A stretch of DNA of 63,720 bases from Bacteroidales bacterium (lineage in GTDB: Bacteria > Bacteroidota > Bacteroidia > Bacteroidales > WCHB1-69). The position numbers and the translations under genes were made by a program. Positions 1-63,720 of the stretch are shown here, piece after piece (the first letter of the stretch is position 1; the number at the start of each line of letters is the position of its first letter). The notes under the pieces are model-generated. The model did not search any database, was not told the DNA's origin, and saw only the letters and a list, made by a program, of their open reading frames with translations. The stretch lies in assembly GCA_017964755.1 (NCBI GenBank), contig JAGCRI010000130.1:1-63720 (forward strand). Direction: 5' to 3'.

Positions 1-141
1 ACCATTGCCATCCCATACTTCCTCAAAGAAGTGCATAAGCAATTTCAGTGCCCAACTTGTCTTTCCATTACCAGTGCTTTTGCTGCAAATGAACAAATTA
101 CCGCCAAGCTCGACAAATTCTTTAATATCCTTCTTAACGCT
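1..141. repeat. Terminal overlap. Bases 1-141 are identical to 63580-63720, so the window is a circularly closed or terminally redundant 63,579-bp unit
   Basis: Visual base-by-base comparison of the first and last 141 nt (accattgccatcccatacttcc...atccttcttaacgct). Confidence 0.95.
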
Positions 142-387
142 GTCCAAAGTAACAAATTTATCATAATCACAATCGTCTGGAATTAGTTTCACCGGCTGCT
201 GTTTTGCCTTTGGAATGCCGCTTGAATCCATCAAAAAACGCATTTCAAGGTATTTGATGCAGTTTTCACAATTTAAATCCGAGCATACTTCTTTATACCA
301 GCATTCATCAGAAAACTGCTTTCTTTCCTTCTGCTTCCATTTTAGCTCTGAATTGTTCACGCTTTTCTGCATCCTCCTTTGTATCAT
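1..387 (-). CDS. DnaC/DnaI-like replicative helicase loader, N-terminal segment of a gene that wraps the window junction and continues at 63235..63579
   Basis: Hand translation from ATG 387 (alternative ATG 372) gives MIQRRMQKSVNNSELKWKQKERKQFSDECWYKEVCSDLNCENCIKYLEMRF...GGNLFICSKSTGNGKT. This is in frame with ORF 63235..63675 across the overlap (345+387 nt = 244 codons on the circle). It has a Cys cluster followed by a Walker A motif. The start is uncertain and overlaps the 3' end of 308..1129. Confidence 0.6.
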   Translation of the reverse strand, partial: MIQRRMQKSVNNSELKWKQKERKQFSDECWYKEVCSDLNCENCIKYLEMRFLMDSSGIPKAKQQPVKLIPDDCDYDKFVTLDSVKKDIKEFVELGGNLFICSKSTGNGKTSWALKLLMHFFEEVWDGNG

Positions 388-1129
388 TTATGACGACCCC
401 GCTGCCGGATTCGTGAATAGCATCATGTGTTGATTTGCCTTGCTTGTAATTGTTCACGGGAAAGAACGATAAATAACATCTATCAATACTTTGCTGCACA
501 ATTTCACAAAGCAATGTAGCACTATCTGAATAAGATGCGAGTTTATTCAGCATTCCTTTGAATTGATTAGCGTACAGAGGTTTATCCTTAATTTCAAGCC
601 GCATGTTTAAATAGGTGAATAATAATTTTTGCAATGCGGGAATATCTGTAAAACCATAAATCATGGCAGAACATTTTGTATATAGATTTGATTTTTTCTT
701 TTTGGGTTTACCGAGCTCAAAATTCTGTACTAATTCTTTAGAATTAGTTTTATTTTTACTTTCTTTTATATTTTTATTATATATATTATTAGGTAAAATT
801 TCTTTATCACCACCTGGTAAAATTTCTTTATCACCCGGGTAAAATTTTTTTACTACCTCGTTTGTTACTGCATAACTATCTGTATGAATATGATCTGTAC
901 TTTTCTCAACCGTGATATATTCAGACTCTAATAATTTTTTTAAGGCGTTATCAACTGTTGGTAACGTGATATTAAACGTATCTGCTATATATTTTCTTCC
1001 ACCAGAAAATCTTGATACGCCATCTTGTGAAAATCCGTTAATAAGTGCAAATATAAGTAATTCATTTCCACCCAGATTTAACTCGTTGCACATCCAGCCC
1101 TGAATGACTATAAAATTATTAGAATTCAT
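308..1129 (-). CDS. Replisome organizer / DnaD-like replication initiation protein
   Basis: 273-aa ORF with an N-terminal wHTH-like segment (GGNELLIFALINGF..RKYIADTFNITLPTVDNALKKL) and a DnaD-like C-terminal segment (FTDIPALQKLLFTYLNMRL). It lies directly upstream of the loader, DnaB and primase genes. Confidence 0.5.
   Translation of the reverse strand: MNSNNFIVIQGWMCNELNLGGNELLIFALINGFSQDGVSRFSGGRKYIADTFNITLPTVDNALKKLLESEYITVEKSTDHIHTDSYAVTNEVVKKFYPGDKEILPGGDKEILPNNIYNKNIKESKNKTNSKELVQNFELGKPKKKKSNLYTKCSAMIYGFTDIPALQKLLFTYLNMRLEIKDKPLYANQFKGMLNKLASYSDSATLLCEIVQQSIDRCYLSFFPVNNYKQGKSTHDAIHESGSGVVINDTKEDAEKREQFRAKMEAEGKKAVF
792..857. repeat. Tandem 24-nt direct repeats (candidate iterons) next to an AT-rich tract inside the organizer gene
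   Basis: ggtaaaatttctttatcacc occurs at 792-811 and 816-835, with a partial third copy ggtaaaattttttt from 838. A very AT-rich tract at 735-791 precedes it. The repeats encode GDKEILPGGDKEILP. Confidence 0.7.
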
Positions 1130-1533
1130 TATTTTTCCTCCTTAAATATGGAATGATAAACGGCGTGACAGTTTGGACAAATTTTTACAGTTTCTTTACC
1201 GCCCTTTGCTTTTGATATTGGAAAATGGTGTTCGTGTAGGACATAGCATTTTCGGCGGCACCATTCACAAGTTTTTCCTTTGTTTACTGTGTCTAACACA
1301 AATTGTTTTGCTTCTTGTGGCGTTTTAATAAACTCAATATATCCTTTATTTGCAAGTCTATTTTTTATTTTTAAAATTGTTGATCTTGAAAAATTTGCAC
1401 TCATTATTTCATCCGCTTTAATAGTATCTTTACCATACGCATTATATATCGCCAAGTAAAATCTATCGTTTAACGGAATTTCAAGCATCCAAATTTCTGC
1501 TGGAACATAAACACCTTCAAAATTCTTATTCAT
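1129..1533 (-). CDS. HNH (His-Me finger) endonuclease with an N-terminal wHTH-like domain
   Basis: The C-terminus reads CEWCRRKCYVLHEHHFPISKAKGG..ICPNCHAVYH (two CxxC pairs plus HNH histidines). It has its own promoter and a long leader upstream. Confidence 0.65.
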   Translation of the reverse strand: MNKNFEGVYVPAEIWMLEIPLNDRFYLAIYNAYGKDTIKADEIMSANFSRSTILKIKNRLANKGYIEFIKTPQEAKQFVLDTVNKGKTCEWCRRKCYVLHEHHFPISKAKGGKETVKICPNCHAVYHSIFKEEK

Positions 1534-1548
1534 TATTCGCTGCCCCCT

Positions 1549-1651
1549 AAAAATTAAAGTCTATACAAAAGCGCCACCACACGCTAATGTATAGACCAGT
1601 CAGCCTGTACTCCTATGAGGTTTCTATATGCAAGCACCGTGGTGGGAGCGC
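1549..1651 (-). promoter_or_regulatory. Structured 5' leader with two mutually exclusive helices (attenuator-like)
   Basis: On the minus-strand RNA, helix GCGCUCCCACCAC (1651-1639) / GUGUGGUGGCGC (1584-1571) competes with hairpin GUCUAUAC (1596-1589) / GUAUAGAC (1566-1559). The hairpin is followed by UUUAAUUUUU (1558-1549), just upstream of the RBS GGGGG. Confidence 0.35.
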
Positions 1652-1707
1652 AAGCTAACCTGTTTGTTACGGTTGAGAATTCCTATTTCTCTTTAACCGT
1701 CTATAAT

Positions 1708-1736
1708 ATTATACTATAAAAAACTGAAAAAGTAAA
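1708..1736 (-). promoter_or_regulatory. Sigma-A-type promoter (family member)
   Basis: The reverse complement reads TTTACT-17 nt-TATAAT, and the flanks aaaaactatTTACTtttt are shared with the other copies. Confidence 0.6.
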
Positions 1737-1754
1737 TAGTTTTTGCAAATTTAA

Positions 1755-1967
1755 TTATTTGTTAAAAGTTTTGAGAATTTCAGCGATTTGATCATCGCAC
1801 TGTTGATTCACAGTGTTCCACAAGTCTTTTCGCTCCTCTTCAATGTCGATTCCTTCCATGTCAGGAATCATTCTTTCTTCCTGCGCTTCTACTGTATAAT
1901 AGGATTCTCCAATCTTCACACTTGCTCTGCTTGTGAATTTAATTGTCGTTGTGATTGCTTTCGACAT
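1755..1967 (-). CDS. Hypothetical protein
   Basis: ORF with RBS GGGAGGA 7 nt upstream of ATG 1967 (MSKAITTTIKF...). Confidence 0.5.
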   Translation of the reverse strand: MSKAITTTIKFTSRASVKIGESYYTVEAQEERMIPDMEGIDIEEERKDLWNTVNQQCDDQIAEILKTFNK

Positions 1968-2136
1968 TTTTATTTCCTCCCATTGTAAAGATATAATCAA
2001 GAAGTGTTTTTGGTGCTTCTTTCATTGCTTCAATCTGTTTGATTTCGCGTTCTTTCTTTGCGCTAATAAATCCAAGAACGCCAATAAAAATAACAGTTGC
2101 GCAGATAATAGCTGTAATAATCACGCCAGTGCTCAT
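1939..2136 (-). CDS. Small membrane protein (one TM helix)
   Basis: RBS AAGGAGGTG upstream and a hydrophobic N-terminus MSTGVIITAIICATVIFIGVLGFI. Confidence 0.5.
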   Translation of the reverse strand: MSTGVIITAIICATVIFIGVLGFISAKKEREIKQIEAMKEAPKTLLDYIFTMGGNKNVESNHNDN

Positions 2137-2531
2137 GTTCTCACCTCCTTATTTTTCACGACTTTCAAAGTCGGAATTTCTTTAACAATAACGCAGGCTG
2201 AAAGTTCATCTTGCACTTCTTTTGGTAGTTCATCGTGATAAATTGCAGACTCAAGAGCATCCATATCCACATAAGGCTTTAATTTAACGATTTTCCCGTC
2301 AAATCCGCGTTTTTGCAGAATAGCAATAACTTTACCTTCGTCCATTGTTTCCCGGCGTTGTAGCGTAAATTTTGCGGTATAAGAGCCAGTATCAAACGAA
2401 TCAAGATTTTCGTCTTGCATAATCTGTTTGATTTCTTTTCCGCGATCATCAACATCTTTCTTTGCCGCTTCAAATCTTGATTTTACTTCTGCAAAAGCAT
2501 CAACCAACATTGTTAATTTATTTGTTTGCAT
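2133..2531 (-). CDS. Hypothetical protein, possibly of the Gp157-like family found in siphophage replication modules
   Basis: 132-aa ORF with RBS AAGGAGGA and a coiled-coil N-terminus. The family assignment is tentative. Confidence 0.45.
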   Translation of the reverse strand: MQTNKLTMLVDAFAEVKSRFEAAKKDVDDRGKEIKQIMQDENLDSFDTGSYTAKFTLQRRETMDEGKVIAILQKRGFDGKIVKLKPYVDMDALESAIYHDELPKEVQDELSACVIVKEIPTLKVVKNKEVRT

Positions 2532-2542
2532 TTTTTCCTCCT

Positions 2543-3628
2543 TTAACTTAATAGGAATTCAAGTAATTCTTCTTTATTCTTTGTGATAACACCATCAACA
2601 ATTGTATCTGCAAGCAATCCCTTGTTTTCAACGATTTGATGGATTCTTTCGTCAATGGTATCTTTACACATAATGGTGTAGATTGTGATGTTTTCATTCT
2701 GACTAATTCTGTGGCAGCGGTCAACACATTGTTCTTTCAGTGCCATATTCCACGGTTCATCCAGGAAGATTTCAACTGTTCCGGCGGTTAATGTCAGCCC
2801 CGTTCCCATTGCTCCAATCGTACCAATGATATATTTGCAATCAGGGTTATTTTGAAAATGATTCACATTAACTTGCCGCTCAACATCCGCTGTCTGCCCT
2901 GTAATAACCACTCCCTTATATTTTCGTTTTAACCTCGTCGCAATAATATCAGTCATCTGTGTCCAGTTGCTGAATATAACGACTTTTTTTCCGTTTCCGA
3001 CTACTTCATCAACCAGTTCCTCCATTCTGTCAAGTTTTGCGCTTTCAGCAACAGTTGAGGAAAGAATACCTGTATAGCCTGTTGCTTGACGCATTCTAAT
3101 TAACTCCGCAAGCGGATTATTAGCCATTTTGATTTGATCTATATTTGCTTTAATTGCTGCCGTTACTTCTTTGTAGATTTGTTCTTGCTTCGGCGTCATT
3201 TCGACAAATTCATTGATATACGTTTTCTCCGGCAAGTCAAGCACATCTTCTTTTCTTCTGCGCAGCATGATCTGATTTAACTGGTCTTGCAGTTCCGATA
3301 GATTCTTATATCCAGTTATTTCATAACCGCCGAAACCGCCAAAGACGCAGTAATGCTTTTTATATTGATAAAATGCGTGTCGTTCATAACCAAGCCATTT
3401 TAAAATGATAAACAAATCGAGCGGATTATTCATTAACGGTGTTCCGGTCATTGCAATCATTGTGTCTGCTTGCATTTTAAGAAACGCCTTGCCCTGCTGA
3501 CTTGTTGGATTTTTACAATTATGCACTAATACACCGTTTGCATAATAGTTGTGATTATCTTCCACCTCAATGTCATACGCAAAAATAGAAATATCATCTT
3601 CATATTCCTTGCTTATTAGCCTTGCCAT
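2543..3628 (-). CDS. SNF2-family helicase, C-terminal fragment: 37-aa C-intein followed by the C-extein (helicase C-terminal domain)
   Basis: Starts MARLISKEYEDDISIFAYDIEVEDNHNYYANGVLVHN|CKNPTSQQGKAF. HN followed by the +1 Cys (codon 3515-3517) matches intein blocks F/G. Downstream are SNF2 motifs (MTGTPLMNN, later GTGLTLTAG..DEPWN). The ORF-track GTG at 3640 is an alternative start. Confidence 0.85.
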   Translation of the reverse strand: MARLISKEYEDDISIFAYDIEVEDNHNYYANGVLVHNCKNPTSQQGKAFLKMQADTMIAMTGTPLMNNPLDLFIILKWLGYERHAFYQYKKHYCVFGGFGGYEITGYKNLSELQDQLNQIMLRRRKEDVLDLPEKTYINEFVEMTPKQEQIYKEVTAAIKANIDQIKMANNPLAELIRMRQATGYTGILSSTVAESAKLDRMEELVDEVVGNGKKVVIFSNWTQMTDIIATRLKRKYKGVVITGQTADVERQVNVNHFQNNPDCKYIIGTIGAMGTGLTLTAGTVEIFLDEPWNMALKEQCVDRCHRISQNENITIYTIMCKDTIDERIHQIVENKGLLADTIVDGVITKNKEELLEFLLS

Positions 3629-4374
3629 TTGTTTAACCACTCCTCAAGTTTTCCAGCATCAATATCATTGTGTGAAAACCGTACCACAGTGAACCCTAAA
3701 AATTTCAAACACTTATCCTTTTTAGCATCCAATTTCTTTTGTTCCGCACTTTCGTGTGTTTTTCCGTCAATTTCTACACACACTTTTGATTTTAAATTTA
3801 CAAAATCGGGCTTATAATTATCTGCGAAACGATCTTCCGGAAAAGCTCTTTTCGCAACTTTGGTTGGAATAGCAAAGTTATACACAAACCCAAGTTTTGT
3901 AAATTTATCAAAATATTTTTGTTCGTATTCAGATATTTTTCCGTTTCCGTATTTATAGTTATTTCTATAACTACCATTTTTTAATCGCGTTGAAACTGCT
4001 TTTTCAATAACTCCGTTCATGTGAACTGGATTATTTTCAGTCATTCTAATATAATTATTTTTTCTGAATTCGGCATCTTTCCATCTGTTTTTTAGCGCCT
4101 TTGACATTTTTTGTTTTGCTTCTTCGCTCATTTTATTCGATCCAAGGGCGCTATTTCTCCAAAGTGCCGAACAGCTTGTTGAACAAAATCTTTGTTTACT
4201 ACGCGATTCAACTTTAAATTCTTTTCCACACCATTCGCATTCTTTTGTCATTCGCTCTGCAAGTAAAACGCCTTTTCTATTCCTGTCTGCACATTGTTTT
4301 GAACAAAACTTTCTTTCCGGTCTTCCAGAAAATTCTTTTCCGCAAAACTGACATTTTTTAATCAATAAAATCAC
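3616..4374 (-). CDS. Free-standing homing endonuclease, Vsr/DUF559-like nuclease domain with two N-terminal zinc ribbons
   Basis: Duplicated zinc-ribbon motifs CQFCGKEF..FCSKQC and CEWCGKEF..FCSTSC. The C-terminus reads KPDFVNLKSKVCVEIDGKTHES..LGFTVVRFSHNDI (Vsr-like D..E.K). Start codon is GTG at 4374. The 3' end overlaps the C-intein start by 13-25 nt. Confidence 0.65.
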   Translation of the reverse strand: MILLIKKCQFCGKEFSGRPERKFCSKQCADRNRKGVLLAERMTKECEWCGKEFKVESRSKQRFCSTSCSALWRNSALGSNKMSEEAKQKMSKALKNRWKDAEFRKNNYIRMTENNPVHMNGVIEKAVSTRLKNGSYRNNYKYGNGKISEYEQKYFDKFTKLGFVYNFAIPTKVAKRAFPEDRFADNYKPDFVNLKSKVCVEIDGKTHESAEQKKLDAKKDKCLKFLGFTVVRFSHNDIDAGKLEEWLNKWQG

Positions 4375-4395
4375 CTACTCTTTATTTTATGTAAT

Positions 4396-4424
4396 ATTAT
4401 AACACATAAAATAAAGAAAGTCAA
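4396..4424 (-). promoter_or_regulatory. Sigma-A-type promoter serving the endonuclease gene
   Basis: The reverse complement reads TTGACT-17 nt-TATAAT, located between the N-fragment stop (4435) and the endonuclease start (4374). Confidence 0.65.
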
Positions 4425-4434
4425 GTGTTATACA

Positions 4435-5448
4435 CTAAAATTCTTCTATTTCATCGTTTTCAGTTAAATCTTTAGCACAAACCCATCCTCTATTCTTTGT
4501 ATAAAATTTATGCTCGTCTGTACACTTGACGGTTTTTATTCCTTCTTTTGTTTCTACTCTTAATATCAAAAATTTTTGCATTGTGGTATTTTCAAACATT
4601 CGTTTAATCGGTTTCCATTCGCGCTCTCCTGTCTGAATATTATAGCTTAATACGCTATCAATACAAATTTTCCCAGTTACAATATCGCCTATTTTCACTT
4701 CGCCTTTGTTTGTTACAACCAGTGTATCATAATCAAAGCATTTATGCACTTCATCAGCAACAATCATCTGAATCTTTTTTGCTTTGAACAACTCAACCAT
4801 TTTTGTTTGAATAGCCGTATCTCGAAGCGTTTCAATATTCGTGATTATAAAATAATGATTTAGTAAATCTAAATTATATAAATCCTCGAGCTTGTCTTTA
4901 TTTGAGCCAACTCTTGTTTTGCCGTTCCGCAATTTTCGTTGTCCAAGAATCCAAGCAGATTCATTCGAATGGGTATTTACTTCATTAACCCAGTTCCATT
5001 TCAACGAATTAACTCCGCAGATAATTAGACAATGTGTATATCCATTCTGCTGTTTCTTGGCAACGGCTATATCAACACTTTCTTTTGTTTTACCTAAACC
5101 CATTTCATCCGCAAGCAGAAACTTATCATATTTCATTCCATAATTAAAACATTCAAGTTGATGTTTATAAGGCTTCGTTTTGAAGGCAAAATTAGTAATT
5201 ATAGGCGTTTTGTCTTTTTCTAATATACTTTTATTATCAACGATTTCAAAACGAAATTCGGGCAGTTTTTGCTGTAATTCCGCGAGCTTATAAATAGGTA
5301 GCTCCCACTCTCGAGTCGAGGGCTCATAATATCTCTGCGGAAATTCTTTAATTGTCTGAATTATATGATAATCATATTGAAATGAAACGAAGATTGAACA
5401 TTCGCCATTGCACTTTTGCGATGGTCTTGTTTCAACTTTTATTGTCAT
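4435..5448 (-). CDS. SNF2-family helicase, N-terminal fragment: N-extein (4741..5448) followed by a 101-aa N-intein (4438..4740)
   Basis: Motif I is LADEMGLGKT and motif II is IVADEVHK. At Cys codon 4738-4740 the sequence switches to CFDYDTLVVTNKG..(block A)..KCTDEHKFYT (block B, TxxH) and then a stop. The N-intein length is similar to DnaE-type N-inteins. Confidence 0.85.
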   Translation of the reverse strand: MTIKVETRPSQKCNGECSIFVSFQYDYHIIQTIKEFPQRYYEPSTREWELPIYKLAELQQKLPEFRFEIVDNKSILEKDKTPIITNFAFKTKPYKHQLECFNYGMKYDKFLLADEMGLGKTKESVDIAVAKKQQNGYTHCLIICGVNSLKWNWVNEVNTHSNESAWILGQRKLRNGKTRVGSNKDKLEDLYNLDLLNHYFIITNIETLRDTAIQTKMVELFKAKKIQMIVADEVHKCFDYDTLVVTNKGEVKIGDIVTGKICIDSVLSYNIQTGEREWKPIKRMFENTTMQKFLILRVETKEGIKTVKCTDEHKFYTKNRGWVCAKDLTENDEIEEF

Positions 5449-5641
5449 TTACTTTCACAAATCCTTTTCGCTGTTTTAGAAATTCATCAACGGAATTCCA
5501 ACCCATTTCATAGATATTCATTTTTACTCGGGAAGTCATTGTTCCAGAAATCCAAGCTTCTGTAATATATTCTCCGGTATCGCTGTCAACAGTTGTTATT
5601 CTTCCAACAGCGCCAGTGCTCATCTGTCGTTTGTAAATCAT
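5432..5641 (-). CDS. Hypothetical protein
   Basis: 69-aa ORF with RBS GAGGTGGG, tightly packed with its neighbours. Confidence 0.45.
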   Translation of the reverse strand: MIYKRQMSTGAVGRITTVDSDTGEYITEAWISGTMTSRVKMNIYEMGWNSVDEFLKQRKGFVKVNDNKS

Positions 5642-5650
5642 AAGCCCACC

Positions 5651-5818
5651 TCAATACAAAATATTGCAATCTCTTTTTCTCGCAAGCCTTAATTTACATT
5701 TTCCAAGCTGTACATACACGAAACGCTTATTGAATTCAATAACCTTGAATTTTTCGCCTTGTTTAATAACTCCCCATCCCGGAATATTCATATCGTGTTT
5801 CAATTCAATTTTTCTCAC
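5651..5818 (-). CDS. Small hypothetical protein (55 aa, hand-called)
   Basis: GTG 5818 lies 7 nt after AAAGGGG. Translation: VRKIELKHDMNIPGWGVIKQGEKFKVIEFNKRFVYVQLGKCKLRLARKRDCNILY. The ORF is below the ORF-track length cutoff. Confidence 0.4.
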   Translation of the reverse strand: MRKIELKHDMNIPGWGVIKQGEKFKVIEFNKRFVYVQLGKCKLRLARKRDCNILY

Positions 5819-5835
5819 TATAATACCCCTTTCTT

Positions 5836-5864
5836 ATTATATACTATCTGTTTTGAAAAGTAAA
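5836..5864 (-). promoter_or_regulatory. Sigma-A-type promoter (family member)
   Basis: The reverse complement reads TTTACT-17 nt-TATAAT with conserved flanks. Confidence 0.6.
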
Positions 5865-5914
5865 TAGTTTTTTAAAAATTTTTGCCCTCGTAACCTCCGG
5901 GGCGGGATAAATTT

Positions 5915-6106
5915 TTATGCTTCTACTGGATGTCCGTTTTCAAAAATAACTGCAACCCAAAATCCGTGTCTTTTTTCAAAATCTCTTTCGCTCTCGGTGT
6001 AAGCAACTTTAATTTCTTCGCCATTACTCATCAACCAAGCAATTCCGAATTTTTGGCTAATATGTTCTGCGATTTTTATTAAATCTGCAAGCTCAAAATT
6101 CATCAT
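5915..6106 (-). CDS. Hypothetical protein
   Basis: 63-aa ORF with RBS AAAGAGG. It is the first gene after promoter 6153..6180. Confidence 0.45.
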   Translation of the reverse strand: MMNFELADLIKIAEHISQKFGIAWLMSNGEEIKVAYTESERDFEKRHGFWVAVIFENGHPVEA

Positions 6107-6152
6107 TGTTTTATACCTCTTTCATTTTTGTTTTTGTCTTTTGACATTTATT

Positions 6153-6180
6153 ATTATAATGATATTTTTGAAAAAGTCAA
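6153..6180 (-). promoter_or_regulatory. Sigma-A-type promoter (family member), the first promoter after the late-region terminator
   Basis: The reverse complement reads TTGACT-16 nt-TATAAT. Confidence 0.6.
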
Positions 6181-6202
6181 TAGTTTTTTCAAAAAAACTT
6201 TG

Positions 6203-6241
6203 AAAAAAAATAAAAAAAAATCGAGGAATCAAATTTCCTCG
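6203..6241 (-). terminator. Rho-independent terminator closing the late/accessory region
   Basis: Minus-strand hairpin CGAGGAA-AUUUGA-UUCCUCG (6241-6222) followed by AUUUUUUUUUAUUUUUUUU. The stop codon of 6229..6594 sits in the loop. Confidence 0.75.
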
Positions 6242-6594
6242 GTTAATCTTGATATACATCTATGTATTTCTGCTCGTTCTCCATCAGTATTTGTATTTGT
6301 ATATAATAGTTTAAGCAGGTCAAAAATCTCAATGCAAAGCAGTTTCAATTTATATATCATGTTTTCTTCTTCTGCGCCAGTTAATTGAAACTTTGTTTTC
6401 GTTTCTACATATTTTTCATAGGCAGGTAAAATGTCGGAAAGTTCTTTTTCAACGTCTGTTTGTTTTATTGATTCTTGATCGTTTTCAAAGCGGTCTTTAA
6501 CTTCATAAAGGGCTGCTAAATCTCTAACATTATTATAGGTTGTATCGCTTTGTTTTAGCTCATCTATCATTTCGTTTATAATATTTATATCCAT
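6229..6594 (-). CDS. Hypothetical helical protein, a short paralog of 6642..7277
   Basis: The C-terminal motif DGERAEIHRCISRL matches EKDRRAIEQCIERI of the neighbouring gene, and the N-termini are similar. Confidence 0.5.
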   Translation of the reverse strand: MDINIINEMIDELKQSDTTYNNVRDLAALYEVKDRFENDQESIKQTDVEKELSDILPAYEKYVETKTKFQLTGAEEENMIYKLKLLCIEIFDLLKLLYTNTNTDGERAEIHRCISRLTEEI

Positions 6595-6605
6595 ATTTTC
6601 ACCTC

Positions 6606-6640
6606 ATAAAAGGGCGATATTTCTACCGCCCTCTTTTTTG
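6606..6640. terminator. GC hairpin with flanking A and T runs, a possible bidirectional terminator/attenuator
   Basis: AGGGCG (6611-6616) pairs with CGCCCT (6627-6632). A T6 run follows on the plus strand and U4 follows on the minus strand. Confidence 0.4.
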
Positions 6641-6641
6641 T

Positions 6642-7277
6642 TTACTTGCTGATGCGTTCGATGCACTGCTCAATCGCTCTGCGGTCTTTTTCGTTGGAAG
6701 CGTTGTCAAGCATAGATTCGAGCCTGTCAAGCATGTGTTCCTTTTCCTCGTGTCTGCTATATTCATAGCTTCCACCGTCACGACTCACATAGCGTCCTGT
6801 TCTTGCATCTCTGCCGCGTCTGTAACTTGAGCCACCATAGCTGCCGCCGTCATGTTCATAGCTTTGTCCATCATAACTTGACCGATAGCTTCCTCGATTA
6901 GCATAGTCGCGATTGGAAGATTCATGCGATTCGCCCATAGCAGTTCCTTCATTCCAATTAGGTTGCTTATCATAGCTACCGCCCCGATAACTCCCATCAT
7001 TGGAGTGGTCCATACTTCTGCCGTCGTAGCCGTAACCTTTCATGAACCAAGGATAATGAGTGGAATAACCTTCATTAGAATAGCCGCGCTGTGAATATTC
7101 GCCCTGAGATTCCTTTTCTTCAGCTTTTTTCATAGCTTCTTTGGTCTCGAAGTCAAGGCAAATAGCAGAGGCTTTGTAAAGACTATCAAGCTCCTGCGGA
7201 GTGATGTCTCCTTTTTTTACGATTTTCTTAATCTGATCTTCAAGGATTTCCTTGATAGCTTCATATTTTTTATCCAT
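6642..7277 (-). CDS. Low-complexity G/S/Y/R-rich protein with helical N- and C-terminal caps
   Basis: The second ATG (MDKKY) has correct spacing from AAAGGAGG. The central ~120 aa are rich in GSY/RGR (GGSYDKQ..GGSYGGSSYRRGRDARTGRYVSRDGGSYEY). Confidence 0.55.
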   Translation of the reverse strand: MDKKYEAIKEILEDQIKKIVKKGDITPQELDSLYKASAICLDFETKEAMKKAEEKESQGEYSQRGYSNEGYSTHYPWFMKGYGYDGRSMDHSNDGSYRGGSYDKQPNWNEGTAMGESHESSNRDYANRGSYRSSYDGQSYEHDGGSYGGSSYRRGRDARTGRYVSRDGGSYEYSRHEEKEHMLDRLESMLDNASNEKDRRAIEQCIERISK

Positions 7278-7295
7278 TGTAGACATCCTCCTTTC

Positions 7296-7751
7296 CTAAG
7301 CAATACGCGAAACTGTGAGATTCGCGTTTTGGACATTGATTGCCGTGGGTGCGTCTGCTGCCGTGGCTCCGAAAGAAACATTTTCAACAGAAACATTTTC
7401 GCAGCAACCTCTCGGAACAGTGATAATTGCCGTTGATGTAGTGTTGAAGTATTCATCAACTGCTGCTGGCGTGACGATTGCACGACTTGTCTGAATCGGC
7501 TCACCGTCAAGCGCCAAAGCAATAGCAATAGGTCCGACCGTTCCATCTTCCGGGACTGCAATGTTGCCGTTGAATGTTATCTGATAACGAGCAAAACAGC
7601 CACAAGGGTTATTCACGATGCCGCGAAGAGTAAGGATTCCAGCTCCGTCCCTGTGATAAACATATCCTTTATTACAAGGGATCGAGCTGTTAAGCAATAC
7701 ATTTTGATTCGGCTGAACAAGCTGAATCGGGTTGTATACATACTCTGCCAT
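7296..7751 (-). CDS. Hypothetical protein, possibly a C1q/TNF-like jelly-roll (pattern resembles the BclA C-terminal domain)
   Basis: Start MAEYVY follows AAGGACGGTG. Beta-rich sequence with paired cysteines (PCGC, GCC) and a tail ..LTVSRIA. The fold call is from pattern only. Confidence 0.35.
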   Translation of the reverse strand: MAEYVYNPIQLVQPNQNVLLNSSIPCNKGYVYHRDGAGILTLRGIVNNPCGCFARYQITFNGNIAVPEDGTVGPIAIALALDGEPIQTSRAIVTPAAVDEYFNTTSTAIITVPRGCCENVSVENVSFGATAADAPTAINVQNANLTVSRIA

Positions 7752-7765
7752 ATTTAGCACCGTCC

Positions 7766-8644
7766 TTAATTCATGCCGCAACCACAGCCACAACCGTTGT
7801 TATTGTTGCAGGTGAAGATAGGGGTTCTGCCATAGACCGGAGTTGTCGGGACCGGGCAATTGGAAAGTCTATTATACAGAGCATCCACTTCCGCTTCCTG
7901 ACCTTGACGGAGGACAGCAGTCTGAACATCCTGCGAAGCCTGACCCCGGGTGTAGAGCAGTTCCTGACGAAGCTGAGCGATGATGTCATTCTTTTCATCA
8001 ATTTTATCATTGCAAAGCTGGTCGAGGATGCGCTGCGTGTTCGCCGTCTGATTCGCAATAATATCGCGCAGACCGTCCGAAATAGCTGCTCTATCAGCGC
8101 AGTTTTCTGTCGCGATAGTGTACTTGAGATCCGCTGAAGCAAGACGATTATCGCAGCAGCACTGAGCAAGCTGAGACTGAACATTATTAAAGCCCTGAGA
8201 AGTTGCCGTCTGAGCAGCAAAAGCCTGCTGCATGTTGGCAATCTGACGAGCATTCGCGCCCTGTTCAACGCCGGCAAAGCCGTTGCAAAGAGCCATCTGA
8301 ACATCGCCAAAGCCGCCACAAATCTGGGTAGACAGGTTGCCGATACCGTCTCTGATAGATGTGATGTTGTTATTCAGCATCTGATCTCTGAATCCATCAT
8401 TTGTGTTGTTGTTAATGTTGTTCTGACCGGTTAAAAGCCACGGGAAGTCGTAGCCAAGCATCATGTTACCATAACCGCCAAAGCCACCACCAAAACCGCC
8501 GCCCCAGCCGCCACCGAGACAAAGAAGGAGGACAATAATCCACCAACCGCTATCCCAGCCGCCGCCGAAACCGCCATTACCACCGCCCGCATAGGCGGGA
8601 GCAACAGGCATATACATGCCGCTGCCGTTTTCAACTAAAGACAT
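7766..8644 (-). CDS. Membrane-anchored Gly/Trp-rich, Cys-rich protein of unknown function
   Basis: RBS AAAGGAGA. N-terminus GGGNGGFGGGWDSGWWIIVLLLCLGGGWGGGFGGGFGGYG, 15+ cysteines including CCC, and the tail CNNNNGCGCGCGMN. Confidence 0.55.
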   Translation of the reverse strand: MSLVENGSGMYMPVAPAYAGGGNGGFGGGWDSGWWIIVLLLCLGGGWGGGFGGGFGGYGNMMLGYDFPWLLTGQNNINNNTNDGFRDQMLNNNITSIRDGIGNLSTQICGGFGDVQMALCNGFAGVEQGANARQIANMQQAFAAQTATSQGFNNVQSQLAQCCCDNRLASADLKYTIATENCADRAAISDGLRDIIANQTANTQRILDQLCNDKIDEKNDIIAQLRQELLYTRGQASQDVQTAVLRQGQEAEVDALYNRLSNCPVPTTPVYGRTPIFTCNNNNGCGCGCGMN

Positions 8645-8708
8645 AGTTTTGTTCTCCTTTATAAATATATTTATATCGTCAACCTATGCGCACTTGGTTG
8701 TTGATACC

Positions 8709-8927
8709 TTATTTGTTGCCATTCATCATGTTTTGAATCTGTGTAGCTTGTTGTGCATATTGATTGAACTGTTCCTGTGAGATTCTTCCGCTGTTTAAAA
8801 GTTTCTGCACTTCTTCTTGAGGATTGCCGTGGAAATTGGATTTGAACTGATTGAACATCTGCATAAAATTCTGTAAACCGTTCGGCATAGTGTTTCCACC
8901 TAAAGCATTAAAAATAGAATTAGCCAT
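8709..8927 (-). CDS. Small Q/N-rich hypothetical protein
   Basis: 72-aa ORF with RBS AAGGAGGA. Confidence 0.5.
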   Translation of the reverse strand: MANSIFNALGGNTMPNGLQNFMQMFNQFKSNFHGNPQEEVQKLLNSGRISQEQFNQYAQQATQIQNMMNGNK

Positions 8928-8929
8928 TA

Positions 8930-9292
8930 TTATTTTTCCTCCTTAGAAAATAACTCTTTGAGTTTTTCTTCAAGTTCTTTCTTTGTCACGAATTCAGAAG
9001 TGTCAATTTTAACTTCTTCCGATTTGCCTGTTTGTTCTGTATAATCAAATACACGCAAAGGCATTGGCATACCGCTCGGATCGCTTGACTTGATGTAGAA
9101 TTTATTGGATTCGCTATCCATCAACAATACATTTTTCCCGGGAGCGACTGCCCACGATTTTGCGCCAGCTTCTCCTTGTACCCACAAAATCCCACTTTCC
9201 TGCGGTTGTGTAAATTGCAGTTGCGGAACAGGTTGCTGCATTTGATTTTGATAATACCCATAATTCATAGGAAATCCATTATTATACGCCAT
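8930..9292 (-). CDS. Hypothetical protein (Q-rich N-terminus, beta-rich core)
   Basis: 120-aa ORF with RBS AAAGGAGAG. Confidence 0.5.
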   Translation of the reverse strand: MAYNNGFPMNYGYYQNQMQQPVPQLQFTQPQESGILWVQGEAGAKSWAVAPGKNVLLMDSESNKFYIKSSDPSGMPMPLRVFDYTEQTGKSEEVKIDTSEFVTKKELEEKLKELFSKEEK

Positions 9293-9295
9293 TGT

Positions 9296-9676
9296 TTATC
9301 TCTCCTTTTTCCAATAATAAATAGGAACTTCGTTTCCGCTGTCCCACGTGTCAAAATAATCTCCGTCTTGAACTGCTATGACATGAGTTCCAAGTGCTAA
9401 CAGATATTCTCCTATCGGATTATCTGTACAAAAGTCTTTCACGGTATAGCAGTCTGGACAAGTGTTTGGAATGATATAACGGTTAAAGCCTTTTGAATGT
9501 AGATAATTGCTCCACACCGCATTTGAGGACGGCATATCTTTCATTGCGAAAGCACAAACGGTTATATCACAAAATGTCGTGTCCCAATCTTGATCTGTCA
9601 CCTTTGAGACTGCGCGTATCACGCAATCGCCCACAAGATTTCTGTCTGGATTCGGATTGAAGAATCGAAACGCCAT
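9296..9676 (-). CDS. Hypothetical protein, possible papain-like Cys-His peptidase fold
   Basis: Start MAFRFFNPNP lies 6 nt after GAGGTG. Motifs GDCVIRAVS ... GTHVIAVQDGDYFDTWDSG. The fold call is tentative. Confidence 0.4.
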   Translation of the reverse strand: MAFRFFNPNPDRNLVGDCVIRAVSKVTDQDWDTTFCDITVCAFAMKDMPSSNAVWSNYLHSKGFNRYIIPNTCPDCYTVKDFCTDNPIGEYLLALGTHVIAVQDGDYFDTWDSGNEVPIYYWKKER

Positions 9677-9811
9677 AAGCATCACCTCGCAATAGATCAA
9701 AAAAAGCAATGACCGCAGAACATTTTTCTGTCTCAAGCATCTGGTTGAGATCATAACTAATGTCCTTCATGTCATCGCCTTCCTTGTTTTTCTCTATACT
9801 TATATTATATA

Positions 9812-9842
9812 GAAAAAAGGGACTCCAAAACTTTGGAATCCC
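9812..9842 (-). terminator. Rho-independent terminator after the sigma-like regulator gene
   Basis: Minus-strand hairpin GGGAUUCCAAA-GUUU-UGGAGUCCC followed by UUUUUUC. Confidence 0.7.
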
Positions 9843-9873
9843 TTTAAGAAAACTTTTGATTAACTTATAGTAG

Positions 9874-10083
9874 TCAAATCACACGCATGATTTTAGATTT
9901 TACTTTTCTTGCTAATGTATCAACTTTGCTAAGTGATACATTTAACTCCATAGATATTTGTACATTTGATTTGTCTTTTGCTCTCATTTCAAAATATACT
10001 CGTTCATCGTCTGTAAAATTGCATAATTCTCTAAACACATCCAATTCTGGTTTCGTAAAATCACAATATTTTATCTGCTTCAT
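9874..10083 (-). CDS. Small sigma-70 region-4-like / LuxR-type HTH transcription regulator
   Basis: FTDDERVYFEMRAKDKSNVQISMELNVSLSKVDTLARKVKSKI fits the region 4.2 HTH pattern. RBS GGAGGA. Confidence 0.5.
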   Translation of the reverse strand: MKQIKYCDFTKPELDVFRELCNFTDDERVYFEMRAKDKSNVQISMELNVSLSKVDTLARKVKSKIMRVI

Positions 10084-10104
10084 TTAATTTCCTCCGAATG
10101 ACCA

Positions 10105-10203
10105 TTATTCAATCATTTTAATTGATTTTTTAATTTTTTCAACCACAAGCCACATCGGTAAAAACACGTTGAAAATAAATGCGTTTAAGAGTGTGTATAT
10201 CAT
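10105..10203 (-). CDS. 32-aa hydrophobic peptide (hand-called)
   Basis: MIYTLLNAFIFNVFLPMWLVVEKIKKSIKMIE, with RBS AAGGAG upstream. Confidence 0.3.
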   Translation of the reverse strand: MIYTLLNAFIFNVFLPMWLVVEKIKKSIKMIE

Positions 10204-10207
10204 AGCT

Positions 10208-10327
10208 TCACTCCTTATTAAATATCTCTGCTTGCCAGTCTTTCCATTCTTGAAGGAATCGCTGAATCTCAATGATTGCTTTTCTAACTTGCTTCAATAC
10301 ATATCGTTTTAACATTTCGCTCACCAT
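10208..10327 (-). CDS. 39-aa hypothetical peptide (hand-called)
   Basis: TAATG overlap with the stop of 10327..13233. Translation: MVSEMLKRYVLKQVRKAIIEIQRFLQEWKDWQAEIFNKE. Confidence 0.3.
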   Translation of the reverse strand: MVSEMLKRYVLKQVRKAIIEIQRFLQEWKDWQAEIFNKE

Positions 10328-13233
10328 TACCCAAACGCAACCCAGTCTATATAAAAACTACCTGAATATGTTGGTTCGTTTTTGGTCTTGTAGCTAAATC
10401 CGGTTGTCGATACCGAATATGGAACAACGCTTGTGTCTGCGAGAACAGTCGCTTCAGATGACGGATATGTGCCATCTGCTCTTAACTGCAAAAATACGAG
10501 CGGTGCTGAAGTGAAATTAGTGTTGAACGTCTCGCTCCCTGTTCGTGATGAACCGTTCGGGTTTTGAACCTCAATTGATCCTTTGTCAGACGGGCCGCCA
10601 CCACCGCCGATGTTTGAGTTACCATTTACAGTCAAATCTCCGTGGATAATCGCGTTTCCACCAATTTCTGCATTTATTCCATATCCGCTATACTCATCGT
10701 CTGTATTCGCTACAAGCACAGCGTTTGGGTATATTGTAACAAATTCGTCTTCGCCTGCATCTTGGATAGTGAATTTACTTTGATTCTCTGCCGCATAAAC
10801 AACTTTTCTTGCGTACAGGATAAGGAGAACAGATAATTGTTCGCCAAATTCAAGCTGAGAATAATTCTTTGAAAACTTCTCTTGTGCGACGGCATTTTTT
10901 TCTTGATCTGTGAACGATAAACTTAAATTGGGAGAATTGATTGTAATATCCCCGTCTACCTCGACACTATTTGCCATTAGTGCGTTGATAAACGCTTCGT
11001 CTATCTGTGCTGTTCCGACACTTATTTTGTCAGATGTAATGGAGCCTGTATAAATCTTTGCGCCGTTGATATAGGTTGTGTTGTTGCTATAGCACCAAGA
11101 TCCGATTGCAGAGTTTGCCTCGTTTGCGTCAAGAATCGCCTTGTTCAGACCTCTTGACAAAACAGCGGTCGTGTGAGAAGTGCTGGACGGATTTGTCCAT
11201 GTGATTTCGTCGCGTTCCCAATAATACTTTCCAGATACATATGTCGCCGGAGTGTTAGACCAACCGCTGTCACTTTCGGAAGGTGCTGTGCTATTGGATG
11301 ACGAAAGGTTATACTGATGAACAATAGACGCAACGCTTCTTCCGTCTGAACCATTAGTCCCCGGACTTCCGTCTTGACCGTCTCGACCGTCTTGACCGTC
11401 CTGCCCCGGGTCTCCCTTCTCGCCCCATACAGACCACAACGAAACCTCTGTGGAAATCGGGGAATAATCAGGTCCAAGGATGATCTGAAGTCGCCACAGA
11501 TACTTGTTCGTGTCGCTGAACCCGGAGTTCGCAATCGTGGTCCATCCGGATGAAGTGCTTGCCGGTGCCGAATTTGTACTTGTCGCCTTATACGAATACG
11601 AATAAACAAGGTCGGAAATTGCATCTGCGACAGCATCTCCTGCCGCTCCAATTAGAACTGTAGAATCAATCTGTAAACCGTTTGTTGGATCATAGTGTAG
11701 ATCACTACCGAAATCAATTTCTTTGTTATCCAAGTCGATTGACACGTCTCCATCCGAACTTTGCAGTGTTCCAGTTGTTACTATATCCGCAGAGATTTTA
11801 TACGCATTTAAAATTTTAATAAGTGAACTTCCATCTGCTCCGATTCCACTTGACCACGTTGTTGAACCTTCACTTGCTGCGTCCGCTGTTCCTTTCCACT
11901 CATTAGTCCAAGCAAATCCAGTGCTTTTCATGACGAACACAAATTTTGAATTGGTAATATTTCCGTTTGAATCTGGAGCATAGTAATATACAAGAGTTGA
12001 ACCGGTTGAAATATCAGTTCTTTTAATCGTTTTTAATCCTGCACCATTTATAAACGTGTTGCTAAACTCTTCAACCTTTGCCGTGTATTCGGCAGATGGT
12101 TCATAATTATCTAATTGATTCTGTAAATCTGCTGCTGCTTCGCTAATCTTATTGTCTAAATATGTAAACGAAGGATCATAATCTTCTTCCACTTCCTCTT
12201 GTATAGGAGAACCCCTTGATATAATTTGTTGCTCTATTAACAGCGGTCCTGATAAAACTATCTCTGACACATACGAATCTCCACGCGAAGTTGTTATTTT
12301 ATCTCCAATATTTATAGACATATCAGAAATAATCATTGATACTTCGCAAGGTATGTATTCTACAAAGTCGGCCTTTGCTGAAAAATCATCTAAAACTGCT
12401 GTTCTTAAAGACGTTGCACTTTCACCATACAAATCCAAACGAATTGGATTATAAGGTAAATCATATCGAAGATCAGAATCATTATTAGTTAGTTCTTTCT
12501 GCTGCAAAATTTCATTGTCTATATTAGCGATCCCAATCCATTGCATTGGTTGAATTGTGTATTCTTCAAATACACTTTCATTTACATCATATTTACCAGT
12601 TAAATCAATATCACTTGACATGCTCGGAGAATACACGGCTACATCACCGGTCGGTGTGATGTATGGAATTAAAGCAAGAGGTTCAAGTAAAAACTTTACA
12701 ATATCTTTAAATGAAACTTTTTCAAATGCAACAACAGATGTTTTATATAATGTTCCGCTAAAATATGTTGCGTTTACGGTTGTAGAATCATAAGTAAGAT
12801 TAAAGTGTGCTAATAAGGATTTAAAAGCGGTTAAAACTGAGATTTCTGTTGTATTGCCTGTGAATAGACCGTTAAACCAATCTGAAACATTTTTCTTTGC
12901 CAAAAAATAGAACATATCATAAGCAATAATATCTCTATAATAACCTGCATTATCCAATTTAGAAGATTCAATCTGACCGGTGTATAAATCCACTGTTGAT
13001 TCACTTGATTCGCCTTCATTTTCTACTTGATAGACTTTGATTTTCTGACCAGCAACGTTTGAAATATTATATAATTGAACTTCACATCTCGATGACGCAA
13101 ACTGCCCAAAAAGCATATCAGAAGCAAATAAAACTCTATCTATAATCATTGAACCTTCTGCAATTCCACTTTGTATCGGTGTATTATCTCCAATTTTGAT
13201 ATATGTTTTTTTATTTACAATAATATCAGCCAT
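10327..13233 (-). CDS. Tail-tip / Tal-like minor structural protein with a collagen-like segment
   Basis: 968 aa, positioned after the tape measure and Dit-like genes. The G-X-Y run GEKGDPGQDGQDGRDGQDGSPGTNGSDG is encoded at about 11345-11425. Confidence 0.55.
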   Translation of the reverse strand: MADIIVNKKTYIKIGDNTPIQSGIAEGSMIIDRVLFASDMLFGQFASSRCEVQLYNISNVAGQKIKVYQVENEGESSESTVDLYTGQIESSKLDNAGYYRDIIAYDMFYFLAKKNVSDWFNGLFTGNTTEISVLTAFKSLLAHFNLTYDSTTVNATYFSGTLYKTSVVAFEKVSFKDIVKFLLEPLALIPYITPTGDVAVYSPSMSSDIDLTGKYDVNESVFEEYTIQPMQWIGIANIDNEILQQKELTNNDSDLRYDLPYNPIRLDLYGESATSLRTAVLDDFSAKADFVEYIPCEVSMIISDMSINIGDKITTSRGDSYVSEIVLSGPLLIEQQIISRGSPIQEEVEEDYDPSFTYLDNKISEAAADLQNQLDNYEPSAEYTAKVEEFSNTFINGAGLKTIKRTDISTGSTLVYYYAPDSNGNITNSKFVFVMKSTGFAWTNEWKGTADAASEGSTTWSSGIGADGSSLIKILNAYKISADIVTTGTLQSSDGDVSIDLDNKEIDFGSDLHYDPTNGLQIDSTVLIGAAGDAVADAISDLVYSYSYKATSTNSAPASTSSGWTTIANSGFSDTNKYLWRLQIILGPDYSPISTEVSLWSVWGEKGDPGQDGQDGRDGQDGSPGTNGSDGRSVASIVHQYNLSSSNSTAPSESDSGWSNTPATYVSGKYYWERDEITWTNPSSTSHTTAVLSRGLNKAILDANEANSAIGSWCYSNNTTYINGAKIYTGSITSDKISVGTAQIDEAFINALMANSVEVDGDITINSPNLSLSFTDQEKNAVAQEKFSKNYSQLEFGEQLSVLLILYARKVVYAAENQSKFTIQDAGEDEFVTIYPNAVLVANTDDEYSGYGINAEIGGNAIIHGDLTVNGNSNIGGGGGPSDKGSIEVQNPNGSSRTGSETFNTNFTSAPLVFLQLRADGTYPSSEATVLADTSVVPYSVSTTGFSYKTKNEPTYSGSFYIDWVAFG

Positions 13234-13244
13234 ATAATACCGCC

Positions 13245-13667
13245 TTAATATTCAACGAATTCAAGCTTTAATGATGAATAGATAATATCATTATCACTTA
13301 TTTTTTTAATTTTAAACGCCATATTAGGCCGATAGAAGTCTCCCGTGTCATAACTACCGGTTTCATCATTCCAAAAAGTTAAATTGATTTTGCGCTGCGT
13401 GTGATCAGATTCGTTGGTGTAAAAATAATTGATTAATGCGGTTTTATCTGCGAGATGAAGATTTTCGCGTGTTTCAAAACTAAATACAGATTTTTTCCCT
13501 GCCGCTGTTATTCTCGTTAAATCTCTCGTGTTTTCGTCTCTGTATGCTTTTATTTCTTCTCGCTGATCCGGTGTACATTCCCAACTTTCTTCATTTATGT
13601 ACTTGTTCAAAAACGTGTTTGCTTGATTAGAATTGGTTGCCTTTAATAAATAACCTTGAAAAGCCAT
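13245..13667 (-). CDS. Distal tail protein (Dit)-like, short form
   Basis: 140-aa ORF immediately downstream of the tape measure gene. The call is mainly positional. Confidence 0.4.
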   Translation of the reverse strand: MAFQGYLLKATNSNQANTFLNKYINEESWECTPDQREEIKAYRDENTRDLTRITAAGKKSVFSFETRENLHLADKTALINYFYTNESDHTQRKINLTFWNDETGSYDTGDFYRPNMAFKIKKISDNDIIYSSLKLEFVEY

Positions 13668-13682
13668 TTCAGTTTCCTCCTT

Positions 13683-16600
13683 TTATGCGTATGCTTTTCC
13701 AGTCTGTTTATATCGCTTGTCGGATTCGCTCCAAACAACTTTTGCAATTTGTTTTCCATCAAGCTGTAAAATAATTGGAGCATTCGTACCAGACATACGA
13801 TTTAAAACATTTTGAAGTGCTTGCTCGATTGTAGACAACGGAGCTTCCACATTTGTTCCGGACCGCTGATCTCCAAGCATCGCTAAAAACTGCCTATTTG
13901 GCGGAATAACGCTTCCTTTAGCAAGATGTGGAATTTTAACCTGCCCAAGTTGTTGATTTCTGATTGCGGTTGTTTGAACTCTTGTTAATGCGTTTTGACG
14001 ACGAAGTAAAATGCTTTGTTCTCTATTCGCCGAATAAACCGCTCTCGCAATACCTGCGATAATCTGTCTATTGTTAACGACTGCTGTTTTACTTCCAATA
14101 GTACCAATTAACTCTGGGCCAGCTTCTCTTGCAAGTATCAATTGACCCGTGTTGAAAAGTCCGCCACTTGCCGCAACTGCGGCCGTATAGTTTGTTTTTA
14201 CCTGTCCGGATGAATACGTTGCAACGGTTGCAAGCTGTTGCTGGGCGGGTTTTGTAAAGTTAATTTTATCAACTTCCATTTCCCCTTGAACTTTTAAAGA
14301 TTTTGTTGCCCATTTGTCTTTAATTGCTTGCCACCAGTCTTTTATATCCTGCTTTGTAGTTGTTTGTTTTGCTCCTACCCCAAGTCTTTTTTTGTCGCCC
14401 CACCATTTTTGGACTTTATCAGTCCACCAAGCTGAAACTCCTTTTTGCGTTGCGCCAAATGCCGCTCCAACATTAAACTTTCTATTGTCTTTGGATTCGC
14501 CGCCGTTACCGCCATTAAACCAGTCTTTAGTTTTTGTCCACCAACCAGATACAGTGCTCTTTGCGGCTTCAAAAGTACCACCGATTGAAAAACTTCTATC
14601 TGTGTTTTCATCTCCACCATTGAACCACTTTTTGGTTTTTGACCACCAACCAGAGACGGTTTCTTTAGCTGTATCGTAGCTTGCTTTCAAAGAAACGGTT
14701 TTGTCTTTTATTGCATCCCAACCTTTTTGTACTTCGCTGAAAGCGTTGTCTTTTGTCTGCTCTACTTTCGTTGTCAGGGTTGCAACCTTATCTTTGATTG
14801 CGTCCCAACCACTCTTAACTTTGTCGAATGTTCCTGTTGTGGCTTCTTTGATTCCGGTTGTAATCGTGGCTGTTTTATCCTTAATTACGTCCCAGCCGCT
14901 CTTTATTTTATCAAAAATGCCTGTTGCAGTTTCTTTTACATTGGTTGTAAGAGTTGCCGTTCTATCTTTAATAGACTCCCAGCCGCTTTTTATTTTGTCG
15001 AATGCTCCAGATGCAGTTTCTTTGATTCCAGTAGTAAGCGTAGCTGTTTTATCTTTGATAATCTCCCAGCCGCTTTTAACTTTGTCGAATATAGCAGAGG
15101 CCCCTTCTTTAGCATAAGCAGTCAGTGTAGCTGTTTTATCCTTTACAAACTCCCAGCCAGATTTCAGCTTTTCAATACCAACTCCTATACCGTTTTTAAC
15201 ACCGTCGATCACGTTTGCTACAAGCTGAACGGTTTTATCTTTTATGGAATCCCAAGCATTTTTAATCGTTTGAATTGCTCCAGCTGTCTTTTCCTTCGCT
15301 TCTGCTAAAAGTGTAGCTGTTTTGTCTTTAACAATTTCCCAACCGTCTTTCAGCTTTTGAATCGCGCCGGTAACTTTTTCTTTTGCCTCCGCTGTGAGCG
15401 TTGATACCTTGTCCTTAATTCCGTTCCAAGCTTCTCTCGCTCTGTCGAATGTTTCGTCGATTTTACCCTTGATAGTGGCTGTAATATTGCCGATTCCGTC
15501 CTTGAATCCATTCCAAGCGTCTATTAAATCCTGCTTTTTATCGCTAAACCAAGATTTGATTCCGTTAAGCAAATCTGTAAATTTACCTTTTACAGCTTCC
15601 CAAAGGTTACCGAGGCCTTGCTTGAGGCCGTCAAGCAAATAACCGCCCATTTCAGCCATGACGGTTGACGGTGAGTGAATACCGAAAGCGTCTTTGAAAC
15701 CTTGAATAAACGGGTCGAAAATGTTCTCCTTAATCCACTTTCCGATATTCTTGATTCCGTTCCAGATGCCTTGGAAAATACCTTCCCAAATGGAAATACC
15801 AGCTTCATCCCACTCTGATTTTTTATCTTCAAACCAATCTTTAATTTTTCCTATTAAGTTAATTACAAAATTTCCAATATCTACACCGACATTAAATGGG
15901 GCCGTGAGCAGTTTTGAAACAAGCGCACCAAGAAGTTCAGATAATTTAGAAACTAATCCACTCCAATTTATACTTCCAACGAAGCCGAGAATTGAACCGA
16001 CAAGGGTGCTTAAAAAATCTGCAAAGTCAAATTCCTTTACAAGACCAATAACTATATCAAGAGCTGAAGTCAGTGCGGTTGAAAGCAAACTTCCTGCTGA
16101 TTTGAAAATAGCTTTCCAATCAATCCCAAGAATTAAATCAACAACATCTTTACCAAGTTTTTGAAAATCCACCCCATCAAGAAATGATGTTACAGTATTT
16201 AAAGCACCCGCAATTCCTTTACCAATTGTTTCACCAACATTTGACCAATCAACATTTAAGAATCCATTAACAATTTCTGAAAGATCATATCCAATATCAG
16301 ACCAGCGCGTTTCATCAAATAGTGATTCTATTGACTGAATAATACCATCAATGCTTAATGTAATATTTTCACGGATGGTTTTCCAATTAATTCCGCTGAA
16401 CCAACTGTTAATAACCTGAGCTATCTTCGTTCCAGCAGTAGACCATGTGCCATTTTCCTTAAATTGTTGTAAAAAGCCGTTCAACGATTGATTTATAGAT
16501 TCAATAGGGGCAGCTAAAGCTGTTCCAATTTTTTCCCCGTCAATTCCACTTATCAAGGTATCAAATCCGGTTGCAAGCGTTGAACCCATTTCCGTCCAAT

Positions 16601-18665
16601 TTACAGAATCGAACATCGAAATAATGGTGGTTGCAATACCATTCGTTGCAGATGATAAATTAGATCCTATTGTATTCCAATCAATGGCATTAAACCACGA
16701 ACTGATTGTTGTTCCAATTTTCTTTCCAAGCTTGTCCCATGTACCGTTTTCATCAAACTTTTTAAGAAATCCGTCAAGTGTTTCAGTAACAACTTGAATT
16801 GGTGCTGCTACTGCTTTCCCAAAAGATTCTGCGTCAAAATTCTCCGCAAGGGAATCGAATGCAGTTGCAATATTTGAACCAAATTTTTCCCACTCGGTAT
16901 TATCTACAAAGTTATTTATGGTATCGGTGATTTCCTTTAATCCTTTTGAGAATGTCCGTCCAATAGCTTCCCAATCAACGGTGTCATTCAAGCTATTAAA
17001 AGCCAATGCAAATTTTGTTCCAAGTTCGGAAATGTCAAATTTATCAATAAATGTTTCAATTGTGTATGTGATGGTGTTTAATCCATCACCAATAGTTTGT
17101 CCGATTAAAGGCCAATCTATAGTATCAATTAATGAATTAAATGCCCTTGAAGTATTATCAATAAATGTTGTTATTTTTTCGCCAACATTATCCCATTTAA
17201 CAGCTTCATCTATTTTGGAAACAATGCTATTAATTTTCTCACCAATAAGCTGGCCTATTGCTTCAAAGTCTTCATTTTCCCACGCTTCTCTTAAAGCTCT
17301 CGCAAAATCAGCGACCGAAGATGACGGATCAATTAATTCTTCGGTAAATGCAGCTCCACCGCCCGCTGCCGAAGCAGCGTCAGCCGCATCCTGCGATTGA
17401 ATAACAACTAATTTATCATATTCAGCTAACTGTTTTGCAGCTTTCTTTGCGGCATTTCCAGTATCTTCAATACTTTCAGCATAACTTTCCGCTGGTTTAA
17501 TAGCCTTATAGATATACTTCTGACCAGTTAGTGTTGCAAAAAATGAACCAACAGCATTTGCCGCGTTAATAAATAAATTTAAAATCCTAATAATTATGGG
17601 CTCTACAATAGTAATTATCGGCTGCAAAGCAGTGGCAAGGCTATTTTTAAACTGCGAAAACGTATTTGTTATATTGCTCATCGTCTTATTGAACGACGAA
17701 GATTGCTGAGCGAGATTCTGAAAAGCGTCAGAAGCATAACCGCGTAATTTTCTAAATAACGCAAATAAACCACGAACACCCAGACCATATTTAATAAGCA
17801 TTTTTAAACCGTGTTTTATGCTCTTATTAGATGAGCCGAATGTATCTTTAATTTTCGATTTTAATTTAGAGAACGCTGATTTTACTTTTTCTATAGCTGA
17901 TTTTACGGATGAAATTGCTTTTTTAACAGCATTAAATGCTTTTACACCTATATTTTTAAATGTTCTTATAGCCGATATAGTGAGTTGAATTCCCTTTTTA
18001 ATTCCGCTGATAGCAATAGATGCTACCATCATAACTTTACTGAATTTTCCCGCAGCAGCTCCCGCGCCCTTAACGAAATTTGATAATTTCGCAGTTCCTG
18101 CAGCGGCTTGTTGTGTATTACCCGATATTTGATCGAATTTATTAGCAAGTTGTTCTCCCTTTTGTGTAGCAAAACTCAGTTGAGTAGTAATGTTTGAAAC
18201 TTGTTCTGAATCAGCAAATTTAAAAGCGCCTCCAGATTCTTCAAGCTCTCGTTTTTTATTTTCAACTTGTTCAATCTTATCAATAACTTTGTCAAATTCA
18301 GCATTAAGTTTTTCACGATATTTTTCCATTCCGGGCTGATTAACAAAATCATCGCTTAATTTTCGTGATAACTCTTCAGATTTATCCGCAAGTGTTTTAA
18401 GCTCATCCTCTAATTTTTTATATTCATCTGTCGGAACTTTTGTGTTTTCGAGTTCACGTAATTTCTTTTGTAATTTTTCTATTTGAGATCCAGATTTTTG
18501 AAGCTGTAATTCCATCTTTTCGAGTTGTGGATTTCCTTTTGCAGCTCCAGAATCTAATATATCTTTTAATCTTTTCTTGACATTTTGAGCCTGTCTTTTA
18601 ACACTTTCTGTGTCAAATTTAAAAGATGCGGAAAGTCTAATATCACCGTCTACAGACTGCGGCAT
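13683..18665 (-). CDS. Tape measure protein
   Basis: 1660 aa between the chaperone genes and the distal tail genes. It has a coiled-coil N-terminus, a hydrophobic/Gly-rich core and internal tandem repeats. Confidence 0.85.
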   Translation of the reverse strand: MPQSVDGDIRLSASFKFDTESVKRQAQNVKKRLKDILDSGAAKGNPQLEKMELQLQKSGSQIEKLQKKLRELENTKVPTDEYKKLEDELKTLADKSEELSRKLSDDFVNQPGMEKYREKLNAEFDKVIDKIEQVENKKRELEESGGAFKFADSEQVSNITTQLSFATQKGEQLANKFDQISGNTQQAAAGTAKLSNFVKGAGAAAGKFSKVMMVASIAISGIKKGIQLTISAIRTFKNIGVKAFNAVKKAISSVKSAIEKVKSAFSKLKSKIKDTFGSSNKSIKHGLKMLIKYGLGVRGLFALFRKLRGYASDAFQNLAQQSSSFNKTMSNITNTFSQFKNSLATALQPIITIVEPIIIRILNLFINAANAVGSFFATLTGQKYIYKAIKPAESYAESIEDTGNAAKKAAKQLAEYDKLVVIQSQDAADAASAAGGGAAFTEELIDPSSSVADFARALREAWENEDFEAIGQLIGEKINSIVSKIDEAVKWDNVGEKITTFIDNTSRAFNSLIDTIDWPLIGQTIGDGLNTITYTIETFIDKFDISELGTKFALAFNSLNDTVDWEAIGRTFSKGLKEITDTINNFVDNTEWEKFGSNIATAFDSLAENFDAESFGKAVAAPIQVVTETLDGFLKKFDENGTWDKLGKKIGTTISSWFNAIDWNTIGSNLSSATNGIATTIISMFDSVNWTEMGSTLATGFDTLISGIDGEKIGTALAAPIESINQSLNGFLQQFKENGTWSTAGTKIAQVINSWFSGINWKTIRENITLSIDGIIQSIESLFDETRWSDIGYDLSEIVNGFLNVDWSNVGETIGKGIAGALNTVTSFLDGVDFQKLGKDVVDLILGIDWKAIFKSAGSLLSTALTSALDIVIGLVKEFDFADFLSTLVGSILGFVGSINWSGLVSKLSELLGALVSKLLTAPFNVGVDIGNFVINLIGKIKDWFEDKKSEWDEAGISIWEGIFQGIWNGIKNIGKWIKENIFDPFIQGFKDAFGIHSPSTVMAEMGGYLLDGLKQGLGNLWEAVKGKFTDLLNGIKSWFSDKKQDLIDAWNGFKDGIGNITATIKGKIDETFDRAREAWNGIKDKVSTLTAEAKEKVTGAIQKLKDGWEIVKDKTATLLAEAKEKTAGAIQTIKNAWDSIKDKTVQLVANVIDGVKNGIGVGIEKLKSGWEFVKDKTATLTAYAKEGASAIFDKVKSGWEIIKDKTATLTTGIKETASGAFDKIKSGWESIKDRTATLTTNVKETATGIFDKIKSGWDVIKDKTATITTGIKEATTGTFDKVKSGWDAIKDKVATLTTKVEQTKDNAFSEVQKGWDAIKDKTVSLKASYDTAKETVSGWWSKTKKWFNGGDENTDRSFSIGGTFEAAKSTVSGWWTKTKDWFNGGNGGESKDNRKFNVGAAFGATQKGVSAWWTDKVQKWWGDKKRLGVGAKQTTTKQDIKDWWQAIKDKWATKSLKVQGEMEVDKINFTKPAQQQLATVATYSSGQVKTNYTAAVAASGGLFNTGQLILAREAGPELIGTIGSKTAVVNNRQIIAGIARAVYSANREQSILLRRQNALTRVQTTAIRNQQLGQVKIPHLAKGSVIPPNRQFLAMLGDQRSGTNVEAPLSTIEQALQNVLNRMSGTNAPIILQLDGKQIAKVVWSESDKRYKQTGKAYA
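14690..15440 (-). repeat. Tandem 87-nt (29-aa) repeats, about 9-10 units, inside the tape measure gene
   Basis: Protein units are K[SD]GW[ED]xIKDKTATLTTxxKExxxGxFDK[IV]. The DNA periodicity is visible by eye. Confidence 0.7.
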
Positions 18666-18667
18666 GC

Positions 18668-19267
18668 TTAAACCTCCTTTTTACTATTATTATTCCAAAT
18701 TTCTACAATCAGTTCCTCGTCTTCTTTTTCATGAACAGATTTTGAATCCCAGATGAAATATTCTGGATTTTCATTCTTAAATTTTAATTCTTCTTTTTCA
18801 AGTTTTTTTCCAGCTTTTATTTTATATCGAACACTAACAATAGCATTCCAAGCGGAATCATGGATTTCGGAATAATATCCCATAAATGTCCACCAATGAA
18901 GATAATCAAGTGTTCTGATTTCTTTTTGTGCAACGGCATTAACTGCGCCTGCAATTAATTGTTGATCCTTCTCCCAATCTACAAGTATATAATTTGTTCT
19001 ATTTCCAAATGTTTCTTGACCGCAATTAAAGAACCACATCATTTTTTGTGCTGCTTCTGTATAATGATTACCAAAAATTTCAAATACATCCACTGGGTCG
19101 GTAATTTCAGCATAAAAAATAGTTAAGCTGGATAATACCCTACCAGTGTCATCCAGCTCAACTGAGTTAAGTTCCCTAAAGCAATCCAACACCATTCGGA
19201 AGTCCCCGTTATTTCGTATGGCGTGTAATTTGCCGCCTATCTCTAATTGTGTTGGAAGCTCAAACAT
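18668..19267 (-). CDS. Tail assembly chaperone (Gp15-like)
   Basis: 199-aa ORF directly upstream of the tape measure gene, with its own RBS AAAGGA. Confidence 0.5.
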   Translation of the reverse strand: MFELPTQLEIGGKLHAIRNNGDFRMVLDCFRELNSVELDDTGRVLSSLTIFYAEITDPVDVFEIFGNHYTEAAQKMMWFFNCGQETFGNRTNYILVDWEKDQQLIAGAVNAVAQKEIRTLDYLHWWTFMGYYSEIHDSAWNAIVSVRYKIKAGKKLEKEELKFKNENPEYFIWDSKSVHEKEDEELIVEIWNNNSKKEV

Positions 19268-19270
19268 AAT

Positions 19271-19750
19271 TTATTCCTTTGAAGTTTTATCAATTTTGCC
19301 GATATATTTTTCGGTATGTTTTCTGATCTTTTCATTCTGTGCTTTCAATTCTTTTGAGAATTGTTTTTCATAAATTGTTGAAAAGACATCATTTAGTTTT
19401 TGAAATCTAAAATCACCGTCAATTAAATCGATCATAGTTCCGTGCGGAACAACAACTTCGCTGAAATTTGTATCATACAAAATATCAAATTGATTTCTAA
19501 TAACATCATCAAGTTTTTTTAATGCTTCCCCGAGTTTAACAACATCAAAATCATCTTTTTCCATTTCTGTATTTTGGAAATCTTCAAATTCTTGGAATGC
19601 TGCGGTAACAGTCTGATCAAAATCACCTAATCTTGAAAAAATACCCATGTCATTCGTATTTAATTCAAGAACCCTGTTTTCGTCACCATCAATTGTAAAC
19701 TTTTTTCTGCTACTGACATCAATATTGATGTTTTGAATTTTTTCTGCCAT
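19271..19750 (-). CDS. Tail assembly chaperone / acidic tail protein
   Basis: 159-aa acidic ORF between the major tail and Gp15-like genes, with RBS AAGGAGGA. Confidence 0.45.
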   Translation of the reverse strand: MAEKIQNINIDVSSRKKFTIDGDENRVLELNTNDMGIFSRLGDFDQTVTAAFQEFEDFQNTEMEKDDFDVVKLGEALKKLDDVIRNQFDILYDTNFSEVVVPHGTMIDLIDGDFRFQKLNDVFSTIYEKQFSKELKAQNEKIRKHTEKYIGKIDKTSKE

Positions 19751-19781
19751 TTCAGTTTCCTCCTTAAAATATCTCTAATTA

Positions 19782-20342
19782 TTATGCCGACGCTTTGCTG
19801 AATTCAAAATCGTCTGCGATTTTATCAACGGTACCTTCCACGATGTCATTCGAGAAGTGAACTTCAAGCGGCATGGAAACATAAGTGCTACCACCGATAG
19901 AGGTCGGGAAGATGGAGCAGTTCTTATGTTTAACGGTGTAAAATTTCCCGTCTTCCGAGCCAGAAGTTGTAACAGGAGTTCCATTAACTAACCAAACAGT
20001 AATGACATAAATGTCAAATCTCTGGTTATAGGCGTCGATATCGTTTTTAAGAACAGCTTCCGTTAGATAGTCGTGCAGGCCACTACCGCCAAGAATGTAG
20101 CTGGGATCAAGTGTCTGCTGAGGCTCAGTCTTTTCCACGTCGGTATAAGTGTTGCCGCGAATATCAGTTGTAGTATTAATATCGGGGTTGAATTCAATCG
20201 AGCTATCTTCAGTACGGGCACCAAGAATCTGCTTATTCGGACGTTCGCCAGTAGTTTGATCCGGAGTACCCCAAGCTGCCGCCGTCACGAGAAGTTTACG
20301 CTGTGCGCGCTGGCCGCTGGTAAGGGATGAAGTAAGAGCCAT
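19782..20342 (-). CDS. Major tail protein
   Basis: 186 aa with strong RBS AAAGGAGA and elevated GC. Canonical position after the neck genes. Confidence 0.6.
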   Translation of the reverse strand: MALTSSLTSGQRAQRKLLVTAAAWGTPDQTTGERPNKQILGARTEDSSIEFNPDINTTTDIRGNTYTDVEKTEPQQTLDPSYILGGSGLHDYLTEAVLKNDIDAYNQRFDIYVITVWLVNGTPVTTSGSEDGKFYTVKHKNCSIFPTSIGGSTYVSMPLEVHFSNDIVEGTVDKIADDFEFSKASA

Positions 20343-20356
20343 AAATCATTTCTCCT

Positions 20357-20839
20357 TTATAATCTAATATTGCTTTTTGAAATGTCTAAATAATCGACCA
20401 CAATTGTGATGCTATATTTAGCAAGCGCCGGTGTTAAAGTCGTGTCAACACTATTCAAGGCGGGCGTGTTTGTAGATACATCAATACTATCAATAATGCA
20501 GTCGGGACCAAAGTCAGGAAAATTCTGAGAATCGTTCTGCTCAGTGACCCAATCAATAATTGCTTGTACATCCAGTAATTCCTCTTTATTTTCATTAGGA
20601 TAACCAGAAATTTTTGCTAATGCTTGATATGTAATCGACCGATAGTCGTAAATAGTAAATGTATATCTCTTTAAAACGCTCCCGTCAATGTAAGGCTGGT
20701 TTATTACCTTATCAACCGGAACAATCATAAGTTGTTTTGCATTGTCCTTTGCTTCTGAAAAGTTAAAAAACAAAGGATTTTGCTGAATTTGCGGGCAATT
20801 ATTAAGATAGTCAATAATTGCTTGATATTTATCAACCAT
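20357..20839 (-). CDS. Neck/tail-terminator-like protein
   Basis: 160-aa ORF in the head-tail joining block. The call is positional. Confidence 0.4.
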   Translation of the reverse strand: MVDKYQAIIDYLNNCPQIQQNPLFFNFSEAKDNAKQLMIVPVDKVINQPYIDGSVLKRYTFTIYDYRSITYQALAKISGYPNENKEELLDVQAIIDWVTEQNDSQNFPDFGPDCIIDSIDVSTNTPALNSVDTTLTPALAKYSITIVVDYLDISKSNIRL

Positions 20840-21323
20840 ATAATTCTCTTGCCCTTCTCAATAAAATTTGCTTAACTTGTTCTTTGAACTCATCGCCGTG
20901 CTCTCGCATCATAGCTTTATCCCATTCAGCAGATGCTTGAGTATGAACATTTGTGCTGTATTGAATGCGCCGCCCGGTTGGATGCTTTGAACCTTTTCCG
21001 GGAGGGCTTCTCCATCCAACTATAATTCCATTTTCGATAATTGGAATATTCGGACCATAAACTTCGCCGATATATTGATAGTGTGCGTAACTGCCGCCGT
21101 CTCCGGATCCAGCATAATATCTGACATATTCGGGAGTTATTTCTATTTGTGTACTCAATAATCCGGTTTCGCCATACGGTACATAAGGATCGCACATTTT
21201 AGCAAGAAGCTTGTGAACGGCAAGCATTGTTTTTTCATCCACTAATGCTTCTAATTTGTGGCTAAGTGCTTGAGCATCTATATCAACATTCACAGTTGAT
21301 ACGAAATCACTCATATCATTCAC
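20832..21323 (-). CDS. Head-tail joining protein (HK97 gp10-like / minor capsid)
   Basis: 163-aa ORF that overlaps its neighbours in operon style. The call is positional and from sequence pattern. Confidence 0.4.
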   Translation of the reverse strand: MNDMSDFVSTVNVDIDAQALSHKLEALVDEKTMLAVHKLLAKMCDPYVPYGETGLLSTQIEITPEYVRYYAGSGDGGSYAHYQYIGEVYGPNIPIIENGIIVGWRSPPGKGSKHPTGRRIQYSTNVHTQASAEWDKAMMREHGDEFKEQVKQILLRRARELYG

Positions 21324-21768
21324 CCCTCACCAAATAATGAGGAATACAGCGAGCCGTTCCCGTGTTATTAGCTACGCTTTGAATTCTAATGCAGCCCTGT
21401 AGGTCTTTATACTTGTTAATCAAGTCTGTTGACCTGTGTCCAGAAGCATATTCGTCAATTAAATCAGTAACATTTCCAAGCACAATTATATCGCCAGTTC
21501 CAAGCGTAAAATAGTTATTCTTATCATTCAACGATTCCCACACATAACGCTCTTTAAAGCGTTTATTTTGTGGAATTCGACAAATCGTAGTATTTGTTTC
21601 TAATACTGTGCTCCCGATTGTTAGCTGATTTCCTTCATACGCCCAAAAGCAGTTTGGTATATTATACCGATACCATACAACAATGTTGCTCACTTTATCT
21701 TCATTGCGATTGTAGACAGTGATTTCTTTTTCCCACCACGGCGGAGTGTAAGTCATTTGATCACTCAT
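21316..21768 (-). CDS. Head closure / head-tail adaptor protein
   Basis: 150-aa ORF. The call is positional. Confidence 0.4.
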   Translation of the reverse strand: MSDQMTYTPPWWEKEITVYNRNEDKVSNIVVWYRYNIPNCFWAYEGNQLTIGSTVLETNTTICRIPQNKRFKERYVWESLNDKNNYFTLGTGDIIVLGNVTDLIDEYASGHRSTDLINKYKDLQGCIRIQSVANNTGTARCIPHYLVRGE

Positions 21769-22186
21769 CTAAATACATCCCCCGAAACAGTAATTCTTGA
21801 CCTGCACTGTTTGTAACTCCTTGAAGATATCTGCCAAGAATATCTTGGGATTCTGCTTTTTTTGCTGCATAGATTTCACTGGCACTCATTACGTTATAAC
21901 TGATAGACACGCCATCGTTTGACTGACTTGAAATCCCTGTTGTTAAAGAACTTTCATTGTCACTCATTGTAGGGCTTGCAAAAAGCTCCTGCTGTTCTCT
22001 TGCATATTCAATTAGCTTAAACATACAAAATTTTACAGCTTCTGGAATATCTTCTTCTGCCTCGTTTTTAAGCCTACCAAAGGTATATCTATCAAGCAAT
22101 AATCTGGCTTCGAGTTCAGCAAGCGGAAAATTAGGTGCGTCTAATTGACCTCCCCAAGTCGCGTATTCTTCGAATGTAAGATACAT
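21761..22186 (-). CDS. Head-tail connector (gp6-like) protein
   Basis: ATG 22186 lies 6 nt after GGGGGGTG. The N-terminus MYLTFEEYATWGG..LELEARLLLDRYTFGRL is typical of gp6-like connectors. Confidence 0.5.
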   Translation of the reverse strand: MYLTFEEYATWGGQLDAPNFPLAELEARLLLDRYTFGRLKNEAEEDIPEAVKFCMFKLIEYAREQQELFASPTMSDNESSLTTGISSQSNDGVSISYNVMSASEIYAAKKAESQDILGRYLQGVTNSAGQELLFRGMYLDE

Positions 22187-22202
22187 TAGACGCACCCCCC
22201 TG

Positions 22203-22442
22203 TTAATCTTTCTTTTTCAGCTTCTTGATTTCTTTTTTCAAGTCATCAAGCTGCTGCTTATATTTGTCAACCTCAGCCCGCGCTTCCAAATACATCTTCG
22301 TTAGTTGTCCAGTATCTTTTGGCAATGCCTTTTCAATGACTTTTCCTTTATCATCGAGGATGTCATATCCTTGATCTTTATAATACTGCTTATCCTGTTC
22401 ATGCACCCGCAAGCGCACGTTTCCTCGCCTGACAATAATCAT
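22203..22442 (-). CDS. Small basic coiled-coil head-module protein
   Basis: 79-aa ORF between the capsid and connector genes. Confidence 0.4.
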   Translation of the reverse strand: MIIVRRGNVRLRVHEQDKQYYKDQGYDILDDKGKVIEKALPKDTGQLTKMYLEARAEVDKYKQQLDDLKKEIKKLKKKD

Positions 22443-22458
22443 CTCAAGTCACTCCGTC

Positions 22459-23394
22459 TTAGGCTTCCGTAATGTTGAACTGAATTGCGCCAGCCTTCTT
22501 GTTAAGAATAAACACATCTTCGAAGGATTCCTCATAGTAGTAATATTTGCCATTCGTTACAGCCGAAGGAGCATCCAACGATGCGAAGGTATAGCTAACC
22601 GGAGTAATAACAGCAAGCGGATGAATCAGCATCAGGTTAATCTGCGCTGCGCCGTCTGCCGGTGCCCAACCTTCCGTGAACTCGTACTCAGTCTTCATCA
22701 GCGTAGACGGAACAGGAACAATCTCGACCTGATCCAATCTGTTCACACGTCTATCAATTGCATTCGGACCGGAGGAAACATCAATCGAACGACTAATTTT
22801 CTCGGCTTCCTTCAGCAGATAATTGACTTCATGCGTGACATACAGGATACGACCATTGGCAGGAACCCGTTCATTATCCATCTTGAGCATCAGCGCGTCA
22901 AATTCCGCAAGCACTGTCTGAATAGTGAGTTCCGTGGTACTCGCTTCTCTCGCAGATCCGGTCTCCGGATCAGTGGTTGTAAGCCAGTCAGTATAGATTT
23001 TACTGACAGTATAGGCATCCATTTCCGGGAACTTCTGTTCCTCGTTAAATACCTGAGTGATATTGCTAATCGATGCAACAAGGTTCGTTTCATCAATATC
23101 GCGCGGATGAACAAGAGTAGACCATTTACGCTCGTTAGAAAGCGTTTTCGCCTCCCATGCGTTGTCATAGTTTCTCGCTGCCTGCGCAATAGAATCGCGG
23201 TCTGCCGCAACTCGACCCGTCGTGCGGATAGACGGGATTTCAATCGTCTTTGCGTTTACCCAACGATAACGACCGTTGTTAGGCGTGTTATAAAGTGCGC
23301 CAAAATTAAGCGTATATGGGAAAGCCTGAGAAAGTGCTCTGCCATATTCAGTTGCATAATTAAGCTTTGCGTTAATACCAGTTCCAGTAGGCAT
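22459..23394 (-). CDS. Major capsid protein
   Basis: 311 aa with RBS AAAGGAGAA. It follows the scaffold gene and has elevated GC typical of a highly expressed gene. Confidence 0.6.
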   Translation of the reverse strand: MPTGTGINAKLNYATEYGRALSQAFPYTLNFGALYNTPNNGRYRWVNAKTIEIPSIRTTGRVAADRDSIAQAARNYDNAWEAKTLSNERKWSTLVHPRDIDETNLVASISNITQVFNEEQKFPEMDAYTVSKIYTDWLTTTDPETGSAREASTTELTIQTVLAEFDALMLKMDNERVPANGRILYVTHEVNYLLKEAEKISRSIDVSSGPNAIDRRVNRLDQVEIVPVPSTLMKTEYEFTEGWAPADGAAQINLMLIHPLAVITPVSYTFASLDAPSAVTNGKYYYYEESFEDVFILNKKAGAIQFNITEA

Positions 23395-23407
23395 ATTTCA
23401 TTCTCCT

Positions 23408-24061
23408 TTATTCTTTTTTAGCGTGCAGCGGCGTGAAATTAAAACTGAACTCGCCACCGCTCTTTGTGATAGATTCTGTTCCATTTGTAGAATTGACAAA
23501 AGATGGTTGTTTAGTTGTATTCTTTGGCTGCTCGACAACAAAAGCATCTGCATTTTCTTTTGTGTAAGCTGCGAGATAATCCTCACCGCCAATGATTTTA
23601 CCGTCTTGAACTTCTGGATCCTTTGCCAACATGTAATTTGTGAAATCTCTCTTAGCAGCATTAGATGTAAATTTCTTCGTACCTACGAAATCGCGCACCG
23701 CAAACTCTTTTGCTTGCTTCTTGAGCTGAGCATTAAGATTATCGGTTTCAGTCTTATATTTCGTCTGCCATTCCCCAATCTGTTTTTCAAGGTCAATTGC
23801 TTTTTGAGCATCGCCGTTATTCTTTTTTAGATCATCCTGTAACTTTGAAATATCTGCATCTCTTGCCTGTAAATTGCCTTTAAGAGTATCAATCGCTGTA
23901 TCTTTCGCCTTTAAATCATCCTCATATTTCCTTTTGGAAACATAATTCCCGTCGGCAAGGTTTACAGCTTTAATTCCCTTATTTTTACAGGCCGCTTCAA
24001 ACTGCTCATAGGTCAAAGAACCATTTTCTGCTGCTGTAAAAAGTTCTTTCAAAAACTCCAT
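23408..24061 (-). CDS. Scaffolding protein
   Basis: 217-aa charged coiled-coil ORF upstream of the capsid gene, with RBS GGAGGAAG. Confidence 0.55.
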   Translation of the reverse strand: MEFLKELFTAAENGSLTYEQFEAACKNKGIKAVNLADGNYVSKRKYEDDLKAKDTAIDTLKGNLQARDADISKLQDDLKKNNGDAQKAIDLEKQIGEWQTKYKTETDNLNAQLKKQAKEFAVRDFVGTKKFTSNAAKRDFTNYMLAKDPEVQDGKIIGGEDYLAAYTKENADAFVVEQPKNTTKQPSFVNSTNGTESITKSGGEFSFNFTPLHAKKE

Positions 24062-24108
24062 TTTCTTCCTCCAAAAACATTCTTTTATATCTGCATAAAT
24101 TTATATAG

Positions 24109-24127
24109 CCGCATAGCAGTTATGCGG
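24109..24127 (-). terminator. Hairpin downstream of the moron-like ORF (weak terminator)
   Basis: CCGCAUA-ACUGC-UAUGCGG on the minus strand, followed by an AU-rich tract and not a clean U-run. Confidence 0.3.
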
Positions 24128-24171
24128 AATGAATGTTGCGCCTTTTTAAATGTTGTTCCGCTCAACTATAA

Positions 24172-24453
24172 TCAAGAGCATTTCAACTCTCTAATATCTT
24201 CTTTAATATCAACGATTTGCTGCTTAATTGCCGGAATTTCAACGGCAAAATTATTGTGCTGTCTAACTTCTCTTGTTAAATTATCAATTTTAGTGTCTGT
24301 CACCGCAGTGTATTTTTCAAACTGTGTTGCAAGAGCATTTGTCATGGTATCTCTTGTTGTTCTGTTAGACGCGCGGACGCCAAGATACGTTAAAATACCT
24401 GTTACAACAACTGCAATTGCGGAAATAACTGAAACAATAATAGAAGTGTCCAT
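24172..24453 (-). CDS. Membrane-anchored coiled-coil protein (moron-like cassette)
   Basis: ATG 24453 follows AGGAGGAAG. Translation begins MDTSIIVSVISAIAVVVTGILTYLGV (TM helix) and continues as a coiled coil. It has its own promoter upstream and a hairpin downstream. Confidence 0.55.
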   Translation of the reverse strand: MDTSIIVSVISAIAVVVTGILTYLGVRASNRTTRDTMTNALATQFEKYTAVTDTKIDNLTREVRQHNNFAVEIPAIKQQIVDIKEDIRELKCS

Positions 24454-24585
24454 GATCTTCCTCCTAAAAGGTATTCGCAAAGAAAAAAGAGTATACGCGA
24501 ACAAGGCGGTTGCAACCTTATTCACATATACTCTTCCGACGGAGGAAACTGAAATGAAAACAGACATTTCTATTTCCTATAAGTT

Positions 24586-24614
24586 ATTATATACTATTTT
24601 AACGAAAAAGTCAA
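24586..24614 (-). promoter_or_regulatory. Sigma-A-type promoter (family member) inside the structural module
   Basis: The reverse complement reads TTGACT-17 nt-TATAAT. Confidence 0.6.
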
Positions 24615-24636
24615 TACTTTTTTAAAAATTTATTCA

Positions 24637-25839
24637 TTAAATTTTTATTCTTTTATATCCTTCAACTTTAATTCTTCCTAATTCTGGGCGTAATCCACAA
24701 TTATTGCTAAATAACATATATTCTTGCGTTTTTTTGTCGATTTTATACTGAAATTTCCGGGCTAACTCCATATCACCCGCAGCTTTAGCGGTTATCTGTC
24801 CATCTTTGTATCGGCGGATTTGTGTTTCAACTCTTCGTTGATACTGCCGGCATTCATACATTGTAAAATGCTTTCCATCTTTTGTCGTATATCCAGCTTC
24901 ATTTTCATCAAGAATTTGTTGCAACTGATCTTCGGTGTAGTTTGGTTTCATAACTCCAAGAATAATTGAATAAGCAATATGTCTGCAATTCCAAACACCG
25001 ATAGCGCGTTCCATAGCTTCAAACTTTTTTCCATTCACATCTTCAAAATCAAGTACATTTTGCATTTTGTTGAATTCTTCGTTTGTAAATACATGACCTT
25101 GAACTGGTGCATGATCCGGTGCCGGATTTCTGACAACAGTTATTTCTTTTGCATCGGAATCAATTTGCTTTCCAATTTCGTCTTGCATTTGAATTGCAAG
25201 CTGTCGAATGCCGTCAAGAATATTCATTCGTACTGCGCTATCTAATCGCCTATGATAACCCGAAGCATAATCAACTGTTTGCAATCCACTATCAACTAAT
25301 TCTTGAATTGTGTTTCGCATAGATTCTTGAAAGTTTACCTGACTGGTCGTAACCGCTTGAATTGCTTTGTCTACTGCTTTATTGTATGTATCTGTAACGC
25401 TTGTCGGAACAAGTTTTCCAGCGGCATTTTGAGTATAAAATGCGCGTGTTCTCGATAGATTAACATAGTTATTAGCAGTCTGTTCTGCAATAGCGTTTTG
25501 AATTCGCTGAAATTGCGTGTTTTTTGCAAGTGGAATATACGGTAATTGCCTGTAATCATAGAATGCTTTTACATCGGCATAATCAAGAATAGCAGCTTGC
25601 TTTATAATAGCTTTAATATCCCGAACCTGTAAATTTGTCATTTTTGCAAGCATTTCATTGATTTCTCGCACATCAGAACCGTTTCGGATCATTTGTTCCA
25701 GTGAGTTAATATCAGATGGATTTAACTCACCGATTTCTTTAATTCGAGCTGCTATCTTTTTAAGCACATAGATATTTATTTGTTCTTGTCTAATAACAAT
25801 AGGCCGTGCCAACTTATCTATTGTATCAACGCTTAACAT
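24637..25839 (-). CDS. Head morphogenesis protein (SPP1 gp7 / Mu F-like minor capsid protein)
   Basis: 400 aa directly after the portal gene. Contains the motif ..GVWNCRHIAY.., typical of Mu F-like domains. Confidence 0.65.
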   Translation of the reverse strand: MLSVDTIDKLARPIVIRQEQINIYVLKKIAARIKEIGELNPSDINSLEQMIRNGSDVREINEMLAKMTNLQVRDIKAIIKQAAILDYADVKAFYDYRQLPYIPLAKNTQFQRIQNAIAEQTANNYVNLSRTRAFYTQNAAGKLVPTSVTDTYNKAVDKAIQAVTTSQVNFQESMRNTIQELVDSGLQTVDYASGYHRRLDSAVRMNILDGIRQLAIQMQDEIGKQIDSDAKEITVVRNPAPDHAPVQGHVFTNEEFNKMQNVLDFEDVNGKKFEAMERAIGVWNCRHIAYSIILGVMKPNYTEDQLQQILDENEAGYTTKDGKHFTMYECRQYQRRVETQIRRYKDGQITAKAAGDMELARKFQYKIDKKTQEYMLFSNNCGLRPELGRIKVEGYKRIKI

Positions 25840-27515
25840 TAAATACCACCGCCGTTAATAGGAGCGAATTGTAATTCTTGCTCCATATTTTCGCGAGCTT
25901 CTTCTTTGATTCTTTCAAGTGCTTCTCTTGCTTGAACTTCAGTCTCACCAAAATACCACATTCGCACGTTAATCTTGCTTTCGAGACCTTTTTCCATAAG
26001 CGTCAAGCGTTTGGTTAACTCTTCATCAACATCGGAAATAATGCTGTCATCCCACTCAAAAGAAATTGTATATTGACCGATTCTGTTTGAATCAACTTCG
26101 CCGTTAATCATTTTAACATCGTTTACCATATTATAAAGAGTACAATACACGTCCATGCAGTAAACGACATCTCGCAGAGCTTTTTCCAACGCTTCCTGAA
26201 TATGGGCATTTGCAACGAAGGTTCTTTGTTTCAGAATCTTTAATTCTGTTGCTGTTCTTGCCTCTGCTGCAGGGTCAGACAAAGTACCTCTTGATAATGC
26301 GCAGGTATCTTCAATACGCATCAAGATTGTATTCAATCCACCAATAAAACTATTATCACGAAGTGCCGGAGCGAATGGCTGATATGTGTCCTCAGTGCCC
26401 AGGTCGAGCTTTCTAAACAATCTCCGCTGCTTCTGGAGCATTGATGTATGAGTTGTTCCGTCATGCAATTTTTTAGATTCAAGAGCATCAACATCAACAT
26501 CAAGTGCCATTTCACCAGCTTCATATTCCCAAAGTAATCTGGAATACTGATTGTCTGCGTCTTTGATCAAATCCACTGCACGACTAAATCCACTAACGCC
26601 AAGAGGACTATGCGGATCAATCGTATTAGCTTCTGGCATTTTAAAATAACCGAAAAGCAATCTATCAACATTTGTAATCTCTGTTTTCGGTTCCAAATCA
26701 GCCCACTCAGGAATAGAAGTAAGCTGAATCTCATCGCCTAAATCTGGAGACATTGCATTATTATCAGTTGTAGATGTGTTCTTCGTTCTATAGGCGGTGT
26801 TTGAAACAGTCACTTTGTCTTTTTCCAACTTGTGGTGTTCCAAGCGTGTATAAACGGTCTCTTTATCTACTTTGCGCTGGATAAAAGCGCATTCTGTCAG
26901 CTCTCCGCTGCTATTGAACGAAAGTGGATAGAAGCCATCTGCCTGAATAAAGTCAAATGCAAAACGACCTTTTACATCTGCTTCCTCATCATCAATAACT
27001 GGATAAGGCTTAATAACCAAACCACCCTTTGCAATGCCGTATTCAAGCTGAGTACAAATTTTAGCAAGCAATCCTTTTTGATACTGCTCATTCATAAATT
27101 CTGCTCTTTCAGCGCCACTAACCGGGGTCTGTTGAATAATCGTTTCCGGAACAGCAGATACCTGCACATTTCCCAATTCATCTTTCACAGGCTCTTTGTA
27201 TTCCGGGTTCGGAACAGCTTCCTCTTCCATAGGAACCGTGATTTCTGACTTCATCTCGATTGTAGCTGTTCTTGCTTTTTCGCTTGCAATCATAGAAGGC
27301 AATCCCAACGAAACAACTCTTGTCGGATCATGTTCCGTCGGTTCATGCAACCAAGGTGCTTGATTCGTGTAAAGTAGGCTCCACAAATCAATAGCATCGA
27401 TCATTCTATTTGAAATTGCTGGTGTAACATGAAGTACCTTTTCAATACTTTTTGCGCCAATCATTTTTTGCAACGCCTCCCTAATCTTTTGCCATAAAGA
27501 GGAAAATATGTTCAT
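25839..27515 (-). CDS. Portal protein
   Basis: 558 aa between the TerL and Mu F-like genes, with a start codon adjacent to the TerL stop. Confidence 0.7.
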   Translation of the reverse strand: MNIFSSLWQKIREALQKMIGAKSIEKVLHVTPAISNRMIDAIDLWSLLYTNQAPWLHEPTEHDPTRVVSLGLPSMIASEKARTATIEMKSEITVPMEEEAVPNPEYKEPVKDELGNVQVSAVPETIIQQTPVSGAERAEFMNEQYQKGLLAKICTQLEYGIAKGGLVIKPYPVIDDEEADVKGRFAFDFIQADGFYPLSFNSSGELTECAFIQRKVDKETVYTRLEHHKLEKDKVTVSNTAYRTKNTSTTDNNAMSPDLGDEIQLTSIPEWADLEPKTEITNVDRLLFGYFKMPEANTIDPHSPLGVSGFSRAVDLIKDADNQYSRLLWEYEAGEMALDVDVDALESKKLHDGTTHTSMLQKQRRLFRKLDLGTEDTYQPFAPALRDNSFIGGLNTILMRIEDTCALSRGTLSDPAAEARTATELKILKQRTFVANAHIQEALEKALRDVVYCMDVYCTLYNMVNDVKMINGEVDSNRIGQYTISFEWDDSIISDVDEELTKRLTLMEKGLESKINVRMWYFGETEVQAREALERIKEEARENMEQELQFAPINGGGI

Positions 27516-28799
27516 TTAAGCCCCTCTCCTCCTGTAATATTTCTCCATTGCATATCTAACAGCATCAATATGGTGGTTATTTGCATCTGGATAACCGCTA
27601 ATAATATTATTATCTTTATCTCTTTCATACTCATAATGAACGAATTCATCATAAGTTTCCGGGCATCTATGCTTATCTATATAAATATGGTTCAAAGATT
27701 GCAGCCATTTGTGACTGTAATTAACACTGTCCGGTCCTTTTTGCGCGCCTCTGATAAAAGCTCCATAAGAACGATAGTCTGCTATTGACTTTGGCTCTGC
27801 GCTATCTGCTGTGACTAATTCATCTAACGCAACGAGCTTTTTATCGTTGTAAAGCGTTTCAAAAGTTGATTGGTTGCTTTCTTTGTTTGCATGATATTCT
27901 TCAAAGATATATAAATCTCGCCTATTTGCATCGAAGTGCATTTTATTGAACGCAAATGGATCCGGGAACCAACCCCAGTCAATTCCACAGAAGATATTTG
28001 AAAATGTAGATAATAACGGAACTCGTCTATCACCTAAATCAATTTCCTTGCCCATATCAAGATGCTCAACATTTTCAAACACGTTGCCGCCCGTGCCAAC
28101 TGCCTTGCCCATGTATTCATGTTCATAGGCTCTTGGATTTATTTGTTTTAATTCTTCTGCTTCCTCAATAAACTGTTCTCCAAGCCACTCACGCGGAACA
28201 TCTAAATAAGTATTCCGAACGACAAGCGTGTTTTCTCGCTCTTCTGCTGTTTCGGCGTATTCATTCGCCCAGTTATTCATGCTTATTGGCGGGTTGAATG
28301 TTCTGAAGTCCCAGAACAATTCACCGCCACGCATTGTTGACTGAGTAACTGTTCGCAACTCGTTTTCGCCTGCGAACTGATCAAGCTCTTCAAACCACGT
28401 CACGCCAATATACCCAAACGGCAGCTTAATGGATTTGACTTTCATAGGATCATCCAAACCCATGAACATGATTCTTTGCCCTGTTGGTTTATATACAATA
28501 GGCGTTGAATATGTCTTTGGAATCTTGAATAAACTTTCCAGCCCTAATTGATAAATACCCCAAACAACCTGTGGAAAAATACTTGTTTGAATAGTATTTG
28601 CAACCTTGCGAAAACAAACAACATGAACATCAGGAAAAGCCATTAGCAATAACGGGATCGCTATTGTTACAAAGGAAGATTTTGTACTTCCGCGCCCGCC
28701 GGGAAAAAGATAGTGGGTATGACCGTGGTTTAAAATATCTTTTAATACGCCTTTATACATAGGGATGATTTGCTCATCTAACTTAATATTCACTTCCAT
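27516..28799 (-). CDS. terL: Terminase large subunit
   Basis: 427 aa with Walker A-like FPGGRGSTKSS and a C-terminal nuclease region (..DANNHHIDAVRYA). Confidence 0.8.
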   Translation of the reverse strand: MEVNIKLDEQIIPMYKGVLKDILNHGHTHYLFPGGRGSTKSSFVTIAIPLLLMAFPDVHVVCFRKVANTIQTSIFPQVVWGIYQLGLESLFKIPKTYSTPIVYKPTGQRIMFMGLDDPMKVKSIKLPFGYIGVTWFEELDQFAGENELRTVTQSTMRGGELFWDFRTFNPPISMNNWANEYAETAEERENTLVVRNTYLDVPREWLGEQFIEEAEELKQINPRAYEHEYMGKAVGTGGNVFENVEHLDMGKEIDLGDRRVPLLSTFSNIFCGIDWGWFPDPFAFNKMHFDANRRDLYIFEEYHANKESNQSTFETLYNDKKLVALDELVTADSAEPKSIADYRSYGAFIRGAQKGPDSVNYSHKWLQSLNHIYIDKHRCPETYDEFVHYEYERDKDNNIISGYPDANNHHIDAVRYAMEKYYRRRGA

Positions 28800-28823
28800 C
28801 AGAAATACCCACCGCTGGCTTGT

Positions 28824-29207
28824 TTATTCGTTGATGTCCATATCTTCTACTTCATCACTATAAAGATATGTAATAGTCGAATCTCTATTAAATGCGTCAC
28901 TAAATTCTGCAACACAAGATTCGATTAACATTTTAATCTCAAACTCTGAGATTGTAATACCGCGAGATGCAAGCATTTCAGTTGCAGCTTTAACGCATTC
29001 ATTGAATTTTTCTGTGCTTGTGGCTTCTTTAAATAGCTGTTCGGTTGCTTTAACACAAATTTCAATAACTTCTTTCTTTGTTTTTTCCATTTCTGACTTT
29101 TCAAGTCGCTGCTTCGCCTTAACTCCAAGATAACCAACAACCGCAGTTAATACAGTGCATAAAATGGGAAAAATAACAGTTGAAAGAAGTTCACCGAGTG
29201 TTTCCAT
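28824..29207 (-). CDS. Putative holin (single N-terminal TM helix, LL-H-like)
   Basis: ATG 29207 lies 6 nt after GAGGTG. METLGELLSTVIFPILCTVLTAVVGYLGV forms a TM helix. The gene is adjacent to the endolysin gene. Confidence 0.5.
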   Translation of the reverse strand: METLGELLSTVIFPILCTVLTAVVGYLGVKAKQRLEKSEMEKTKKEVIEICVKATEQLFKEATSTEKFNECVKAATEMLASRGITISEFEIKMLIESCVAEFSDAFNRDSTITYLYSDEVEDMDINE

Positions 29208-29220
29208 TTTAATCACCTCA

Positions 29221-29997
29221 TTAAACCTTCTTCAGATATTGCATGGACACCCAGCCCATACCGTCGATTTTGCCCCAATAGCCGCCATCGCGTTCACCGA
29301 TTTTGGTTTTTGAGATTTTTACTTGCGTTCCTCGCGTGATAACATCCACGATTTTTGCTTCTTTTGTCGTTCCGTTGCGGACATTCAGTGCATCACAGAT
29401 GACCTTATACGTTCCGGCTTTCGGCTTTTCTTGTGGAAGCGTCTTGAACTTCAGCCCCGCGCTGTTCACAACTTTTGTGAAGTTCGGGTCGATATAGAAA
29501 GCGTCTTCGGGCTTAATCGGACCGCCGGTTGTAACAAGAACCCATTTGCCCTTGCTATTCTTTTCCCAGCCAGTGCCAATAATAGAACCACGCCCGACCG
29601 CCATGTGGATATGATACCCGCTCGCGCCGTCATTACCCTCGCGGCAAATCTTTTCCCCGCGCTTAAACTTCTGACCGACCTTCAGCTTTTTCAGGTCGTC
29701 GTCGTTCGGATGGACGAGCTGCAGCGTGACGATAGATTCTCTCCCATCCGCAAGGCAGCACTTTGTCGAGCTCGTCAAGTAAAGTGCGTTTGTGCCTTTC
29801 GCGCCAACTCCAGTCAGTTTCACGACCTTCATCTCGTCGCAAGGACAATAGCACCAATCTCTACCAGTGTCTTTCCCGCCTTCATCAAGCGCGTACTCTT
29901 TCGGCGTGCCGGTCATGTGCGGTTTGTGGCTCGTCTCGCCGTCGTATCGCTGCGTGATTCGCATCGTCTTGAACGGATATGTCAAATAGTTCGGCAT
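29221..29997 (-). CDS. Endolysin: M23 (LytM-type) peptidase plus a C-terminal SH3b-like domain
   Basis: The pattern H..D ... GASGYHIHM is an M23 metal-site signature. The C-terminus YKVICDALNVRNG..GYWGKIDGMGWVSMQYL is SH3b-like. Confidence 0.65.
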   Translation of the reverse strand: MPNYLTYPFKTMRITQRYDGETSHKPHMTGTPKEYALDEGGKDTGRDWCYCPCDEMKVVKLTGVGAKGTNALYLTSSTKCCLADGRESIVTLQLVHPNDDDLKKLKVGQKFKRGEKICREGNDGASGYHIHMAVGRGSIIGTGWEKNSKGKWVLVTTGGPIKPEDAFYIDPNFTKVVNSAGLKFKTLPQEKPKAGTYKVICDALNVRNGTTKEAKIVDVITRGTQVKISKTKIGERDGGYWGKIDGMGWVSMQYLKKV

Positions 29998-30027
29998 TGA
30001 ATCACCTCTTCGTGTGTTTTTATATAG

Positions 30028-30055
30028 GGAGGACTCCGCGCTTATGAAGTCCTCC
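30028..30055. other. 8-bp GC-rich hairpin between the 30070..31107 gene and the endolysin gene
   Basis: GGAGGACT (30028-30035) pairs with AGTCCTCC (30048-30055). No clean U-run on the coding strand. Confidence 0.4.
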
Positions 30056-30069
30056 TGTGTTATGGTTGA

Positions 30070-31107
30070 TTAGCCGCCGGTTACTGTGATATAGTCGTTT
30101 TCTGCGCCCTGAAGCACGACAAATTGTCCGTTATATGGGATAGTGAGCTTATAAGTCGAACCATCCAAAACGATTCCACTCGGCACAATCTTCGTCGGTG
30201 CTCCTAATGTTCCGCTCAATACGACATTTTTGCCTGCGCCCATTGCCGCGTAAACTTCGCCAAATGTCTTGTCTCCGACAGAAGCAGAACCATCATCTGT
30301 CAGCGTCACGATAAGCGGTGCGTTGGAATCTACCCAAGCCAAAGAGCCGGAAGATACGCCAAGGACTTTGCCGTAGTTTTGTGGACCGTAACTCGGAACG
30401 CCTGTAACGTACTCTACTCTCTCTTCGCTAACAGCCCAAGCATCGTTGATGTTATCGCCCGGCACACAAGTTGCAACAATAATTTTTTTTACATTTTCAT
30501 CACCAACTGCACAACTGAATTGTGCAACATAGGCTTCCACGCCAGCAGCGATTTGTACCTTTTCGGAAATCGTCAAATCGAGATCAACTTCAAGCGGAAT
30601 GTTATACAACGTCGTTTGCATAGTCGCAACAACAATTTTTCCATCTTCTTTTGCTTCTGCAATTTCTTCTGCCGACTTGTCTGCTGTCCACACGGTTTCC
30701 GCGCCGCTGTCATCTTCCGTCAGCGTGACAACGAACTTTTCAGCACCGCTCGGTGCGTCTTTTGCCGTATAGTCACCAGAAGCGTCGAAGCCGATGAATT
30801 TACCAGCGTTCGCCACGCCTTCTTCCGGGAAGTTGGCAGGAAGACTGCCACCGGAACCGCCTTCTCCAGTCTCACTCTGACGCTTTGCATTTTCGTCAAT
30901 AGCCCACGTGGTTTTACCACCACTTCTCGTTGCCTTATAAACCACAGAAGAATTATAGGGCTCAAATAAATCTCCTGTTTCTGCATAGGCGGGTCTTTCG
31001 TCAATATTATTCGACGGATCATAGATGCCTCGATACAGTGTGAAATAACCGTATCCGCCTTTAGGCATTTTTACATTGTAAATTTTTTGTTTTTCGGACG
31101 TTACCAT
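30070..31107 (-). CDS. Hypothetical structural/fibre-associated protein
   Basis: 345-aa GC-rich ORF with RBS AGGGGG, immediately downstream of the giant fibre-like gene. Confidence 0.4.
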   Translation of the reverse strand: MVTSEKQKIYNVKMPKGGYGYFTLYRGIYDPSNNIDERPAYAETGDLFEPYNSSVVYKATRSGGKTTWAIDENAKRQSETGEGGSGGSLPANFPEEGVANAGKFIGFDASGDYTAKDAPSGAEKFVVTLTEDDSGAETVWTADKSAEEIAEAKEDGKIVVATMQTTLYNIPLEVDLDLTISEKVQIAAGVEAYVAQFSCAVGDENVKKIIVATCVPGDNINDAWAVSEERVEYVTGVPSYGPQNYGKVLGVSSGSLAWVDSNAPLIVTLTDDGSASVGDKTFGEVYAAMGAGKNVVLSGTLGAPTKIVPSGIVLDGSTYKLTIPYNGQFVVLQGAENDYITVTGG

Positions 31108-31134
31108 GGTATATACCCCCTAAAAAATTATTTG

Positions 31135-34100
31135 TTAGTTATTGGATGCGCCGAGACAGAAGCCGAGGGCTACGCCGTTCGATCGCGACGGTTGTGTAGT
31201 AGAACTCGAACCACTGGCATAACCACCGCTATCGGAAACACTCGCGAACCTGCTTTGATGCCGCGCCGAACGCAGCCACCACATATATGCTGTGTTGTTG
31301 TTGGCGCCTTTTTTGATTCTTGAACCTAAATTTGAATTATTAAACACCTTGTTATAAACTGTACCAACGGTCTCAGCGCCGAATTCCGCACCGAATATCT
31401 CTCTCGCCGACGGAATCCAAACGTCATCCGATGTTAATTCGTTCAAAACAATTTCTCCTGTTGTGTCGTAACCAACTGATGATTTTGTGACTTCAACAAT
31501 TCGGTTTCGTACGTTCTGCAAAATAAGAGGTTTGATCGTTTCTTTCAAGTAGCTTCTCATTGCGCACTTGTTCCAGCCGCCGATTGCTCCGGTTCCTTCG
31601 ATACGATAGCCTTGCTCGTCAGTGGATATGTCAGGATTCATGTGGTGGAACATAAGGTTATCACTAATCCACGTGATAGGAGCTGTACCATCTCCATTCG
31701 CCAAATCATCAGCGTCAAATGCAACGATTTGCATATTCAGAATGCCCCTTGAGCCAAAGTCAATTGGCTTATAATTACCAACCTTATATTTCGCTTTATA
31801 CGTTCCATTGTCGATTGCATCAAGAATGTCTTGCCAAGAATCCGTGATTTCTGCATACTCATAAACGGCTGTAAATTGAGCATAACAATTTGTTGTTCCA
31901 GTGATATTTGCGCCTGTCGGCTGGAAGGTTAAGAAATCACCGCCCTGTGGGTCAACAGGAGTTTCGCCTGTGTAAGTAGCTGTTCCACCATAAGGTACGT
32001 TGTTGACCGTTTGCAGCAATGTTGAGCCGTTATAGAAATAAACTGTATATGTTCTCACTGTCTGCGTAAACTGCGCATACAGTCTGCGGTTTTCAGTGAC
32101 ATTCGTCAAGCTGCCGCTCCAACCGCTGAACGTGTATGTGTACTGTGCGGTTTGCTCTTTCGTCGGGTTCGTAGACGGAGCCGTCGCATCGCTTCCGTGC
32201 TGAACAACCTGCGTGTCAAGCAGTGTGTTGTCGTTATAGAACGAGACTACATGAATCGGTACACCGCCTGAAACAACTTCAAGTTCCGGGAAGTTTTCGT
32301 TGATGTCAAGCAGAAGTTCTTCTGTGATTTCGCTAACATCAACGGAGCCAGTGACCACAGCCTTTGCCGTGTTGTTGCCAAGCGCGTCCATACCGATACA
32401 CGCTTTCAGCTTATCAATGGTGCTTTCGAGCGTCAATGCACTTGTCGCTGTCCACTCAACACCGATCAGACGGACACGGTTCAGCGCAACAGCGTCGTTC
32501 ACAATGTCCTCAATGTCAACGTTCGGCGTGTTCTCAATGTGCAGCGTTGTCAGTGAAGTCAGCCCTTCGTAAGTCAGCGTTGTCAGATTTTTCTGATTGA
32601 GAATCGTCAGATTCGTCAGCGTGGACGGATAATGAAGTTCATCGACATGACCGCCGTTCGGAAGTTCGATGCCGCCGAGCGCCGTACCCTGCGCATACAC
32701 CTTTTCCAAAGACGCGCATCCGCTGAAATCAACGCTTTTCTGAGTATCCGTACCAAGCGCCGAACAGTTCCGAAGGTCAATCGTTTTCAGCAGTTCGTTG
32801 TTGCCAACGTACAGTTCTTTGAGATTCGTGTTCTCGTAGTTCGCGTCAGAATCGCCGAGTTTCAGGCTTTGCAGCTTGGTTGCAGCGGCGAAGTTTGCAT
32901 AACCGACCTGCAAGCCACTGAGATCGCCGACGCTCTTGATTCTGTCCGCTGAATAGATGTACACTTCGGTGTCGTTCATCGCGTCCATCGGATTGACGAG
33001 CGTATAGGCAGTGTTTCGTTTGCCTCGCGTTGTCACCGTATACGAGCCGTATTTAATCGTCGGGTAGATGTTCGAGTACGGCGTGACCGTAATGTCGCCG
33101 AGCGCATAGCACCGGAGCGTGATATAGTTATTCAAAGCGTCTCCGGCATGGTACTTGCTGTCTCTGTACTTGAACGCATTGTACAGCCACCAGTCGCGCT
33201 GACTTTCCTTGCTGCCCTGCAACATGGACAGGTAGTTCTCGCCGTCAATCAGATAGGGCTTGAGATACTTCACAAAAGCGTCTTCGTTCCAGATCGCTTC
33301 TGGCCATACGCTTTGGTGCGCGTCGAACATCTGCTTGAGCACGGAATAGCTGAACGTGCCGCCGCTTCTCAGCGTTTGATACATTGACTTTAAATCGCTT
33401 CCGAACGCATCCCGGACGTTGCGCCACAGCACCGAGGTCTGCCCGTTGAACACGTTCGCGCCGCCTACCGTGTCTGTGTCCTCAAGGTCGTAATCGAAGC
33501 TCAGAACACCTTCGTTATTGATGCCGAGCGCCGTGTCAAAGTCATACGGCAACGGGAGCCAGTGCGTACCGTCGTAGGTCGTGAGGAACATGTTTTTCGC
33601 CCTGCTGTCGATCATAAGGAACACTTCGGTGAAGAGATAATAGAACAGGGTTGCGCTTTTAACAAAGTAGTCTTCAAACTCGCTTGTAAACTTTGCGAGT
33701 CTCGCAGCCTTGTCCTCCGCGTCCTGTACCGCGTCCCTATCGGTCGATACAATCCAGTCAGTGACACGCTTGAGCTGGGTATAGCTCTCGTTGTCTTCCG
33801 GATAACGGGCTTCAAAGTCATCCAGCCAGTTTCCGGTATAGTCGGAGACTTTCAGCAGACACCGGTTCGACGTGTTGTTTTTGAACTCCCAACTTTCCGC
33901 GTTCGGATAATCCGCTGTGAAGCCGAACACATTTGCCGTGGACTTGTCGTTATTAAAGTTGTACTTGCCGACGAAATGAACGTCGTTGTTGCTGTCTTTC
34001 CAGAACACGACGATCGGAATGCCGTCAATGCCCTGCCGCACTCTGTCGTCCTCCTGCTGCGGCGGTGTATGATACGGACAGTTCTGCTCGTAGCAGTCCA

Positions 34101-36924
34101 CCAGCTTGACGTTATTCGCGTTTTCCGAAGAGGCAAAGTCAGCTTTCAGACAGAACGTGGACACGGGAATCGACGTGCTGCGGAGCTTGAACTTTGATTC
34201 AGTCGTTCCGCTCTGCGTCATGTGGAAGCCCTGTTTGAACTTCGGCTTGAAGTTTTTCACAGGATAACCAGCAGAAGACGTACCCTGAACGTCCATTTCA
34301 ACGCCGGTTGCGGTGAAGCTGTTTGCGGCGTTCGCGGGGTCCACATAAGTCACATTGATGCCTGTCTTCTTATCGCCCTTGTACTGCGGCAGCTCAGGAC
34401 AATCGAAGATCATATACGGCAGCGTCGGCGGCAGTTTTTCAAAAGAAACTTCCTCATTTGCGTTGAAGATATCGTTTCGGTGATAGGCTGCTTCGCGCTG
34501 TGCAAGCGTGGCCTGATCGTAGATATAGTTGTCAAGCTGCTCTGCTGAATTCAGACCTTTTCCGTAAATCCGAATGGAATACAGGTCTATGCCGCAGCTT
34601 TCAGCGCCGATGGTCAACCCTACCGGGTCAGCCTGTGCGAAGTTGTCATTTGCGGGGTACTGTGTCACACCGCACATCACGCCGTCAACGTAGATGTACA
34701 CGAGCCTGTTCTGGTTCCGGTTTTCAACAGCGAAGCAGACGCGGACGTGCGAATCTTCTTTAAACTGCATCGACACGCTGGACTGTTCGGAAGTCAGCGC
34801 CGCGTTTTGTGACGCAATCTTGAAGCCCCTTCCGCTCTCAAGACAAGAGATCACAACACTGTCATAGTCCTGCACGTCTCTCGTGGCAAACTCCGCTTCA
34901 ATCGTCAGACCGCTTGTTCTCGCATCGTCCGCAAACGCCTTGAATGGAATGGTCATGAAGTCGTTCGGGAGGAACCGAAGCGCAGTCTTTCCGTTTGCAT
35001 CGTCAACCCAGCCGTCAGCGCCGGTCCAGCCGAAGCCTTCAAAAGTTGCTGAATAACCGTGGTTGCTCCAGCTTGCAGGATTCTGTTCGTTGTTACTGCG
35101 CCCAGCCGCCGAAAATTCAAGCTGCAAAGCGTCTGTAACAGGTTCTATAATGATAGTTGATTCTGACACTGTGACTTCCTTTGTGACGGAAACAGCGCCG
35201 CAAGAAAGCACAAATTTGACGGTTCCTGACGGATAATCGCTGACGTTCCAAACCTGCGCGGTTCTGTCTACTGTGACCTCCGTATGCGCATAAACGGAAT
35301 CGTCGCTGTAAAGGACTTCTCTTGTAATAGTTGCGTTCTCCGTATCTGGATCATACACCATAAACGGAATTGCAAGCGTTTCGCCCTGTCTCGCTGTCGT
35401 AGTGCTGAACGGACAAAGGACAATCGTCGTGTTGCTTTGCGGGTCAATCCACATCATGCCGAGTGTAATCACGTTCGACATTACGCTGATTTCGTCCACG
35501 ATCATGGTCGCCCAACAGCGGAAGATGTGTGCGCCGTGATTCTGTTCCGGGATCGTGAACGACTGGCTTCTGTTATTGCTCGATACGGTTTCGGTGTCAA
35601 TTTCAACGCCATCCATTTCAAAGTGAATCGTCTTCACGCCGGTACCGGACGGTGTATAGTTAAATACAACATCGCCGTTGTAAATGCCAAGCTCGTCAAA
35701 CGTCGTAGAAACACTCAGCGTAATCACATTGATCTGATAAGTCAGCGTCCGCGAATTGCTTTCTGAATTCGTGACCTTCACCTTAACAGTGTTCGTACCC
35801 TGTGCCAGATAAGGCGTTACGTTGATCGCGTTGTTTCCTTGAGGGATGGACAGTGTAGCTTTGACCACGTTATTTACGATGATCGAGCCGATGCCGTTTC
35901 CGTCGTCATATTCGTCCGAGTCAACGGAGGAATAGCTGAATTGCAGCTCGACCTCTGCATTTTCTGATACACTGAACATTCTCGACGGAAGCAGGTTTGT
36001 GAGAGTGATCGCATACTCCGAGGTTTCACCGCCACCGCCACCGCCTCCGTGCGTGATAACAGTGACGCCATCACCAATCGGCGTGTCACCGCTCATGAGA
36101 TACAACTTTCCTTCTTCTTCGTTGAACCACAGGTTGTCGCCTTTTTCTTCGATTGCGGCATGAATGGCTGCGCTGTCAAGAGATTCTGCATAGGATTGAG
36201 CGTTTTGCGCCGCTTCTTCTGCGATTCCCTGCGCATCCTCGGCTTTACCCTGTGCGGTTTCGGCGGCTGTCTGAGCGTCTTCTGCCTTGCCTTGGGCGGT
36301 TTCCGACGCGGTTTGTGCTGCCTCTGCGCGTCCTTGTGCGGTTTCAGATGCCGTTTTTGCAGACGACGCAAGCCCCTCCGCTGTCTCCGCTGCCGTCTTT
36401 GCCGATTCAGCGTCGTTCTTGTGTTGAAGAGCTAACTGCTCATACCGAAGCGCTGCCGCAGCACTGTCACTTGCTTCACCGGCTTTTTGCGCTGCGGTTG
36501 CAGCATTGTTTCTGATCTCCTGTGCGCTCATGTTGAGATCGTTTACAAGTGCAATCAATTGATCAATCGTTGATTGTTCTGGGATCTCAATTTGATCTTC
36601 CCCACAAATAGCTTTAATGCTGCCTTTGACTGCAATCTTCATTGGAAGCGTTGCGTAAATATCTCCGGAAGTGATTCCGACATCAAGCAATCTAAATTGC
36701 AATGCCCACAGCGGGAGTTCAACGCTTCCGTCTGCGGGTACTGCTAATTCTCTCCATGTTTTATCTGGAAATACAATGCGTAAAAACATTGCGTTTTTTC
36801 TTTCGTCTTGAAAATCAATATTTACGACATAATCAACATTATCAGAAACAATCTCAAAATACTGACGAGAGTGGTTTTTAAAGTTTAAATGTTTGTCTTT
36901 GCAGACCAATTCAATTAACTGCAT
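31135..36924 (-). CDS. Giant (1929-aa) fibre/adhesin-like protein. It contains Ala-rich repeats like a side-tail-fibre N-terminus, a CotH-like domain, LRRs, Listeria-Bacteroides-type repeats and a WWLRS-type C-terminal domain
   Basis: AETAQGKAEDAQ repeats. CotH-like motifs DVQGTSSAGYPVKNFKPKF ... IDSRAKNMFLTTYDG..WLPLPYDFDTALG. LRR run LKELYVGNNELLKTIDLRNC.... YTVYFYNGSTLLQT.. repeats. C-terminal ..YMWWLRSA.. Confidence 0.6.
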   Translation of the reverse strand: MQLIELVCKDKHLNFKNHSRQYFEIVSDNVDYVVNIDFQDERKNAMFLRIVFPDKTWRELAVPADGSVELPLWALQFRLLDVGITSGDIYATLPMKIAVKGSIKAICGEDQIEIPEQSTIDQLIALVNDLNMSAQEIRNNAATAAQKAGEASDSAAAALRYEQLALQHKNDAESAKTAAETAEGLASSAKTASETAQGRAEAAQTASETAQGKAEDAQTAAETAQGKAEDAQGIAEEAAQNAQSYAESLDSAAIHAAIEEKGDNLWFNEEEGKLYLMSGDTPIGDGVTVITHGGGGGGGETSEYAITLTNLLPSRMFSVSENAEVELQFSYSSVDSDEYDDGNGIGSIIVNNVVKATLSIPQGNNAINVTPYLAQGTNTVKVKVTNSESNSRTLTYQINVITLSVSTTFDELGIYNGDVVFNYTPSGTGVKTIHFEMDGVEIDTETVSSNNRSQSFTIPEQNHGAHIFRCWATMIVDEISVMSNVITLGMMWIDPQSNTTIVLCPFSTTTARQGETLAIPFMVYDPDTENATITREVLYSDDSVYAHTEVTVDRTAQVWNVSDYPSGTVKFVLSCGAVSVTKEVTVSESTIIIEPVTDALQLEFSAAGRSNNEQNPASWSNHGYSATFEGFGWTGADGWVDDANGKTALRFLPNDFMTIPFKAFADDARTSGLTIEAEFATRDVQDYDSVVISCLESGRGFKIASQNAALTSEQSSVSMQFKEDSHVRVCFAVENRNQNRLVYIYVDGVMCGVTQYPANDNFAQADPVGLTIGAESCGIDLYSIRIYGKGLNSAEQLDNYIYDQATLAQREAAYHRNDIFNANEEVSFEKLPPTLPYMIFDCPELPQYKGDKKTGINVTYVDPANAANSFTATGVEMDVQGTSSAGYPVKNFKPKFKQGFHMTQSGTTESKFKLRSTSIPVSTFCLKADFASSENANNVKLVDCYEQNCPYHTPPQQEDDRVRQGIDGIPIVVFWKDSNNDVHFVGKYNFNNDKSTANVFGFTADYPNAESWEFKNNTSNRCLLKVSDYTGNWLDDFEARYPEDNESYTQLKRVTDWIVSTDRDAVQDAEDKAARLAKFTSEFEDYFVKSATLFYYLFTEVFLMIDSRAKNMFLTTYDGTHWLPLPYDFDTALGINNEGVLSFDYDLEDTDTVGGANVFNGQTSVLWRNVRDAFGSDLKSMYQTLRSGGTFSYSVLKQMFDAHQSVWPEAIWNEDAFVKYLKPYLIDGENYLSMLQGSKESQRDWWLYNAFKYRDSKYHAGDALNNYITLRCYALGDITVTPYSNIYPTIKYGSYTVTTRGKRNTAYTLVNPMDAMNDTEVYIYSADRIKSVGDLSGLQVGYANFAAATKLQSLKLGDSDANYENTNLKELYVGNNELLKTIDLRNCSALGTDTQKSVDFSGCASLEKVYAQGTALGGIELPNGGHVDELHYPSTLTNLTILNQKNLTTLTYEGLTSLTTLHIENTPNVDIEDIVNDAVALNRVRLIGVEWTATSALTLESTIDKLKACIGMDALGNNTAKAVVTGSVDVSEITEELLLDINENFPELEVVSGGVPIHVVSFYNDNTLLDTQVVQHGSDATAPSTNPTKEQTAQYTYTFSGWSGSLTNVTENRRLYAQFTQTVRTYTVYFYNGSTLLQTVNNVPYGGTATYTGETPVDPQGGDFLTFQPTGANITGTTNCYAQFTAVYEYAEITDSWQDILDAIDNGTYKAKYKVGNYKPIDFGSRGILNMQIVAFDADDLANGDGTAPITWISDNLMFHHMNPDISTDEQGYRIEGTGAIGGWNKCAMRSYLKETIKPLILQNVRNRIVEVTKSSVGYDTTGEIVLNELTSDDVWIPSAREIFGAEFGAETVGTVYNKVFNNSNLGSRIKKGANNNTAYMWWLRSARHQSRFASVSDSGGYASGSSSTTQPSRSNGVALGFCLGASNN

Positions 36925-37355
36925 TAGCTATCACCCCAATCAAGTGTGATTTTAATCTCCGGAGCGGCGTTATTATTTCCCCTATTTTGTAAATCCAACA
37001 CTCGCTTTGCAATCTCCTGAGACGCTTTAATTCTTGTTCCCATATCAACATCCAAGCCAAATTGGTCTTTAGCTGTTCCGTCAACAATGCTCCACCAGAA
37101 CTCAAACAACCGTCTTCCGGTTTCTTCTGCGTCTTGGTTGAGCTTATTCATGCGGTATCGTATTTCTTCCGCGATATAATTTTTATTAAGTAAAGCGTTT
37201 GCAGCTTGCGGCTTTGCTTTCTGCGTAAAACCAGCATCTGTAACTGCTTGTGTGTTGCTTTTTCCTTTTACTATTCCTTGTATAAATAGTTCTTCTTCTG
37301 GAGTTAATGGATGGCCTGTATTTGTTTTTGTTAGATTTTTTCTTGTTCTGGCCAT
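36924..37355 (-). CDS. terS: Terminase small subunit
   Basis: 143 aa with an N-terminal HTH-like segment LTPEEELFIQGIVKGKSNTQAVTDAGF, typical of TerS (P27/Terminase_2-like). Confidence 0.55.
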   Translation of the reverse strand: MARTRKNLTKTNTGHPLTPEEELFIQGIVKGKSNTQAVTDAGFTQKAKPQAANALLNKNYIAEEIRYRMNKLNQDAEETGRRLFEFWWSIVDGTAKDQFGLDVDMGTRIKASQEIAKRVLDLQNRGNNNAAPEIKITLDWGDS

Positions 37356-37672
37356 TCATTTCCCTCCCCGCCGTTTTCAGCTTTTATTTTATTCCACACT
37401 TCATTATCATCTGGTATTGGTATATTATTTATTTCATACCAATAATCTCTTAAAAATAATAATACTTGAATTGTAGAATATGCTTTGAATAATTCTATAT
37501 TCCGCGACTTTTGTTTTTCTTCATCCCATACTGCCTTTTTTATGTGATATACTGTTATGGGTCTTTGCTGTTTTTCTGAATACCATTGTGAGGTATTGTA
37601 TAATATCTTTTCTCCGCGCGAATTTATCGCTTTTTGCAGCTTTTTTATTAGCGTAATATTACTTGCTGCCAT
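37331..37672 (-). CDS. Hypothetical protein
   Basis: 113-aa ORF with RBS AAGGCGG. Confidence 0.45.
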   Translation of the reverse strand: MAASNITLIKKLQKAINSRGEKILYNTSQWYSEKQQRPITVYHIKKAVWDEEKQKSRNIELFKAYSTIQVLLFLRDYWYEINNIPIPDDNEVWNKIKAENGGEGNEWPEQEKI

Positions 37673-37686
37673 TTATTAAAACCGCC

Positions 37687-38640
37687 TTAAATCATATAAA
37701 TTTTGCTTTTCTCGTTAATAATACTGCCATCCTCATCTTGATATATTAAAGCGAATCCGGATTTTTGTGGCGCTGTGAGCTTTCCGTCCATATAATTCAT
37801 CTTATTGATATGCGCGAAAGCTCCTTGCTCAAGCAATCTAATGTTCCCGCTCATTGTATCGCCAACCTTATGCGTATGCGCCATCACAACACAATCAAAC
37901 GGTTCTTTTTCTGTATCTTGGAAATATTGTTTTGCTTTGTCTGCTGTAGCTAAAAAGTTAGAACGATATGCCATTGGATGCGCAAATATTGTTTTTCCAA
38001 TTCTACTGTGCCAATCGTTTACAAACTCAATGTCGATGGATTCAAATACTTCCTTTAGCGGCTCGTATTCTATTTTTGTCTTTTCCCGCTTGTTATAGTG
38101 CCTGAACCCATCGACAAAAATAAGTTCCAAAGAAGTGTCGGGCATAAGCTCTAATATATCTGTATCAAGATTCTTTGCAAAATAACTTGCGAATCTTTTA
38201 TCATGATTGCCATAATTGCAAACAACCCTCTTTGGCTGTAGATACTCAATTAAATCAATTAAATATTGCCGGCCTTGTATCAATTCCTCCATAGGAGAAA
38301 TTCGATACTGCTTTGGAAATTTACTCAGTGCCTGACAGTCAATTATATCTCCATTCAGTTGAAGAACATCCACGCCGCGAAATGCTGCCAACGATTCAAA
38401 ATCAAGCTGAAATGGAATGTGTAGATCAGACAGTGAAAGAATCTTTGTATAATTCTTTTCTTCTTTCTGTTCTTCAATAATCTGAATTAAACGGTACATT
38501 CCCCACATGCGCCGCCTAACTTCTGATTCTCCATACTGCTCGCCAAAGAGCTGTTTACTTAATTGATCAAACGGCGTGTCATCTGTTTTCAAAATCAGTC
38601 TGTTCTCCACCAAGGTTTTTGCTTGCTCGTAATTTAGCAT
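37687..38640 (-). CDS. Calcineurin-like metallophosphoesterase
   Basis: Motifs LSDLHIP, NGDIIDC, GNHDKR and MAHTH appear in canonical order. Confidence 0.7.
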   Translation of the reverse strand: MLNYEQAKTLVENRLILKTDDTPFDQLSKQLFGEQYGESEVRRRMWGMYRLIQIIEEQKEEKNYTKILSLSDLHIPFQLDFESLAAFRGVDVLQLNGDIIDCQALSKFPKQYRISPMEELIQGRQYLIDLIEYLQPKRVVCNYGNHDKRFASYFAKNLDTDILELMPDTSLELIFVDGFRHYNKREKTKIEYEPLKEVFESIDIEFVNDWHSRIGKTIFAHPMAYRSNFLATADKAKQYFQDTEKEPFDCVVMAHTHKVGDTMSGNIRLLEQGAFAHINKMNYMDGKLTAPQKSGFALIYQDEDGSIINEKSKIYMI

Positions 38641-38660
38641 TTATTCACCTCAATGAAAAG

Positions 38661-38713
38661 GGAAAAACAGTGATTGCCAGAAAGAGGTAAATAGAAGCAA
38701 CCACTGTTTTTCG
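38661..38713. terminator. Strong bidirectional rho-independent terminator
   Basis: 12-bp stem AACAGTGATTGC (38666-38677) / GCAACCACTGTT (38697-38708) with one mismatch, flanked by an A-run and a T-run. Confidence 0.7.
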
Positions 38714-38759
38714 AAAGGAGTGTTCCAAAATGAAAAGAAACTGTTTAATTTATCTGCGT

Positions 38760-39068
38760 CTACGACGCGCTGACGGTCGAACTCTCACTGCTCGGCGTTT
38801 GTACGAAATTCTCTGATGTGCTGCCATTATAATCACCACCAATAACTTGATTATAGCTGCTTTCATCAGAATCCTGGTCAATTTCAATTTCTTCAACCGG
38901 AAGTGTAGCATACCAGAGAAACAACCCCGCCATAGCAAGAATAATAAGCAACTCAACTAAAGCAATAATAAACCATCGTCTACCGTTTGCCTTTACTTCT
39001 CGTAGCATTTCTGTTGCCAACGGCTCTGTTTTTTCTGTAACCAGTCTTGGAATATTGTCGCTGTTCAT
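38760..39068 (-). CDS. Single-pass membrane protein with an acidic C-terminal tail (moron-like cassette)
   Basis: ATG 39068 follows GAGGT. The TM helix is WFIIALVELLIILAMAGLFLWY. The gene is bracketed by promoter 39095..39123 and terminator 38661..38713. Confidence 0.5.
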   Translation of the reverse strand: MNSDNIPRLVTEKTEPLATEMLREVKANGRRWFIIALVELLIILAMAGLFLWYATLPVEEIEIDQDSDESSYNQVIGGDYNGSTSENFVQTPSSESSTVSAS

Positions 39069-39094
39069 ATCATACCTCATTTCCTCTATTTATT

Positions 39095-39123
39095 ATTATA
39101 TACTATTTTTCACGAAAAGTAAA
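39095..39123 (-). promoter_or_regulatory. Sigma-A-type promoter (family member)
   Basis: The reverse complement reads TTTACT-17 nt-TATAAT. Confidence 0.6.
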
Positions 39124-39249
39124 TAGTTTTCGCATATTTTTATTTTTTATTTTTGCTTTTTTGTAGCAACACTGACCATAACCCAGCAATCGGGATTCCT
39201 TTGACTTCAACCTACGCCCGCAAAGTCTGCAAAAATTATATTCTTTCAT
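39103..39249 (-). CDS. 48-aa zinc-ribbon-like peptide (hand-called)
   Basis: ATGA overlap with the stop of 39246..39482. Translation: MKEYNFCRLCGRRLKSKESRLLGYGQCCYKKAKIKNKNMRKLFTFREK. Confidence 0.4.
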   Translation of the reverse strand: MKEYNFCRLCGRRLKSKESRLLGYGQCCYKKAKIKNKNMRKLFTFREK

Positions 39250-39482
39250 GACTTTACTGTAAAAAGTTCCTCTGAACGCTTTTGTGCGAGGATTCTGTCA
39301 ACTTCCATCATTAAAGGCTGAAAATGCAAGTCTTTTAACTTTTGTAGTTCTTTTTCAAGCTCTGCGCAGTGTCGAAGCGTTTTTTGATATTCTTCATTCA
39401 ACTGCTGATACTTGGATTCAAGAATACTATACGCAATATTTGCTTTGTCCAATGCTTTTCGCAAATTACATTTCATAGCCAT
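39246..39482 (-). CDS. Small coiled-coil protein
   Basis: 78-aa ORF with RBS GGAGGA. Confidence 0.5.
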   Translation of the reverse strand: MAMKCNLRKALDKANIAYSILESKYQQLNEEYQKTLRHCAELEKELQKLKDLHFQPLMMEVDRILAQKRSEELFTVKS

Positions 39483-39484
39483 TT

Positions 39485-39703
39485 TTATTCCTCCAATTCA
39501 TTTATCTGTCTTTCCAGATCTAATTTGGCACACTCTAAATCAAACAACTGTTCCCGCAAAATGCGCTCCCTACCTGCAAATACCTTTGACACATCCATAG
39601 AATGAACCGAGCAAAAAGTTGGATTTTTAAGCTGCTTTTTTGTTATTTTCAAATCGCGTTTAACCTCTTGCAAACTCTTCTGCAATTGTTCTAATGATTG
39701 CAT
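39485..39703 (-). CDS. Small coiled-coil protein
   Basis: ATG 39703 (MQSLEQLQ) lies 6 nt after GGGAGGG. Confidence 0.45.
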   Translation of the reverse strand: MQSLEQLQKSLQEVKRDLKITKKQLKNPTFCSVHSMDVSKVFAGRERILREQLFDLECAKLDLERQINELEE

Positions 39704-39821
39704 AGATAGCCCTCCCAACTTTTCTTTCAAATTTTACAAGTTTGTCCTCAATCGCAATACCAAAAACAATTACAGAAAACCCAATAAGAAAAAACCAAAT
39801 AAAACCAGACGCAGTGAACAT
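39660..39821 (-). CDS. 53-aa membrane peptide (hand-called)
   Basis: TAATG overlap with the stop of the upstream gene. Translation begins MFTASGFIWFFLIGFSVIVFGIAIEDKL... Confidence 0.35.
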   Translation of the reverse strand: MFTASGFIWFFLIGFSVIVFGIAIEDKLVKFERKVGRAIYAIIRTIAEEFARG

Positions 39822-40018
39822 TATTTACACCCCTTTCTATATTGATTCCAAATTTTTCGAATGTCTATGCTTGTGTATTTTCCACTCCATGTTTTGCAAT
39901 AAGTTCGACAGTCTCTTCCAGCAAGTCGCTGCTCAACTGTTCCAACGACTTTTCCAGTTTCGTCAAATACCCAGTAAATATTTGCGTAGTTTGTTTGATT
40001 TACCAGCTTAACTTCCAT
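39821..40018 (-). CDS. Hypothetical protein
   Basis: 65-aa ORF with RBS AAAGAGG. It is the first gene after promoter 40055..40083. Confidence 0.45.
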   Translation of the reverse strand: MEVKLVNQTNYANIYWVFDETGKVVGTVEQRLAGRDCRTYCKTWSGKYTSIDIRKIWNQYRKGCK

Positions 40019-40054
40019 AATGTTTTTACCTCTTTCTTTTTATTTTGTGTCTTC

Positions 40055-40083
40055 ATTATAAACGATAATTTTGAAAAAGTCAA
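40055..40083 (-). promoter_or_regulatory. Sigma-A-type promoter (family member)
   Basis: The reverse complement reads TTGACT-17 nt-TATAAT. Confidence 0.65.
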
Positions 40084-40101
40084 TAGTTTTTTATAAAAAT
40101 T

Positions 40102-41022
40102 TCAAAAAAGTTTTTCAAGCACAATCGGCACAGCAAATTGCTCGTCTCGATAGCCTAATTTAATTCCTCTTTCCCATTCTCTAATATGGCGCATTGCTTC
40201 CACTAATTCCGTATCAGTATATACATTTATATATTCCTTTTTGATTTTGTTTATCAACCACGGCTGCAATCCAGTCGCTTTTGCTATATCGTTTCCTTCG
40301 TATGACTGCACTTGAAGCGTCTGTTTAATATTATTGTATAATACAGATAGAATAACCAGAGTACTTTCTCCAACGGCTTTGCAATCTTCATACAACTCAA
40401 AAGATAGATTCATATAGCCCTTCATCACAGCATCTACAAAGTCAAAAATAGCGTCTTTTGGTGGTCTATATATGACTCCGGTCTTTACTGCTTCGTCAAA
40501 CGATCCTCCGAGCCTTTTCAGCTTATCAATCTCCAAGAGGATTCTGCCATAATTGCTTTCGCAAAGTTCAATCAATGTGCTACATTCTTTTTCGGATAAA
40601 TCAATTTCACGTTGAATATATTTAATAAGTACCGGCTCCGCCAGCGGCTCAAACTCAACAAAACGATCCTTGAATGTCTTATAAAACTTTGTTCTTTTAT
40701 CCGGATTTGTCAACAATAAAATCAACACATTATCGCACAAAATTCCAGCTTTTAAAGCGTTTTGTACCTTATCTAATGTAATTATATCTTTGTCATCTCG
40801 AATTACATATACCACCGAATTTTGCACAAAAGAACGAGCCTTCAAAGTCTGATAAATATCAGCAAATGCGTTAATGCGCTTTATATTACATTTCTTTGCT
40901 TTTGCAATCTGTTTAATATAAATATCTTGAACAGCCCATTCATCGCCTGTAAACACATAAAAATCGAGCAATTCGCCGCTTTTAATCTGCTTCTTTACTT
41001 CTGCAACCGTCACGTCATCCAC
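40102..41022 (-). CDS. holA: DNA polymerase III delta (HolA)-like clamp-loader subunit
   Basis: 306 aa. The N-terminus ..IKSGELLDFYVFTGDEWAVQDIYIKQI fits the HolA pattern. The gene follows the delta'-like and gamma/tau-like genes. Confidence 0.55.
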   Translation of the reverse strand: MDDVTVAEVKKQIKSGELLDFYVFTGDEWAVQDIYIKQIAKAKKCNIKRINAFADIYQTLKARSFVQNSVVYVIRDDKDIITLDKVQNALKAGILCDNVLILLLTNPDKRTKFYKTFKDRFVEFEPLAEPVLIKYIQREIDLSEKECSTLIELCESNYGRILLEIDKLKRLGGSFDEAVKTGVIYRPPKDAIFDFVDAVMKGYMNLSFELYEDCKAVGESTLVILSVLYNNIKQTLQVQSYEGNDIAKATGLQPWLINKIKKEYINVYTDTELVEAMRHIREWERGIKLGYRDEQFAVPIVLEKLF

Positions 41023-41837
41023 GCCCTTCTAATATTCAAAATCCAATTATCAACGAGCATTTGCTTATTCAATGACGCATTTTTTAAATCAGAAAAAGCC
41101 TTGCTTGTTACCTTAACCCATTCAACATATCTTTTATCTTTTTCCTGTTTATATCGTTTTGCACAAATAACCATGAAGCACTTGAAAAACAAACCTAAAT
41201 CAATTTTATCTTCGTCAGAATCTTTAATTTTCAGTTTTTCCGCGATTTTGAAAGAATTAGCTCCACTCACCTCTGCAATGTTGTTTACAACCAGCTCGAC
41301 AAAATCATAAAATTCTAAAATCTTATATTTTTCTGCTAATAAATCGACCTCATCGGGAGTTTCGCAAACATTCAAAACAATTTCATTCTCATCGTCTGTA
41401 AATCTATATTTACCATCAATGTACTGCTGCAGTTCTTGCGAGGAATAGTGATCCATCTGATAGATAGCTGCTCGGGATCTCAGCGTTTTTAACAGATTGT
41501 TTTTATCTGCTACACCAATAATGATATAAGCGTTATTCTGCGGTTCTTCAGTCACTTTCAACATTGCATTTTTCGCTTGCAAAGAAACATTATCAAAATT
41601 TAAAAGCGCATATACAGTTGGATTTCTTTGAATATAGGCGTCTTTTATGATTTCTCGAACTTCATCAACCTTTGGAGAATCTACAGTAATACAAGTGCAT
41701 TTCAATTTATCTGCAATATAATTAACAAGCTCTTTTTTATCCATTTCCCCCGCTCCGCTGATAACAGAAAATCGTGGAAAGTTCTTATTATCAAGCTGCC
41801 GTTCGATTATTCTTTTTAATTCTCGCTGACCAATCAA
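41010..41837 (-). CDS. holB: Clamp-loader delta'-like AAA+ subunit with a degenerate P-loop
   Basis: 275 aa with RFSVISGAGEMDKKEL replacing the Walker A motif and TLRSRA (SRC-like). The gene is adjacent to the dnaX-like gene. Confidence 0.5.
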   Translation of the reverse strand: MIGQRELKRIIERQLDNKNFPRFSVISGAGEMDKKELVNYIADKLKCTCITVDSPKVDEVREIIKDAYIQRNPTVYALLNFDNVSLQAKNAMLKVTEEPQNNAYIIIGVADKNNLLKTLRSRAAIYQMDHYSSQELQQYIDGKYRFTDDENEIVLNVCETPDEVDLLAEKYKILEFYDFVELVVNNIAEVSGANSFKIAEKLKIKDSDEDKIDLGLFFKCFMVICAKRYKQEKDKRYVEWVKVTSKAFSDLKNASLNKQMLVDNWILNIRRAWMT

Positions 41838-42025
41838 TCTTCATACCTCCCGCGATAGTTATCAACTGTCGAATATGCTTCCCCAATTTCAGGAAATTCA
41901 AAATCACCGCACTGATAATCTTCACGACAAACCCTATCTTTCTTTTTACAGTATACCCCTGTCGGGATCACAGTATAAACCAATTTTTCGCAGTGCTTAC
42001 AATAAATACACAATTTATTCTCCAT
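41834..42025 (-). CDS. Small Cys-rich (zinc-ribbon) protein
   Basis: CIYCKHC ... YCKKKDRVCREDYQCGDFEF. Confidence 0.4.
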   Translation of the reverse strand: MENKLCIYCKHCEKLVYTVIPTGVYCKKKDRVCREDYQCGDFEFPEIGEAYSTVDNYRGRYED

Positions 42026-43049
42026 AACTAATAATCATTGCCTCCATAAGATATTTTGGATTAGAATCATATTTGATTTCTGTTTTGATATTTAGAAGTA
42101 AATCAAGAACTTTCTTTGCTGCTGCAAGCTCTTCCGGATCATTATCAAACAGTTCAACAAACCAGTCTAAAAAATCCTCAATTTCAACCGTCTGCGGAAC
42201 TAACAAATAATCAAAAGTTTTTGTTAAATAATATTTCAAAATATCTGAAACAAACCAGCAAAAATCATCAACAAACTGCTTCAAATCAACTCCATCTGAA
42301 TATACTTTTTCAATCAGACGCACCGCATCATCAGTATCATTATAGTACAGATTTTCAAATAAATCAATATATGTTTCATAACCGACTGTTCCAAGAGCCT
42401 TTACTACATTATCAAGCGTCAAATCTGGTGAATAAGAAAGACACTTATCTAACAGTGTAATTGCATCACGCATACCGCCGTTTGCTTGCTTTGCTATGAA
42501 TTCAAGTGATTCTGCGTCGAAAGTGCTATCTATATATTCCTGCCTAACAATATATTCCAATCGCTGCTCAATTTCCCAATTCTGCATTCGCCTAAAATCA
42601 AATCGCTGACAGCGTGAAAGAATTGTTTTCGGAATCTTCTCTGGATTCGTTGTGCATCCGATGAAAACTGTTTTTGCTGGCGGTTCTTCAATCAGCTTCA
42701 AAAGAGCCGCCCAAGCACCGCCTGACAGCATATGCAACTCGTCAAGAATAAACACTTTATACTCGCCCGCCATGCTCTGCATCTGTGCTTGCTTTGTCAG
42801 TTCTCTAATATCATCTACACTGTTGTGAGAAGCTGCATCGAGTTCAATCGGACTTCCAATTCCTTTATTCAGCTCATTTGCAAAGATTCTTGCACAGGTC
42901 GTTTTACCGCATCCAGCAGAACCAATAAACAGGTATGCTTGCTTTATTTCATTGTCTCGTAACTGGTTCTGCAAGATTCTTACTGTAGCAGACTGCCCGA
43001 CCACATCTTCAAATTTTTTTGGCCTGTATTTTACCGCTAACGAAATCAT
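42015..43049 (-). CDS. dnaX: DNA polymerase III gamma/tau-like clamp-loader ATPase
   Basis: YRPKKFEDVVGQ, Walker A GSAGCGKTT, Walker B ILDELHML and the SRC motif TILSRCQRF. Confidence 0.8.
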   Translation of the reverse strand: MISLAVKYRPKKFEDVVGQSATVRILQNQLRDNEIKQAYLFIGSAGCGKTTCARIFANELNKGIGSPIELDAASHNSVDDIRELTKQAQMQSMAGEYKVFILDELHMLSGGAWAALLKLIEEPPAKTVFIGCTTNPEKIPKTILSRCQRFDFRRMQNWEIEQRLEYIVRQEYIDSTFDAESLEFIAKQANGGMRDAITLLDKCLSYSPDLTLDNVVKALGTVGYETYIDLFENLYYNDTDDAVRLIEKVYSDGVDLKQFVDDFCWFVSDILKYYLTKTFDYLLVPQTVEIEDFLDWFVELFDNDPEELAAAKKVLDLLLNIKTEIKYDSNPKYLMEAMIISYGE

Positions 43050-43243
43050 TTTGTTTCACGCTCCTTCAGTTTTCTAATAAACGCACAGCAGTCGTCGCAA
43101 ACAGGAAACACACCGATTTGATGTCCGCGTTCAGCGGCAATGCGTTCGTCTTCGGTTAATGCAATGAAACCGCCGCAAATTCGGCAGTAATAACCAACCT
43201 GCCACGTACCTGTGTTGATATACACCATCGAAACATTAGGCAT
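43046..43243 (-). CDS. Small zinc-ribbon protein
   Basis: ATG 43243 lies 10 nt after AAGGAG. Motifs CRICGG ... CDDCC. Confidence 0.4.
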   Translation of the reverse strand: MPNVSMVYINTGTWQVGYYCRICGGFIALTEDERIAAERGHQIGVFPVCDDCCAFIRKLKERETK

Positions 43244-43535
43244 TAGCTGCACGCTCCTTTAACGCTTGTTCTGCGGCTTCATAGGTGAGAAAAACGGTTT
43301 TTCCAAACTTTCCGTATCCTCCGTGCGTAATACCCGAATTTCTAAGCTGAATTTCCAAGCCATCGCGCCCGATATAAAAGCCTTCACAAGTTGTATTGAA
43401 TATGGAATCATATCTAACTGTTAATCCTTTGTGACGCGAATCAAGAACATATACAGTGTCTCCAATCTCACACGGTAGACCAATGATTTGTGATTTTTTC
43501 AACTTGTAAGATTTATTAACAAGTTCACTGCTCAT
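43236..43535 (-). CDS. Hypothetical protein ending in the ..EAAEQALKER.. motif
   Basis: ORF with RBS GAAGGA. The start was chosen at MSSELV. Confidence 0.4.
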   Translation of the reverse strand: MSSELVNKSYKLKKSQIIGLPCEIGDTVYVLDSRHKGLTVRYDSIFNTTCEGFYIGRDGLEIQLRNSGITHGGYGKFGKTVFLTYEAAEQALKERAANA

Positions 43536-43722
43536 ATCCATCCTTCTTTCTATATTGGCAACAAACTCTATACCGCTTTTCACCAAGTTCATTTAATTCT
43601 TGCTTTGTGGTTTCTTCTTGCCAAAAGTCCATAAGTAGGTCTGCAAGTTCTTCGGAGTAGAAATGATCTCCGCAGTTTGCGAAGAAGTCGTCTAAAAACC
43701 TTGACAGCTTTTCAACATTCAT
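43525..43722 (-). CDS. Hypothetical acidic protein
   Basis: 65-aa ORF with an ATGA overlap to the upstream gene. Confidence 0.4.
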   Translation of the reverse strand: MNVEKLSRFLDDFFANCGDHFYSEELADLLMDFWQEETTKQELNELGEKRYRVCCQYRKKDGYEQ

Positions 43723-43958
43723 TTTTCATTACGCTCCTTTAATGCTTGTTCGGCTTCTTCACGGGTGAGCCAGTATTGCGGCTTCTCCATTTCGAGTATA
43801 TTTGCAACAATCCACGCATAAGTAGGTGCAATACACTTTGTGACCTTGTAATGATAGACGCAAAAGATGCCTCCACAGATAATACAGTTAAACCCTATGT
43901 CGATATTTTCCAGTGTTTTAAGGTTCAGTACCACACGCTCATCATCAAAGAATGTCAT
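43719..43958 (-). CDS. Hypothetical protein ending in the ..EEAEQALKER.. motif
   Basis: 79-aa ORF with an ATGA overlap to the upstream small ORF. Confidence 0.4.
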   Translation of the reverse strand: MTFFDDERVVLNLKTLENIDIGFNCIICGGIFCVYHYKVTKCIAPTYAWIVANILEMEKPQYWLTREEAEQALKERNEK

Positions 43959-44134
43959 TGTTCATCCTCCAGTTCAGACTTACTCCCAGAAAACAACCGA
44001 TTCAAAAATGCGCTTCCAGAGTTCCTATTATTTTCTCGTTCCATTCTAATTTTTTCTCTGATAACACTGCATACGAGTTCAGCCACCAGAAATATGGTAG
44101 CGCAAATAATACTTGTGATCCAAACACTATTCAT
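43955..44134 (-). CDS. 59-aa membrane protein (hand-called)
   Basis: RBS GGAGGA 7 nt upstream. Translation: MNSVWITSIICATIFLVAELVCSVIREKIRMERENNRNSGSAFLNRLFSGSKSELEDEQ. This ORF fills an otherwise empty gap. Confidence 0.5.
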   Translation of the reverse strand: MNSVWITSIICATIFLVAELVCSVIREKIRMERENNRNSGSAFLNRLFSGSKSELEDEQ

Positions 44135-44137
44135 TGT

Positions 44138-44341
44138 TTATTCCTCCGTCGATAATACATAAACGGCAAACTGACAATTTTCGCCATTCATTATAATTGT
44201 TTTAATCTTGTAGCCCATCTTTCGCAAATCATAAATAATAGCTCCAAGTCGAGTTGTGCCAAACAACTTAAACGCTTGCCAATTTGTAATGGAATTTCCA
44301 TTTTGCAACCATTTCAACACGTCTGCTCTTTGACCTTTCAT
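44138..44341 (-). CDS. Winged-helix DNA-binding protein
   Basis: ATG 44341 follows GGAGGA. ..SITNWQAFKLFGTTRLGAIIYDLRKMGYKI.. fits a common phage wHTH pattern. Confidence 0.45.
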   Translation of the reverse strand: MKGQRADVLKWLQNGNSITNWQAFKLFGTTRLGAIIYDLRKMGYKIKTIIMNGENCQFAVYVLSTEE

Positions 44342-44541
44342 TTTGTGATTCCTCCCCAAAGTTCAATTTTTTCGGTTTCGGTTTCGATTTCCCAATAGTT
44401 ATTATTAATATGAATCGCAAAAGGCGAATCGTCTTGTTCATCTACGCTAATAGACAAATATGTTGTTTCTTGGCTGAAATCCTTTGCCAACTTGTAAATT
44501 TCTCTTACAAGTTCAAGCATTTTCTTTTCTTGTTCTTTCAT
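44338..44541 (-). CDS. Hypothetical acidic protein
   Basis: 67-aa ORF with RBS GGAGGA. Confidence 0.4.
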   Translation of the reverse strand: MKEQEKKMLELVREIYKLAKDFSQETTYLSISVDEQDDSPFAIHINNNYWEIETETEKIELWGGITK

Positions 44542-44870
44542 TGGTTTTCCTCCGCTTCTTTTAATTTTAAAAATGTTTTTTCATCTATGACATAGTACCT
44601 TGTACCATTATCACCGAAATCAAATACCAGCGCATTATACTGCCTATTCATTGCAAATGCTTCTTCAGCATTCTTTTCAAGCCATTCTTTTTTAATGGAA
44701 AATGACTTGCTTTCACTTGTTTTTGTTTTTGCTTCTATAGCCCATTGATCTGTGACAATATCTGATTTTTGAAATGGTGTAGCTCCACTGTTTGATTGCT
44801 GCTTGCCGCCAACTGCCTTTGCAACTGCTTTTTCCTGCTTGTCCGAATAGAATCTTGTTGGCTTATTCAT
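44538..44870 (-). CDS. Putative PD-(D/E)XK nuclease (resolvase-like)
   Basis: SDIVTDQWAIEAKTK provides a D...ExK arrangement. 110 aa. Confidence 0.4.
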   Translation of the reverse strand: MNKPTRFYSDKQEKAVAKAVGGKQQSNSGATPFQKSDIVTDQWAIEAKTKTSESKSFSIKKEWLEKNAEEAFAMNRQYNALVFDFGDNGTRYYVIDEKTFLKLKEAEENQ

Positions 44871-45120
44871 CTATACCACAAATCCTTTCCGCTGCTATAA
44901 ACCTTGCTCCGAACCAATCTACGGAAAGAAGATTCAAATCATGCACGTTTTCAATTGGATCAATCAAAATATTTGCGCCGTGAATTCGACTAAAATCAAA
45001 CAATGGGTTATTAAGCTCATTGCCGCCGTAAATAGTGTTCTGTGAGACACGATACATTTTACCAACGGTCAATTCCAGCAAAATACCGGAATCGACGCAA
45101 ATGACATAAAACTCACTCAT
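44863..45120 (-). CDS. Hypothetical protein
   Basis: 85-aa ORF with an ATGA overlap to the upstream gene. Confidence 0.4.
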   Translation of the reverse strand: MSEFYVICVDSGILLELTVGKMYRVSQNTIYGGNELNNPLFDFSRIHGANILIDPIENVHDLNLLSVDWFGARFIAAERICGIDE

Positions 45121-45410
45121 GCTGTTACCTCCCTCTTTTCTACTTGCTCCGCTGTAAAGAATGCGGCATTGACAAGAACAAGGTGATTATTATCGGCTTC
45201 TTCTGCGCTCAAATTAGCGTCTATTTCGCTTTCTTGCTCTTTCTTAGCATACTTTACTGGCTTCCAGATTTTCGTCTTAAAAACGGCTTTTTCGCCTTTT
45301 TTAACGCTATATCCACGCCGCTTCCAACCTGCAAAGGTATTAACTACTTCCGTCATTGGATCAAGATTTGCAAGTTTCATAGCTCCTACGATAATTTCGA
45401 TGTTTGTCAT
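45117..45410 (-). CDS. ArdC-N (DUF1738)-like ssDNA-binding domain protein
   Basis: ATG 45410 lies 8 nt after AAGGAG. ..TFAGWKRRGYSVKKGEKAVFK.. resembles the ArdC N-terminal domain signature. Confidence 0.4.
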   Translation of the reverse strand: MTNIEIIVGAMKLANLDPMTEVVNTFAGWKRRGYSVKKGEKAVFKTKIWKPVKYAKKEQESEIDANLSAEEADNNHLVLVNAAFFTAEQVEKREVTA

Positions 45411-45450
45411 TTTTAACACTCCTTTTATTTATTATGCAACGCTGTAACTT

Positions 45451-45663
45451 TCAAGCGTTCTGTTTTAAGCAAAGCTCTTTTGCTTCTTTAAGTGTGTTTC
45501 CATAACCTAAGAATTTATCTTTGTAACCAACAAGACGATTGAGTCTATACCATTCTTCTTTTTCCTGTAAATCCGTCACAAACCAAACACCGGACATGCG
45601 TTCAATCTTAAAGCGACGATCTTCTGAATAATAATTACCTAAACTATCTCTTGTGAATTTCAT
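45451..45663 (-). CDS. Hypothetical protein
   Basis: 70-aa ORF with RBS AAAGAGG. It is the first gene after promoter 45701..45729. Confidence 0.45.
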   Translation of the reverse strand: MKFTRDSLGNYYSEDRRFKIERMSGVWFVTDLQEKEEWYRLNRLVGYKDKFLGYGNTLKEAKELCLKQNA

Positions 45664-45700
45664 CTTTTTGTACCTCTTTCTTTTTTGTTTTTGTGCTTTA

Positions 45701-45729
45701 ATTATATACTACCTTTTTCAAAAAGTCAA
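45701..45729 (-). promoter_or_regulatory. Sigma-A-type promoter (family member)
   Basis: The reverse complement reads TTGACT-17 nt-TATAAT. Its context is nearly identical to 59940..59968. Confidence 0.65.
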
Positions 45730-45757
45730 TAGTTTTTTCAAAGTTTTTTATAAAAAT

Positions 45758-45791
45758 ATCAAAAAAGTTTTGAGCCGAACTTAATCGGCTC
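45758..45791 (-). terminator. Terminator-like hairpin at the 3' end of the GIY-YIG gene
   Basis: GAGCCGA-UUAAGU-UCGGCUC, then AAAAC and UUUUUUGAUAUUUUU. The stop codon lies in the loop. Confidence 0.5.
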
Positions 45792-46584
45792 CATTCATTG
45801 CTTTATCCACCTGTTCTTCTGCTAATTTCTTTTTTAATTCAAGTGTTTTTCTCCTTGCTTCTACGCGCTTTCTAACGTGTTCAGGAGATTGCTTTCCAAG
45901 CGGCTTTCGCGGACCGCGCATTTTTTGCAGCGATTCTTCTGTATGATGCTTTCCATAAAAATGATTTAATTCACCTTTATTTATATCACTTAAATGCTTC
46001 TTAGCTTCCTCACTAAGATGCTTCCCGTACATGGGATTATCTTTTCCAAAAAACCCCTTACCATACATTGGATTATCCTTTCCACAATGTTTACCTTTTC
46101 CAGCTTCTGATATTTTTCTTTTTGTCTCTTCCGAATGGTGTTTCCCTAAATTTATTTCTCTCAATCTTTGCTTCTGATCTTCCGAAATCGGTCGCCCTTT
46201 AAATGCGGCACTTAATTTTTTCCTTGTTTCTTCCGAAACAACTCTTCCTTTAGATGCCTGCGCAAGTTTTCTTTTTGTTTCTTCAGTATGATGCATACCA
46301 AGCGCGCTGCAATCACCACCATCAGATATATTATATCCAAATTTTGGATTTTGTGTATTATAGATTTTAATTAAAAGCTGCTCAAGATCACACGCAGCTT
46401 CTTTTGACAAATCAGTAGCCAAAATAATATGTTCTATATTTTCCCAACCATATTTTTTAACTGCGCGCCCGAATAATTGTGTTTGATATCCGCGCCCGCT
46501 TGCCCATCTTTCCTCCACAGCCATTGATGTTAAACCAATATACTTTTTACCACTCGGTGTAATGTGCATATAAACTGTATACAT
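45781..46584 (-). CDS. GIY-YIG homing endonuclease with NUMOD3-type repeats
   Basis: MYTVYMHITPSGKKYIGLT..RW..GYNISDGG (GIY-YIG core) followed by 5+ HHTEETKRKL-like repeats. Confidence 0.8.
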   Translation of the reverse strand: MYTVYMHITPSGKKYIGLTSMAVEERWASGRGYQTQLFGRAVKKYGWENIEHIILATDLSKEAACDLEQLLIKIYNTQNPKFGYNISDGGDCSALGMHHTEETKRKLAQASKGRVVSEETRKKLSAAFKGRPISEDQKQRLREINLGKHHSEETKRKISEAGKGKHCGKDNPMYGKGFFGKDNPMYGKHLSEEAKKHLSDINKGELNHFYGKHHTEESLQKMRGPRKPLGKQSPEHVRKRVEARRKTLELKKKLAEEQVDKAMNGAD

Positions 46585-46596
46585 AATTCTCCCCAA

Positions 46597-46703
46597 TATA
46601 AAAATACACCGCAGGAGTATATGGGTCGAGCATACACTTTTATACCTGCGATGATTCTAACATATTTTAAAGTTTTGCGTAAGTCTCGACCTCTTACTCT
46701 TAT
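46597..46703 (-). promoter_or_regulatory. Structured 5' leader of the GIY-YIG gene with interleaved helices
   Basis: Helix A is GGUCGAG (46691-46685) / CUCGACC (46630-46624). Helix B is CGCAGGUAUA (46650-46641) / UAUACUCCUGCG (46621-46610), followed by GUGUAUUUUUAU. Confidence 0.35.
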
Positions 46704-46732
46704 ATTATAACAAATAAATTCAATTTTGTCAA
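46704..46732 (-). promoter_or_regulatory. Sigma-A-type promoter serving the GIY-YIG gene
   Basis: The reverse complement reads TTGACA-17 nt-TATAAT. Confidence 0.65.
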
Positions 46733-46735
46733 GTA

Positions 46736-47770
46736 TTATCGATTATTTATTGCATAATCTATTTGTTTTTCAAGCGATTTTAAATACTCTATATTCTCTT
46801 CGACCTTCAAATATTCTTTAACACTTTGCATACCTTGAAGTTTTTTAATAATTTCGCCAGTTTCAAAATCAATTAAATTATACCACGCTCCTGCCTTTTG
46901 CACAAAATCAAATCTTATTGCAACATCAATCAAATCCTTAATATAATCAATACCGTCAGCGTATGTCAATGTATAAAATCCAACACGCGCGACCGCGGGA
47001 CACGTTTTGTTCTTTGTCATTGACATCATAACAATATTACCGGCAGGGCTTTCAGCACTTCTTGTTAATTCATTTCCTTTTTCGTCGATAAACTTTCCCC
47101 GGCTGAATCTTAATCTAACTGAGCAAACATGCTTCCACGCTTTTCCTCCCGGAGTTGTCGTGCCGCCCCAAGTGCTATTCAAATCTTCGCGCTCTTGGTT
47201 GATGCCGATACCCGTGCATTTATGCTTTTGCATAAGCATTTCAATTTTCTTGCTGAAGAGCGTCAACGGTTTCGCGATACCACCATATGTTTTGTCCTCC
47301 ATCGTCTTGTCATATTCCTGCTGTGACATGAGCACTCCAAGACTATCAAGAACCCACAGACCAACCTCGCCACTATCTACAAAGTCGCAAATAGCTTGAA
47401 AGATGTTTTCTGCTGACTGTGACTTCGGCTGTAAAATATACATATTATCAACATCAACACCGAGCTTTCTTGCCCAGTCCGCGTCAAGCGTATTCTCAGC
47501 ATCAACATACAGAACAGCTCTTGCATCTGGCATTTGCTGATAATTAGCTACAATATCCAGTGCCGAAGTCGTTTTACCGCCGTGTTCTTCCCCATAAAAC
47601 TCTGTAATTTTACCCACAGGAATGCCACCAAAGGTACAATAATTCATTCGTGGAGAAGTAAATGGAATTCGCTGATAATTAAAACCATTCAAACCGAGCG
47701 TAATGATTTCTTCCTTTGCATTTTTATTTAACTGTTTACAAAGCTCATCAAGTTTGCTGCTCATCCGCAT
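46736..47770 (-). CDS. RecA-family recombinase (UvsX/RadA-like)
   Basis: Walker A GEEHGGKTT, Walker B-like LWVLDSLG, and an overall RecA-core layout. Confidence 0.65.
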   Translation of the reverse strand: MRMSSKLDELCKQLNKNAKEEIITLGLNGFNYQRIPFTSPRMNYCTFGGIPVGKITEFYGEEHGGKTTSALDIVANYQQMPDARAVLYVDAENTLDADWARKLGVDVDNMYILQPKSQSAENIFQAICDFVDSGEVGLWVLDSLGVLMSQQEYDKTMEDKTYGGIAKPLTLFSKKIEMLMQKHKCTGIGINQEREDLNSTWGGTTTPGGKAWKHVCSVRLRFSRGKFIDEKGNELTRSAESPAGNIVMMSMTKNKTCPAVARVGFYTLTYADGIDYIKDLIDVAIRFDFVQKAGAWYNLIDFETGEIIKKLQGMQSVKEYLKVEENIEYLKSLEKQIDYAINNR

Positions 47771-47925
47771 TATCCGCCTTTATAATAAAATTTTCCGGAA
47801 CAAGACCGTTTGTTATATTATATTCGCAATATAAATCGTATAAGATATCTGATTTATTGATATGAATAGCTCTCACCATTACAGGAACCAAAACAGTCTC
47901 GCCAACATCAAATTTTGTTTTCATA
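47749..47925 (-). CDS. 58-aa small protein (hand-called), a paralog of 47908..48096
   Basis: RBS AGGAGAA. MKTKFDVGETVLVPVMVRAIHINKSDILYDLYCEYN.. parallels KFYPGQQVYLPVRVLEVKFLEHGQILYKIKCCVN. Confidence 0.5.
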
Positions 47926-48096
47926 CATTTCTCCTAACTCGCAAAGTTGATCCTCTGTATACCAATGGTCTTCCCAATCATTTACACAGCACTTTATTTT
48001 ATAAAGAATTTGACCATGTTCTAAAAATTTTACTTCAAGTACCCTAACAGGCAAATAAACCTGTTGTCCGGGATAAAATTTACTTTCCAATGTCAT
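47908..48096 (-). CDS. Small SH3-like/beta-rich hypothetical protein
   Basis: 62-aa ORF with a paralog immediately downstream. Confidence 0.45.
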   Translation of the reverse strand: MTLESKFYPGQQVYLPVRVLEVKFLEHGQILYKIKCCVNDWEDHWYTEDQLCELGEMYENKI

Positions 48097-48737
48097 AATT
48101 CTGCAATCTCCTTCAAATATGGCAATTCAAGTAACTTTTCAATCAATGTAGTCCACTCATCCAGCTTGTGTCCTATGCGCTGCTTGATAATTGTTAAAGC
48201 GTTTTCATAGTTCATTGTGATTGTTCTTTTCTGATTATAACTTGACGGTAAAAGCTGAACAAGCTGCCACCAAGTATCTTTATCCTTCGTCTGATTGTAC
48301 CCAAAACGAACAACATTCAAATATTTAATCAAATCTTCAAGAACAAAGACCGATTTATAATTTAAATGCTCAGTTGAAAAATCACTCAGTTCAAACGGTT
48401 TTGCCGTTAATTTGTGCATTGTGCTGCAACTATTTGCAACCGTTCCGACCTTATAGGTGTCAAACTCTTTCCACCAGTAAAACGGTGCTGTGATATCCAA
48501 GCTAATAAAAATCTGGCGCATAAACTTCCGATGCTCAGGACCAGCTTTGCAAAGTTTCTGCATTAACTCAAGATCCTTCTCACCGAGAAAAAACTGATAA
48601 TCTGCTGTTTCGAGCGTTTCCGCATCCTCGATATGCGTCTTGTAGCTGTCGGACTTCGACCAGCTATTCATTGGATTTCTCATTCCACGAATAGCGTGTT
48701 CAAATCCCCATACTTCGACATTTTCAACTTTCAACAT
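48093..48737 (-). CDS. ThyX-fold protein lacking the canonical RHRxxS/SxRY motifs
   Basis: PEHRKFMRQIFISLDITAPFYWWKEFDTYKVGTVANSCSTMHKL aligns by eye to the ThyX segment H..PFEH..FTF.V.APIFVARQW.RHR..S...S.RY. Confidence 0.45.
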   Translation of the reverse strand: MLKVENVEVWGFEHAIRGMRNPMNSWSKSDSYKTHIEDAETLETADYQFFLGEKDLELMQKLCKAGPEHRKFMRQIFISLDITAPFYWWKEFDTYKVGTVANSCSTMHKLTAKPFELSDFSTEHLNYKSVFVLEDLIKYLNVVRFGYNQTKDKDTWWQLVQLLPSSYNQKRTITMNYENALTIIKQRIGHKLDEWTTLIEKLLELPYLKEIAEL

Positions 48738-49029
48738 TTGCTAATTCCTCCTTAACATCTTTGGTTAGCTGTTTAACACAGGCTCTTTCAAATCCATAAT
48801 CCATATTAACTCGCAAATCTTCTGCATACTGAATATACCACTTTGCTTTCTCAATATCTTGGTGCCAAGAATTACCTTCCTTTTCTCCAGCACGATAAAT
48901 ATATTTATAGGCACTTAAAAGAGCGAAAATTTCTGTGTAATATTTACCAAACTGCTCTTCCATTTCCTTAATGCATTCTTTTCGCCCTTCTTTCTGATAA
49001 TGCTGCGGATGATTTACTGCTTCACTCAT
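48724..49029 (-). CDS. DUF3310-family protein
   Basis: NHPQHYQ..ECIKEME...LSAYKYIYRAGEKEG...DIEKAKWY fits the DUF3310 pattern. Confidence 0.55.
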   Translation of the reverse strand: MSEAVNHPQHYQKEGRKECIKEMEEQFGKYYTEIFALLSAYKYIYRAGEKEGNSWHQDIEKAKWYIQYAEDLRVNMDYGFERACVKQLTKDVKEELANVES

Positions 49030-49523
49030 TTGCCGCTGCCTCCAATCCTTGTTAGATCGCTTTCCTGCATGCGCCGTGAAATGACCTTTTTCACGCTCTG
49101 TAGCAGTTCCTGCCCGTTCTCAATCTTGCTTTTCATCATCTTGTATGCTCTTGTATAAGCAGACGAAACGATGTATTCTTTACGAGCATTTAATTCTGCA
49201 ATACTGTCTTTATCCGCAACTGTTCCTCCATCAAGTCTGGAACGTGTTTCATTATAGGTTTCTTTGTAGAGGGCCTTGCCCATATCATCCCGAATACCAA
49301 GTTGCTCGCACATACCGCCTGCAAAATAAAGATAAGTTGACAAGTTCAAGCAGAAATCATCTAATTCAGCATCTGTAGGTGGATTTTCGCCGTCTTTAAG
49401 ACAATCTTTGATAAATTTAACATACATATCAAGGTCCTTGCAATAAGGCTTTATAATATCAAACGCAAGTTTTTCAATCTCACCTGAATTCGTCTCAACT
49501 TGTTCTTTAATCTGTAAAATCAC
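49026..49523 (-). CDS. Hypothetical protein
   Basis: 165-aa ORF overlapping its neighbours in operon style. Confidence 0.45.
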   Translation of the reverse strand: MILQIKEQVETNSGEIEKLAFDIIKPYCKDLDMYVKFIKDCLKDGENPPTDAELDDFCLNLSTYLYFAGGMCEQLGIRDDMGKALYKETYNETRSRLDGGTVADKDSIAELNARKEYIVSSAYTRAYKMMKSKIENGQELLQSVKKVISRRMQESDLTRIGGSGK

Positions 49524-49996
49524 AACTTTGCAACCTCCTCCACGAAATCTGATAAATCATAATCAAAGAAAACTCGTTTCTTTTCGCCTTTAATTTTTAA
49601 AACTTTATATGGCGGATAAGTGAACAAGTCGTATCTAATACTTTTCAACCCTTCGTTTTTTAAATCATAAAGCATTTGGATTGGAATAAATAATGTTGTA
49701 TCATAATCTATCCACCAACATAGAATACCCGCAAAAACACCTTTGATCTTGCTTTTTTCCAACAGCCCGCTCCATTGACCGTCTGTAATATTGGAAAATC
49801 TAAAGTTATTTCCTCTCGTTGTCTTACACTCTACATACACCTCATACGGTTCTTTATAAACAACGAAATCTGAAACATTTCGACTTCCGGCAAATCCGCT
49901 CATTTGATCGTGAAAGCGGTCAATAGAAACTCCGGGAACCTTGCGAAAAGCGTCTTTAATAACCGTTTCAAACTGTTTTCCACGATTCTCTGCCAT
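49520..49996 (-). CDS. recU: RecU-like Holliday junction resolvase
   Basis: ATG 49996 follows AAGGGGG. SDFVVYKEPYEVYVECKTT ... GLKSIRYD parallels the RecU segment D..G.Y.G.YIDFEAKET ... GRKSIR. Confidence 0.55.
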   Translation of the reverse strand: MAENRGKQFETVIKDAFRKVPGVSIDRFHDQMSGFAGSRNVSDFVVYKEPYEVYVECKTTRGNNFRFSNITDGQWSGLLEKSKIKGVFAGILCWWIDYDTTLFIPIQMLYDLKNEGLKSIRYDLFTYPPYKVLKIKGEKKRVFFDYDLSDFVEEVAKL

Positions 49997-49998
49997 TA

Positions 49999-50781
49999 TC
50001 AAACCCCCTTGCAAATCGACTTGTAACTGCAATACTGGCAAAACTTAGCACTTGCCTCTTTAGGAATGGGCGGCTCCGTCTCCATATCAATGTATTCCTG
50101 ACACTCGTTAATAAATGCCACCAACTTTGCTCTCATTTCATCGGTAACATGAAACATAAATGATTTCATGTCCAGATTATCTCGGCAAATATAGATGAAG
50201 ATAACATCATCAATGCCAAGTGCAAGAGAATAGGCTGTTGCCTGATTATAGTGTTCTTGCGCAACTTCTTTTCTGCTCCAAAATTTATTAACGGTTTCGG
50301 TTTTAAGCTCAACGATGTAGTATTTGCCTTTATACCGTACAATGCCATCACATAGAAAGCTCATGTTTAGCCGCTCGTGATATAACTTTGTTTCCATTCC
50401 CTGATTAGAAACAATCTGAATTTCCGTTAAATTTCTATCACGAACATATTCACCTACATCAATGTATTCACACTGCATCCCGGAATCCTTCATTTGCGAA
50501 ATAGCTGTTTGGATTCGTTCGTGAATATCAGAACCCGCATTGCAAATGCCAACCCCAATGTAGCTTGAATTTTCTTTATCTGGTTCCGCGCCGATAACTT
50601 GATAATACATTGAACGCATGCACTTCATTCCAGATGGTTTAAAAGTCTTACTCGGTAAACGCCTGTTTTCTTCATCTTGAATCTCAATTGATCTTTTCAA
50701 ATCCGAAAGGAATTCTTGCTCAACCGGCTGCTCCTGCTTATCAAGCAATCTACAAACATTTTTTAAACTACTTCTCGCCAC
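49999..50781 (-). CDS. Cas4/RecB-like PD-(D/E)XK exonuclease with a 4-Cys cluster
   Basis: GTG 50781 lies 6 nt after GGGAGGG. YYIVELKT provides the ExK motif. There is an N-terminal Cys (MKCMRS) and a C-terminal CQYCSYKSIC. Confidence 0.6.
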   Translation of the reverse strand: MARSSLKNVCRLLDKQEQPVEQEFLSDLKRSIEIQDEENRRLPSKTFKPSGMKCMRSMYYQVIGAEPDKENSSYIGVGICNAGSDIHERIQTAISQMKDSGMQCEYIDVGEYVRDRNLTEIQIVSNQGMETKLYHERLNMSFLCDGIVRYKGKYYIVELKTETVNKFWSRKEVAQEHYNQATAYSLALGIDDVIFIYICRDNLDMKSFMFHVTDEMRAKLVAFINECQEYIDMETEPPIPKEASAKFCQYCSYKSICKGV

Positions 50782-50992
50782 CGGATTCCCTCCCAACCAA
50801 ATAATCAATCGAAACATTGAAAAAATCTGCTATATCACAAACAGTGCTGATATAGGGGCAGCCCTTTCCGTGTAAAATGTTGTAAACGGTATTTGGATGT
50901 AGTCCACACTTTTCCGAAAACTCTTTAATAGTCCAAAAACCGTTTTCTAACAACCTTGAAAATCGTTCCTTAAATAAGTCTGGACTGTACAT
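50768..50992 (-). CDS. XRE-family HTH transcriptional regulator
   Basis: IKEFSEKCGLHPNTVYNILHGKGCPYISTVCDIADFFNVSIDYLVGRE. Confidence 0.65.
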   Translation of the reverse strand: MYSPDLFKERFSRLLENGFWTIKEFSEKCGLHPNTVYNILHGKGCPYISTVCDIADFFNVSIDYLVGRESGGEK

Positions 50993-51134
50993 TTTCTTTC
51001 ACCGAAATCTTGCCAAAAAGAACTGCTCTGCAATAGCCAGATACCGTCAATCGCGCATCTTTTGCTGCCTGCTTTAACTGCTTTCGTTCTTCTTCATTAA
51101 CTGTAATTGTAACTGTGCTTTCTCGTTTATCCAT
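50970..51134 (-). CDS. Ribbon-helix-helix (CopG/MobC-like) small protein
   Basis: ATG 51134 lies 6 nt after GGAGGT. VTITVNEEERKQLKQAAKDARLTVSGYCRAVLFG. Confidence 0.45.
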   Translation of the reverse strand: MDKRESTVTITVNEEERKQLKQAAKDARLTVSGYCRAVLFGKISVKENVQSRLI

Positions 51135-51161
51135 ATACATACCTCCAAAATACAATAATTT

Positions 51162-51191
51162 GCGCCTTGCCTTGTCGACAAGGCGCTTTTT
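51162..51191. terminator. 8-bp GC hairpin whose T-run lies on the plus strand
   Basis: GCGCCTTG (51162-51169) pairs with CAAGGCGC (51179-51186), followed by TTTTTG on the plus strand. On the minus strand only an AU-rich tract follows. Confidence 0.4.
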
Positions 51192-51193
51192 GA

Positions 51194-52252
51194 TTATTTA
51201 TCCAGCAAACATAATACCTGCGTAATTCTTTCGTTTTTAATCTTAATGCTGTTTTCTTTTCCGTACCAGATTTCTAATACATCAGTGTCATTTGCTTTAA
51301 TCTGCGAAAGCAACATTTCTGAATCAATTAAGCACTTGAACTTTTCATCGCCCTGTTCAAGTTCAACAGTCTCCGTTGCGCTGCTTTCTTTGTTGGCGAT
51401 AGTTAAATATTCCTCGTCAAAAGTTAATTCAACTGCATTATTGTCATACAACCCAACAAACAGCGAAACTCTTTCAATGGCTGAAATCAGTTTATTTTTC
51501 TGCACTTTGCAGTGATAATCAAACTCACTATCAACGAGGCTGTTAATGGCATTATAGGCGTAATCTTCGATACCGTTTGCCTTTGTTGTATAGACCGAGC
51601 AATTATCGGTCTCAAAAACAATTTCATTGTCGCTTTCTGCATAGATAATGTCGCTGTCCATAATATCAAGCAAACTCATTGTTTCCGCTGAAATAAGTGC
51701 AGGATCATCCATGAACTTATCATCCAACGCTGCAATCTTATAAGTATCCGTTGCCATAATTTTATCTCCTGTATAATAATTTGTATAACAAGGAGATTCG
51801 AGAGTAACTGCCAAAGCGGGTTTACAAATTCGCAAAATATTTTTCACTGTTGAAAGTTTAATTTCTCCACGCTTTGCTTCACTTGAAATCTGCTTGAACG
51901 GAAACTGAACTGGCTTTTCATTCTCATCAACTGGAATCTCAATTGAATAAGAACCGTTATTTGTAACGACTTTCAACTCTTTTTCGAGCAAATCCAACTT
52001 CACAAACTCACAATTTAATCTCGAAATGAGCTTGGCAAACTTTTCAACACCAATCACGATTTCAAAGTCCTGCTCATCCTCAATTTCTTCGCGAATGTAC
52101 AGATAATTGTTCATGTCAGTCGTAGTTAATGTCAGCAGACCGTCTTCATTTCTGATTTCAATCATACTTGTCAATGGAAGCAATCTATTAAGACTTGCCC
52201 CTTTAACTGCTTTTGCAACCATTTCCTGCAATAATGCTGTTCTGATTTTCAT
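51194..52252 (-). CDS. dnaN: DnaN-like (beta) sliding clamp
   Basis: 352 aa. ..LLPLTSMIEIRNEDGLLTLTTTDMNNYL.. and ..IMATDTYKIA.. parallel the beta-clamp segments P.L..L.....G.L.LT.TD.E and ..TDGHRLA. Confidence 0.65.
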   Translation of the reverse strand: MKIRTALLQEMVAKAVKGASLNRLLPLTSMIEIRNEDGLLTLTTTDMNNYLYIREEIEDEQDFEIVIGVEKFAKLISRLNCEFVKLDLLEKELKVVTNNGSYSIEIPVDENEKPVQFPFKQISSEAKRGEIKLSTVKNILRICKPALAVTLESPCYTNYYTGDKIMATDTYKIAALDDKFMDDPALISAETMSLLDIMDSDIIYAESDNEIVFETDNCSVYTTKANGIEDYAYNAINSLVDSEFDYHCKVQKNKLISAIERVSLFVGLYDNNAVELTFDEEYLTIANKESSATETVELEQGDEKFKCLIDSEMLLSQIKANDTDVLEIWYGKENSIKIKNERITQVLCLLDK

Positions 52253-52417
52253 TTAATCAATTCCTTTCTTTCCTAAAATATACCGCCAGTTCATTGAAAA
52301 CATACTTGCTTTTTCTTGCGTTCTTGGATTCATTCGTTTCTTGTTTAATCTTTTGTAGCCGTGTTTCTGCATTTCATTTCTTGCGATTTGTCTTTTCATT
52401 TTTCGCTTGAATGACAT
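52253..52417 (-). CDS. 54-aa highly basic protein (hand-called)
   Basis: RBS AGGAGG. Translation begins MSFKRKMKRQIARNEMQKHGYKRLNKKRMNPRTQEKA... The stop is directly adjacent to the clamp ATG. Confidence 0.45.
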   Translation of the reverse strand: MSFKRKMKRQIARNEMQKHGYKRLNKKRMNPRTQEKASMFSMNWRYILGKKGID

Positions 52418-52438
52418 TCAAATTCCTCCTTCGATATT

Positions 52439-52466
52439 ATTATAATGATTTTTCAAAAATTTTCAA
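52439..52466 (-). promoter_or_regulatory. Sigma-A-type promoter (family member)
   Basis: The reverse complement reads TTGAAA-16 nt-TATAAT. Confidence 0.55.
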
Positions 52467-52480
52467 TAGTTTTTTGAAAA

Positions 52481-52762
52481 CTATTCATAAATAATTTTAT
52501 AACCATTAGCAACTGCATAGGCGTGTTCTAATCTTGCGCCAATGCTTGTTTCCCATCCTTTGAGCATATAAATTGTATCACACAAAGAAAGCAAACAAAG
52601 AGATACTTTCATATAATCATTGTATTCACAACATTTTGGCAATCTCTCATTTATAGCCGCGGGGTTTATAACAGAAAACCTTTTATTCAATGATCTCTCT
52701 GCATCTTCAAACCGCTTTATATAATCTGTTGTTCCGGTTATTTTGCCACTAATGTAAATCAT
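52481..52762 (-). CDS. DUF4406 (nucleoside 2-deoxyribosyltransferase-like) protein
   Basis: MIYISGKITG..F..AE..L......VINPA....CDTIYMLKGWETSIGARLEHAYA fits the DUF4406 pattern. Confidence 0.55.
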   Translation of the reverse strand: MIYISGKITGTTDYIKRFEDAERSLNKRFSVINPAAINERLPKCCEYNDYMKVSLCLLSLCDTIYMLKGWETSIGARLEHAYAVANGYKIIYE

Positions 52763-53646
52763 TAAAACAGACTCGCTTTCTTTGGCATGTTTTCAATCCC
52801 TTTGCAATTTGCAACAGCTTGATTATAATAACTTTCTTTCAACTCAATTCCTACGCCGCGCCTACCCATTTTCAATGCTTGATAGACTTCACTACCAATA
52901 CCGAGAAACGGCGTGAAAACAATATCAGTTTCATTTGTCCACAATTCAATACACCTTTCAACAACATCCAACTGCAATGGGCAAATGTGCTTTTCATCCG
53001 CTTGCTCTCTGGCACTTTCTTTTTGCAGCGTATTTGATTGATTTATATCCATCCAAACAGGACTTGCATAGTTTTGCCATTTACTAACAGGAAAGCTCTC
53101 GTTTGTGTGTTCAATTCTTTCAGGATTTTCACCCGGCTTTCTCATTGTAATAACATAATCTGCAATTCCCTGTCTGCACATTGCACTATCTTTTTTGATC
53201 TGTTTATGAAGCAATCCAAGAGCCTTTGTACGCTGCATAGCAATAACAGGATCTTTCCATATTGTTACACGCGAATGATAAATAAAACCACCGTCAATAA
53301 ACATCTGAATCAACTGACCAGGAAAATCTTGCAAACCAATAAAGCCGTCTCGCTGTTTTTGTGTCGGCAAATCCATGCGATGAAAAGAAACAAGTCTTCC
53401 GGGAATCATAATACGATAAAGCTCTTTAATAATAAATTCAAACTGTTCATAAAATTCAGTTGTGCTCCTACAATTCCCCAAATCTCTAACAGAATTTGAA
53501 TAAACATAAAGCTGCGCGAATGGCGGAGAAAAAATAGAATAATGAATACTGCTATCAGGAATTGCTTTCATTACTTCGCAACTATCTCCATTATACAAAA
53601 TAAATCCATTTCCTTCATATTGATTTTTACATTTTACATCTAAACT
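52762..53646 (-). CDS. DNA methyltransferase, beta-class motif order (SPPF before FxGxG), N6-A or N4-C type
   Basis: GTG 53646 lies 7 nt after AAAGGAG. Motif IV is FSPPFAQLY and motif I is FTPFLGIGSEV. The C-terminus is ..PKKASLF. Confidence 0.7.
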   Translation of the reverse strand, partial: SLDVKCKNQYEGNGFILYNGDSCEVMKAIPDSSIHYSIFSPPFAQLYVYSNSVRDLGNCRSTTEFYEQFEFIIKELYRIMIPGRLVSFHRMDLPTQKQRDGFIGLQDFPGQLIQMFIDGGFIYHSRVTIWKDPVIAMQRTKALGLLHKQIKKDSAMCRQGIADYVITMRKPGENPERIEHTNESFPVSKWQNYASPVWMDINQSNTLQKESAREQADEKHICPLQLDVVERCIELWTNETDIVFTPFLGIGSEVYQALKMGRRGVGIELKESYYNQAVANCKGIENMPKKASLF

Positions 53647-53651
53647 CACAA

Positions 53652-55031
53652 TTATTCTCCTTTCTCTGAATGCAACCAAACTGGAAGTTTAACTAATGTG
53701 TCTGCAAAATAATCCTCTGTAATTCGCATTGTGCTGTGTATTTCATTTTTGAGAATTTCACTTGTTCTATCAATCATTTCCTGTGACATCTTATCGTGCT
53801 GCGCCTGCTTCTTTTTGATATTATTCAAAACGGACAACTCACGTTGCGAAATAATAACATACACACTCACTTCGTTTTCTTGACCAAACCTATAACACCG
53901 CCTGACAGCTTGATAAAACTTTTCATAGCTATCGGAAATTCCGCAGAAAATCATGTTATGGCATTTCTGAAAATTCATACCGAACCCACAAATAGACGGT
54001 TTACTAACAAGAAACTTTATATCACCGTTTGCAAATCCAATCATGCTATCTTCTTTGTGTTGATCTGAATCACTGCCGCGAACTTCTACAATTCCACATT
54101 GATTTTTTACAAGCTCAGATTCATCATTATAATCAACCCAAATCAAACAACTGTCCATATTTTTAATAAGCTGTTTTACAACATCAACGCGATCTTGCAT
54201 AGAGTCTTTTCTTGCCTGTCTGCGTTCTGACAAATCCTTTGCAACAGATGGAATTAACTCACCCGTCCGCGCTTCGCTTGCAACAATAATATGCTCGATG
54301 TTAAGTTTAGGCAAATTATATCTATCATCGAAATAACCAATGTCTGCTGGATTTTTAACAACCATAGCCCATGTTGCAAGCCATTCCCAAAATTTGCATT
54401 CAGCGTGTCGTTTCATTCTCCATTGACTTTCTTTTGCATCATTTATAAAAAATGTTGCAAGCATTTCTGTTCGAGACATAACATTCAAAAACTCACTGTG
54501 ATTTCCAAATTCAGTATAATCATTTGGAGAAGGCGTTGCAGTACACGCCAACTTATACTTTGTAAACCGAAAAATCTCAATAATATCATTTGACATTTTT
54601 CCAAGAGTTGCTTTCAAAATACTGCTTTCATCAAGCACAACACAAACAAACTCATTCGGATTAAAGTGCTGCAACATTTCATAATTTGTAATATTAATTC
54701 CAGCTTTTACATCTTTTTGAGTGCGACAAATATTGACCTCGATTCCGAATTTCTCGCCCTCTTGCTTTGTCTGCTTTGAAACCGCCAACGGTGCAAGAAT
54801 CAATGCTTTTCCATTTTCTCGTTTGCAAACTTGATTCGCAAATTCAAGCTGGCAAATCGTTTTACCAAGTCCTGTATCGAGAAACAAAGCACATCTTCCT
54901 TTTTTCAAAGCCCACTTTACAATAGCGCGTTGAAAAGGAAAAAGATTTTCATTTAACTCGGATTCTTCAATATCAAAACCAGTATTTTCATATTTATACT
55001 CTTTCGATTTCAAAAACTCTATATATTCCAT
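53652..55031 (-). CDS. SF2 DEAD/DEAH-SNF2-like helicase located between the two methyltransferases
   Basis: Motif I LDTGLGKT, motif II VLDESS, and later TATPSPND. Confidence 0.7.
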   Translation of the reverse strand: MEYIEFLKSKEYKYENTGFDIEESELNENLFPFQRAIVKWALKKGRCALFLDTGLGKTICQLEFANQVCKRENGKALILAPLAVSKQTKQEGEKFGIEVNICRTQKDVKAGINITNYEMLQHFNPNEFVCVVLDESSILKATLGKMSNDIIEIFRFTKYKLACTATPSPNDYTEFGNHSEFLNVMSRTEMLATFFINDAKESQWRMKRHAECKFWEWLATWAMVVKNPADIGYFDDRYNLPKLNIEHIIVASEARTGELIPSVAKDLSERRQARKDSMQDRVDVVKQLIKNMDSCLIWVDYNDESELVKNQCGIVEVRGSDSDQHKEDSMIGFANGDIKFLVSKPSICGFGMNFQKCHNMIFCGISDSYEKFYQAVRRCYRFGQENEVSVYVIISQRELSVLNNIKKKQAQHDKMSQEMIDRTSEILKNEIHSTMRITEDYFADTLVKLPVWLHSEKGE

Positions 55032-55044
55032 AAGATTTAATTCC

Positions 55045-55959
55045 TTAAAACAAAGAAGTCTTTTTTATAATTTTTTGTTCTTTTGACACACAATAAAACT
55101 TTTCTTTGCCTTCGCCATTTCCGGACAAATAATCCTTTATTCTACTGCAATATAAATCATTGCTTTTGGAAATTTCAAAAAGCCTATCGGAAAGTGGATA
55201 TTTTCGATCTCCAACATTCAGAATAAAAACACCACCATCATCCAAACGGTCAACAGTTTTCAAAATAAGCGGTGTATAAAAACCATCAACCCAAGAGTCA
55301 AAAGTTTTATATCTATTCAAACTGTTCGTTTCTTCATCGGAATAATGCTCAGTGTTATAATATGGCGGCGATGTCAGCGCAATGTCAAATTTTCTTTCAC
55401 TTGTAAATTCTTCATACGGAATTTTATGAATGCAAAAATCAAACGTCGGTTGCAACTGCTTTAGCCACGCACCAAGATTCAAAAGTCCTTCATACGTCTT
55501 TGTATTCGGTTCACACGCTTCATAATAAGTATTCGGAATACTTGCCGCTCCAATCATTCTACCGCCCCAGCCAGCGCACGGATCAAGGATTTTCAAAAAT
55601 GGCTTATTTCCATATTGTATATATATATCACGAGCAACTGCGGGAGGAAACTCATTTACATATTGAACATTTTGAAATCCACGTTGGATTGTATTATAAA
55701 ATGAATTTGCAACCTTATGCTCCATATTATATAAATATAAACGCGCCAACCCATCAATTTTATTATCATCTTGCAGTGATTCATAAATTGACAAATCATC
55801 CTTTTCTGTGTCTGTTGAAAGCCTGTGCGGATTAAATAACAAAGAAATAGTTTTACCGGCATTTACTCCGTGACATAATTTATAAAATTCTTCAATAGCT
55901 TGCGTTTTGGTTATAAACTCTGCTGCAAATTCTTCAAGACTTAGTTGCCGCAAGTTCAT
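55045..55959 (-). CDS. DNA methyltransferase, gamma-like motif order (DPCAGWGG before SPPY)
   Basis: ATG 55959 follows GAGAGGG. Motif I is ILDPCAGWGGRMIGA and motif IV is LTSPPYYN. The C-terminus is ..IIKKTSLF. Confidence 0.65.
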   Translation of the reverse strand: MNLRQLSLEEFAAEFITKTQAIEEFYKLCHGVNAGKTISLLFNPHRLSTDTEKDDLSIYESLQDDNKIDGLARLYLYNMEHKVANSFYNTIQRGFQNVQYVNEFPPAVARDIYIQYGNKPFLKILDPCAGWGGRMIGAASIPNTYYEACEPNTKTYEGLLNLGAWLKQLQPTFDFCIHKIPYEEFTSERKFDIALTSPPYYNTEHYSDEETNSLNRYKTFDSWVDGFYTPLILKTVDRLDDGGVFILNVGDRKYPLSDRLFEISKSNDLYCSRIKDYLSGNGEGKEKFYCVSKEQKIIKKTSLF

Positions 55960-58294
55960 TTTCAAACCCTCTCGCAGTGTTTCTCTCTGCAACTTTCTTT
56001 GCACTCCCTTCTAATGGTTCTCCGTACCAAGCGTGTGTCAATTCCACGTCACACTTGATTGGCATTTCAAGGATTTTCTCAGCAGCTTTCGCCATAACCT
56101 TTTCCAAAAGTTCTGAACACTCTTTCATGTTTTCTTCTGGACATTCGGCTATAACTTCATCATGTACCTGCACAAGAAGCCTGAAACCAAGCTCTTTTAG
56201 CCGCTGATTTTTTCCTAAATCGACCATCGCCAGCTTTGTCAAATCTGCTGCGCTACCTTGAATTCTCGCGTTGACACACTGCCTTGTAGCATCTGCTATT
56301 TTTGCTCCGTTATCAACGATCCAGATTCCTTCTTTATTTGCTTCCTCAAAGACTTTTCGCTTTTCCCCGAATCTGCAATATCTCAATTTCCGCAGATATT
56401 TGTTGATTGTAGATTGAGGTATTTCGGCATTTTCGTCCTCCTCAAAATCTAAAACATCTGCACTATGAGGAACGCCGTCTTTCCACCTAAATTCAAATTC
56501 GTCTAACTGCATTTCAGGCAAGCGTCTTTTTCTTCCGCAAACGGTTGTAACATAACCCTCAACCCATGCCATTCCCATGCTTTCCCGCTCAAACTCTTCA
56601 ATAGCAGGAAATGCTTTAAACACGCTGTTCTTGATTGCTTGTGCCTTATCTGTGGAACATCTTAACTGCTCTGCAATACTTGCAACTCCTCGCCCATAGA
56701 GCACGCCGAGCAATATACTCTTTGCTTGCGTTCTTCTTTCCTTGCCAGCTTTATTCGTTGTTCCATCTGGATTAAATTCCAAGCAATCTTCATAAGCAAC
56801 ATTAAAAGCCTTTGAAGCAATCTCGGAATACAAATCTTTTCCCGCCATAAATGTATCATACATTTGCGAATCGCCGTTCTTTTTACACAAGGCCGCTAAA
56901 CATTTTGGCTCTTGCTGACTAAAGTCGCTTGACATAAGCACATATCCCGGACTTGCAATAAACATCTTTCTAATATCTTTGTTATGACTTGGAATGTTTT
57001 GTAGATTCGGGTCGCTGCTGGAAAATCTACCTGTATCGGCTCCATATTGATTAAACGAGCAGTGAATTCTTCCGTCTTTCGGATTAGCACATTTAGGCAG
57101 CTTATCAATATAAGTTGATACCAGCTTTGCCATTTCCCTATAATCAAGAATTGCTTGTGCTACTGGACTTTCCATCTTCTGTAAAATAGCTTCGCCTGTT
57201 CCTCTTGGACTTCTTGGATCCGGCGGTTCAATCTTCAAAATGTCGTATAACAGGATTGCAACTTGCGTTGGACTGCCCATATTGATTGGGTCATCTAACT
57301 TATGATTCGGATGAGTATCTTTATACTGCTGTATCACACTGTTATAACGTGAAATTTCACTGTAAAACGCTTTTGTCTTTTCTTCAAGTAAACTATTATA
57401 CTTTTCCGAAAGTTTGTTAGAATAGTCAAAATCAAGTGCAATACCGTTATCTTCCATATCCGCCACAACTGGCAAACACGGCATTTCAATATTATAAAAT
57501 ACCCAAGAAACACCTTGCAAACTGCCTACGCAATCTGGACTGTTTGGGTCAAGAAACTGCCGTTGATAATCACAAAGCTCACAAGTGATTTCAGGGTCGT
57601 GCGCCGCATAAAGATAGCCAACATTGATTGGAATCATTGTAAATGGGATTCCTTTGAATAACTCGTCAAACTTAAAAGCATCACCCTGTCCGTCTAAACA
57701 GTATTTATTATGTAGTGCTTTCAAACCTTTTTGCGTCTCATTTTCATTTAGCAACCTGCTTGCTAAATATCCATCCCATGAACAATAAATATCCGTCAAG
57801 CCAAGCTGATTTCGTAGAAAGCGGATATCAAACTTCGCGTTGAACATATCTATCGTCGGTTTTGCGGCAAGTAGTCGTTCAAACGCTTCTCGACAATCTT
57901 CCATTGGCAACTGCCCATCAACTTTTTCATTCGTGATGTAGCTAATGTGATTCAATGGAATATACGCCGCTTTCTGACCTCTTGTATAAATACAAATACC
58001 AGCAAGCACATTCTGCATTGGGTCAAGCCCATCTGTTTCTGTATCGATTGCAATGTATTTATTTTCAACACAAGAATCAATATAGCTGTTTAACGTCTGT
58101 AAATCTTGAATAATAATGTATCTATCTTTGTACTGTCCAAGACTTCTTTCAACCATTTCTCGGATAGCTGAAATCTTATCCACAAGACTTTTGTTTCCGC
58201 GCACCGTTACAGCCGTTTTTTTCGGCTTTTCCCGCGCTTTCTGCGTTATCAATAAATCGTTATTAGTTCTTGTAGGAACTTCAAATAATGGCAT
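55934..58294 (-). CDS. polA: Family A DNA polymerase (PolA-type) with a 3'-5' exonuclease domain
   Basis: Exo I IAIDTETDGL, motif A SSDFSQQEPK, motif B RRTQAKSILLGVLYGRG and motif C LVQVHDEVI. Confidence 0.85.
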   Translation of the reverse strand: MPLFEVPTRTNNDLLITQKAREKPKKTAVTVRGNKSLVDKISAIREMVERSLGQYKDRYIIIQDLQTLNSYIDSCVENKYIAIDTETDGLDPMQNVLAGICIYTRGQKAAYIPLNHISYITNEKVDGQLPMEDCREAFERLLAAKPTIDMFNAKFDIRFLRNQLGLTDIYCSWDGYLASRLLNENETQKGLKALHNKYCLDGQGDAFKFDELFKGIPFTMIPINVGYLYAAHDPEITCELCDYQRQFLDPNSPDCVGSLQGVSWVFYNIEMPCLPVVADMEDNGIALDFDYSNKLSEKYNSLLEEKTKAFYSEISRYNSVIQQYKDTHPNHKLDDPINMGSPTQVAILLYDILKIEPPDPRSPRGTGEAILQKMESPVAQAILDYREMAKLVSTYIDKLPKCANPKDGRIHCSFNQYGADTGRFSSSDPNLQNIPSHNKDIRKMFIASPGYVLMSSDFSQQEPKCLAALCKKNGDSQMYDTFMAGKDLYSEIASKAFNVAYEDCLEFNPDGTTNKAGKERRTQAKSILLGVLYGRGVASIAEQLRCSTDKAQAIKNSVFKAFPAIEEFERESMGMAWVEGYVTTVCGRKRRLPEMQLDEFEFRWKDGVPHSADVLDFEEDENAEIPQSTINKYLRKLRYCRFGEKRKVFEEANKEGIWIVDNGAKIADATRQCVNARIQGSAADLTKLAMVDLGKNQRLKELGFRLLVQVHDEVIAECPEENMKECSELLEKVMAKAAEKILEMPIKCDVELTHAWYGEPLEGSAKKVAERNTARGFENELAATKS

Positions 58295-58405
58295 AATATA
58301 ACCTCATTCGCGCTATTCCCAGCCTTATTCACGCGACCCTCGAATGCCTCATTCCCAAGTTCACATAAGGTACTTTTCTTCGTCTGCCAAGGGTTTTTTA
58401 TTTAA

Positions 58406-59050
58406 TTAAAATGCACTTCTACCAGTTGCCGGAGTTCTTCTTTGCGGTTCTGCGGTTCTGCGTTTAACCTGTGCCTGTTCTTCACTTCCGAAAGAACCTG
58501 TATTTACATAATTTTCAAGCTCTTCAAAAGACTTATCAAGAACCATAGTACCAAGAACATCAGGGACTTCGGGCAAATCCTCAAGCTGAGTATCGTCAGG
58601 ACCGCCTACGGCATAAATCTGGTATGTCGTGTTGGTATCTCCCTTTGCGCCGTTTCTTTCAATTTCAAAAACCTGCGCACAAAGAGGAGTTCTTCCTGCG
58701 TATCTTCCACAAAGACTTGAAATCTGTGAAAAGAATCGTTTGCCGCGCTCCCAAAGCTGAACCTTATCCTCATCAATGTTATAAAGAGGAATAAACATCT
58801 TTGCGGTCGTGAACTTGTGATCTTTGCACAGCGGGCAGGTATCTACCGGATCGTTATAACTTCTCGGACAATTCACATACCGTGTTCTTCCGTCGATTTC
58901 AACTGCGTGAACTGAATAGCCAACAACATCATCAATTCCATTGTAAAGAAATCTAACCTGTGCAGTGTCCTTATCGTTTTTTAAACTGAAATAACCCGCT
59001 CCACCCCCGTTTCCGTACTTCTCTGCATCGTTTGCGTTGAATCTTGCCAT
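58406..59050 (-). CDS. gp32-like zinc-containing single-stranded DNA-binding protein
   Basis: TAQVRFLYNG..H.VEIDGRTRYVNCP..DTCPLC..IPLYNIDEDKVQLWERGKRFF parallels T4 gp32 AVIRFLP..H...KWYIE.C..DSCPVC.. Confidence 0.6.
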   Translation of the reverse strand: MARFNANDAEKYGNGGGAGYFSLKNDKDTAQVRFLYNGIDDVVGYSVHAVEIDGRTRYVNCPRSYNDPVDTCPLCKDHKFTTAKMFIPLYNIDEDKVQLWERGKRFFSQISSLCGRYAGRTPLCAQVFEIERNGAKGDTNTTYQIYAVGGPDDTQLEDLPEVPDVLGTMVLDKSFEELENYVNTGSFGSEEQAQVKRRTAEPQRRTPATGRSAF

Positions 59051-59125
59051 TTGTTTTCCTTCTTTCTTTAATATTTTTTGTTTTTATATGCGGGCAGGGA
59101 TTTACACCCTGCATGATTGGAGTAC

Positions 59126-59154
59126 ACTATACGATCATATACTATAATAATCAA
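59126..59154 (-). promoter_or_regulatory. Weaker candidate promoter upstream of the SSB gene
   Basis: The reverse complement reads TTGATT-17 nt-TATAGT. It is not a member of the conserved family. Confidence 0.3.
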
Positions 59155-59249
59155 TCACCAAGTATAAACTTAGCTGACGCATTAAGGTCAGTCGTATATC
59201 TAAGTCTATGGAGGGGTGATTTGCGTCTACCTATTCCGCCACCGCATTA

Positions 59250-59336
59250 TGGTGCTGAATGTGGGACTTGAACCCACACGATATTTCTATCAACGGATTT
59301 TAAGTCCGTTATGTCTGCCTATTCCATCAATTCAGC
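59250..59336 (-). tRNA. trnL: tRNA-Leu (anticodon UAA), type II with a long variable arm and encoded CCA
   Basis: Folded by hand. Acceptor GCUGAAU/AUUCAGC, anticodon stem ACGGA/UCCGU with loop CUUAAAA, variable stem GAUA/UAUC, T arm GUGGG-UUCAAGU-CCCAC, and 3' ACCA. Confidence 0.85.
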
Positions 59337-59396
59337 TTATATATTACCGGAGTTTAACCGCTCCGGCTCGGTTTCAAAATCACAACAAAATAAAAA

Positions 59397-59666
59397 CTAA
59401 AATAATGCCGTCTTTCTCAACTCATCTTCAGAAACTCCATCAACAACAAATACCCAACCATTAAAATTTGAACCAAAGTGTTCAAAACATAAATCAATTC
59501 TAATTACCTGAATTTTTTTCAAATCTAACTTATCTCGAAGTGTTTTTTGATTAAAATAATGACCAACATCCCAGCAAGAATGTTTTGTACGAACGTTTCT
59601 TAAATATACGCCATCGCTTTCCTTATTTATATTACACAAACGCAATGCACAACCTAATGTTATCAT
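59397..59666 (-). CDS. Hypothetical protein
   Basis: 89-aa ORF with RBS GGAAGGTG. Confidence 0.45.
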   Translation of the reverse strand: MITLGCALRLCNINKESDGVYLRNVRTKHSCWDVGHYFNQKTLRDKLDLKKIQVIRIDLCFEHFGSNFNGWVFVVDGVSEDELRKTALF

Positions 59667-59684
59667 TATTTAATAAACACCTTC

Positions 59685-59906
59685 CTAATAGACCTCTTTC
59701 GTGAGCAAATCACATTCCCAAAAATCAGCTCTATAAATTTCTTCATCAAAAGCATATTCAATTATGTACCTAATATCAAAATTATCATCTTTTGTTTTAT
59801 ACACTGATATTCTTTTAATTTCTCCGACAACAATGGCTGGCTTTTTTGTCCGATAACTGACGAATTTTACATGGTCGCCTATATTATAAAGTGTGCTGAT
59901 AATCAT
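59685..59906 (-). CDS. Small beta-rich hypothetical protein
   Basis: ATG 59906 follows AAAGAGGTAATAAGG (MIISTLYNIGDHVKF..). The upstream part of ORF-track entry 59685..59990 runs across the promoter and is rejected. Confidence 0.45.
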   Translation of the reverse strand: MIISTLYNIGDHVKFVSYRTKKPAIVVGEIKRISVYKTKDDNFDIRYIIEYAFDEEIYRADFWECDLLTKEVY

Positions 59907-59939
59907 CCTTATTACCTCTTTCTTTGTTTTGTTGTACTT

Positions 59940-59968
59940 ATTATATACTATCTTTTTCAAAAAGTCAA
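59940..59968 (-). promoter_or_regulatory. Sigma-A-type promoter (family member)
   Basis: The reverse complement reads TTGACT-17 nt-TATAAT. Confidence 0.65.
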
Positions 59969-60033
59969 TAGTTTTTTCAAAGTTTTTCAAAAAATTTCAA
60001 CTAAATTTTGAAACTCCTTTTTGCTCATATCGT

Positions 60034-60897
60034 TTATATCTTTGTAATTTTAATAATTGGAGTTTTATCTCGTGTATATCCACGTTTCACCCATAAAGAC
60101 ATAGCTGATTTTGTAATACCAAAAAACTCAGCGCCTTCATCTAAACCATTAAAAAACTTATCACCGACATAAAACTTTATGCGCCCAGCGTAATTTGGCT
60201 TTCCCAACAAAGCTTCTCGTATTTTCTGTTTTGTTTCCTCGTCACGATGCTTACCTGTCCAGCACCCAATTTGCCCCTTGTGGCTTTCTGATAATTTCTT
60301 TCTTGTTTCCTCTGATGCCTTTCTTCCTAAATTCATTTCACGTAGTTTCTTTCTTGTTTCTTCCGTAATAACTCGATTTTTAGCTGCCTCACTAATTCTT
60401 TTTCTTCCTTCATCCGATAAACCTGGATATGGTTTACCTTTGTTAGCCTTTGAAATTTTTTCCCTGTGCTCTTTAGATAAGGGCTTACCTCGCAGCCCAG
60501 ATATACGTTTTTCGATCGTTTCGGGAGATTGTTTTTTACCAATATGCGCCAACCTATTTTTTTCAATAGCTTCTTGTGAATGATGTTTACCATACATAGG
60601 ATGGTTTTCTCCGAAAAATCTGGTTGTACTTCCTCCGTTAGATATATTATATCCAACACTTCTATCAATAGAATTATAATAAGAAATCCAAAAAATTTCA
60701 CGCCTATCTAAGTCGTCATCATTATCACACCATTCAAGAACCTCACATACAAAATTATCAATACCATATTTAGAAATAGCCTGCTTCAAAACATAACCAC
60801 TTCCGAAATACTTTTTATCAAATTCAGAACACCGGTGCTGACCAATATAAATTTTTCCGTTGATTAAATTTGTTGTTTTATAAATATACCCACACAT
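60034..60897 (-). CDS. GIY-YIG homing endonuclease with NUMOD3-type repeats (second copy)
   Basis: ATG 60897 follows AGGTGG. MCGYIYKTTNLINGKIYIGQH..GYNISNGG, then repeats of the HHSQEAIEKN / ETRKKLRE type. Confidence 0.8.
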   Translation of the reverse strand: MCGYIYKTTNLINGKIYIGQHRCSEFDKKYFGSGYVLKQAISKYGIDNFVCEVLEWCDNDDDLDRREIFWISYYNSIDRSVGYNISNGGSTTRFFGENHPMYGKHHSQEAIEKNRLAHIGKKQSPETIEKRISGLRGKPLSKEHREKISKANKGKPYPGLSDEGRKRISEAAKNRVITEETRKKLREMNLGRKASEETRKKLSESHKGQIGCWTGKHRDEETKQKIREALLGKPNYAGRIKFYVGDKFFNGLDEGAEFFGITKSAMSLWVKRGYTRDKTPIIKITKI

Positions 60898-60933
60898 ATA
60901 AAATACCACCTAATTGATTTATTTACTATGTAT

Positions 60934-60962
60934 ATTATAACCTATATTTATAAAATTGTCAA
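60934..60962 (-). promoter_or_regulatory. Sigma-A-type promoter serving the second GIY-YIG gene
   Basis: The reverse complement reads TTGACA-17 nt-TATAAT. Confidence 0.65.
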
Positions 60963-60966
60963 TACC

Positions 60967-61959
60967 CTAAAACACCTCATAAAGATTTTTTATTTCTTCG
61001 TCGGAACACTCTCCAATGTCTTTTCTTCCAAACGGCAAAATAACTTCTGTTATTATTTTGTAACCTTGTAATTTCTTTCTTAGTTTTACCCTCGCATCTT
61101 GACCAGATTTATCCATATCGGTTGCGAGTATAATCTTCCTACACGGCATATCTATAAGCTGTCTAATCTGTATTTCATTGCCTAAACCATTAAGAGCGCA
61201 AGCGGGCTTTTTATTTTTCCACAAAAGACAGCAGTCAATCATACTCTCACAAACAAACACCTCTGATGGAAACACTGGTAATTGATATAATTGATATATT
61301 CCGTATAATTGTTTTTTAACATCTCTTGGATAATAAAAATTTTTACCATTTATACTTCTTCGAGCCACGAATAAACAATTTCCTTTTTTATCTAAATTGG
61401 GAAATGTAATACAATTTTGCTCAATATCTACGCCAATGTCGAACAGCCCAATAATTTCATCTGTTAGCTTGCGCTGATACATATACGGGTGAATAAACCT
61501 ATATTTATCCAGTTCTTCCTCCGTTACAAATTCAGAATGATGATTATTGTCCAGTCTATGATCTCCTTTATTAGTTTTATCGGAAACATCATAACGCGAA
61601 AAATCAAGTTGAACATCTTTTCTTTCCTCCACTGAAATTGTCATGAAATTCTTTAAGAGCCAGTCCCAACCGAATTTGCCAAGAACATCATCTACATATC
61701 CAAAACAATGCGAAATCACTTCATTTAATTCGTGTACCTCGCCGCAAGCAAAACAGTGAAATTTTCCATCACTTTTCCGAATACCTGCCGACGGTCTGCG
61801 CTCCATACCGTTTGAATGATATGGGCAAGTAACTTGATAATGTGTACTTGTTTCCTTTTGTTTTGCAAGCAGCGGAATATTATTGATGCGGAGTTGAGCA
61901 GTTAATTCCGCTAAAATTTCGCCTAATTCCGCGTTGAATTCAAGCCCGTTAATACGCAT
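60967..61959 (-). CDS. dnaG: DNA primase (CHC2 zinc finger plus TOPRIM)
   Basis: CPYHSNGMERRPSAGI..FHCFACGEVH zinc finger, TOPRIM-like VCESMIDC ... ATDMDKSGQ, and a TAATG overlap with the dnaB stop. Confidence 0.75.
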   Translation of the reverse strand: MRINGLEFNAELGEILAELTAQLRINNIPLLAKQKETSTHYQVTCPYHSNGMERRPSAGIRKSDGKFHCFACGEVHELNEVISHCFGYVDDVLGKFGWDWLLKNFMTISVEERKDVQLDFSRYDVSDKTNKGDHRLDNNHHSEFVTEEELDKYRFIHPYMYQRKLTDEIIGLFDIGVDIEQNCITFPNLDKKGNCLFVARRSINGKNFYYPRDVKKQLYGIYQLYQLPVFPSEVFVCESMIDCCLLWKNKKPACALNGLGNEIQIRQLIDMPCRKIILATDMDKSGQDARVKLRKKLQGYKIITEVILPFGRKDIGECSDEEIKNLYEVF

Positions 61960-63248
61960 TAAAACACATCCTCTTTCTTTTTCTTTTCTTTATGCTCTGT
62001 TGTTCTTTCAACTCTCTGTCGCTGTCCATCTGACGGAATACAAGTGAATTCGCCTGTGTTAATAGACCACGCATAAAGCAATCTGCCACCAACTCGTCCG
62101 AAGCGGTTTTTCTTCACCGCAATTTCAAGGACGTTATCCTGCTTTTGCCGAATTGAAAGAACCTTGCTTGCATTAGCCGCCATACCGTCTGAATCTCTCG
62201 CGCTTTCAAGCTCCGGTGCTCCGCTATCTTCATTCTGAGCAACGCCGCTTCTGTTTGCTTGACCAACAACTACAATCGGAATTGAAAGCTCCAAAGATAA
62301 CTCCATCAAATCTTCGCTAATATTAGTCAATGCCATTGTTAAGTTATCTCCACGCTGTGATCGTTCATCTGTTAGATATTTAACACCATCCACGGCAAGC
62401 AAATCCAGTTTATACTCCTTCACGAAATTCCTCAACTTTGAAACAGTGATTTTTCGCGCAAAATCCGCAGGCGTAGCGACCATAAATTTGTTTTCCCGCT
62501 GCTTCAATTGCTGAACATAATCTTTGTAACTATCGTCTTTAATATCGTCCTTGCCCCACATCAATCCAGCGTTTGAAAAATTCTTGTAAAGCGTGTCAAA
62601 ACGATAGCCAATACTGGTTGCAGACATTTCCGGCGATATATATCCAACATTATATCCAAGCTGCCAAACATGAGTAGCAATCTTTTCAAGAACCCACGAT
62701 TTACCTTGATTGATTCTTGCAAAGATAAAAACAAATTCTTCACCGCGCTGCAACCCGTAAATTTCATCGTCTAACTCTGGAAAACCTGTTGTAAAATACC
62801 ATTCCTTTTCACTTGTTTTTCGCTCAATATATTCATCATACCGCTTTTCTGCTTGTGATACAATATCTGTTGCACCAATCTGATAGCTGACTGGAATTGC
62901 TCTTGCTGCCTGTATCATATATTGAACAGCTTCATTTGCATCTGTTTTAAAAAGCTCCGCTGACTTTTGCAATACCGGAACACCAATGGTGTAGGCATAT
63001 TCTTCACGAATCGTGTCAACTAAATAGCGGTCACTTTCCTGCACTTCCACAGGCTCAAACTCGGGAAACTTTGAAAAGAACGTTGCTTTATCGGGAACAA
63101 TTCCATAATGATCAAAATGCTCGTTAATAAAATCAATTTCTTTTTCGTAACCAACGAAATAATCCTTTGTCAAGCCGTTTTCGGAAAGAATAGAATGATC
63201 TTTTGTTTCAAGCAGTTTTGAAATAATCTGCACACTAACTATTGCCAT
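61959..63248 (-). CDS. dnaB: DnaB-like replicative helicase
   Basis: GFPELDDEIYGLQRGE, Walker A ARINQGKS, and a RecA-like C-terminal domain. ATG 63248 is preferred over the TTG at 63278 used by the ORF track. Confidence 0.75.
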   Translation of the reverse strand: MAIVSVQIISKLLETKDHSILSENGLTKDYFVGYEKEIDFINEHFDHYGIVPDKATFFSKFPEFEPVEVQESDRYLVDTIREEYAYTIGVPVLQKSAELFKTDANEAVQYMIQAARAIPVSYQIGATDIVSQAEKRYDEYIERKTSEKEWYFTTGFPELDDEIYGLQRGEEFVFIFARINQGKSWVLEKIATHVWQLGYNVGYISPEMSATSIGYRFDTLYKNFSNAGLMWGKDDIKDDSYKDYVQQLKQRENKFMVATPADFARKITVSKLRNFVKEYKLDLLAVDGVKYLTDERSQRGDNLTMALTNISEDLMELSLELSIPIVVVGQANRSGVAQNEDSGAPELESARDSDGMAANASKVLSIRQKQDNVLEIAVKKNRFGRVGGRLLYAWSINTGEFTCIPSDGQRQRVERTTEHKEKKKKEDVF

Positions 63249-63720
63249 TTGATCTTCTGTCCTTTCCCTTAAACTCAATTACATCTGACCAATTCCACAG
63301 GCGGCTTGCTATCTTTGCTCCGACTGCTTCTGTCACTTCTGCAAGCGTTGTTGAATTGCTTGTAAATATATTTGCCTTATCATTTAACAGACGATTTTCT
63401 AAGAACATCAGCAAATTCTGATAATCATATTGACTAACATTAGACGATGCTATTTCATCCCACACCACCAAATCAACATTCAAAATCTGTCGCTTATATT
63501 CTTCTGAAAGCGGATTTGAAAAATTCTTTAACTGCAATAATAGTGTCGGGACATGAATAAACAGCCCTCTCACTTGTAAACCATTGCCATCCCATACTTC
63601 CTCAAAGAAGTGCATAAGCAATTTCAGTGCCCAACTTGTCTTTCCATTACCAGTGCTTTTGCTGCAAATGAACAAATTACCGCCAAGCTCGACAAATTCT
63701 TTAATATCCTTCTTAACGCT
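63235..63720 (-). CDS. DnaC/DnaI-like helicase loader, C-terminal segment. The gene continues at 1..387, and 63580-63720 duplicates 1-141
   Basis: Walker A CSKSTGNGKTS and Walker B DLVVWDE, with an AAA+ IstB/DnaC-like layout. Confidence 0.65.
   Translation of the reverse strand, partial: SVKKDIKEFVELGGNLFICSKSTGNGKTSWALKLLMHFFEEVWDGNGLQVRGLFIHVPTLLLQLKNFSNPLSEEYKRQILNVDLVVWDEIASSNVSQYDYQNLLMFLENRLLNDKANIFTSNSTTLAEVTEAVGAKIASRLWNWSDVIEFKGKDRRSNGNS
63580..63720. repeat. Terminal overlap, identical to 1-141
   Basis: Visual base-by-base comparison. Confidence 0.95.

Follow-up and report, generated by a model that had tools for sequence, protein, structure and literature searches.

The window, by which we mean the whole 63,720-nucleotide stretch of DNA that was analysed, very probably carries a fractured SNF2 gene, interrupted by a split class-1 mini-intein and by a free-standing Vsr-like (DUF559/EDxHD-type) endonuclease gene with its own promoter; the gene halves would be reunited at the protein level by trans-splicing, the element would spread by homing and the endonuclease would be under hairpin control. 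The locus is a new member of the known fractured-gene class and not a new kind of system. As anticipated in the preliminary description, the window is a complete phage genome, namely a whole circularly assembled contig with an identical 141-nt repeat at both ends that encodes a portal, TerL, a major capsid protein, a tape measure protein and a DNA polymerase, and the host of the element is a tailed phage of roughly 63.6 kb. Sample names suggest that the samples carrying it are gut or rumen metagenomes.

An ORF check of the window placed all three ORFs on the minus strand, at the coordinates assigned to them beforehand. The features of the locus are:

5448..4435, minus strand: N-fragment ORF, 337 aa, consisting of the SNF2 N-half (236 aa) and the intein N-part (101 aa)
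4741..5448, minus strand: N-extein, SNF2 residues 1-236, with a HARP-like N-terminus, motif I DEMGLGKT and motif II ADEVHK
4435..4740, minus strand: IntN, 101 aa plus TAG stop (4437..4435), from TIGR01445 and NrdJ-1 matches
4396..4424, minus strand: sigma-70-type promoter within the insert, from hexamer matches and cross-lineage conservation
4378..4418, minus strand: inverted repeat or predicted RNA hairpin, from folding energy and pairing across 11 lineages
3616..4365, minus strand: free-standing putative homing-endonuclease gene, from DUF559 match, family invariants, structure model and locus context
3616..3628, minus strand: 13-nt overlap of the endonuclease and IntC ORFs, from ORF coordinates
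3628..2543, minus strand: C-fragment ORF, 361 aa from ATG, consisting of IntC (37 aa), Cys+1 and the SNF2 C-half
3518..3628, minus strand: IntC, 37 aa, MARLISKEYEDDISIFAYDIEVEDNHNYYANGVLVHN, with blocks F and G and terminal His-Asn, from TIGR01443
2543..3517, minus strand: C-extein, 324 aa plus stop, from Cys+1 (3517..3515) and KNPTSQQ... through Helicase_C
3518..4740, minus strand: whole mobile insert, 1223 nt, from DNA alignment with the insert-free contig L002

The preliminary description had the SNF2 gene split by an intein at the Cys codon 4740-4738, and the ORFs, both helicase motifs and the 101- and 37-aa intein parts were all found as described, with the insertion point directly after motif II (DExHK|C). 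IntN starts at Cys237 of the N-fragment (Cys1) and reads CFDYDTLVV...CTDEHKF...EEF before the TAG, CTDEHKF being block B (Thr310, His313), and the C-fragment reads MARLISKEYEDDISIFAYDIEVEDNHNYYANGVLVHN|CKNPTSQQGKA. The profile check proposed for segments 237-337 and 1-37 bore out the intein blocks in both fragments, given that N-fragment residues 237-317 scored 41.2 bits with TIGR01445 (NCBIfam intein_Nterm, cut-off 24.5) and C-fragment residues 17-38 scored 39.8 bits with TIGR01443 (NCBIfam intein_Cterm, cut-off 15.6), both cut-offs being curated. The fused IntN and IntC matched the NrdJ-1 split intein (E=4e-18), Spl DnaX (5e-13) and gp41-1 (6e-5); 34 split homologues show no variation at C237, T310 or H313, and the HN|C junction is kept in 21 of 22 lineages. 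Judged by its sequence, the interrupting element is a canonical class-1 mini-intein split into separate ORFs. The 337-aa and 361-aa polypeptides would pair via IntN and IntC, and Cys1, TxxH, the terminal His-Asn and Cys+1 would then carry out trans-splicing to a helicase of 236+324 = 560 aa. The Pfam SNF2-rel_dom profile covers positions 8-136 in the N-fragment (E=8e-11) and 135-264 in the C-fragment, which also matched Helicase_C, and by running 136/135 across the break it indicates a seamless host junction.

The ligated helicase of about 560 aa that had been predicted has a counterpart in sister phages with around 87% DNA identity, which carry an unsplit 560-aa SNF2 allele. The predicted spliced product aligns gap-free with the unsplit alleles P0002-P0007 at 95% amino acid identity (92-93% between the N-extein and residues 1-236, 97-98% between the C-extein and residues 237-560). 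The DNA alignment with L002, whose intein-less allele reads ...GATGAATGTCATAAAATGAAGAATCCAACAAG... around the insertion site, is interrupted exactly at 4741/4740 and 3518/3514, and in L002 only the +1 codon separates the flanking blocks, which delimits to the codon an insert that contains IntN, a gap with promoter and hairpin, the endonuclease gene and IntC. At +1, the nearest empty alleles have Met instead of Cys. Comparison with the nearest empty allele revealed no visible co-conversion tract around the junction, and therefore no sign of recent homing into this lineage. One jumbo-phage contig (L079) has a contiguous mini-intein at the same SNF2 site.

The nearest empty alleles also imply that the phage lineage can live without the insert and, together with a disrupted C-fragment ORF on contig L008, they would fit a decaying relic, in which the helicase halves are kept together non-covalently by the intein halves, without splicing, or a dispensable helicase is becoming a pseudogene. 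We regard this as quite unlikely, given that Cys1, the block B Thr and His, His-Asn and Cys+1 show little or no variation over dozens of clusters, and that NrdJ-1, the closest relative that has been solved, is a naturally split intein as well and belongs to the fractured genes collected by Dassa et al. (2009). Moreover, split and unsplit alleles differ at 169 codons synonymously and at 26 non-synonymously, which points to purifying selection on both helicase halves.

A contiguous intein that contains its endonuclease domain and seems split only through a sequencing, assembly or frameshift error would agree with the common frame of IntN and the endonuclease ORF and with a real in-frame fusion of the two in the distant locus L118. 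We give this explanation practically no credence, and the sequencing error raised beforehand as a refutation is excluded: the same three-gene layout, identical in sequence, occurs on at least 10 independent contigs from several samples and different assemblers, and the layout with the same stops recurs in about 20 divergent lineages at 35-57% protein identity. In the window, the 60-nt gap holds three in-frame stops (TAG, TAA, TAG) along with promoter and ribosome-binding site, and the C-fragment ORF with IntC, which is in a different frame, begins before the endonuclease gene ends, an overlap found in all of the approximately 20 lineages (13-35 nt). Among the best 120 homologue clusters, 90 are split N-fragments with the same insertion site that run on for about 100 aa beyond Cys1 and then end. 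The halves are likewise not unrelated genes lacking intein blocks, a case also foreseen as refuting, since homologous phages have either the same blocks or a clean empty site. The Shine-Dalgarno sequence of the C-fragment (GAGGAG, 3645..3640) is located within the endonuclease gene, and a start at the alternative GTG 3640 is unlikely because some 20 homologues begin with MAKLISK at the equivalent ATG.

The middle ORF, annotated in GenBank only as "DUF559 domain-containing protein", comprises 252 aa from GTG 4374 or 249 aa from TTG 4365, ending at 3616; TTG 4365 seems the likelier start because homologues also begin with MIKKC... and a Shine-Dalgarno sequence, AGGTGA, is present. The proposed Vsr/DUF559-like nuclease between the halves is supported by Pfam DUF559 (E=2e-11, 44.2 bits, cut-off 20.6). 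As for the "two zinc ribbons" of the preliminary description, two CxxC...CxxxC modules do exist, but FCS/YacG-like zinc fingers is the better description for them, and the second alone is invariant across the family. These are followed by a helical NUMOD3-like linker (the NUMOD3 match being below its cut-off) and a C-terminal DUF559/Vsr-like nuclease domain with D190, E201, D203, H207, D216 and R232, the first five of which are family-invariant. An AlphaFold2 model (pLDDT 92.8) retrieved with Foldseek chain 3r3p_B (probability 0.99, TM 0.59) and 1vsr (TM 0.40), with modest E-values (0.02) for this multi-domain model. The former is the catalytic domain of I-Bth0305I, an EDxHD-family homing endonuclease (Taylor et al. 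2011, PMC3239194; PDB 3R3P) that shares with the present protein the C-terminal Vsr-like fold, a modular DNA-binding N-terminal region and an equal Asp-to-His spacing (D190...H207 here; D196...H213 there, both mutated in the 3R3P construct). I-Bth0305I is, however, intron-encoded in phage recA, and sequence similarity to it is marginal, the family profile reaching 3r3p only weakly (E=0.1) and lying nearer to 3hrl, a generic DUF559 structure (E=4e-13).

DUF559 proteins are widespread in bacteria with mostly unknown function, and together with the GenBank label this would allow an unrelated protein, such as a repair or defence nuclease, to be there by chance. Such a coincidence is very improbable: homologues of the endonuclease form 184 clusters and every locus fetched is an SNF2-type split-intein context, with the gene between the intein halves (IntN upstream and/or IntC downstream) in 28 of 28 fetched locus entries, representing about 20 distinct sequences. 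In addition, empty alleles lack both the gene and the intein, and DNA-binding N-terminal modules followed by a Vsr-like nuclease are the EDxHD homing-endonuclease architecture. As a homing endonuclease, the protein would bind DNA through its zinc fingers and helical linker and cut intein-less alleles of co-infecting phages near GATGAA..CATAAA|..AAGAATCC, and repair of the cut allele would copy in the entire insert.

The promoter proposed ahead of the endonuclease gene was recovered with -35 TTGACT (4424..4419), a 17-nt spacer, TGn and -10 TATAAT (4401..4396), matching 11 of 12 positions. The coding strand of the window as a whole has 11 sites with at least 11/12 matches (about 1.7 expected), nine of them intergenic, and 11 divergent lineages keep both hexamers with a 17-nt spacer between them. 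The predicted hairpin has the promoter spacer as its 5' arm (4418..4403), contains the -10 in its loop (4402..4394) and spans the predicted transcription start with its 3' arm (4393..4378), while an outer helix, CACUU/AGGUG, pairs with the endonuclease Shine-Dalgarno sequence (4376..4372). The predicted fold has an energy of -23 kcal/mol (z=-2.6), and across 11 lineages 94.8% of stem cells are paired, against at most 58% with the partner slid. Read-through mRNA from phage promoters upstream of the N-fragment would fold the hairpin and hide the ribosome-binding region of the endonuclease, whereas transcripts from the internal promoter would lack the 5' arm, because the -10 sits in the loop, and would be translatable; the C-fragment would be co-transcribed with the endonuclease gene and translated from its own Shine-Dalgarno sequence. 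In 10 of 10 lineages, read-through RNA gave a lower computed accessibility of the endonuclease initiation region than RNA started at the promoter. Some lineages have the Shine-Dalgarno sequence 5-10 nt past the core stem, and occlusion there relies on weaker outer helices. In T4 td, a hairpin with a T4-type late promoter inside reportedly sequesters the ribosome-binding site of I-TevI, an endonuclease also said to repress its own expression.

Because 8 of the 14 pairs in the core stem are invariant, the inverted repeat could also be a conserved palindromic protein-binding site. As a DNA operator rather than an RNA hairpin, it would be bound by the endonuclease, through its predicted DNA-binding zinc fingers, or by a phage regulator; the repeat, centred on the -10 and running from the spacer to about +10, occupies a classic operator position, and invariant pairs fit protein recognition. 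We find this rather unlikely, given that the single strongly variable position stays complementary through AU, CG and GC, that G-U wobbles are confined to the sense strand, and that lineage-specific outer helices of unrelated sequence carry the stem into the Shine-Dalgarno and start region. Hairpins also precede 15 of 16 fractured-gene endonucleases in Dassa et al. (2009; PMC2677866), whose passages on Aeh1 describe a late-promoter hairpin sequestering the ribosome-binding site. The two readings are not mutually exclusive. The hairpin control proposed here may follow the same logic as the control of gene-fracturing endonucleases by hairpin and late promoter that is outlined, after the Aeh1 work, in those passages.

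Fractured genes were described in 2009 (Dassa, London, Stoddard, Schueler-Furman and Pietrokovski, NAR 37:2560; PMC2677866), for example at the gp41-1 and NrdJ-1 loci, and the novelty first attributed to the layout was overstated. Similarly to those loci, the window has a split mini-intein in a phage DNA-metabolism gene, a free-standing endonuclease gene that lies between IntN and IntC and shares their strand (Vsr-like in half of the published loci), an endonuclease ORF overlapping the IntC ORF (13 nt, compared with 6-69 bp) and a hairpin before the endonuclease start that encloses a promoter element. In contrast, the SNF2 helicase is absent from the eight host types listed there ("SNF2" occurs 0 times in PMC2677866), the hairpin encloses a full sigma-70-type -35/-10 promoter instead of the T4-type late element TATAAATA, the endonuclease bears FCS/YacG-like zinc fingers, the samples are apparently gut or rumen metagenomes and not marine GOS reads, and the locus lies inside a complete 63.6-kb genome with an empty allele from sister genomes. 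Aeromonas phage Aeh1, in the citation by Dassa et al., has a fractured nrdA in which mobE likewise has an in-hairpin promoter, a hairpin hiding its ribosome-binding site on read-through transcripts (predicted here) and an overlap with the downstream gene fragment, but according to that citation the promoters are T4-type late and the gene fragments assemble non-covalently with no intein.

The location in a complete phage genome is not unique, and the view that the layout is known mainly from metagenomic fragments went too far, considering the fractured uvsW (gp114/gp114.1/gp115) of the cultured Salmonella phage S16 (GenBank NC_020416) and its relatives. There, too, an SF2 helicase is split at motif II, in a complete genome, with a free-standing, NUMOD3-containing nuclease gene that lies between the halves and overlaps both neighbours; the S16 IntN is 41.7% identical to the present one and its IntC ends in ...ALAHN|CH. 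The S16 helicase is, however, UvsW, with the insertion at DE|CH instead of DExHK|C, its nuclease is TnsA-like rather than DUF559-like, and S16 is a T4-like phage of Gram-negative hosts. The bacterial SNF2/HepA inteins, of which Novikova et al. (2016; PMC4760082) counted 15, interrupt the same host protein superfamily in a conserved motif region of the ATPase core, but are contiguous, cis-splicing and found in cellular genomes, whereas the present one is a split intein in a phage gene. SNF2 is a new host gene for the fractured-gene layout, represented by a large family, and the split-intein SNF2 element is common in metagenomic phages.

[quoted passage not shown] The locus has the following features:

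5448..4435, minus strand: N-fragment, 337 aa, with the SNF2 helicase N-half in residues 1-236
Cys237 (codon 4740-4738) to TAG 4437..4435, minus strand: IntN, the N-terminal intein part, 101 aa, CFDYDTLVV...KCTDEHKF...DEIEEF
4424..4396, minus strand: promoter TTGACT-17-TATAAT with extended TG
TTG 4365 (or GTG 4374) to 3616, minus strand: endonuclease ORF, 249/252 aa
3645..3640, minus strand: C-fragment Shine-Dalgarno sequence GAGGAG
3628..2543, minus strand: C-fragment, starting with MARLISKEYEDDISIFAYDIEVEDNHNYYANGVLVHN (which includes IntC, the C-terminal intein part), then Cys and KNPTSQQGKA...

The N-fragment matches Pfam SNF2-rel_dom (E=8e-11, profile positions 8-136) and carries motifs I (DEMGLGKT) and II (ADEVHK), and in the C-fragment the SNF2 profile picks up at position 135 after the Cys and continues through Helicase_C to 2543, PF00176 being divided over both fragments (136/135 across the junction) and PF00271 lying in the C-fragment. 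The promoter shares the 60-nt gap after IntN with two further in-frame stops, and the last 13 nt of the endonuclease ORF overlap the ATG (3628) of the C-fragment, which uses another frame. From homologue N-termini and Shine-Dalgarno placement, the endonuclease more probably starts at TTG 4365 than at GTG 4374, and on the same grounds GTG 3640 was dropped in favour of ATG 3628 for the C-fragment. The locus also exposes an annotation problem, the three genes carrying generic GenBank names in a MAG labelled Bacteroidales (MBP5710533.1, DEAD/DEAH box helicase family protein; MBP5710532.1, DUF559 domain-containing protein; MBP5710531.1, hypothetical protein).

Both parts of the intein, a class-1 member of the HINT superfamily, are recognized by NCBIfam profiles. 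IntN scored 41.2 bits against intein_Nterm (TIGR01445, cut-off 24.5), residues 237-317 covering the whole profile (1-83), and has the class-1 block A nucleophile Cys237 and the block B TxxH motif, with Cys237, Thr310 and His313 invariant in 34 homologues. IntC scored 39.8 bits against intein_Cterm (TIGR01443, cut-off 15.6) over C-fragment residues 17-38, and its blocks F and G end in ...VLVHN/C, that is, His-Asn followed by Cys +1, a junction (HN/C) retained in 21 of 22 lineages. Fused in silico, IntN and IntC matched the solved inteins NrdJ-1 (8ubs, 4e-18), the Spl DnaX mini-intein (5e-13) and gp41-1 (6e-5), two of which, NrdJ-1 and gp41-1, are likewise split inteins, belonging to fractured genes that Dassa et al. 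2009 (PMC2677866) described.

IntN and IntC are encoded on separate ORFs, each joined to one extein half, with stops and a frame change between them. The exact N-fragment protein recurs in several samples, on 10 contigs or more, followed each time by the same endonuclease and C-fragment ORFs, and because this layout is identical throughout, the split state is no artefact. The layout is also stable across ~20 divergent lineages and 90 N-fragment clusters. At one related locus (L008, 3635-4323), where N-fragment and endonuclease are identical to the window's, gene calling divides the C-fragment into ORFs of 54 aa and 176 aa, owing either to a frameshift variant or to an error in the assembly.

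Intein-less forms of the host gene were found in close relatives. A homologue search retrieved unsplit 560-aa proteins (P0002-P0012) with 92-93% identity to the N-extein, encoded on contigs of 40-62 kb with the same gene neighbours as in the window. In a DNA alignment with L002, a sister phage with an unsplit helicase allele, identity is 85-88% to window position 4741 and the alignment picks up again at 3514; in L002, which reads GATGAATGTCATAAAATGAAGAATCCAACAAGTCAG around the insertion site, the two blocks adjoin save one codon, and therefore the insert corresponds to window 4740..3518, or 1223 nt. Once spliced, the protein is predicted to have 560 aa (236+324), and this sequence aligns without gaps, at 95% identity, with natural unsplit 560-aa alleles. 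The codons of split and unsplit alleles show 169 synonymous and 26 non-synonymous differences, so that both helicase halves are, by this count, under purifying selection, which argues that a working helicase is probably still made from the fractured gene. No co-conversion tract was found at the junction relative to the nearest empty allele, divergence being uniform at ~13%. The +1 residue is Cys at all 30 occupied sites, Cys (35) or Ala (17) at the empty sites of 52 more distant homologues, and Met in the nearest empty alleles. Homologues of the helicase include those of phages phiCTP1, Dp-1 and MS1 (566 aa in MS1); a possible intein in Streptococcus phage MS1 (tblastn, residues 35-296) was rejected, its gp64 being an ordinary 566-aa helicase. 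The 337-aa and 361-aa products would trans-splice into the 560-aa helicase, and the endonuclease would effect homing by cutting empty alleles during co-infection.

Split N-fragments (330-360 aa, ending ~100 aa past the Cys after DExHK) account for at least 90 of the 120 best clusters among ~2,400 helicase homologues, all of them split at this one site; the SNF2 split-intein element is a large family and no mere curiosity. Endonuclease homologues form 184 clusters, several of which share contigs with split N-fragments. A search of IMG/VR and JGI metagenomes with the endonuclease profile returned 28 locus entries (~20 distinct sequences), and endonuclease and intein are inherited together: all 28 entries have IntN upstream and IntC plus C-extein downstream, as far as the contig reaches, on the same strand. 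IntC in these loci is always 37 aa long, starts with MAKLISK and ends in HN/C (SN/C in one case), its ATG overlapping the endonuclease ORF by 13-35 nt in the relatives.

Variant forms were also observed. L079, a 272-kb IMG/VR contig of jumbo-phage size, has a contiguous ~140-aa mini-intein with no endonuclease (5769-6188) at the same DExHK/C site of a SNF2 homologue. In L118 (2934-5407) the same intein occupies the equivalent site of a different DEAH-box helicase, IntN being fused in frame to the DUF559 endonuclease as a single 418-aa ORF, which is overlapped by a distinct ORF for IntC plus C-extein; the arrangement may be transitional between free-standing and intein-embedded endonucleases. 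Four proteins of 485-505 aa (P0054, P0094, P0095 and P0100) have a ~150-aa N-terminal extension before the SNF2 N-half of split N-fragments, annotated as PF19474 in precomputed Pfam matches for P0094, P0095 and P0100 and not for P0054, and represent another helicase architecture carrying the same intein.

The endonuclease contains two CxxC...CxxxC modules and a C-terminal DUF559 domain (Pfam E=2e-11, 44.2 bits, cut-off 20.6). Conservation is complete, in 49 family members, at C46, C49, C64 and C68 (the second zinc finger), P116, D190, E201, D203, H207, D216 and R232, while the first zinc finger occurs in longer variants only. The family profile matched the DUF559 structure 3hrl (E=4e-13), the PvuRts1I nuclease domain (6e-3), the FCS and YacG zinc fingers (5e-4 and 0.015) and, weakly, the EDxHD homing endonuclease I-Bth0305I (3r3p, E=0.1); a single-sequence PDB search reached neither I-Bth0305I nor Vsr. 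A NUMOD3 match (E=0.013, 15.8 bits) lies below the cut-off of 20.4, the zinc fingers being of FCS/YacG type instead. For an AlphaFold2 model built on the family alignment (mean pLDDT 92.8), the best specific Foldseek match was the I-Bth0305I catalytic domain (3r3p_B, probability 0.99, target-normalised TM 0.59), followed by E. coli Vsr (1vsr, TM 0.40); with the whole multi-domain model nothing was found at E≤0.001, and the top-ranked match, a mitoribosomal protein (TM 0.15-0.26), was judged spurious. The Vsr-like nuclease fold of the C-terminus is thus supported by both the DUF559 score and the model.

The EDxHD family is defined by Vsr-derived catalytic residues (Taylor et al. 2011, PMC3239194), and the composite Glu/Asp/His/Asp motif is conserved here as D190, E201, D203, H207 and D216. 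The spacing of D190 and H207 (17 residues) is that of D196 and H213 of I-Bth0305I, their presumed equivalents, which are changed in the 3R3P construct (D196A/H213A, PMC3239194). On the basis of the invariant residues, the family profile, the AlphaFold2/Foldseek match and this spacing, we class the protein as a Vsr-like/DUF559 nuclease, predicted to work like an EDxHD homing endonuclease. By strict sequence criteria it is only a putative member of the I-Bth0305I family, the similarity being marginal.

Regarding expression of the insert, the coding strand of the window has 11 sigma-70 sites of at least 11/12, versus 4 on the opposite strand and an expectation of ~1.7. Nine of the coding-strand sites lie between genes, and the majority are members of a promoter family of the phage's own. 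This family is a conserved intergenic repeat of ~50-90 nt (families D1/D2/D5) reading AAAAAACTATTGACTTTTTC...TATAAT on the coding (minus) strand, sigma-70-type and distinct from the insert promoter, with nine copies in the window:

1705, 5833, 6149, 24583, 39092, 40052, 45698, 52435 and 59937 (+ strand coordinates): copies of the intergenic promoter repeat

The promoter in the intein gap lies outside this family and is conserved among inserts, as a -35 element (TTGACA, TTTACA or similar) and a -10 element (TATAAT/TATGAT/TATACT...) occur 17 nt apart in the same place in 11 lineages whose proteins are only ~50% identical. Its spacer and the first bases past the -10 are the arms of an inverted repeat of 14-16 bp whose loop holds the -10; in the window (minus strand) these arms read UCUUUAUUUUAUGU and ACAUAAAAUAAAGA. 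Folded as RNA, the repeat has a free energy of -23 kcal/mol (z=-2.6). Pairing holds for 94.8% of cells in the alignment of 11 sequences, versus at most 58% with the partner slid, and one stem pair varies as A-U (4), C-G (3) and G-C (3), the covariation score exceeding all 500 shuffles; coming from so few and such related sequences, this is moderate, not conclusive, evidence for a hairpin. The main rival explanation is that the inverted repeat, enclosing the -10 as it does, is a palindromic operator, a role that is compatible with an RNA hairpin.

Several observations bear on a hairpin acting in the RNA. In most lineages, lineage-specific outer helices lengthen the stem into the Shine-Dalgarno/start region (CACUU/AGGUG in the window, and UUGCAC/GUGCAA and UUUUAAC/GUUAAAA in the related loci L013 and L098), and in 10 of 10 lineages positions -14..+3 are predicted to be less accessible in the read-through RNA than in the internal-promoter RNA. 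Of the 16 endonuclease 5' UTRs of Dassa et al. 2009 (PMC2677866), 15 contained a hairpin, and in ten cases it enclosed a late-promoter element; the control element likewise combines hairpin and promoter here, the promoter being of sigma-70 -35/-10 type instead of T4 late type. The hairpin would silence endonuclease translation on read-through transcripts, with expression coming from the internal promoter, and the C-fragment would be co-transcribed with the endonuclease gene and translated from its own GAGGAG. The separate transcripts proposed earlier hold only as an additional internal start, because the stretch from the N-fragment to the endonuclease gene contains no intrinsic terminator. An Rfam scan of 2400-5700 gave no known RNA family at E≤1, which rules out a group I intron or an already described riboregulator.

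The contig was deposited in a 'Bacteroidales bacterium' MAG, yet it is a complete tailed-phage genome, assembled as a circle given that both ends share an identical 141-nt repeat. Canonical -35/-10 promoters, strong GGAGG-type Shine-Dalgarno sequences and the nearest helicase relatives, in Clostridium phiCTP1, Streptococcus Dp-1/MS1 and Bacillus phages, suggest a Firmicutes host, and the Bacteroidales label is likely a binning error. Megablast of the locus, and also of 24 kb of window sequence, gave no match among 50,697 phage records, so that the phage appears to have no close cultured relative. The sister phage L002 carries a free-standing intergenic GIY-YIG/NUMOD3 gene (9155-10036, 255 aa) at a position that is only ~33 nt long in the window (1753-1785); the two phages thus differ reciprocally in homing-endonuclease content. 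The window also contains a 134-aa ORF (1129..1533) with an HNH-like pattern (CxxC...HH...CxxCH) and no Pfam or PHROG match, and tandem 87-nt (29-aa) repeats (14770-15470, families D3/D4) in a 1660-aa tape-measure gene.

In layout the locus has every hallmark that Dassa et al. 2009 (PMC2677866) gave for fractured genes, including a free-standing endonuclease gene between the intein halves on the same strand and an endonuclease/IntC overlap (6-69 bp there, 13 nt here). SNF2 is absent from the eight host types of that study (PMC2677866), and no such locus is evident in the searched literature naming both 'split intein' and SNF2, mostly at the level of titles and abstracts; contiguous SNF2/HepA inteins are already known from bacteria (Novikova et al. 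2016, PMC4760082). According to a 2025 preprint, the Vsr-like endonuclease had until then been reported in no setting but that of the split inteins of Dassa et al. 2009. The complete phage genome, singled out in the preliminary description as a special setting, is no distinction, as the cultured Salmonella phage S16 and its relatives have a fractured uvsW. In S16, which is T4-like (L119, NC_020416.1 104626-107352), gp114 ends in IntN (...MMNDE/CFDGDTLIKT...VEWK*), gp114.1 (291 aa) matches the Pfam families NUMOD3 and TnsA-like nuclease weakly and below cut-off, and gp115 opens with IntC (...NYFANGALAHN/CHLATGKS), GenBank labelling them 'DNA helicase', 'hypothetical protein' and 'DNA helicase', respectively; the S16-type match pattern also occurs in several Salmonella phages and Proteus phage PM2. 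What is new here is therefore SNF2 as fractured host gene, the large family and the promoter type, the layout itself being known.

We consider it improbable that the insert has been co-opted as a timing device, beyond its being a selfish element. In that case the internal promoter would drive both the endonuclease and the helicase C-half, with the hairpin stopping endonuclease translation on early read-through RNA, and the ratio of N- to C-fragment, hence the amount of assembled SNF2 helicase, would be set post-translationally. Such an arrangement would amount to natural split-intein control of an essential phage enzyme through a promoter imported by a mobile element, and persistence in many lineages (90 of the 120 best clusters) would then reflect benefit and not homing alone.

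With this locus, SNF2 helicases become one of the few gene types known to be broken up by the combination of a split intein and a free-standing endonuclease. The stages of gene breaking are found at a single site as empty (sister phages of ~87% identity), contiguous mini-intein (L079) and fully fractured alleles, with the in-frame IntN-endonuclease fusion of L118 as a further stage in a different DEAH helicase; therefore, the gene-breaking model of Dassa et al. becomes directly testable by phylogenetics and crosses. The family also supplies dozens of natural 101/37-aa Cys1/Cys+1 split-intein variants related to NrdJ-1, which are candidate orthogonal protein-ligation tools, and an uncharacterised zinc-finger/Vsr-like endonuclease with a defined predicted target. 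The main value of the finding lies in an unusually complete natural series for the gene-breaking model and in a new source of split inteins.

Follow-up and report, generated by a model that had tools for sequence, protein, structure and literature searches.

Proteins that use the bacterial β sliding clamp, among them Pol II, Pol IV, Pol III α, Hda, MutS/L and the δ subunit, carry a short peptide at a disordered terminus that ends in Leu-Phe (QL[SD]LF in the consensus of Dalrymple), and the Leu-Phe pair inserts in subsite I of the DnaN-type clamp. According to a 2024 review of the β clamp, LF by itself binds subsite I, and the δ subunit (AMSLF) is a natural glutamine-less ligand; the clients listed there include no DNA-modifying enzyme, and the word 'methyl' is absent. 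Clamp-binding motifs in MuC of phage Mu and in transposases (IS elements, Tn3, TnsE) link the activity of these proteins to replication via the host clamp. Peptides that lack Gln and the aliphatic residue bind E. coli β weakly.

Coupling of DNA modification to replication is known from DNMT1, a maintenance methyltransferase whose tethering to PCNA lets it methylate freshly replicated DNA (review, PMC9690074). The plasmid methyltransferases M.EcoGIX and M.BceJIII are replication-associated and co-immunoprecipitate with Pol I, a contact for which the authors raise the sliding clamp as a speculative go-between (Fomenkov et al. 2020, PMC7736820). In the literature we found no prior description, for bacteria or phages, of DNA modification coupled to replication through a clamp-binding tail, in line with the initial annotation, which was aware of no such report for their methyltransferases.

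The window analysed here is the whole stretch of 63,720 nucleotides. It contains phage genes for two methyltransferases, MT1 and MT2, together with a sliding clamp, a clamp loader and a DNA polymerase (Table 1).

Table 1. Features of the window discussed in the text
Feature	Coordinates	Strand	Remarks
Clamp-loader δ-like subunit	40102..41022	minus	PF21694, phrog_20214
Clamp-loader δ'-like subunit	41010..41837	minus	PF13177
Clamp-loader γ/τ-like AAA+ subunit	42015..43049	minus	PF13177, PF00004, PF22608, PF12169
DnaN-type sliding clamp, proposed docking hub	51194..52252	minus	PF00712 + PF02768
MT1, β-class N6A/N4C DNA methyltransferase	52762..53646	minus	294 aa
MT1 tail ENMPKKASLF, putative clamp-docking peptide	52765..52794	minus	LF codons 52765..52770
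SNF2-family helicase between MT2 and MT1	53652..55031	minus	Pfam SNF2-rel_dom + Helicase_C
MT2, amino-methyltransferase-like enzyme	55045..56004	minus	motif I then motif IV
MT2 tail KEQKIIKKTSLF	55048..55083	minus	after last conserved element EKFYC[IV]S
Family A DNA polymerase (PolA) with 3'-5' exonuclease domain	55934..58294	minus	PF00476 + PF01612
PolA N-terminus MPLFEVP	58274..58294	minus	MPLF = 58283..58294

The MT1 open reading frame extends over 52762..53679 and its product ends in CKGIENMPKKASLF; the likely start is the TTG at 53646, which gives a protein that matches the homologs in length. MT1 matched PF01555 in Pfam with E=4e-16 and 60.1 bits, above the gathering cut-off of 26.7, and its AF2 model was nearest to TTHA0409, CcrM, M.PvuII and M.RsrI, which are β-class amino-methyltransferases. 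Thousands of homologs were retrieved. In MT1 motif IV (S40-P-P-F43) comes before motif I (F247-x-G-I-G251), and in MT2 motif I (D128-P-C-x-G-W-G-G135) comes before motif IV (S199-P-P-Y202), the opposite order that the initial annotation had described. DPCxGWGG and SPPY are invariant across the MT2 family alignment. The match of MT2 to PF01555 was weak (20.2 bits, under the 26.7 cut-off), and we class the protein as amino-methyltransferase-like and as a putative DNA methyltransferase. Its start is ambiguous, since a GTG at 56004 gives a 71-nt overlap with the end of polA and 55959 had been used previously. An identical MT2 protein is present at NCBI (P0121).

The clamp, earlier called DnaN-like, is judged from its predicted structure to be a genuine DnaN-type protein with the three-domain β-clamp fold. 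A PDB profile search returned 4tr6 with E=1e-12, and the AF2 model (pLDDT 95.1) gave a Foldseek TM of 0.87 to this B. subtilis β clamp, the top 50 matches being β clamps throughout; identity to bacterial clamps is ~15-19%. The segment ATDTYKI aligned with ATDGHRL of E. coli subsite I in both MAFFT and hhalign, and the phage clamp thus keeps the ATD-x-[YH]-[KR]-[IL] segment of this subsite. The two programs disagree over domain III and the C-terminal region, so that the mapping of subsite II is unreliable. Most members of the family have an acidic C-terminal extension, with a mean charge of -3 over the last 10 residues; the window's clamp is without it and ends in CLLDK. A cognate clamp loader accompanies the clamp, with the three subunits named in the initial annotation; their genes lie within 40102..43049. 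The end of the δ-like subunit, VLEKLF, was considered as a docking tail and rejected, as it lacks a basic linker and its hydrophobic residues close a folded helix; orthologs of this subunit end in ILASLL, ILVNIF or EIFNLN.

Both methyltransferases do end in KK[A/T]SLF, MT1 in MPKKASLF and MT2 in IIKKTSLF. In the AF2 model of MT1 the tail is coil beyond the last helix (271-284). The codons, aag aaa gcg agt ctg ttt in one tail and aaa aag act tct ttg ttt in the other, differ, with AGT against TCT for Ser and CTG against TTG for Leu, and the identity therefore lies at the protein level and not at the DNA level. Products ending in LF were encoded by 4 of ~90 minus-strand genes of the window, compared with ~0.4 expected from the frequencies of L and F. 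The resemblance to QL[S/D]LF that had been proposed holds in part: the hydrophobic pair [LM][FL] of motif positions 4-5 is present in both tails, as L-F, but the tails read K-A-S-L-F and K-T-S-L-F and the canonical Gln (position 1) and aliphatic residue (position 2) are missing. As in known β-clamp motifs, the AF2 model and the alignments place an invariant LF at a disordered terminus with hypervariable flanks.

The ortholog survey that the initial annotation had called for showed that terminal LF is nearly invariant and that the residues before it vary freely. LF stands at the C-terminus in 88 of 120 MT1 homologs (74-99% identity) and in ~114 of 120 MT2 homologs (57-100% identity), and it is 100% conserved among the LF-ending orthologs of either enzyme; these and the other conservation and enrichment figures are raw counts that disregard phylogeny. 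Positions -3 to -10 of the tail are hypervariable yet 32-41% K/R, compared with 11% in the protein body. For MT2 homologs the values are 41% and 11%, and in MT1 homologs, where LF is conserved, the variable basic stretch covers positions -3 to -8. Among close homologs, only 5% for MT1 and 13% for MT2 have Gln at -5. From these alignments the selected core is a terminal Leu-Phe after hypervariable basic residues at a free terminus, and KK[A/T]SLF as such, the unit originally singled out, is not what is conserved.

In phages in which no dnaN was detected nearby, MT1 relatives often have canonical-type β-clamp motifs such as QLSLFDE and QMNIFDF at the same position; examples are VQLSLFDEGEAQ, QESLFQDE, QMNIFDFL and a terminal QDQLSLF. 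In many of them both the Gln and the aliphatic residue are present, and the full Dalrymple consensus is seen. The pattern Q..[LIM][FW] was found within the last 15 residues of 34% of MT1 homologs, compared with 0.3% of 1040 neighbouring proteins, and among MT1 representatives at 50% identity [LMI]F occurred in 66% of tails, 12% of internal windows and 15% of shuffled tails. The LF motif is thus equivalent in position to canonical clamp motifs of MT1 relatives.

The MT2 family allowed the presence of a tail to be compared with that of dnaN. A tail (basic residues plus LF, LW or FF) was present in 9 of 79 loci, and phage DnaN was found by HMM in all 7 tailed loci with enough contig to assess, dnaN directly adjoining the MT2 gene in 6 of these 7. 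About 62 of the 79 loci had neither a tail nor DnaN, absence being scored within ±10 kb of the locus, and the tailless relatives stop immediately after GEGETFYxITK. Both the tailed and the tailless group contain pairs of similar divergence. The co-occurrence with phage dnaN for which the initial annotation had proposed a survey was thus observed for the MT2-family tail, which in the assessable loci appeared only with phage dnaN.

The tail is not confined to the two enzymes for which it was first described. When 1160 proteins from 48 dnaN+ loci were clustered without bias, LF at the C-terminus characterised MT1 (7/7), MT2 (5/5), DpdA-like proteins (9/9) and the ligase-domain protein Nlig-Ia (9/11), the remaining two Nlig-Ia proteins carrying the motif N-terminally as MLFD or MALFD. 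C5 methyltransferases, another PF01555 methyltransferase, PAPS-reductase-like proteins and a SAM methyltransferase were also LF-tailed, and basic+LF endings were seen in C5 and N6/N4 methyltransferases, DpdA-like transglycosylases, PAPS-reductase-like proteins and the ligase-domain protein. LF-COOH made up 4.8% of endings in dnaN+ loci and 0.4-1.1% in dnaN- loci, a ~7-fold enrichment (odds ratio 6.9; 4- to 11-fold depending on the comparison set). By these sequence comparisons the basic+LF tail is clade-wide, and almost every DNA-modifying enzyme of related clamp-encoding phages bears it. The same dipeptide is found on the polymerase: an M-x-L-F start followed by a basic linker occurs in 28 of 32 PolA orthologs from dnaN+ loci. 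MT1-type enzymes usually adjoin an SNF2 helicase or are fused to one: the helicase gene lies next to MT1 in 76 of 80 loci, and many MT1-type representatives are SNF2::MTase fusions of ~750 amino acids that keep the tail motif.

Taken together, these comparisons support the interpretation of the initial annotation that the methyltransferases are tethered to the clamp. The tails are probably clamp-binding peptides that lack the glutamine and link DNA modification with replication, and they most likely dock both enzymes on the phage's own sliding clamp, so that DNA would be modified during copying. The last ~10 residues of each methyltransferase would form an unstructured lysine-rich linker with Leu-Phe and its free carboxylate at the end, and the dipeptide would insert in subsite I, the hydrophobic pocket where domains II and III of the phage clamp meet. 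The basic flank may give extra electrostatic affinity for this clamp, which is very acidic. Since the tail has only ~10 residues, the catalytic domain would have to sit near the clamp face. Clamps placed at primer ends by the phage clamp loader would remain on the new duplex and carry or recruit both methyltransferases, and in relatives also C5 methyltransferases, DpdA transglycosylases and PAPS-reductase-like enzymes; modification of nascent phage DNA would then take place at the fork or just behind it. The sequence comparisons show that the motif is conserved, that it occurs together with phage dnaN, that it takes the place of canonical clamp motifs of relatives and that the polymerase has the same dipeptide; contact with a clamp, the choice of clamp and a gain in protection against host restriction are inferred.

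It is unlikely, given the distribution of motif types, that the tails bind the host β clamp instead of or besides that of the phage, whether for recruitment to host-loaded clamps or for titration of the host clamp. LF alone is able to bind the bacterial subsite I, MuC of phage Mu exploits the host clamp through such a motif, and where no dnaN was detected nearby the MT1 relatives have motifs of the host type, Q-x-x-L-F. In dnaN+ phages, however, Gln at -5 is rare and the flanks change from acidic to basic, the MT2 tail is restricted, among assessable loci, to those with phage dnaN, and the polymerase, the expected user of the phage clamp, bears the same reduced motif. Docking of the terminal LF on another phage hub that co-occurs with dnaN (clamp loader, SSB, polymerase or SNF2 helicase) is decidedly less probable still. 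It draws on the near-constant adjacency of SNF2 and MT1 and on the conserved terminal aromatic residues that SSB, DnaB and primase have of their own, which show that tail-mediated contacts are common in this replisome. In addition, dnaN is inherited with the whole replication module (PolA, DnaB, SSB and clamp loader), and co-occurrence alone therefore cannot single out the clamp. SNF2 would not be the target of the tail, since the tail is kept in SNF2::MTase fusions, and the polymerase would be a client and not the hub, since it carries the motif itself; the positional equivalence to canonical clamp motifs and the immediate proximity of dnaN to MT2 in most tailed loci also point to the clamp.

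Hydrophobic dipeptides at a C-terminus can serve as protease tags, and the tail might accordingly be a degradation, stability or localisation signal (a protease tag or packaging signal) with no role in replication. This is very improbable, as PolA and some Nlig-Ia proteins carry the motif at their N-terminus instead, and as it is confined to enzymes that act on DNA and is replaced in relatives by canonical clamp motifs. Finally, the genome is AT-rich with K and F codons common, and the MT1 stop codon shares bases with the ATG of the next gene, so the shared ending could in principle reflect chance, composition or a DNA-level constraint such as overlap with the next start or a ribosome-binding site. 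The probability of this is negligible: the different codons of the two tails, the retention of LF in hundreds of homologs with varied downstream contexts and the LF-COOH enrichment over dnaN- loci effectively refute such an origin.

Compared with known β-clamp clients, the proposed clients in the window differ in being DNA-modifying enzymes, in having Lys/Arg in place of Gln and the aliphatic residue with LF at the very terminus, and in that the presumed receptor is phage-encoded and diverged from bacterial clamps. MuC and the transposases are transcription or transposition factors on the host clamp, whereas modification enzymes and a phage clamp are proposed here. DNMT1-PCNA follows the same logic but involves a PCNA trimer, a PIP box and a C5 methyltransferase with a large N-terminal region; the two have no homology and would be convergent at most. 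M.EcoGIX and M.BceJIII are likewise mobile-element enzymes tied to replication, as is proposed for MT1 and MT2, but they are specific for single-stranded DNA and no clamp-binding motif has been reported for them. They were not among the MT1 relatives detected in a plasmid search.

The KKASLF peptide named in the initial annotation does exist: in 22 T4-like phages the annotated DNA polymerase ends exactly in KKASLFDMFDF, and we take it to be the peptide of the RB69 polymerase and of its co-crystal with the clamp. The T4/RB69-type polymerase tail reportedly binds the phage clamp gp45 (Shamoo and Steitz 1999). The hexapeptide is identical to that of MT1, but SLF is internal in the polymerase, with DMFDF after it, whereas the window tails end at LF, and gp45 is a PCNA-like trimer whereas the window clamp is of the DnaN type. 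The likeness to the RB69 peptide is an analogy, not homology, and the resemblance is most likely coincidental.

If the tails do dock on the clamp, this would be the first case in bacteria or phages of a coupling like that of DNMT1 and PCNA. The short list of β-clamp clients would gain DNA-modifying enzymes as an entire functional class, and the docking would explain how phages shut the time window in which unmodified new DNA is open to host restriction enzymes. A motif reduced to LF at a free terminus also suggests that searches requiring Gln overlook clamp clients. The tail offers a simple sequence marker by which unannotated phage genes could be screened for candidate DNA-modifying enzymes, and it could serve to hold engineered enzymes at replication forks. 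On a still broader reading, for and against which we find the case evenly balanced, the DnaN clamps of a widespread Dp-1-like clade would be private hubs with a rewired code, in which basic+LF at a free terminus replaces the acidic-flanked Q-L-x-L-F. Their clients would be the polymerase, the ligase-domain protein and essentially all DNA-modifying enzymes carried (four unrelated methyltransferase families, DpdA 7-deazaguanine transglycosylases and PAPS-reductase-like proteins), genome protection being hard-wired to replication, and clampless phages would borrow the host clamp via the canonical motif.

The idea is open to direct testing in a cultured phage, Streptococcus phage Dp-1, which has its own DnaN and whose DNA carries dPreQ1. 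Cultured relatives follow the pattern described above: the DpdA of Dp-1 (gp7) ends in NRQRRLF and its PolA starts with MAQKGLF, and PolA of Clostridium phage phiCTP1 starts with MALF.

The two DNA methyltransferases, here called MT1 and MT2, lie in a region whose genes are all on the minus strand. Both end as previously read, in a KK[A/T]SLF tail. Different codons specify the two tails (aag aaa gcg agt ctg ttt in MT1, aaa aag act tct ttg ttt in MT2), and their identity is therefore at the protein level and not at the DNA level. MT1 matches PF01555 (E=4e-16) and has SPPF at residues 40-43 ahead of FxGIG at residues 247-251, whereas in MT2 DPCxGWGG precedes SPPY, confirming the opposite motif order noted in the initial annotation. 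The AF2 model of MT1 was nearest to the beta-class amino-methyltransferases TTHA0409, CcrM, M.PvuII and M.RsrI; its last helix stops at residue 284, and the terminal ENMPKKASLF is coil. The MT2 tail begins directly after EKFYC[IV]S, the last conserved element of that protein. Translation of MT1 probably starts at the TTG at 53646, giving 294 aa as in its homologs. For MT2 the N-termini of most homologs suggest a start at the GTG at 56004, with a 71-nt overlap with the end of polA (55934..56004); the identical NCBI protein (P0121, 306 aa) has its start further downstream. The stop codon of MT1 and the start codon of the neighbouring DUF4406 gene share one base (TAATG), and the DUF4406 product has no LF tail. 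No megablast match to this 8.3-kb region was found among 50,697 phage records.

Coordinates of features in the window
Feature	Position	Strand	Remarks
Terminal direct repeat	1..141 and 63580..63720		exact, 141 bp
Second SNF2/HARP-type helicase gene	2543..5448	-	in pieces, as the next three ORFs
Intein C-terminal end, SNF2 C-terminal part, Helicase_C	2543..3640	-	
DUF559 endonuclease-like ORF	3616..4374	-	
SNF2 N-terminal part and HINT/intein start	4435..5448	-	
Three clamp-loader subunits	40102..43049		
GIY-YIG + NUMOD3 gene	45781..46596	-	homing-endonuclease-like
DnaN-type sliding clamp	51194..52252	-	both DnaN Pfam domains
DUF4406 gene	52481..52762	-	nucleoside 2-deoxyribosyltransferase-like
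MT1 ORF	52762..53679	-	ends ..CKGIENMPKKASLF
MT2 ORF	55045..56004	-	ends ..KEQKIIKKTSLF
SSB	58406..59050		
89-aa ORF	59397..59666	-	between the SSB gene and a 101-aa ORF
GIY-YIG + NUMOD3 gene	60034..60909	-	homing-endonuclease-like
Primase	60967..61959		
DnaB	61959..63278		

An LF end was present in 88 of the 120 closest MT1 homologs (74-99% identity), with five more ending in LF plus one acidic residue, and in approximately 114 of 120 MT2 homologs (57-100% identity), so that conservation of the terminus among orthologs was borne out. The residues preceding LF are hypervariable in both sets, but Lys and Arg make up 32-41% of them, compared with 11% in the protein bodies, and acidic residues are nearly absent just before LF. 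The hypervariable but Lys/Arg-rich flank, the constant LF, and the position of the tail after the last conserved element or helix together argue that the unit under selection is a basic linker followed by LF at a free C-terminus, and not the hexapeptide KK[A/T]SLF as such.

MT1-type enzymes are widespread beside SNF2 helicases or fused to SNF2. DnaN and PolA were clearly present in only five (L001-L005) of 80 viral loci encoding MT1, and the MT1 tails in these five are of the form ..K..LF-COOH. In most of the remaining loci the same position holds VQLSLFDEGEAQ, QESLFQDEIYEV, EQIDLFEG, QLSLW, QMSIFGE and similar peptides. In 34% of MT1 homologs the final 15 residues contain the pattern Q..[LIM][FW], as against 0.3% of 1040 neighbouring proteins and 0.4% of internal windows. 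Among 50%-identity representatives obtained by searching 1.84 billion proteins, [LMI]F was found in the last 20 residues of 66% of full-length members (12% for internal windows, 15% for shuffled tails), and acidic residues follow it. A 2024 review gives the beta-clamp motif as Q-phi-x-[LM]-[FL] with acidic flanks. It also reports binding of subsite I by LF alone and names delta (AMSLF) as the one natural ligand known to lack the glutamine. As sequences, the terminal peptides of MT1 relatives match this published definition. The SNF2 helicase, encoded next to many of these enzymes, would be an alternative binding partner for the MT1 tail; however, fused SNF2::MTase proteins still carry the motif, for example that of Flavobacterium phage FCV-1.01, which ends ..ATLTLF, and this argues against the helicase as partner. 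Two actinobacteriophage homologs of MT1, gp68 of Mycobacterium phage Cabrinians (L214, ..SVPTLLDALDDAS) and gp72 of Arthrobacter phage Zucker (L215, ..APSLLDALDAS), have a P-[ST]-L-L-D variant, perhaps because the clamp motif of their hosts differs.

The relation between tail and clamp gene was examined with alignment queries, which were needed since single-protein queries were weak (no loci with the clamp, only five with MT2). An alignment-based scan for MT2 relatives yielded 79 viral loci (25-71% identity), and clamp genes were detected with an HMM trained on 37 DnaN sequences from phages. Nine of the 79 loci encode a basic tail with LF, LW or FF at its end; all seven of these with enough contig to assess contained a clamp gene, which was the adjoining gene in six. 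In approximately 62 other loci the protein ends just past GEGETFYxITK, and no clamp gene was found within 10 kb. The tailed and tailless groups both include proteins 42-50% identical to MT2 of the window, and the split is therefore not simply one of distance. Among MT2 relatives the tail does co-occur with a phage dnaN, as the proposal of clamp tethering had led one to look for.

The reading of a phage-encoded DnaN-like clamp with three loader subunits also held. In a profile search of the PDB the clamp hits B. subtilis DnaN (E=1e-12), and the 50 best PDB structure matches to its model (pLDDT 95) are all beta clamps (TM 0.87). Two independent alignments place the E. coli beta subsite-I segment ATDGHRL opposite ATDTYKI of the window clamp, with T172 kept and H175, R176 and L177 replaced by Y, K and I respectively. 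MAFFT set acidic residues in place of N320, Y323, V344 and M362-R365, a tentative indication of charge reversal in subsite II, where the mapping is unreliable, hhalign (probability 65%) disagreeing in domain III. Most clamps of the family (P0391-P0510; cluster 0 of the loci with a phage dnaN) carry an acidic extension past the last strand, ..ALLEDDRxxE or ..ALMEDEE, with a mean charge of -3 over the last 10 residues and a net protein charge of about -24. The window clamp and its four closest relatives end ..CLLDK, without this extension. The acidic extension could complement the basic flanks of the tails, which we offer as a lead only.

When 1160 ORF products from 48 loci with a related DnaN were clustered without prior assumptions, LF ends were found in all members of the MT1 (7/7), MT2 (5/5) and DpdA-like (queuine tRNA-ribosyltransferase-like; 9/9) families, and in nine of 11 stand-alone ligase Nlig-Ia domains. 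Further LF-tailed proteins were two kinds of C5 cytosine methyltransferase, another PF01555 enzyme, PAPS-reductase-domain proteins, a class I SAM methyltransferase, DUF5591 and DUF6884. Within these loci nearly every member of these families has the LF end, the exceptions being mostly frameshifted fragments. Two families carry a similar motif at the N-terminus: a small ParB-like protein starts MSQLF or MGQLF, and 28 of 32 family A polymerases begin with M-x-L-F and then a basic linker (MPLFEVP in the window). The Nlig-Ia motif switches ends, nine proteins finishing ..KKRLF (L088:8712-9080 and others) and the other two beginning MLFDK or MALFDKK (L113:14245-14565, L115:13409-13723). Proteins with LF at the C-terminus made up 4.8% of those in the loci with dnaN, compared with 0.4-1.1% in comparison loci without it (odds ratio 6.9, kinship ignored). 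A PAPS-reductase-domain protein from a phage lacking dnaN (L024:3830-4723) has the canonical-type end ..KKEEQLKLF, and its counterparts in phages with dnaN end ..RGRRKLF (L100:12696-13733) and ..VGRKLF (L103:797-1696). The delta-like clamp-loader subunit (..EKLF) was considered as a third client and rejected; its orthologs end ILASLL, ILVNIF or EIFNLN, a hydrophobic folded-helix end with no basic linker. The 89-aa ORF near the SSB gene, possibly a gene and a further LF client, ends ..DELRKTALF; it stands alone, no ortholog having been found in the retrieved loci.

The LF termini are most simply read as putative clamp-binding peptides, because they take the positions of canonical motifs in relatives, accompany a phage clamp, are common to the polymerase, which has to work with that clamp, and represent a motif that can move between protein termini. 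Less probably, the same termini might dock on the host clamp, bind another hub, act as a degron, or be due to chance. On the reading of clamp-binding peptides, the tails would bind the clamp of the phage rather than that of the host, and the benefit would be protection against host restriction. The restriction of LF tails to DNA-modifying enzymes suggests that DNA modification may be coupled to replication, by analogy with DNMT1 and PCNA.

The peptide that the initial annotation placed in the RB69 polymerase is real as a sequence, being found by tblastn at the C-terminus of T4-like polymerases in T4-like phage genomes, and phmmer gave no match to it among PDB sequences. The system to which it belongs is PCNA-like, and its likeness to the window tails is an analogy. 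In full-text literature that takes in few subscription-journal papers, no description was found of a clamp-binding motif in a DpdA or a DNA methyltransferase from bacteria or phages; within that scope this agrees with the initial annotation, which was not aware of any such methyltransferase. Two recent clamp reviews list no DNA-modifying enzyme of bacteria or phages as a client of the clamp. The closest earlier case is a study of plasmid methyltransferases in which Pol I co-purified and a role for the clamp was speculated (PMC7736820); a plasmid search for relatives gave few matches, none informative. We rate the proposed client class (DNA-modifying enzymes) as new, the motif as derived and the docking principle as known.

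Two cultured phages, Streptococcus phage Dp-1 (L217/L218, NC_015274) and Clostridium phage phiCTP1 (L219, NC_014457), have replication modules syntenic with that of the window, sharing the gene orders DnaN-Cas4-RecU...recombinase...clamp loader and DnaB-primase-SSB-PolA. In Dp-1, DpdA (gp7) ends ..IKNRQRRLF, PolA (gp71) starts MAQKGLFG, Nlig-Ia (gp16, 'ligase') has an in-frame MQKSLFG start downstream of the annotated non-canonical start codon, and DnaN ends ..QEPEE. In phiCTP1, PolA starts MALFNF and Nlig-Ia MNLF. DnaN is not mentioned in a phage-host interactome paper. Dp-1 DNA contains dPreQ1 at approximately 1.7% of G (Hutinet et al. 2019), so that an enzyme bearing the LF tail acts on phage DNA in a system open to experiment.

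The exact terminal direct repeat indicates that the window, labelled 'MAG: Bacteroidales bacterium' in the NCBI record, is a complete, circularly assembled phage genome of approximately 63.6 kb. A second class of conserved terminal motif, [DE]-x-[FY]-COOH, was seen in SSB (F or Y end in 31/31 orthologs, ..RRTP..RRDRF or RDVY), DnaB (F end in 12/12, ..K[ED]DVF) and primase (F or Y end in 15/18, ..NLxEVF). Phage T7 offers a parallel, its gp4 and gp2.5 having C-terminal Phe tails that bind T7 DNA polymerase. An intein seems to split the second SNF2/HARP-type helicase gene, the pieces of which form separate ORFs. Both GIY-YIG + NUMOD3 genes lie within the replication module, one of them between the primase and the SSB/PolA genes.
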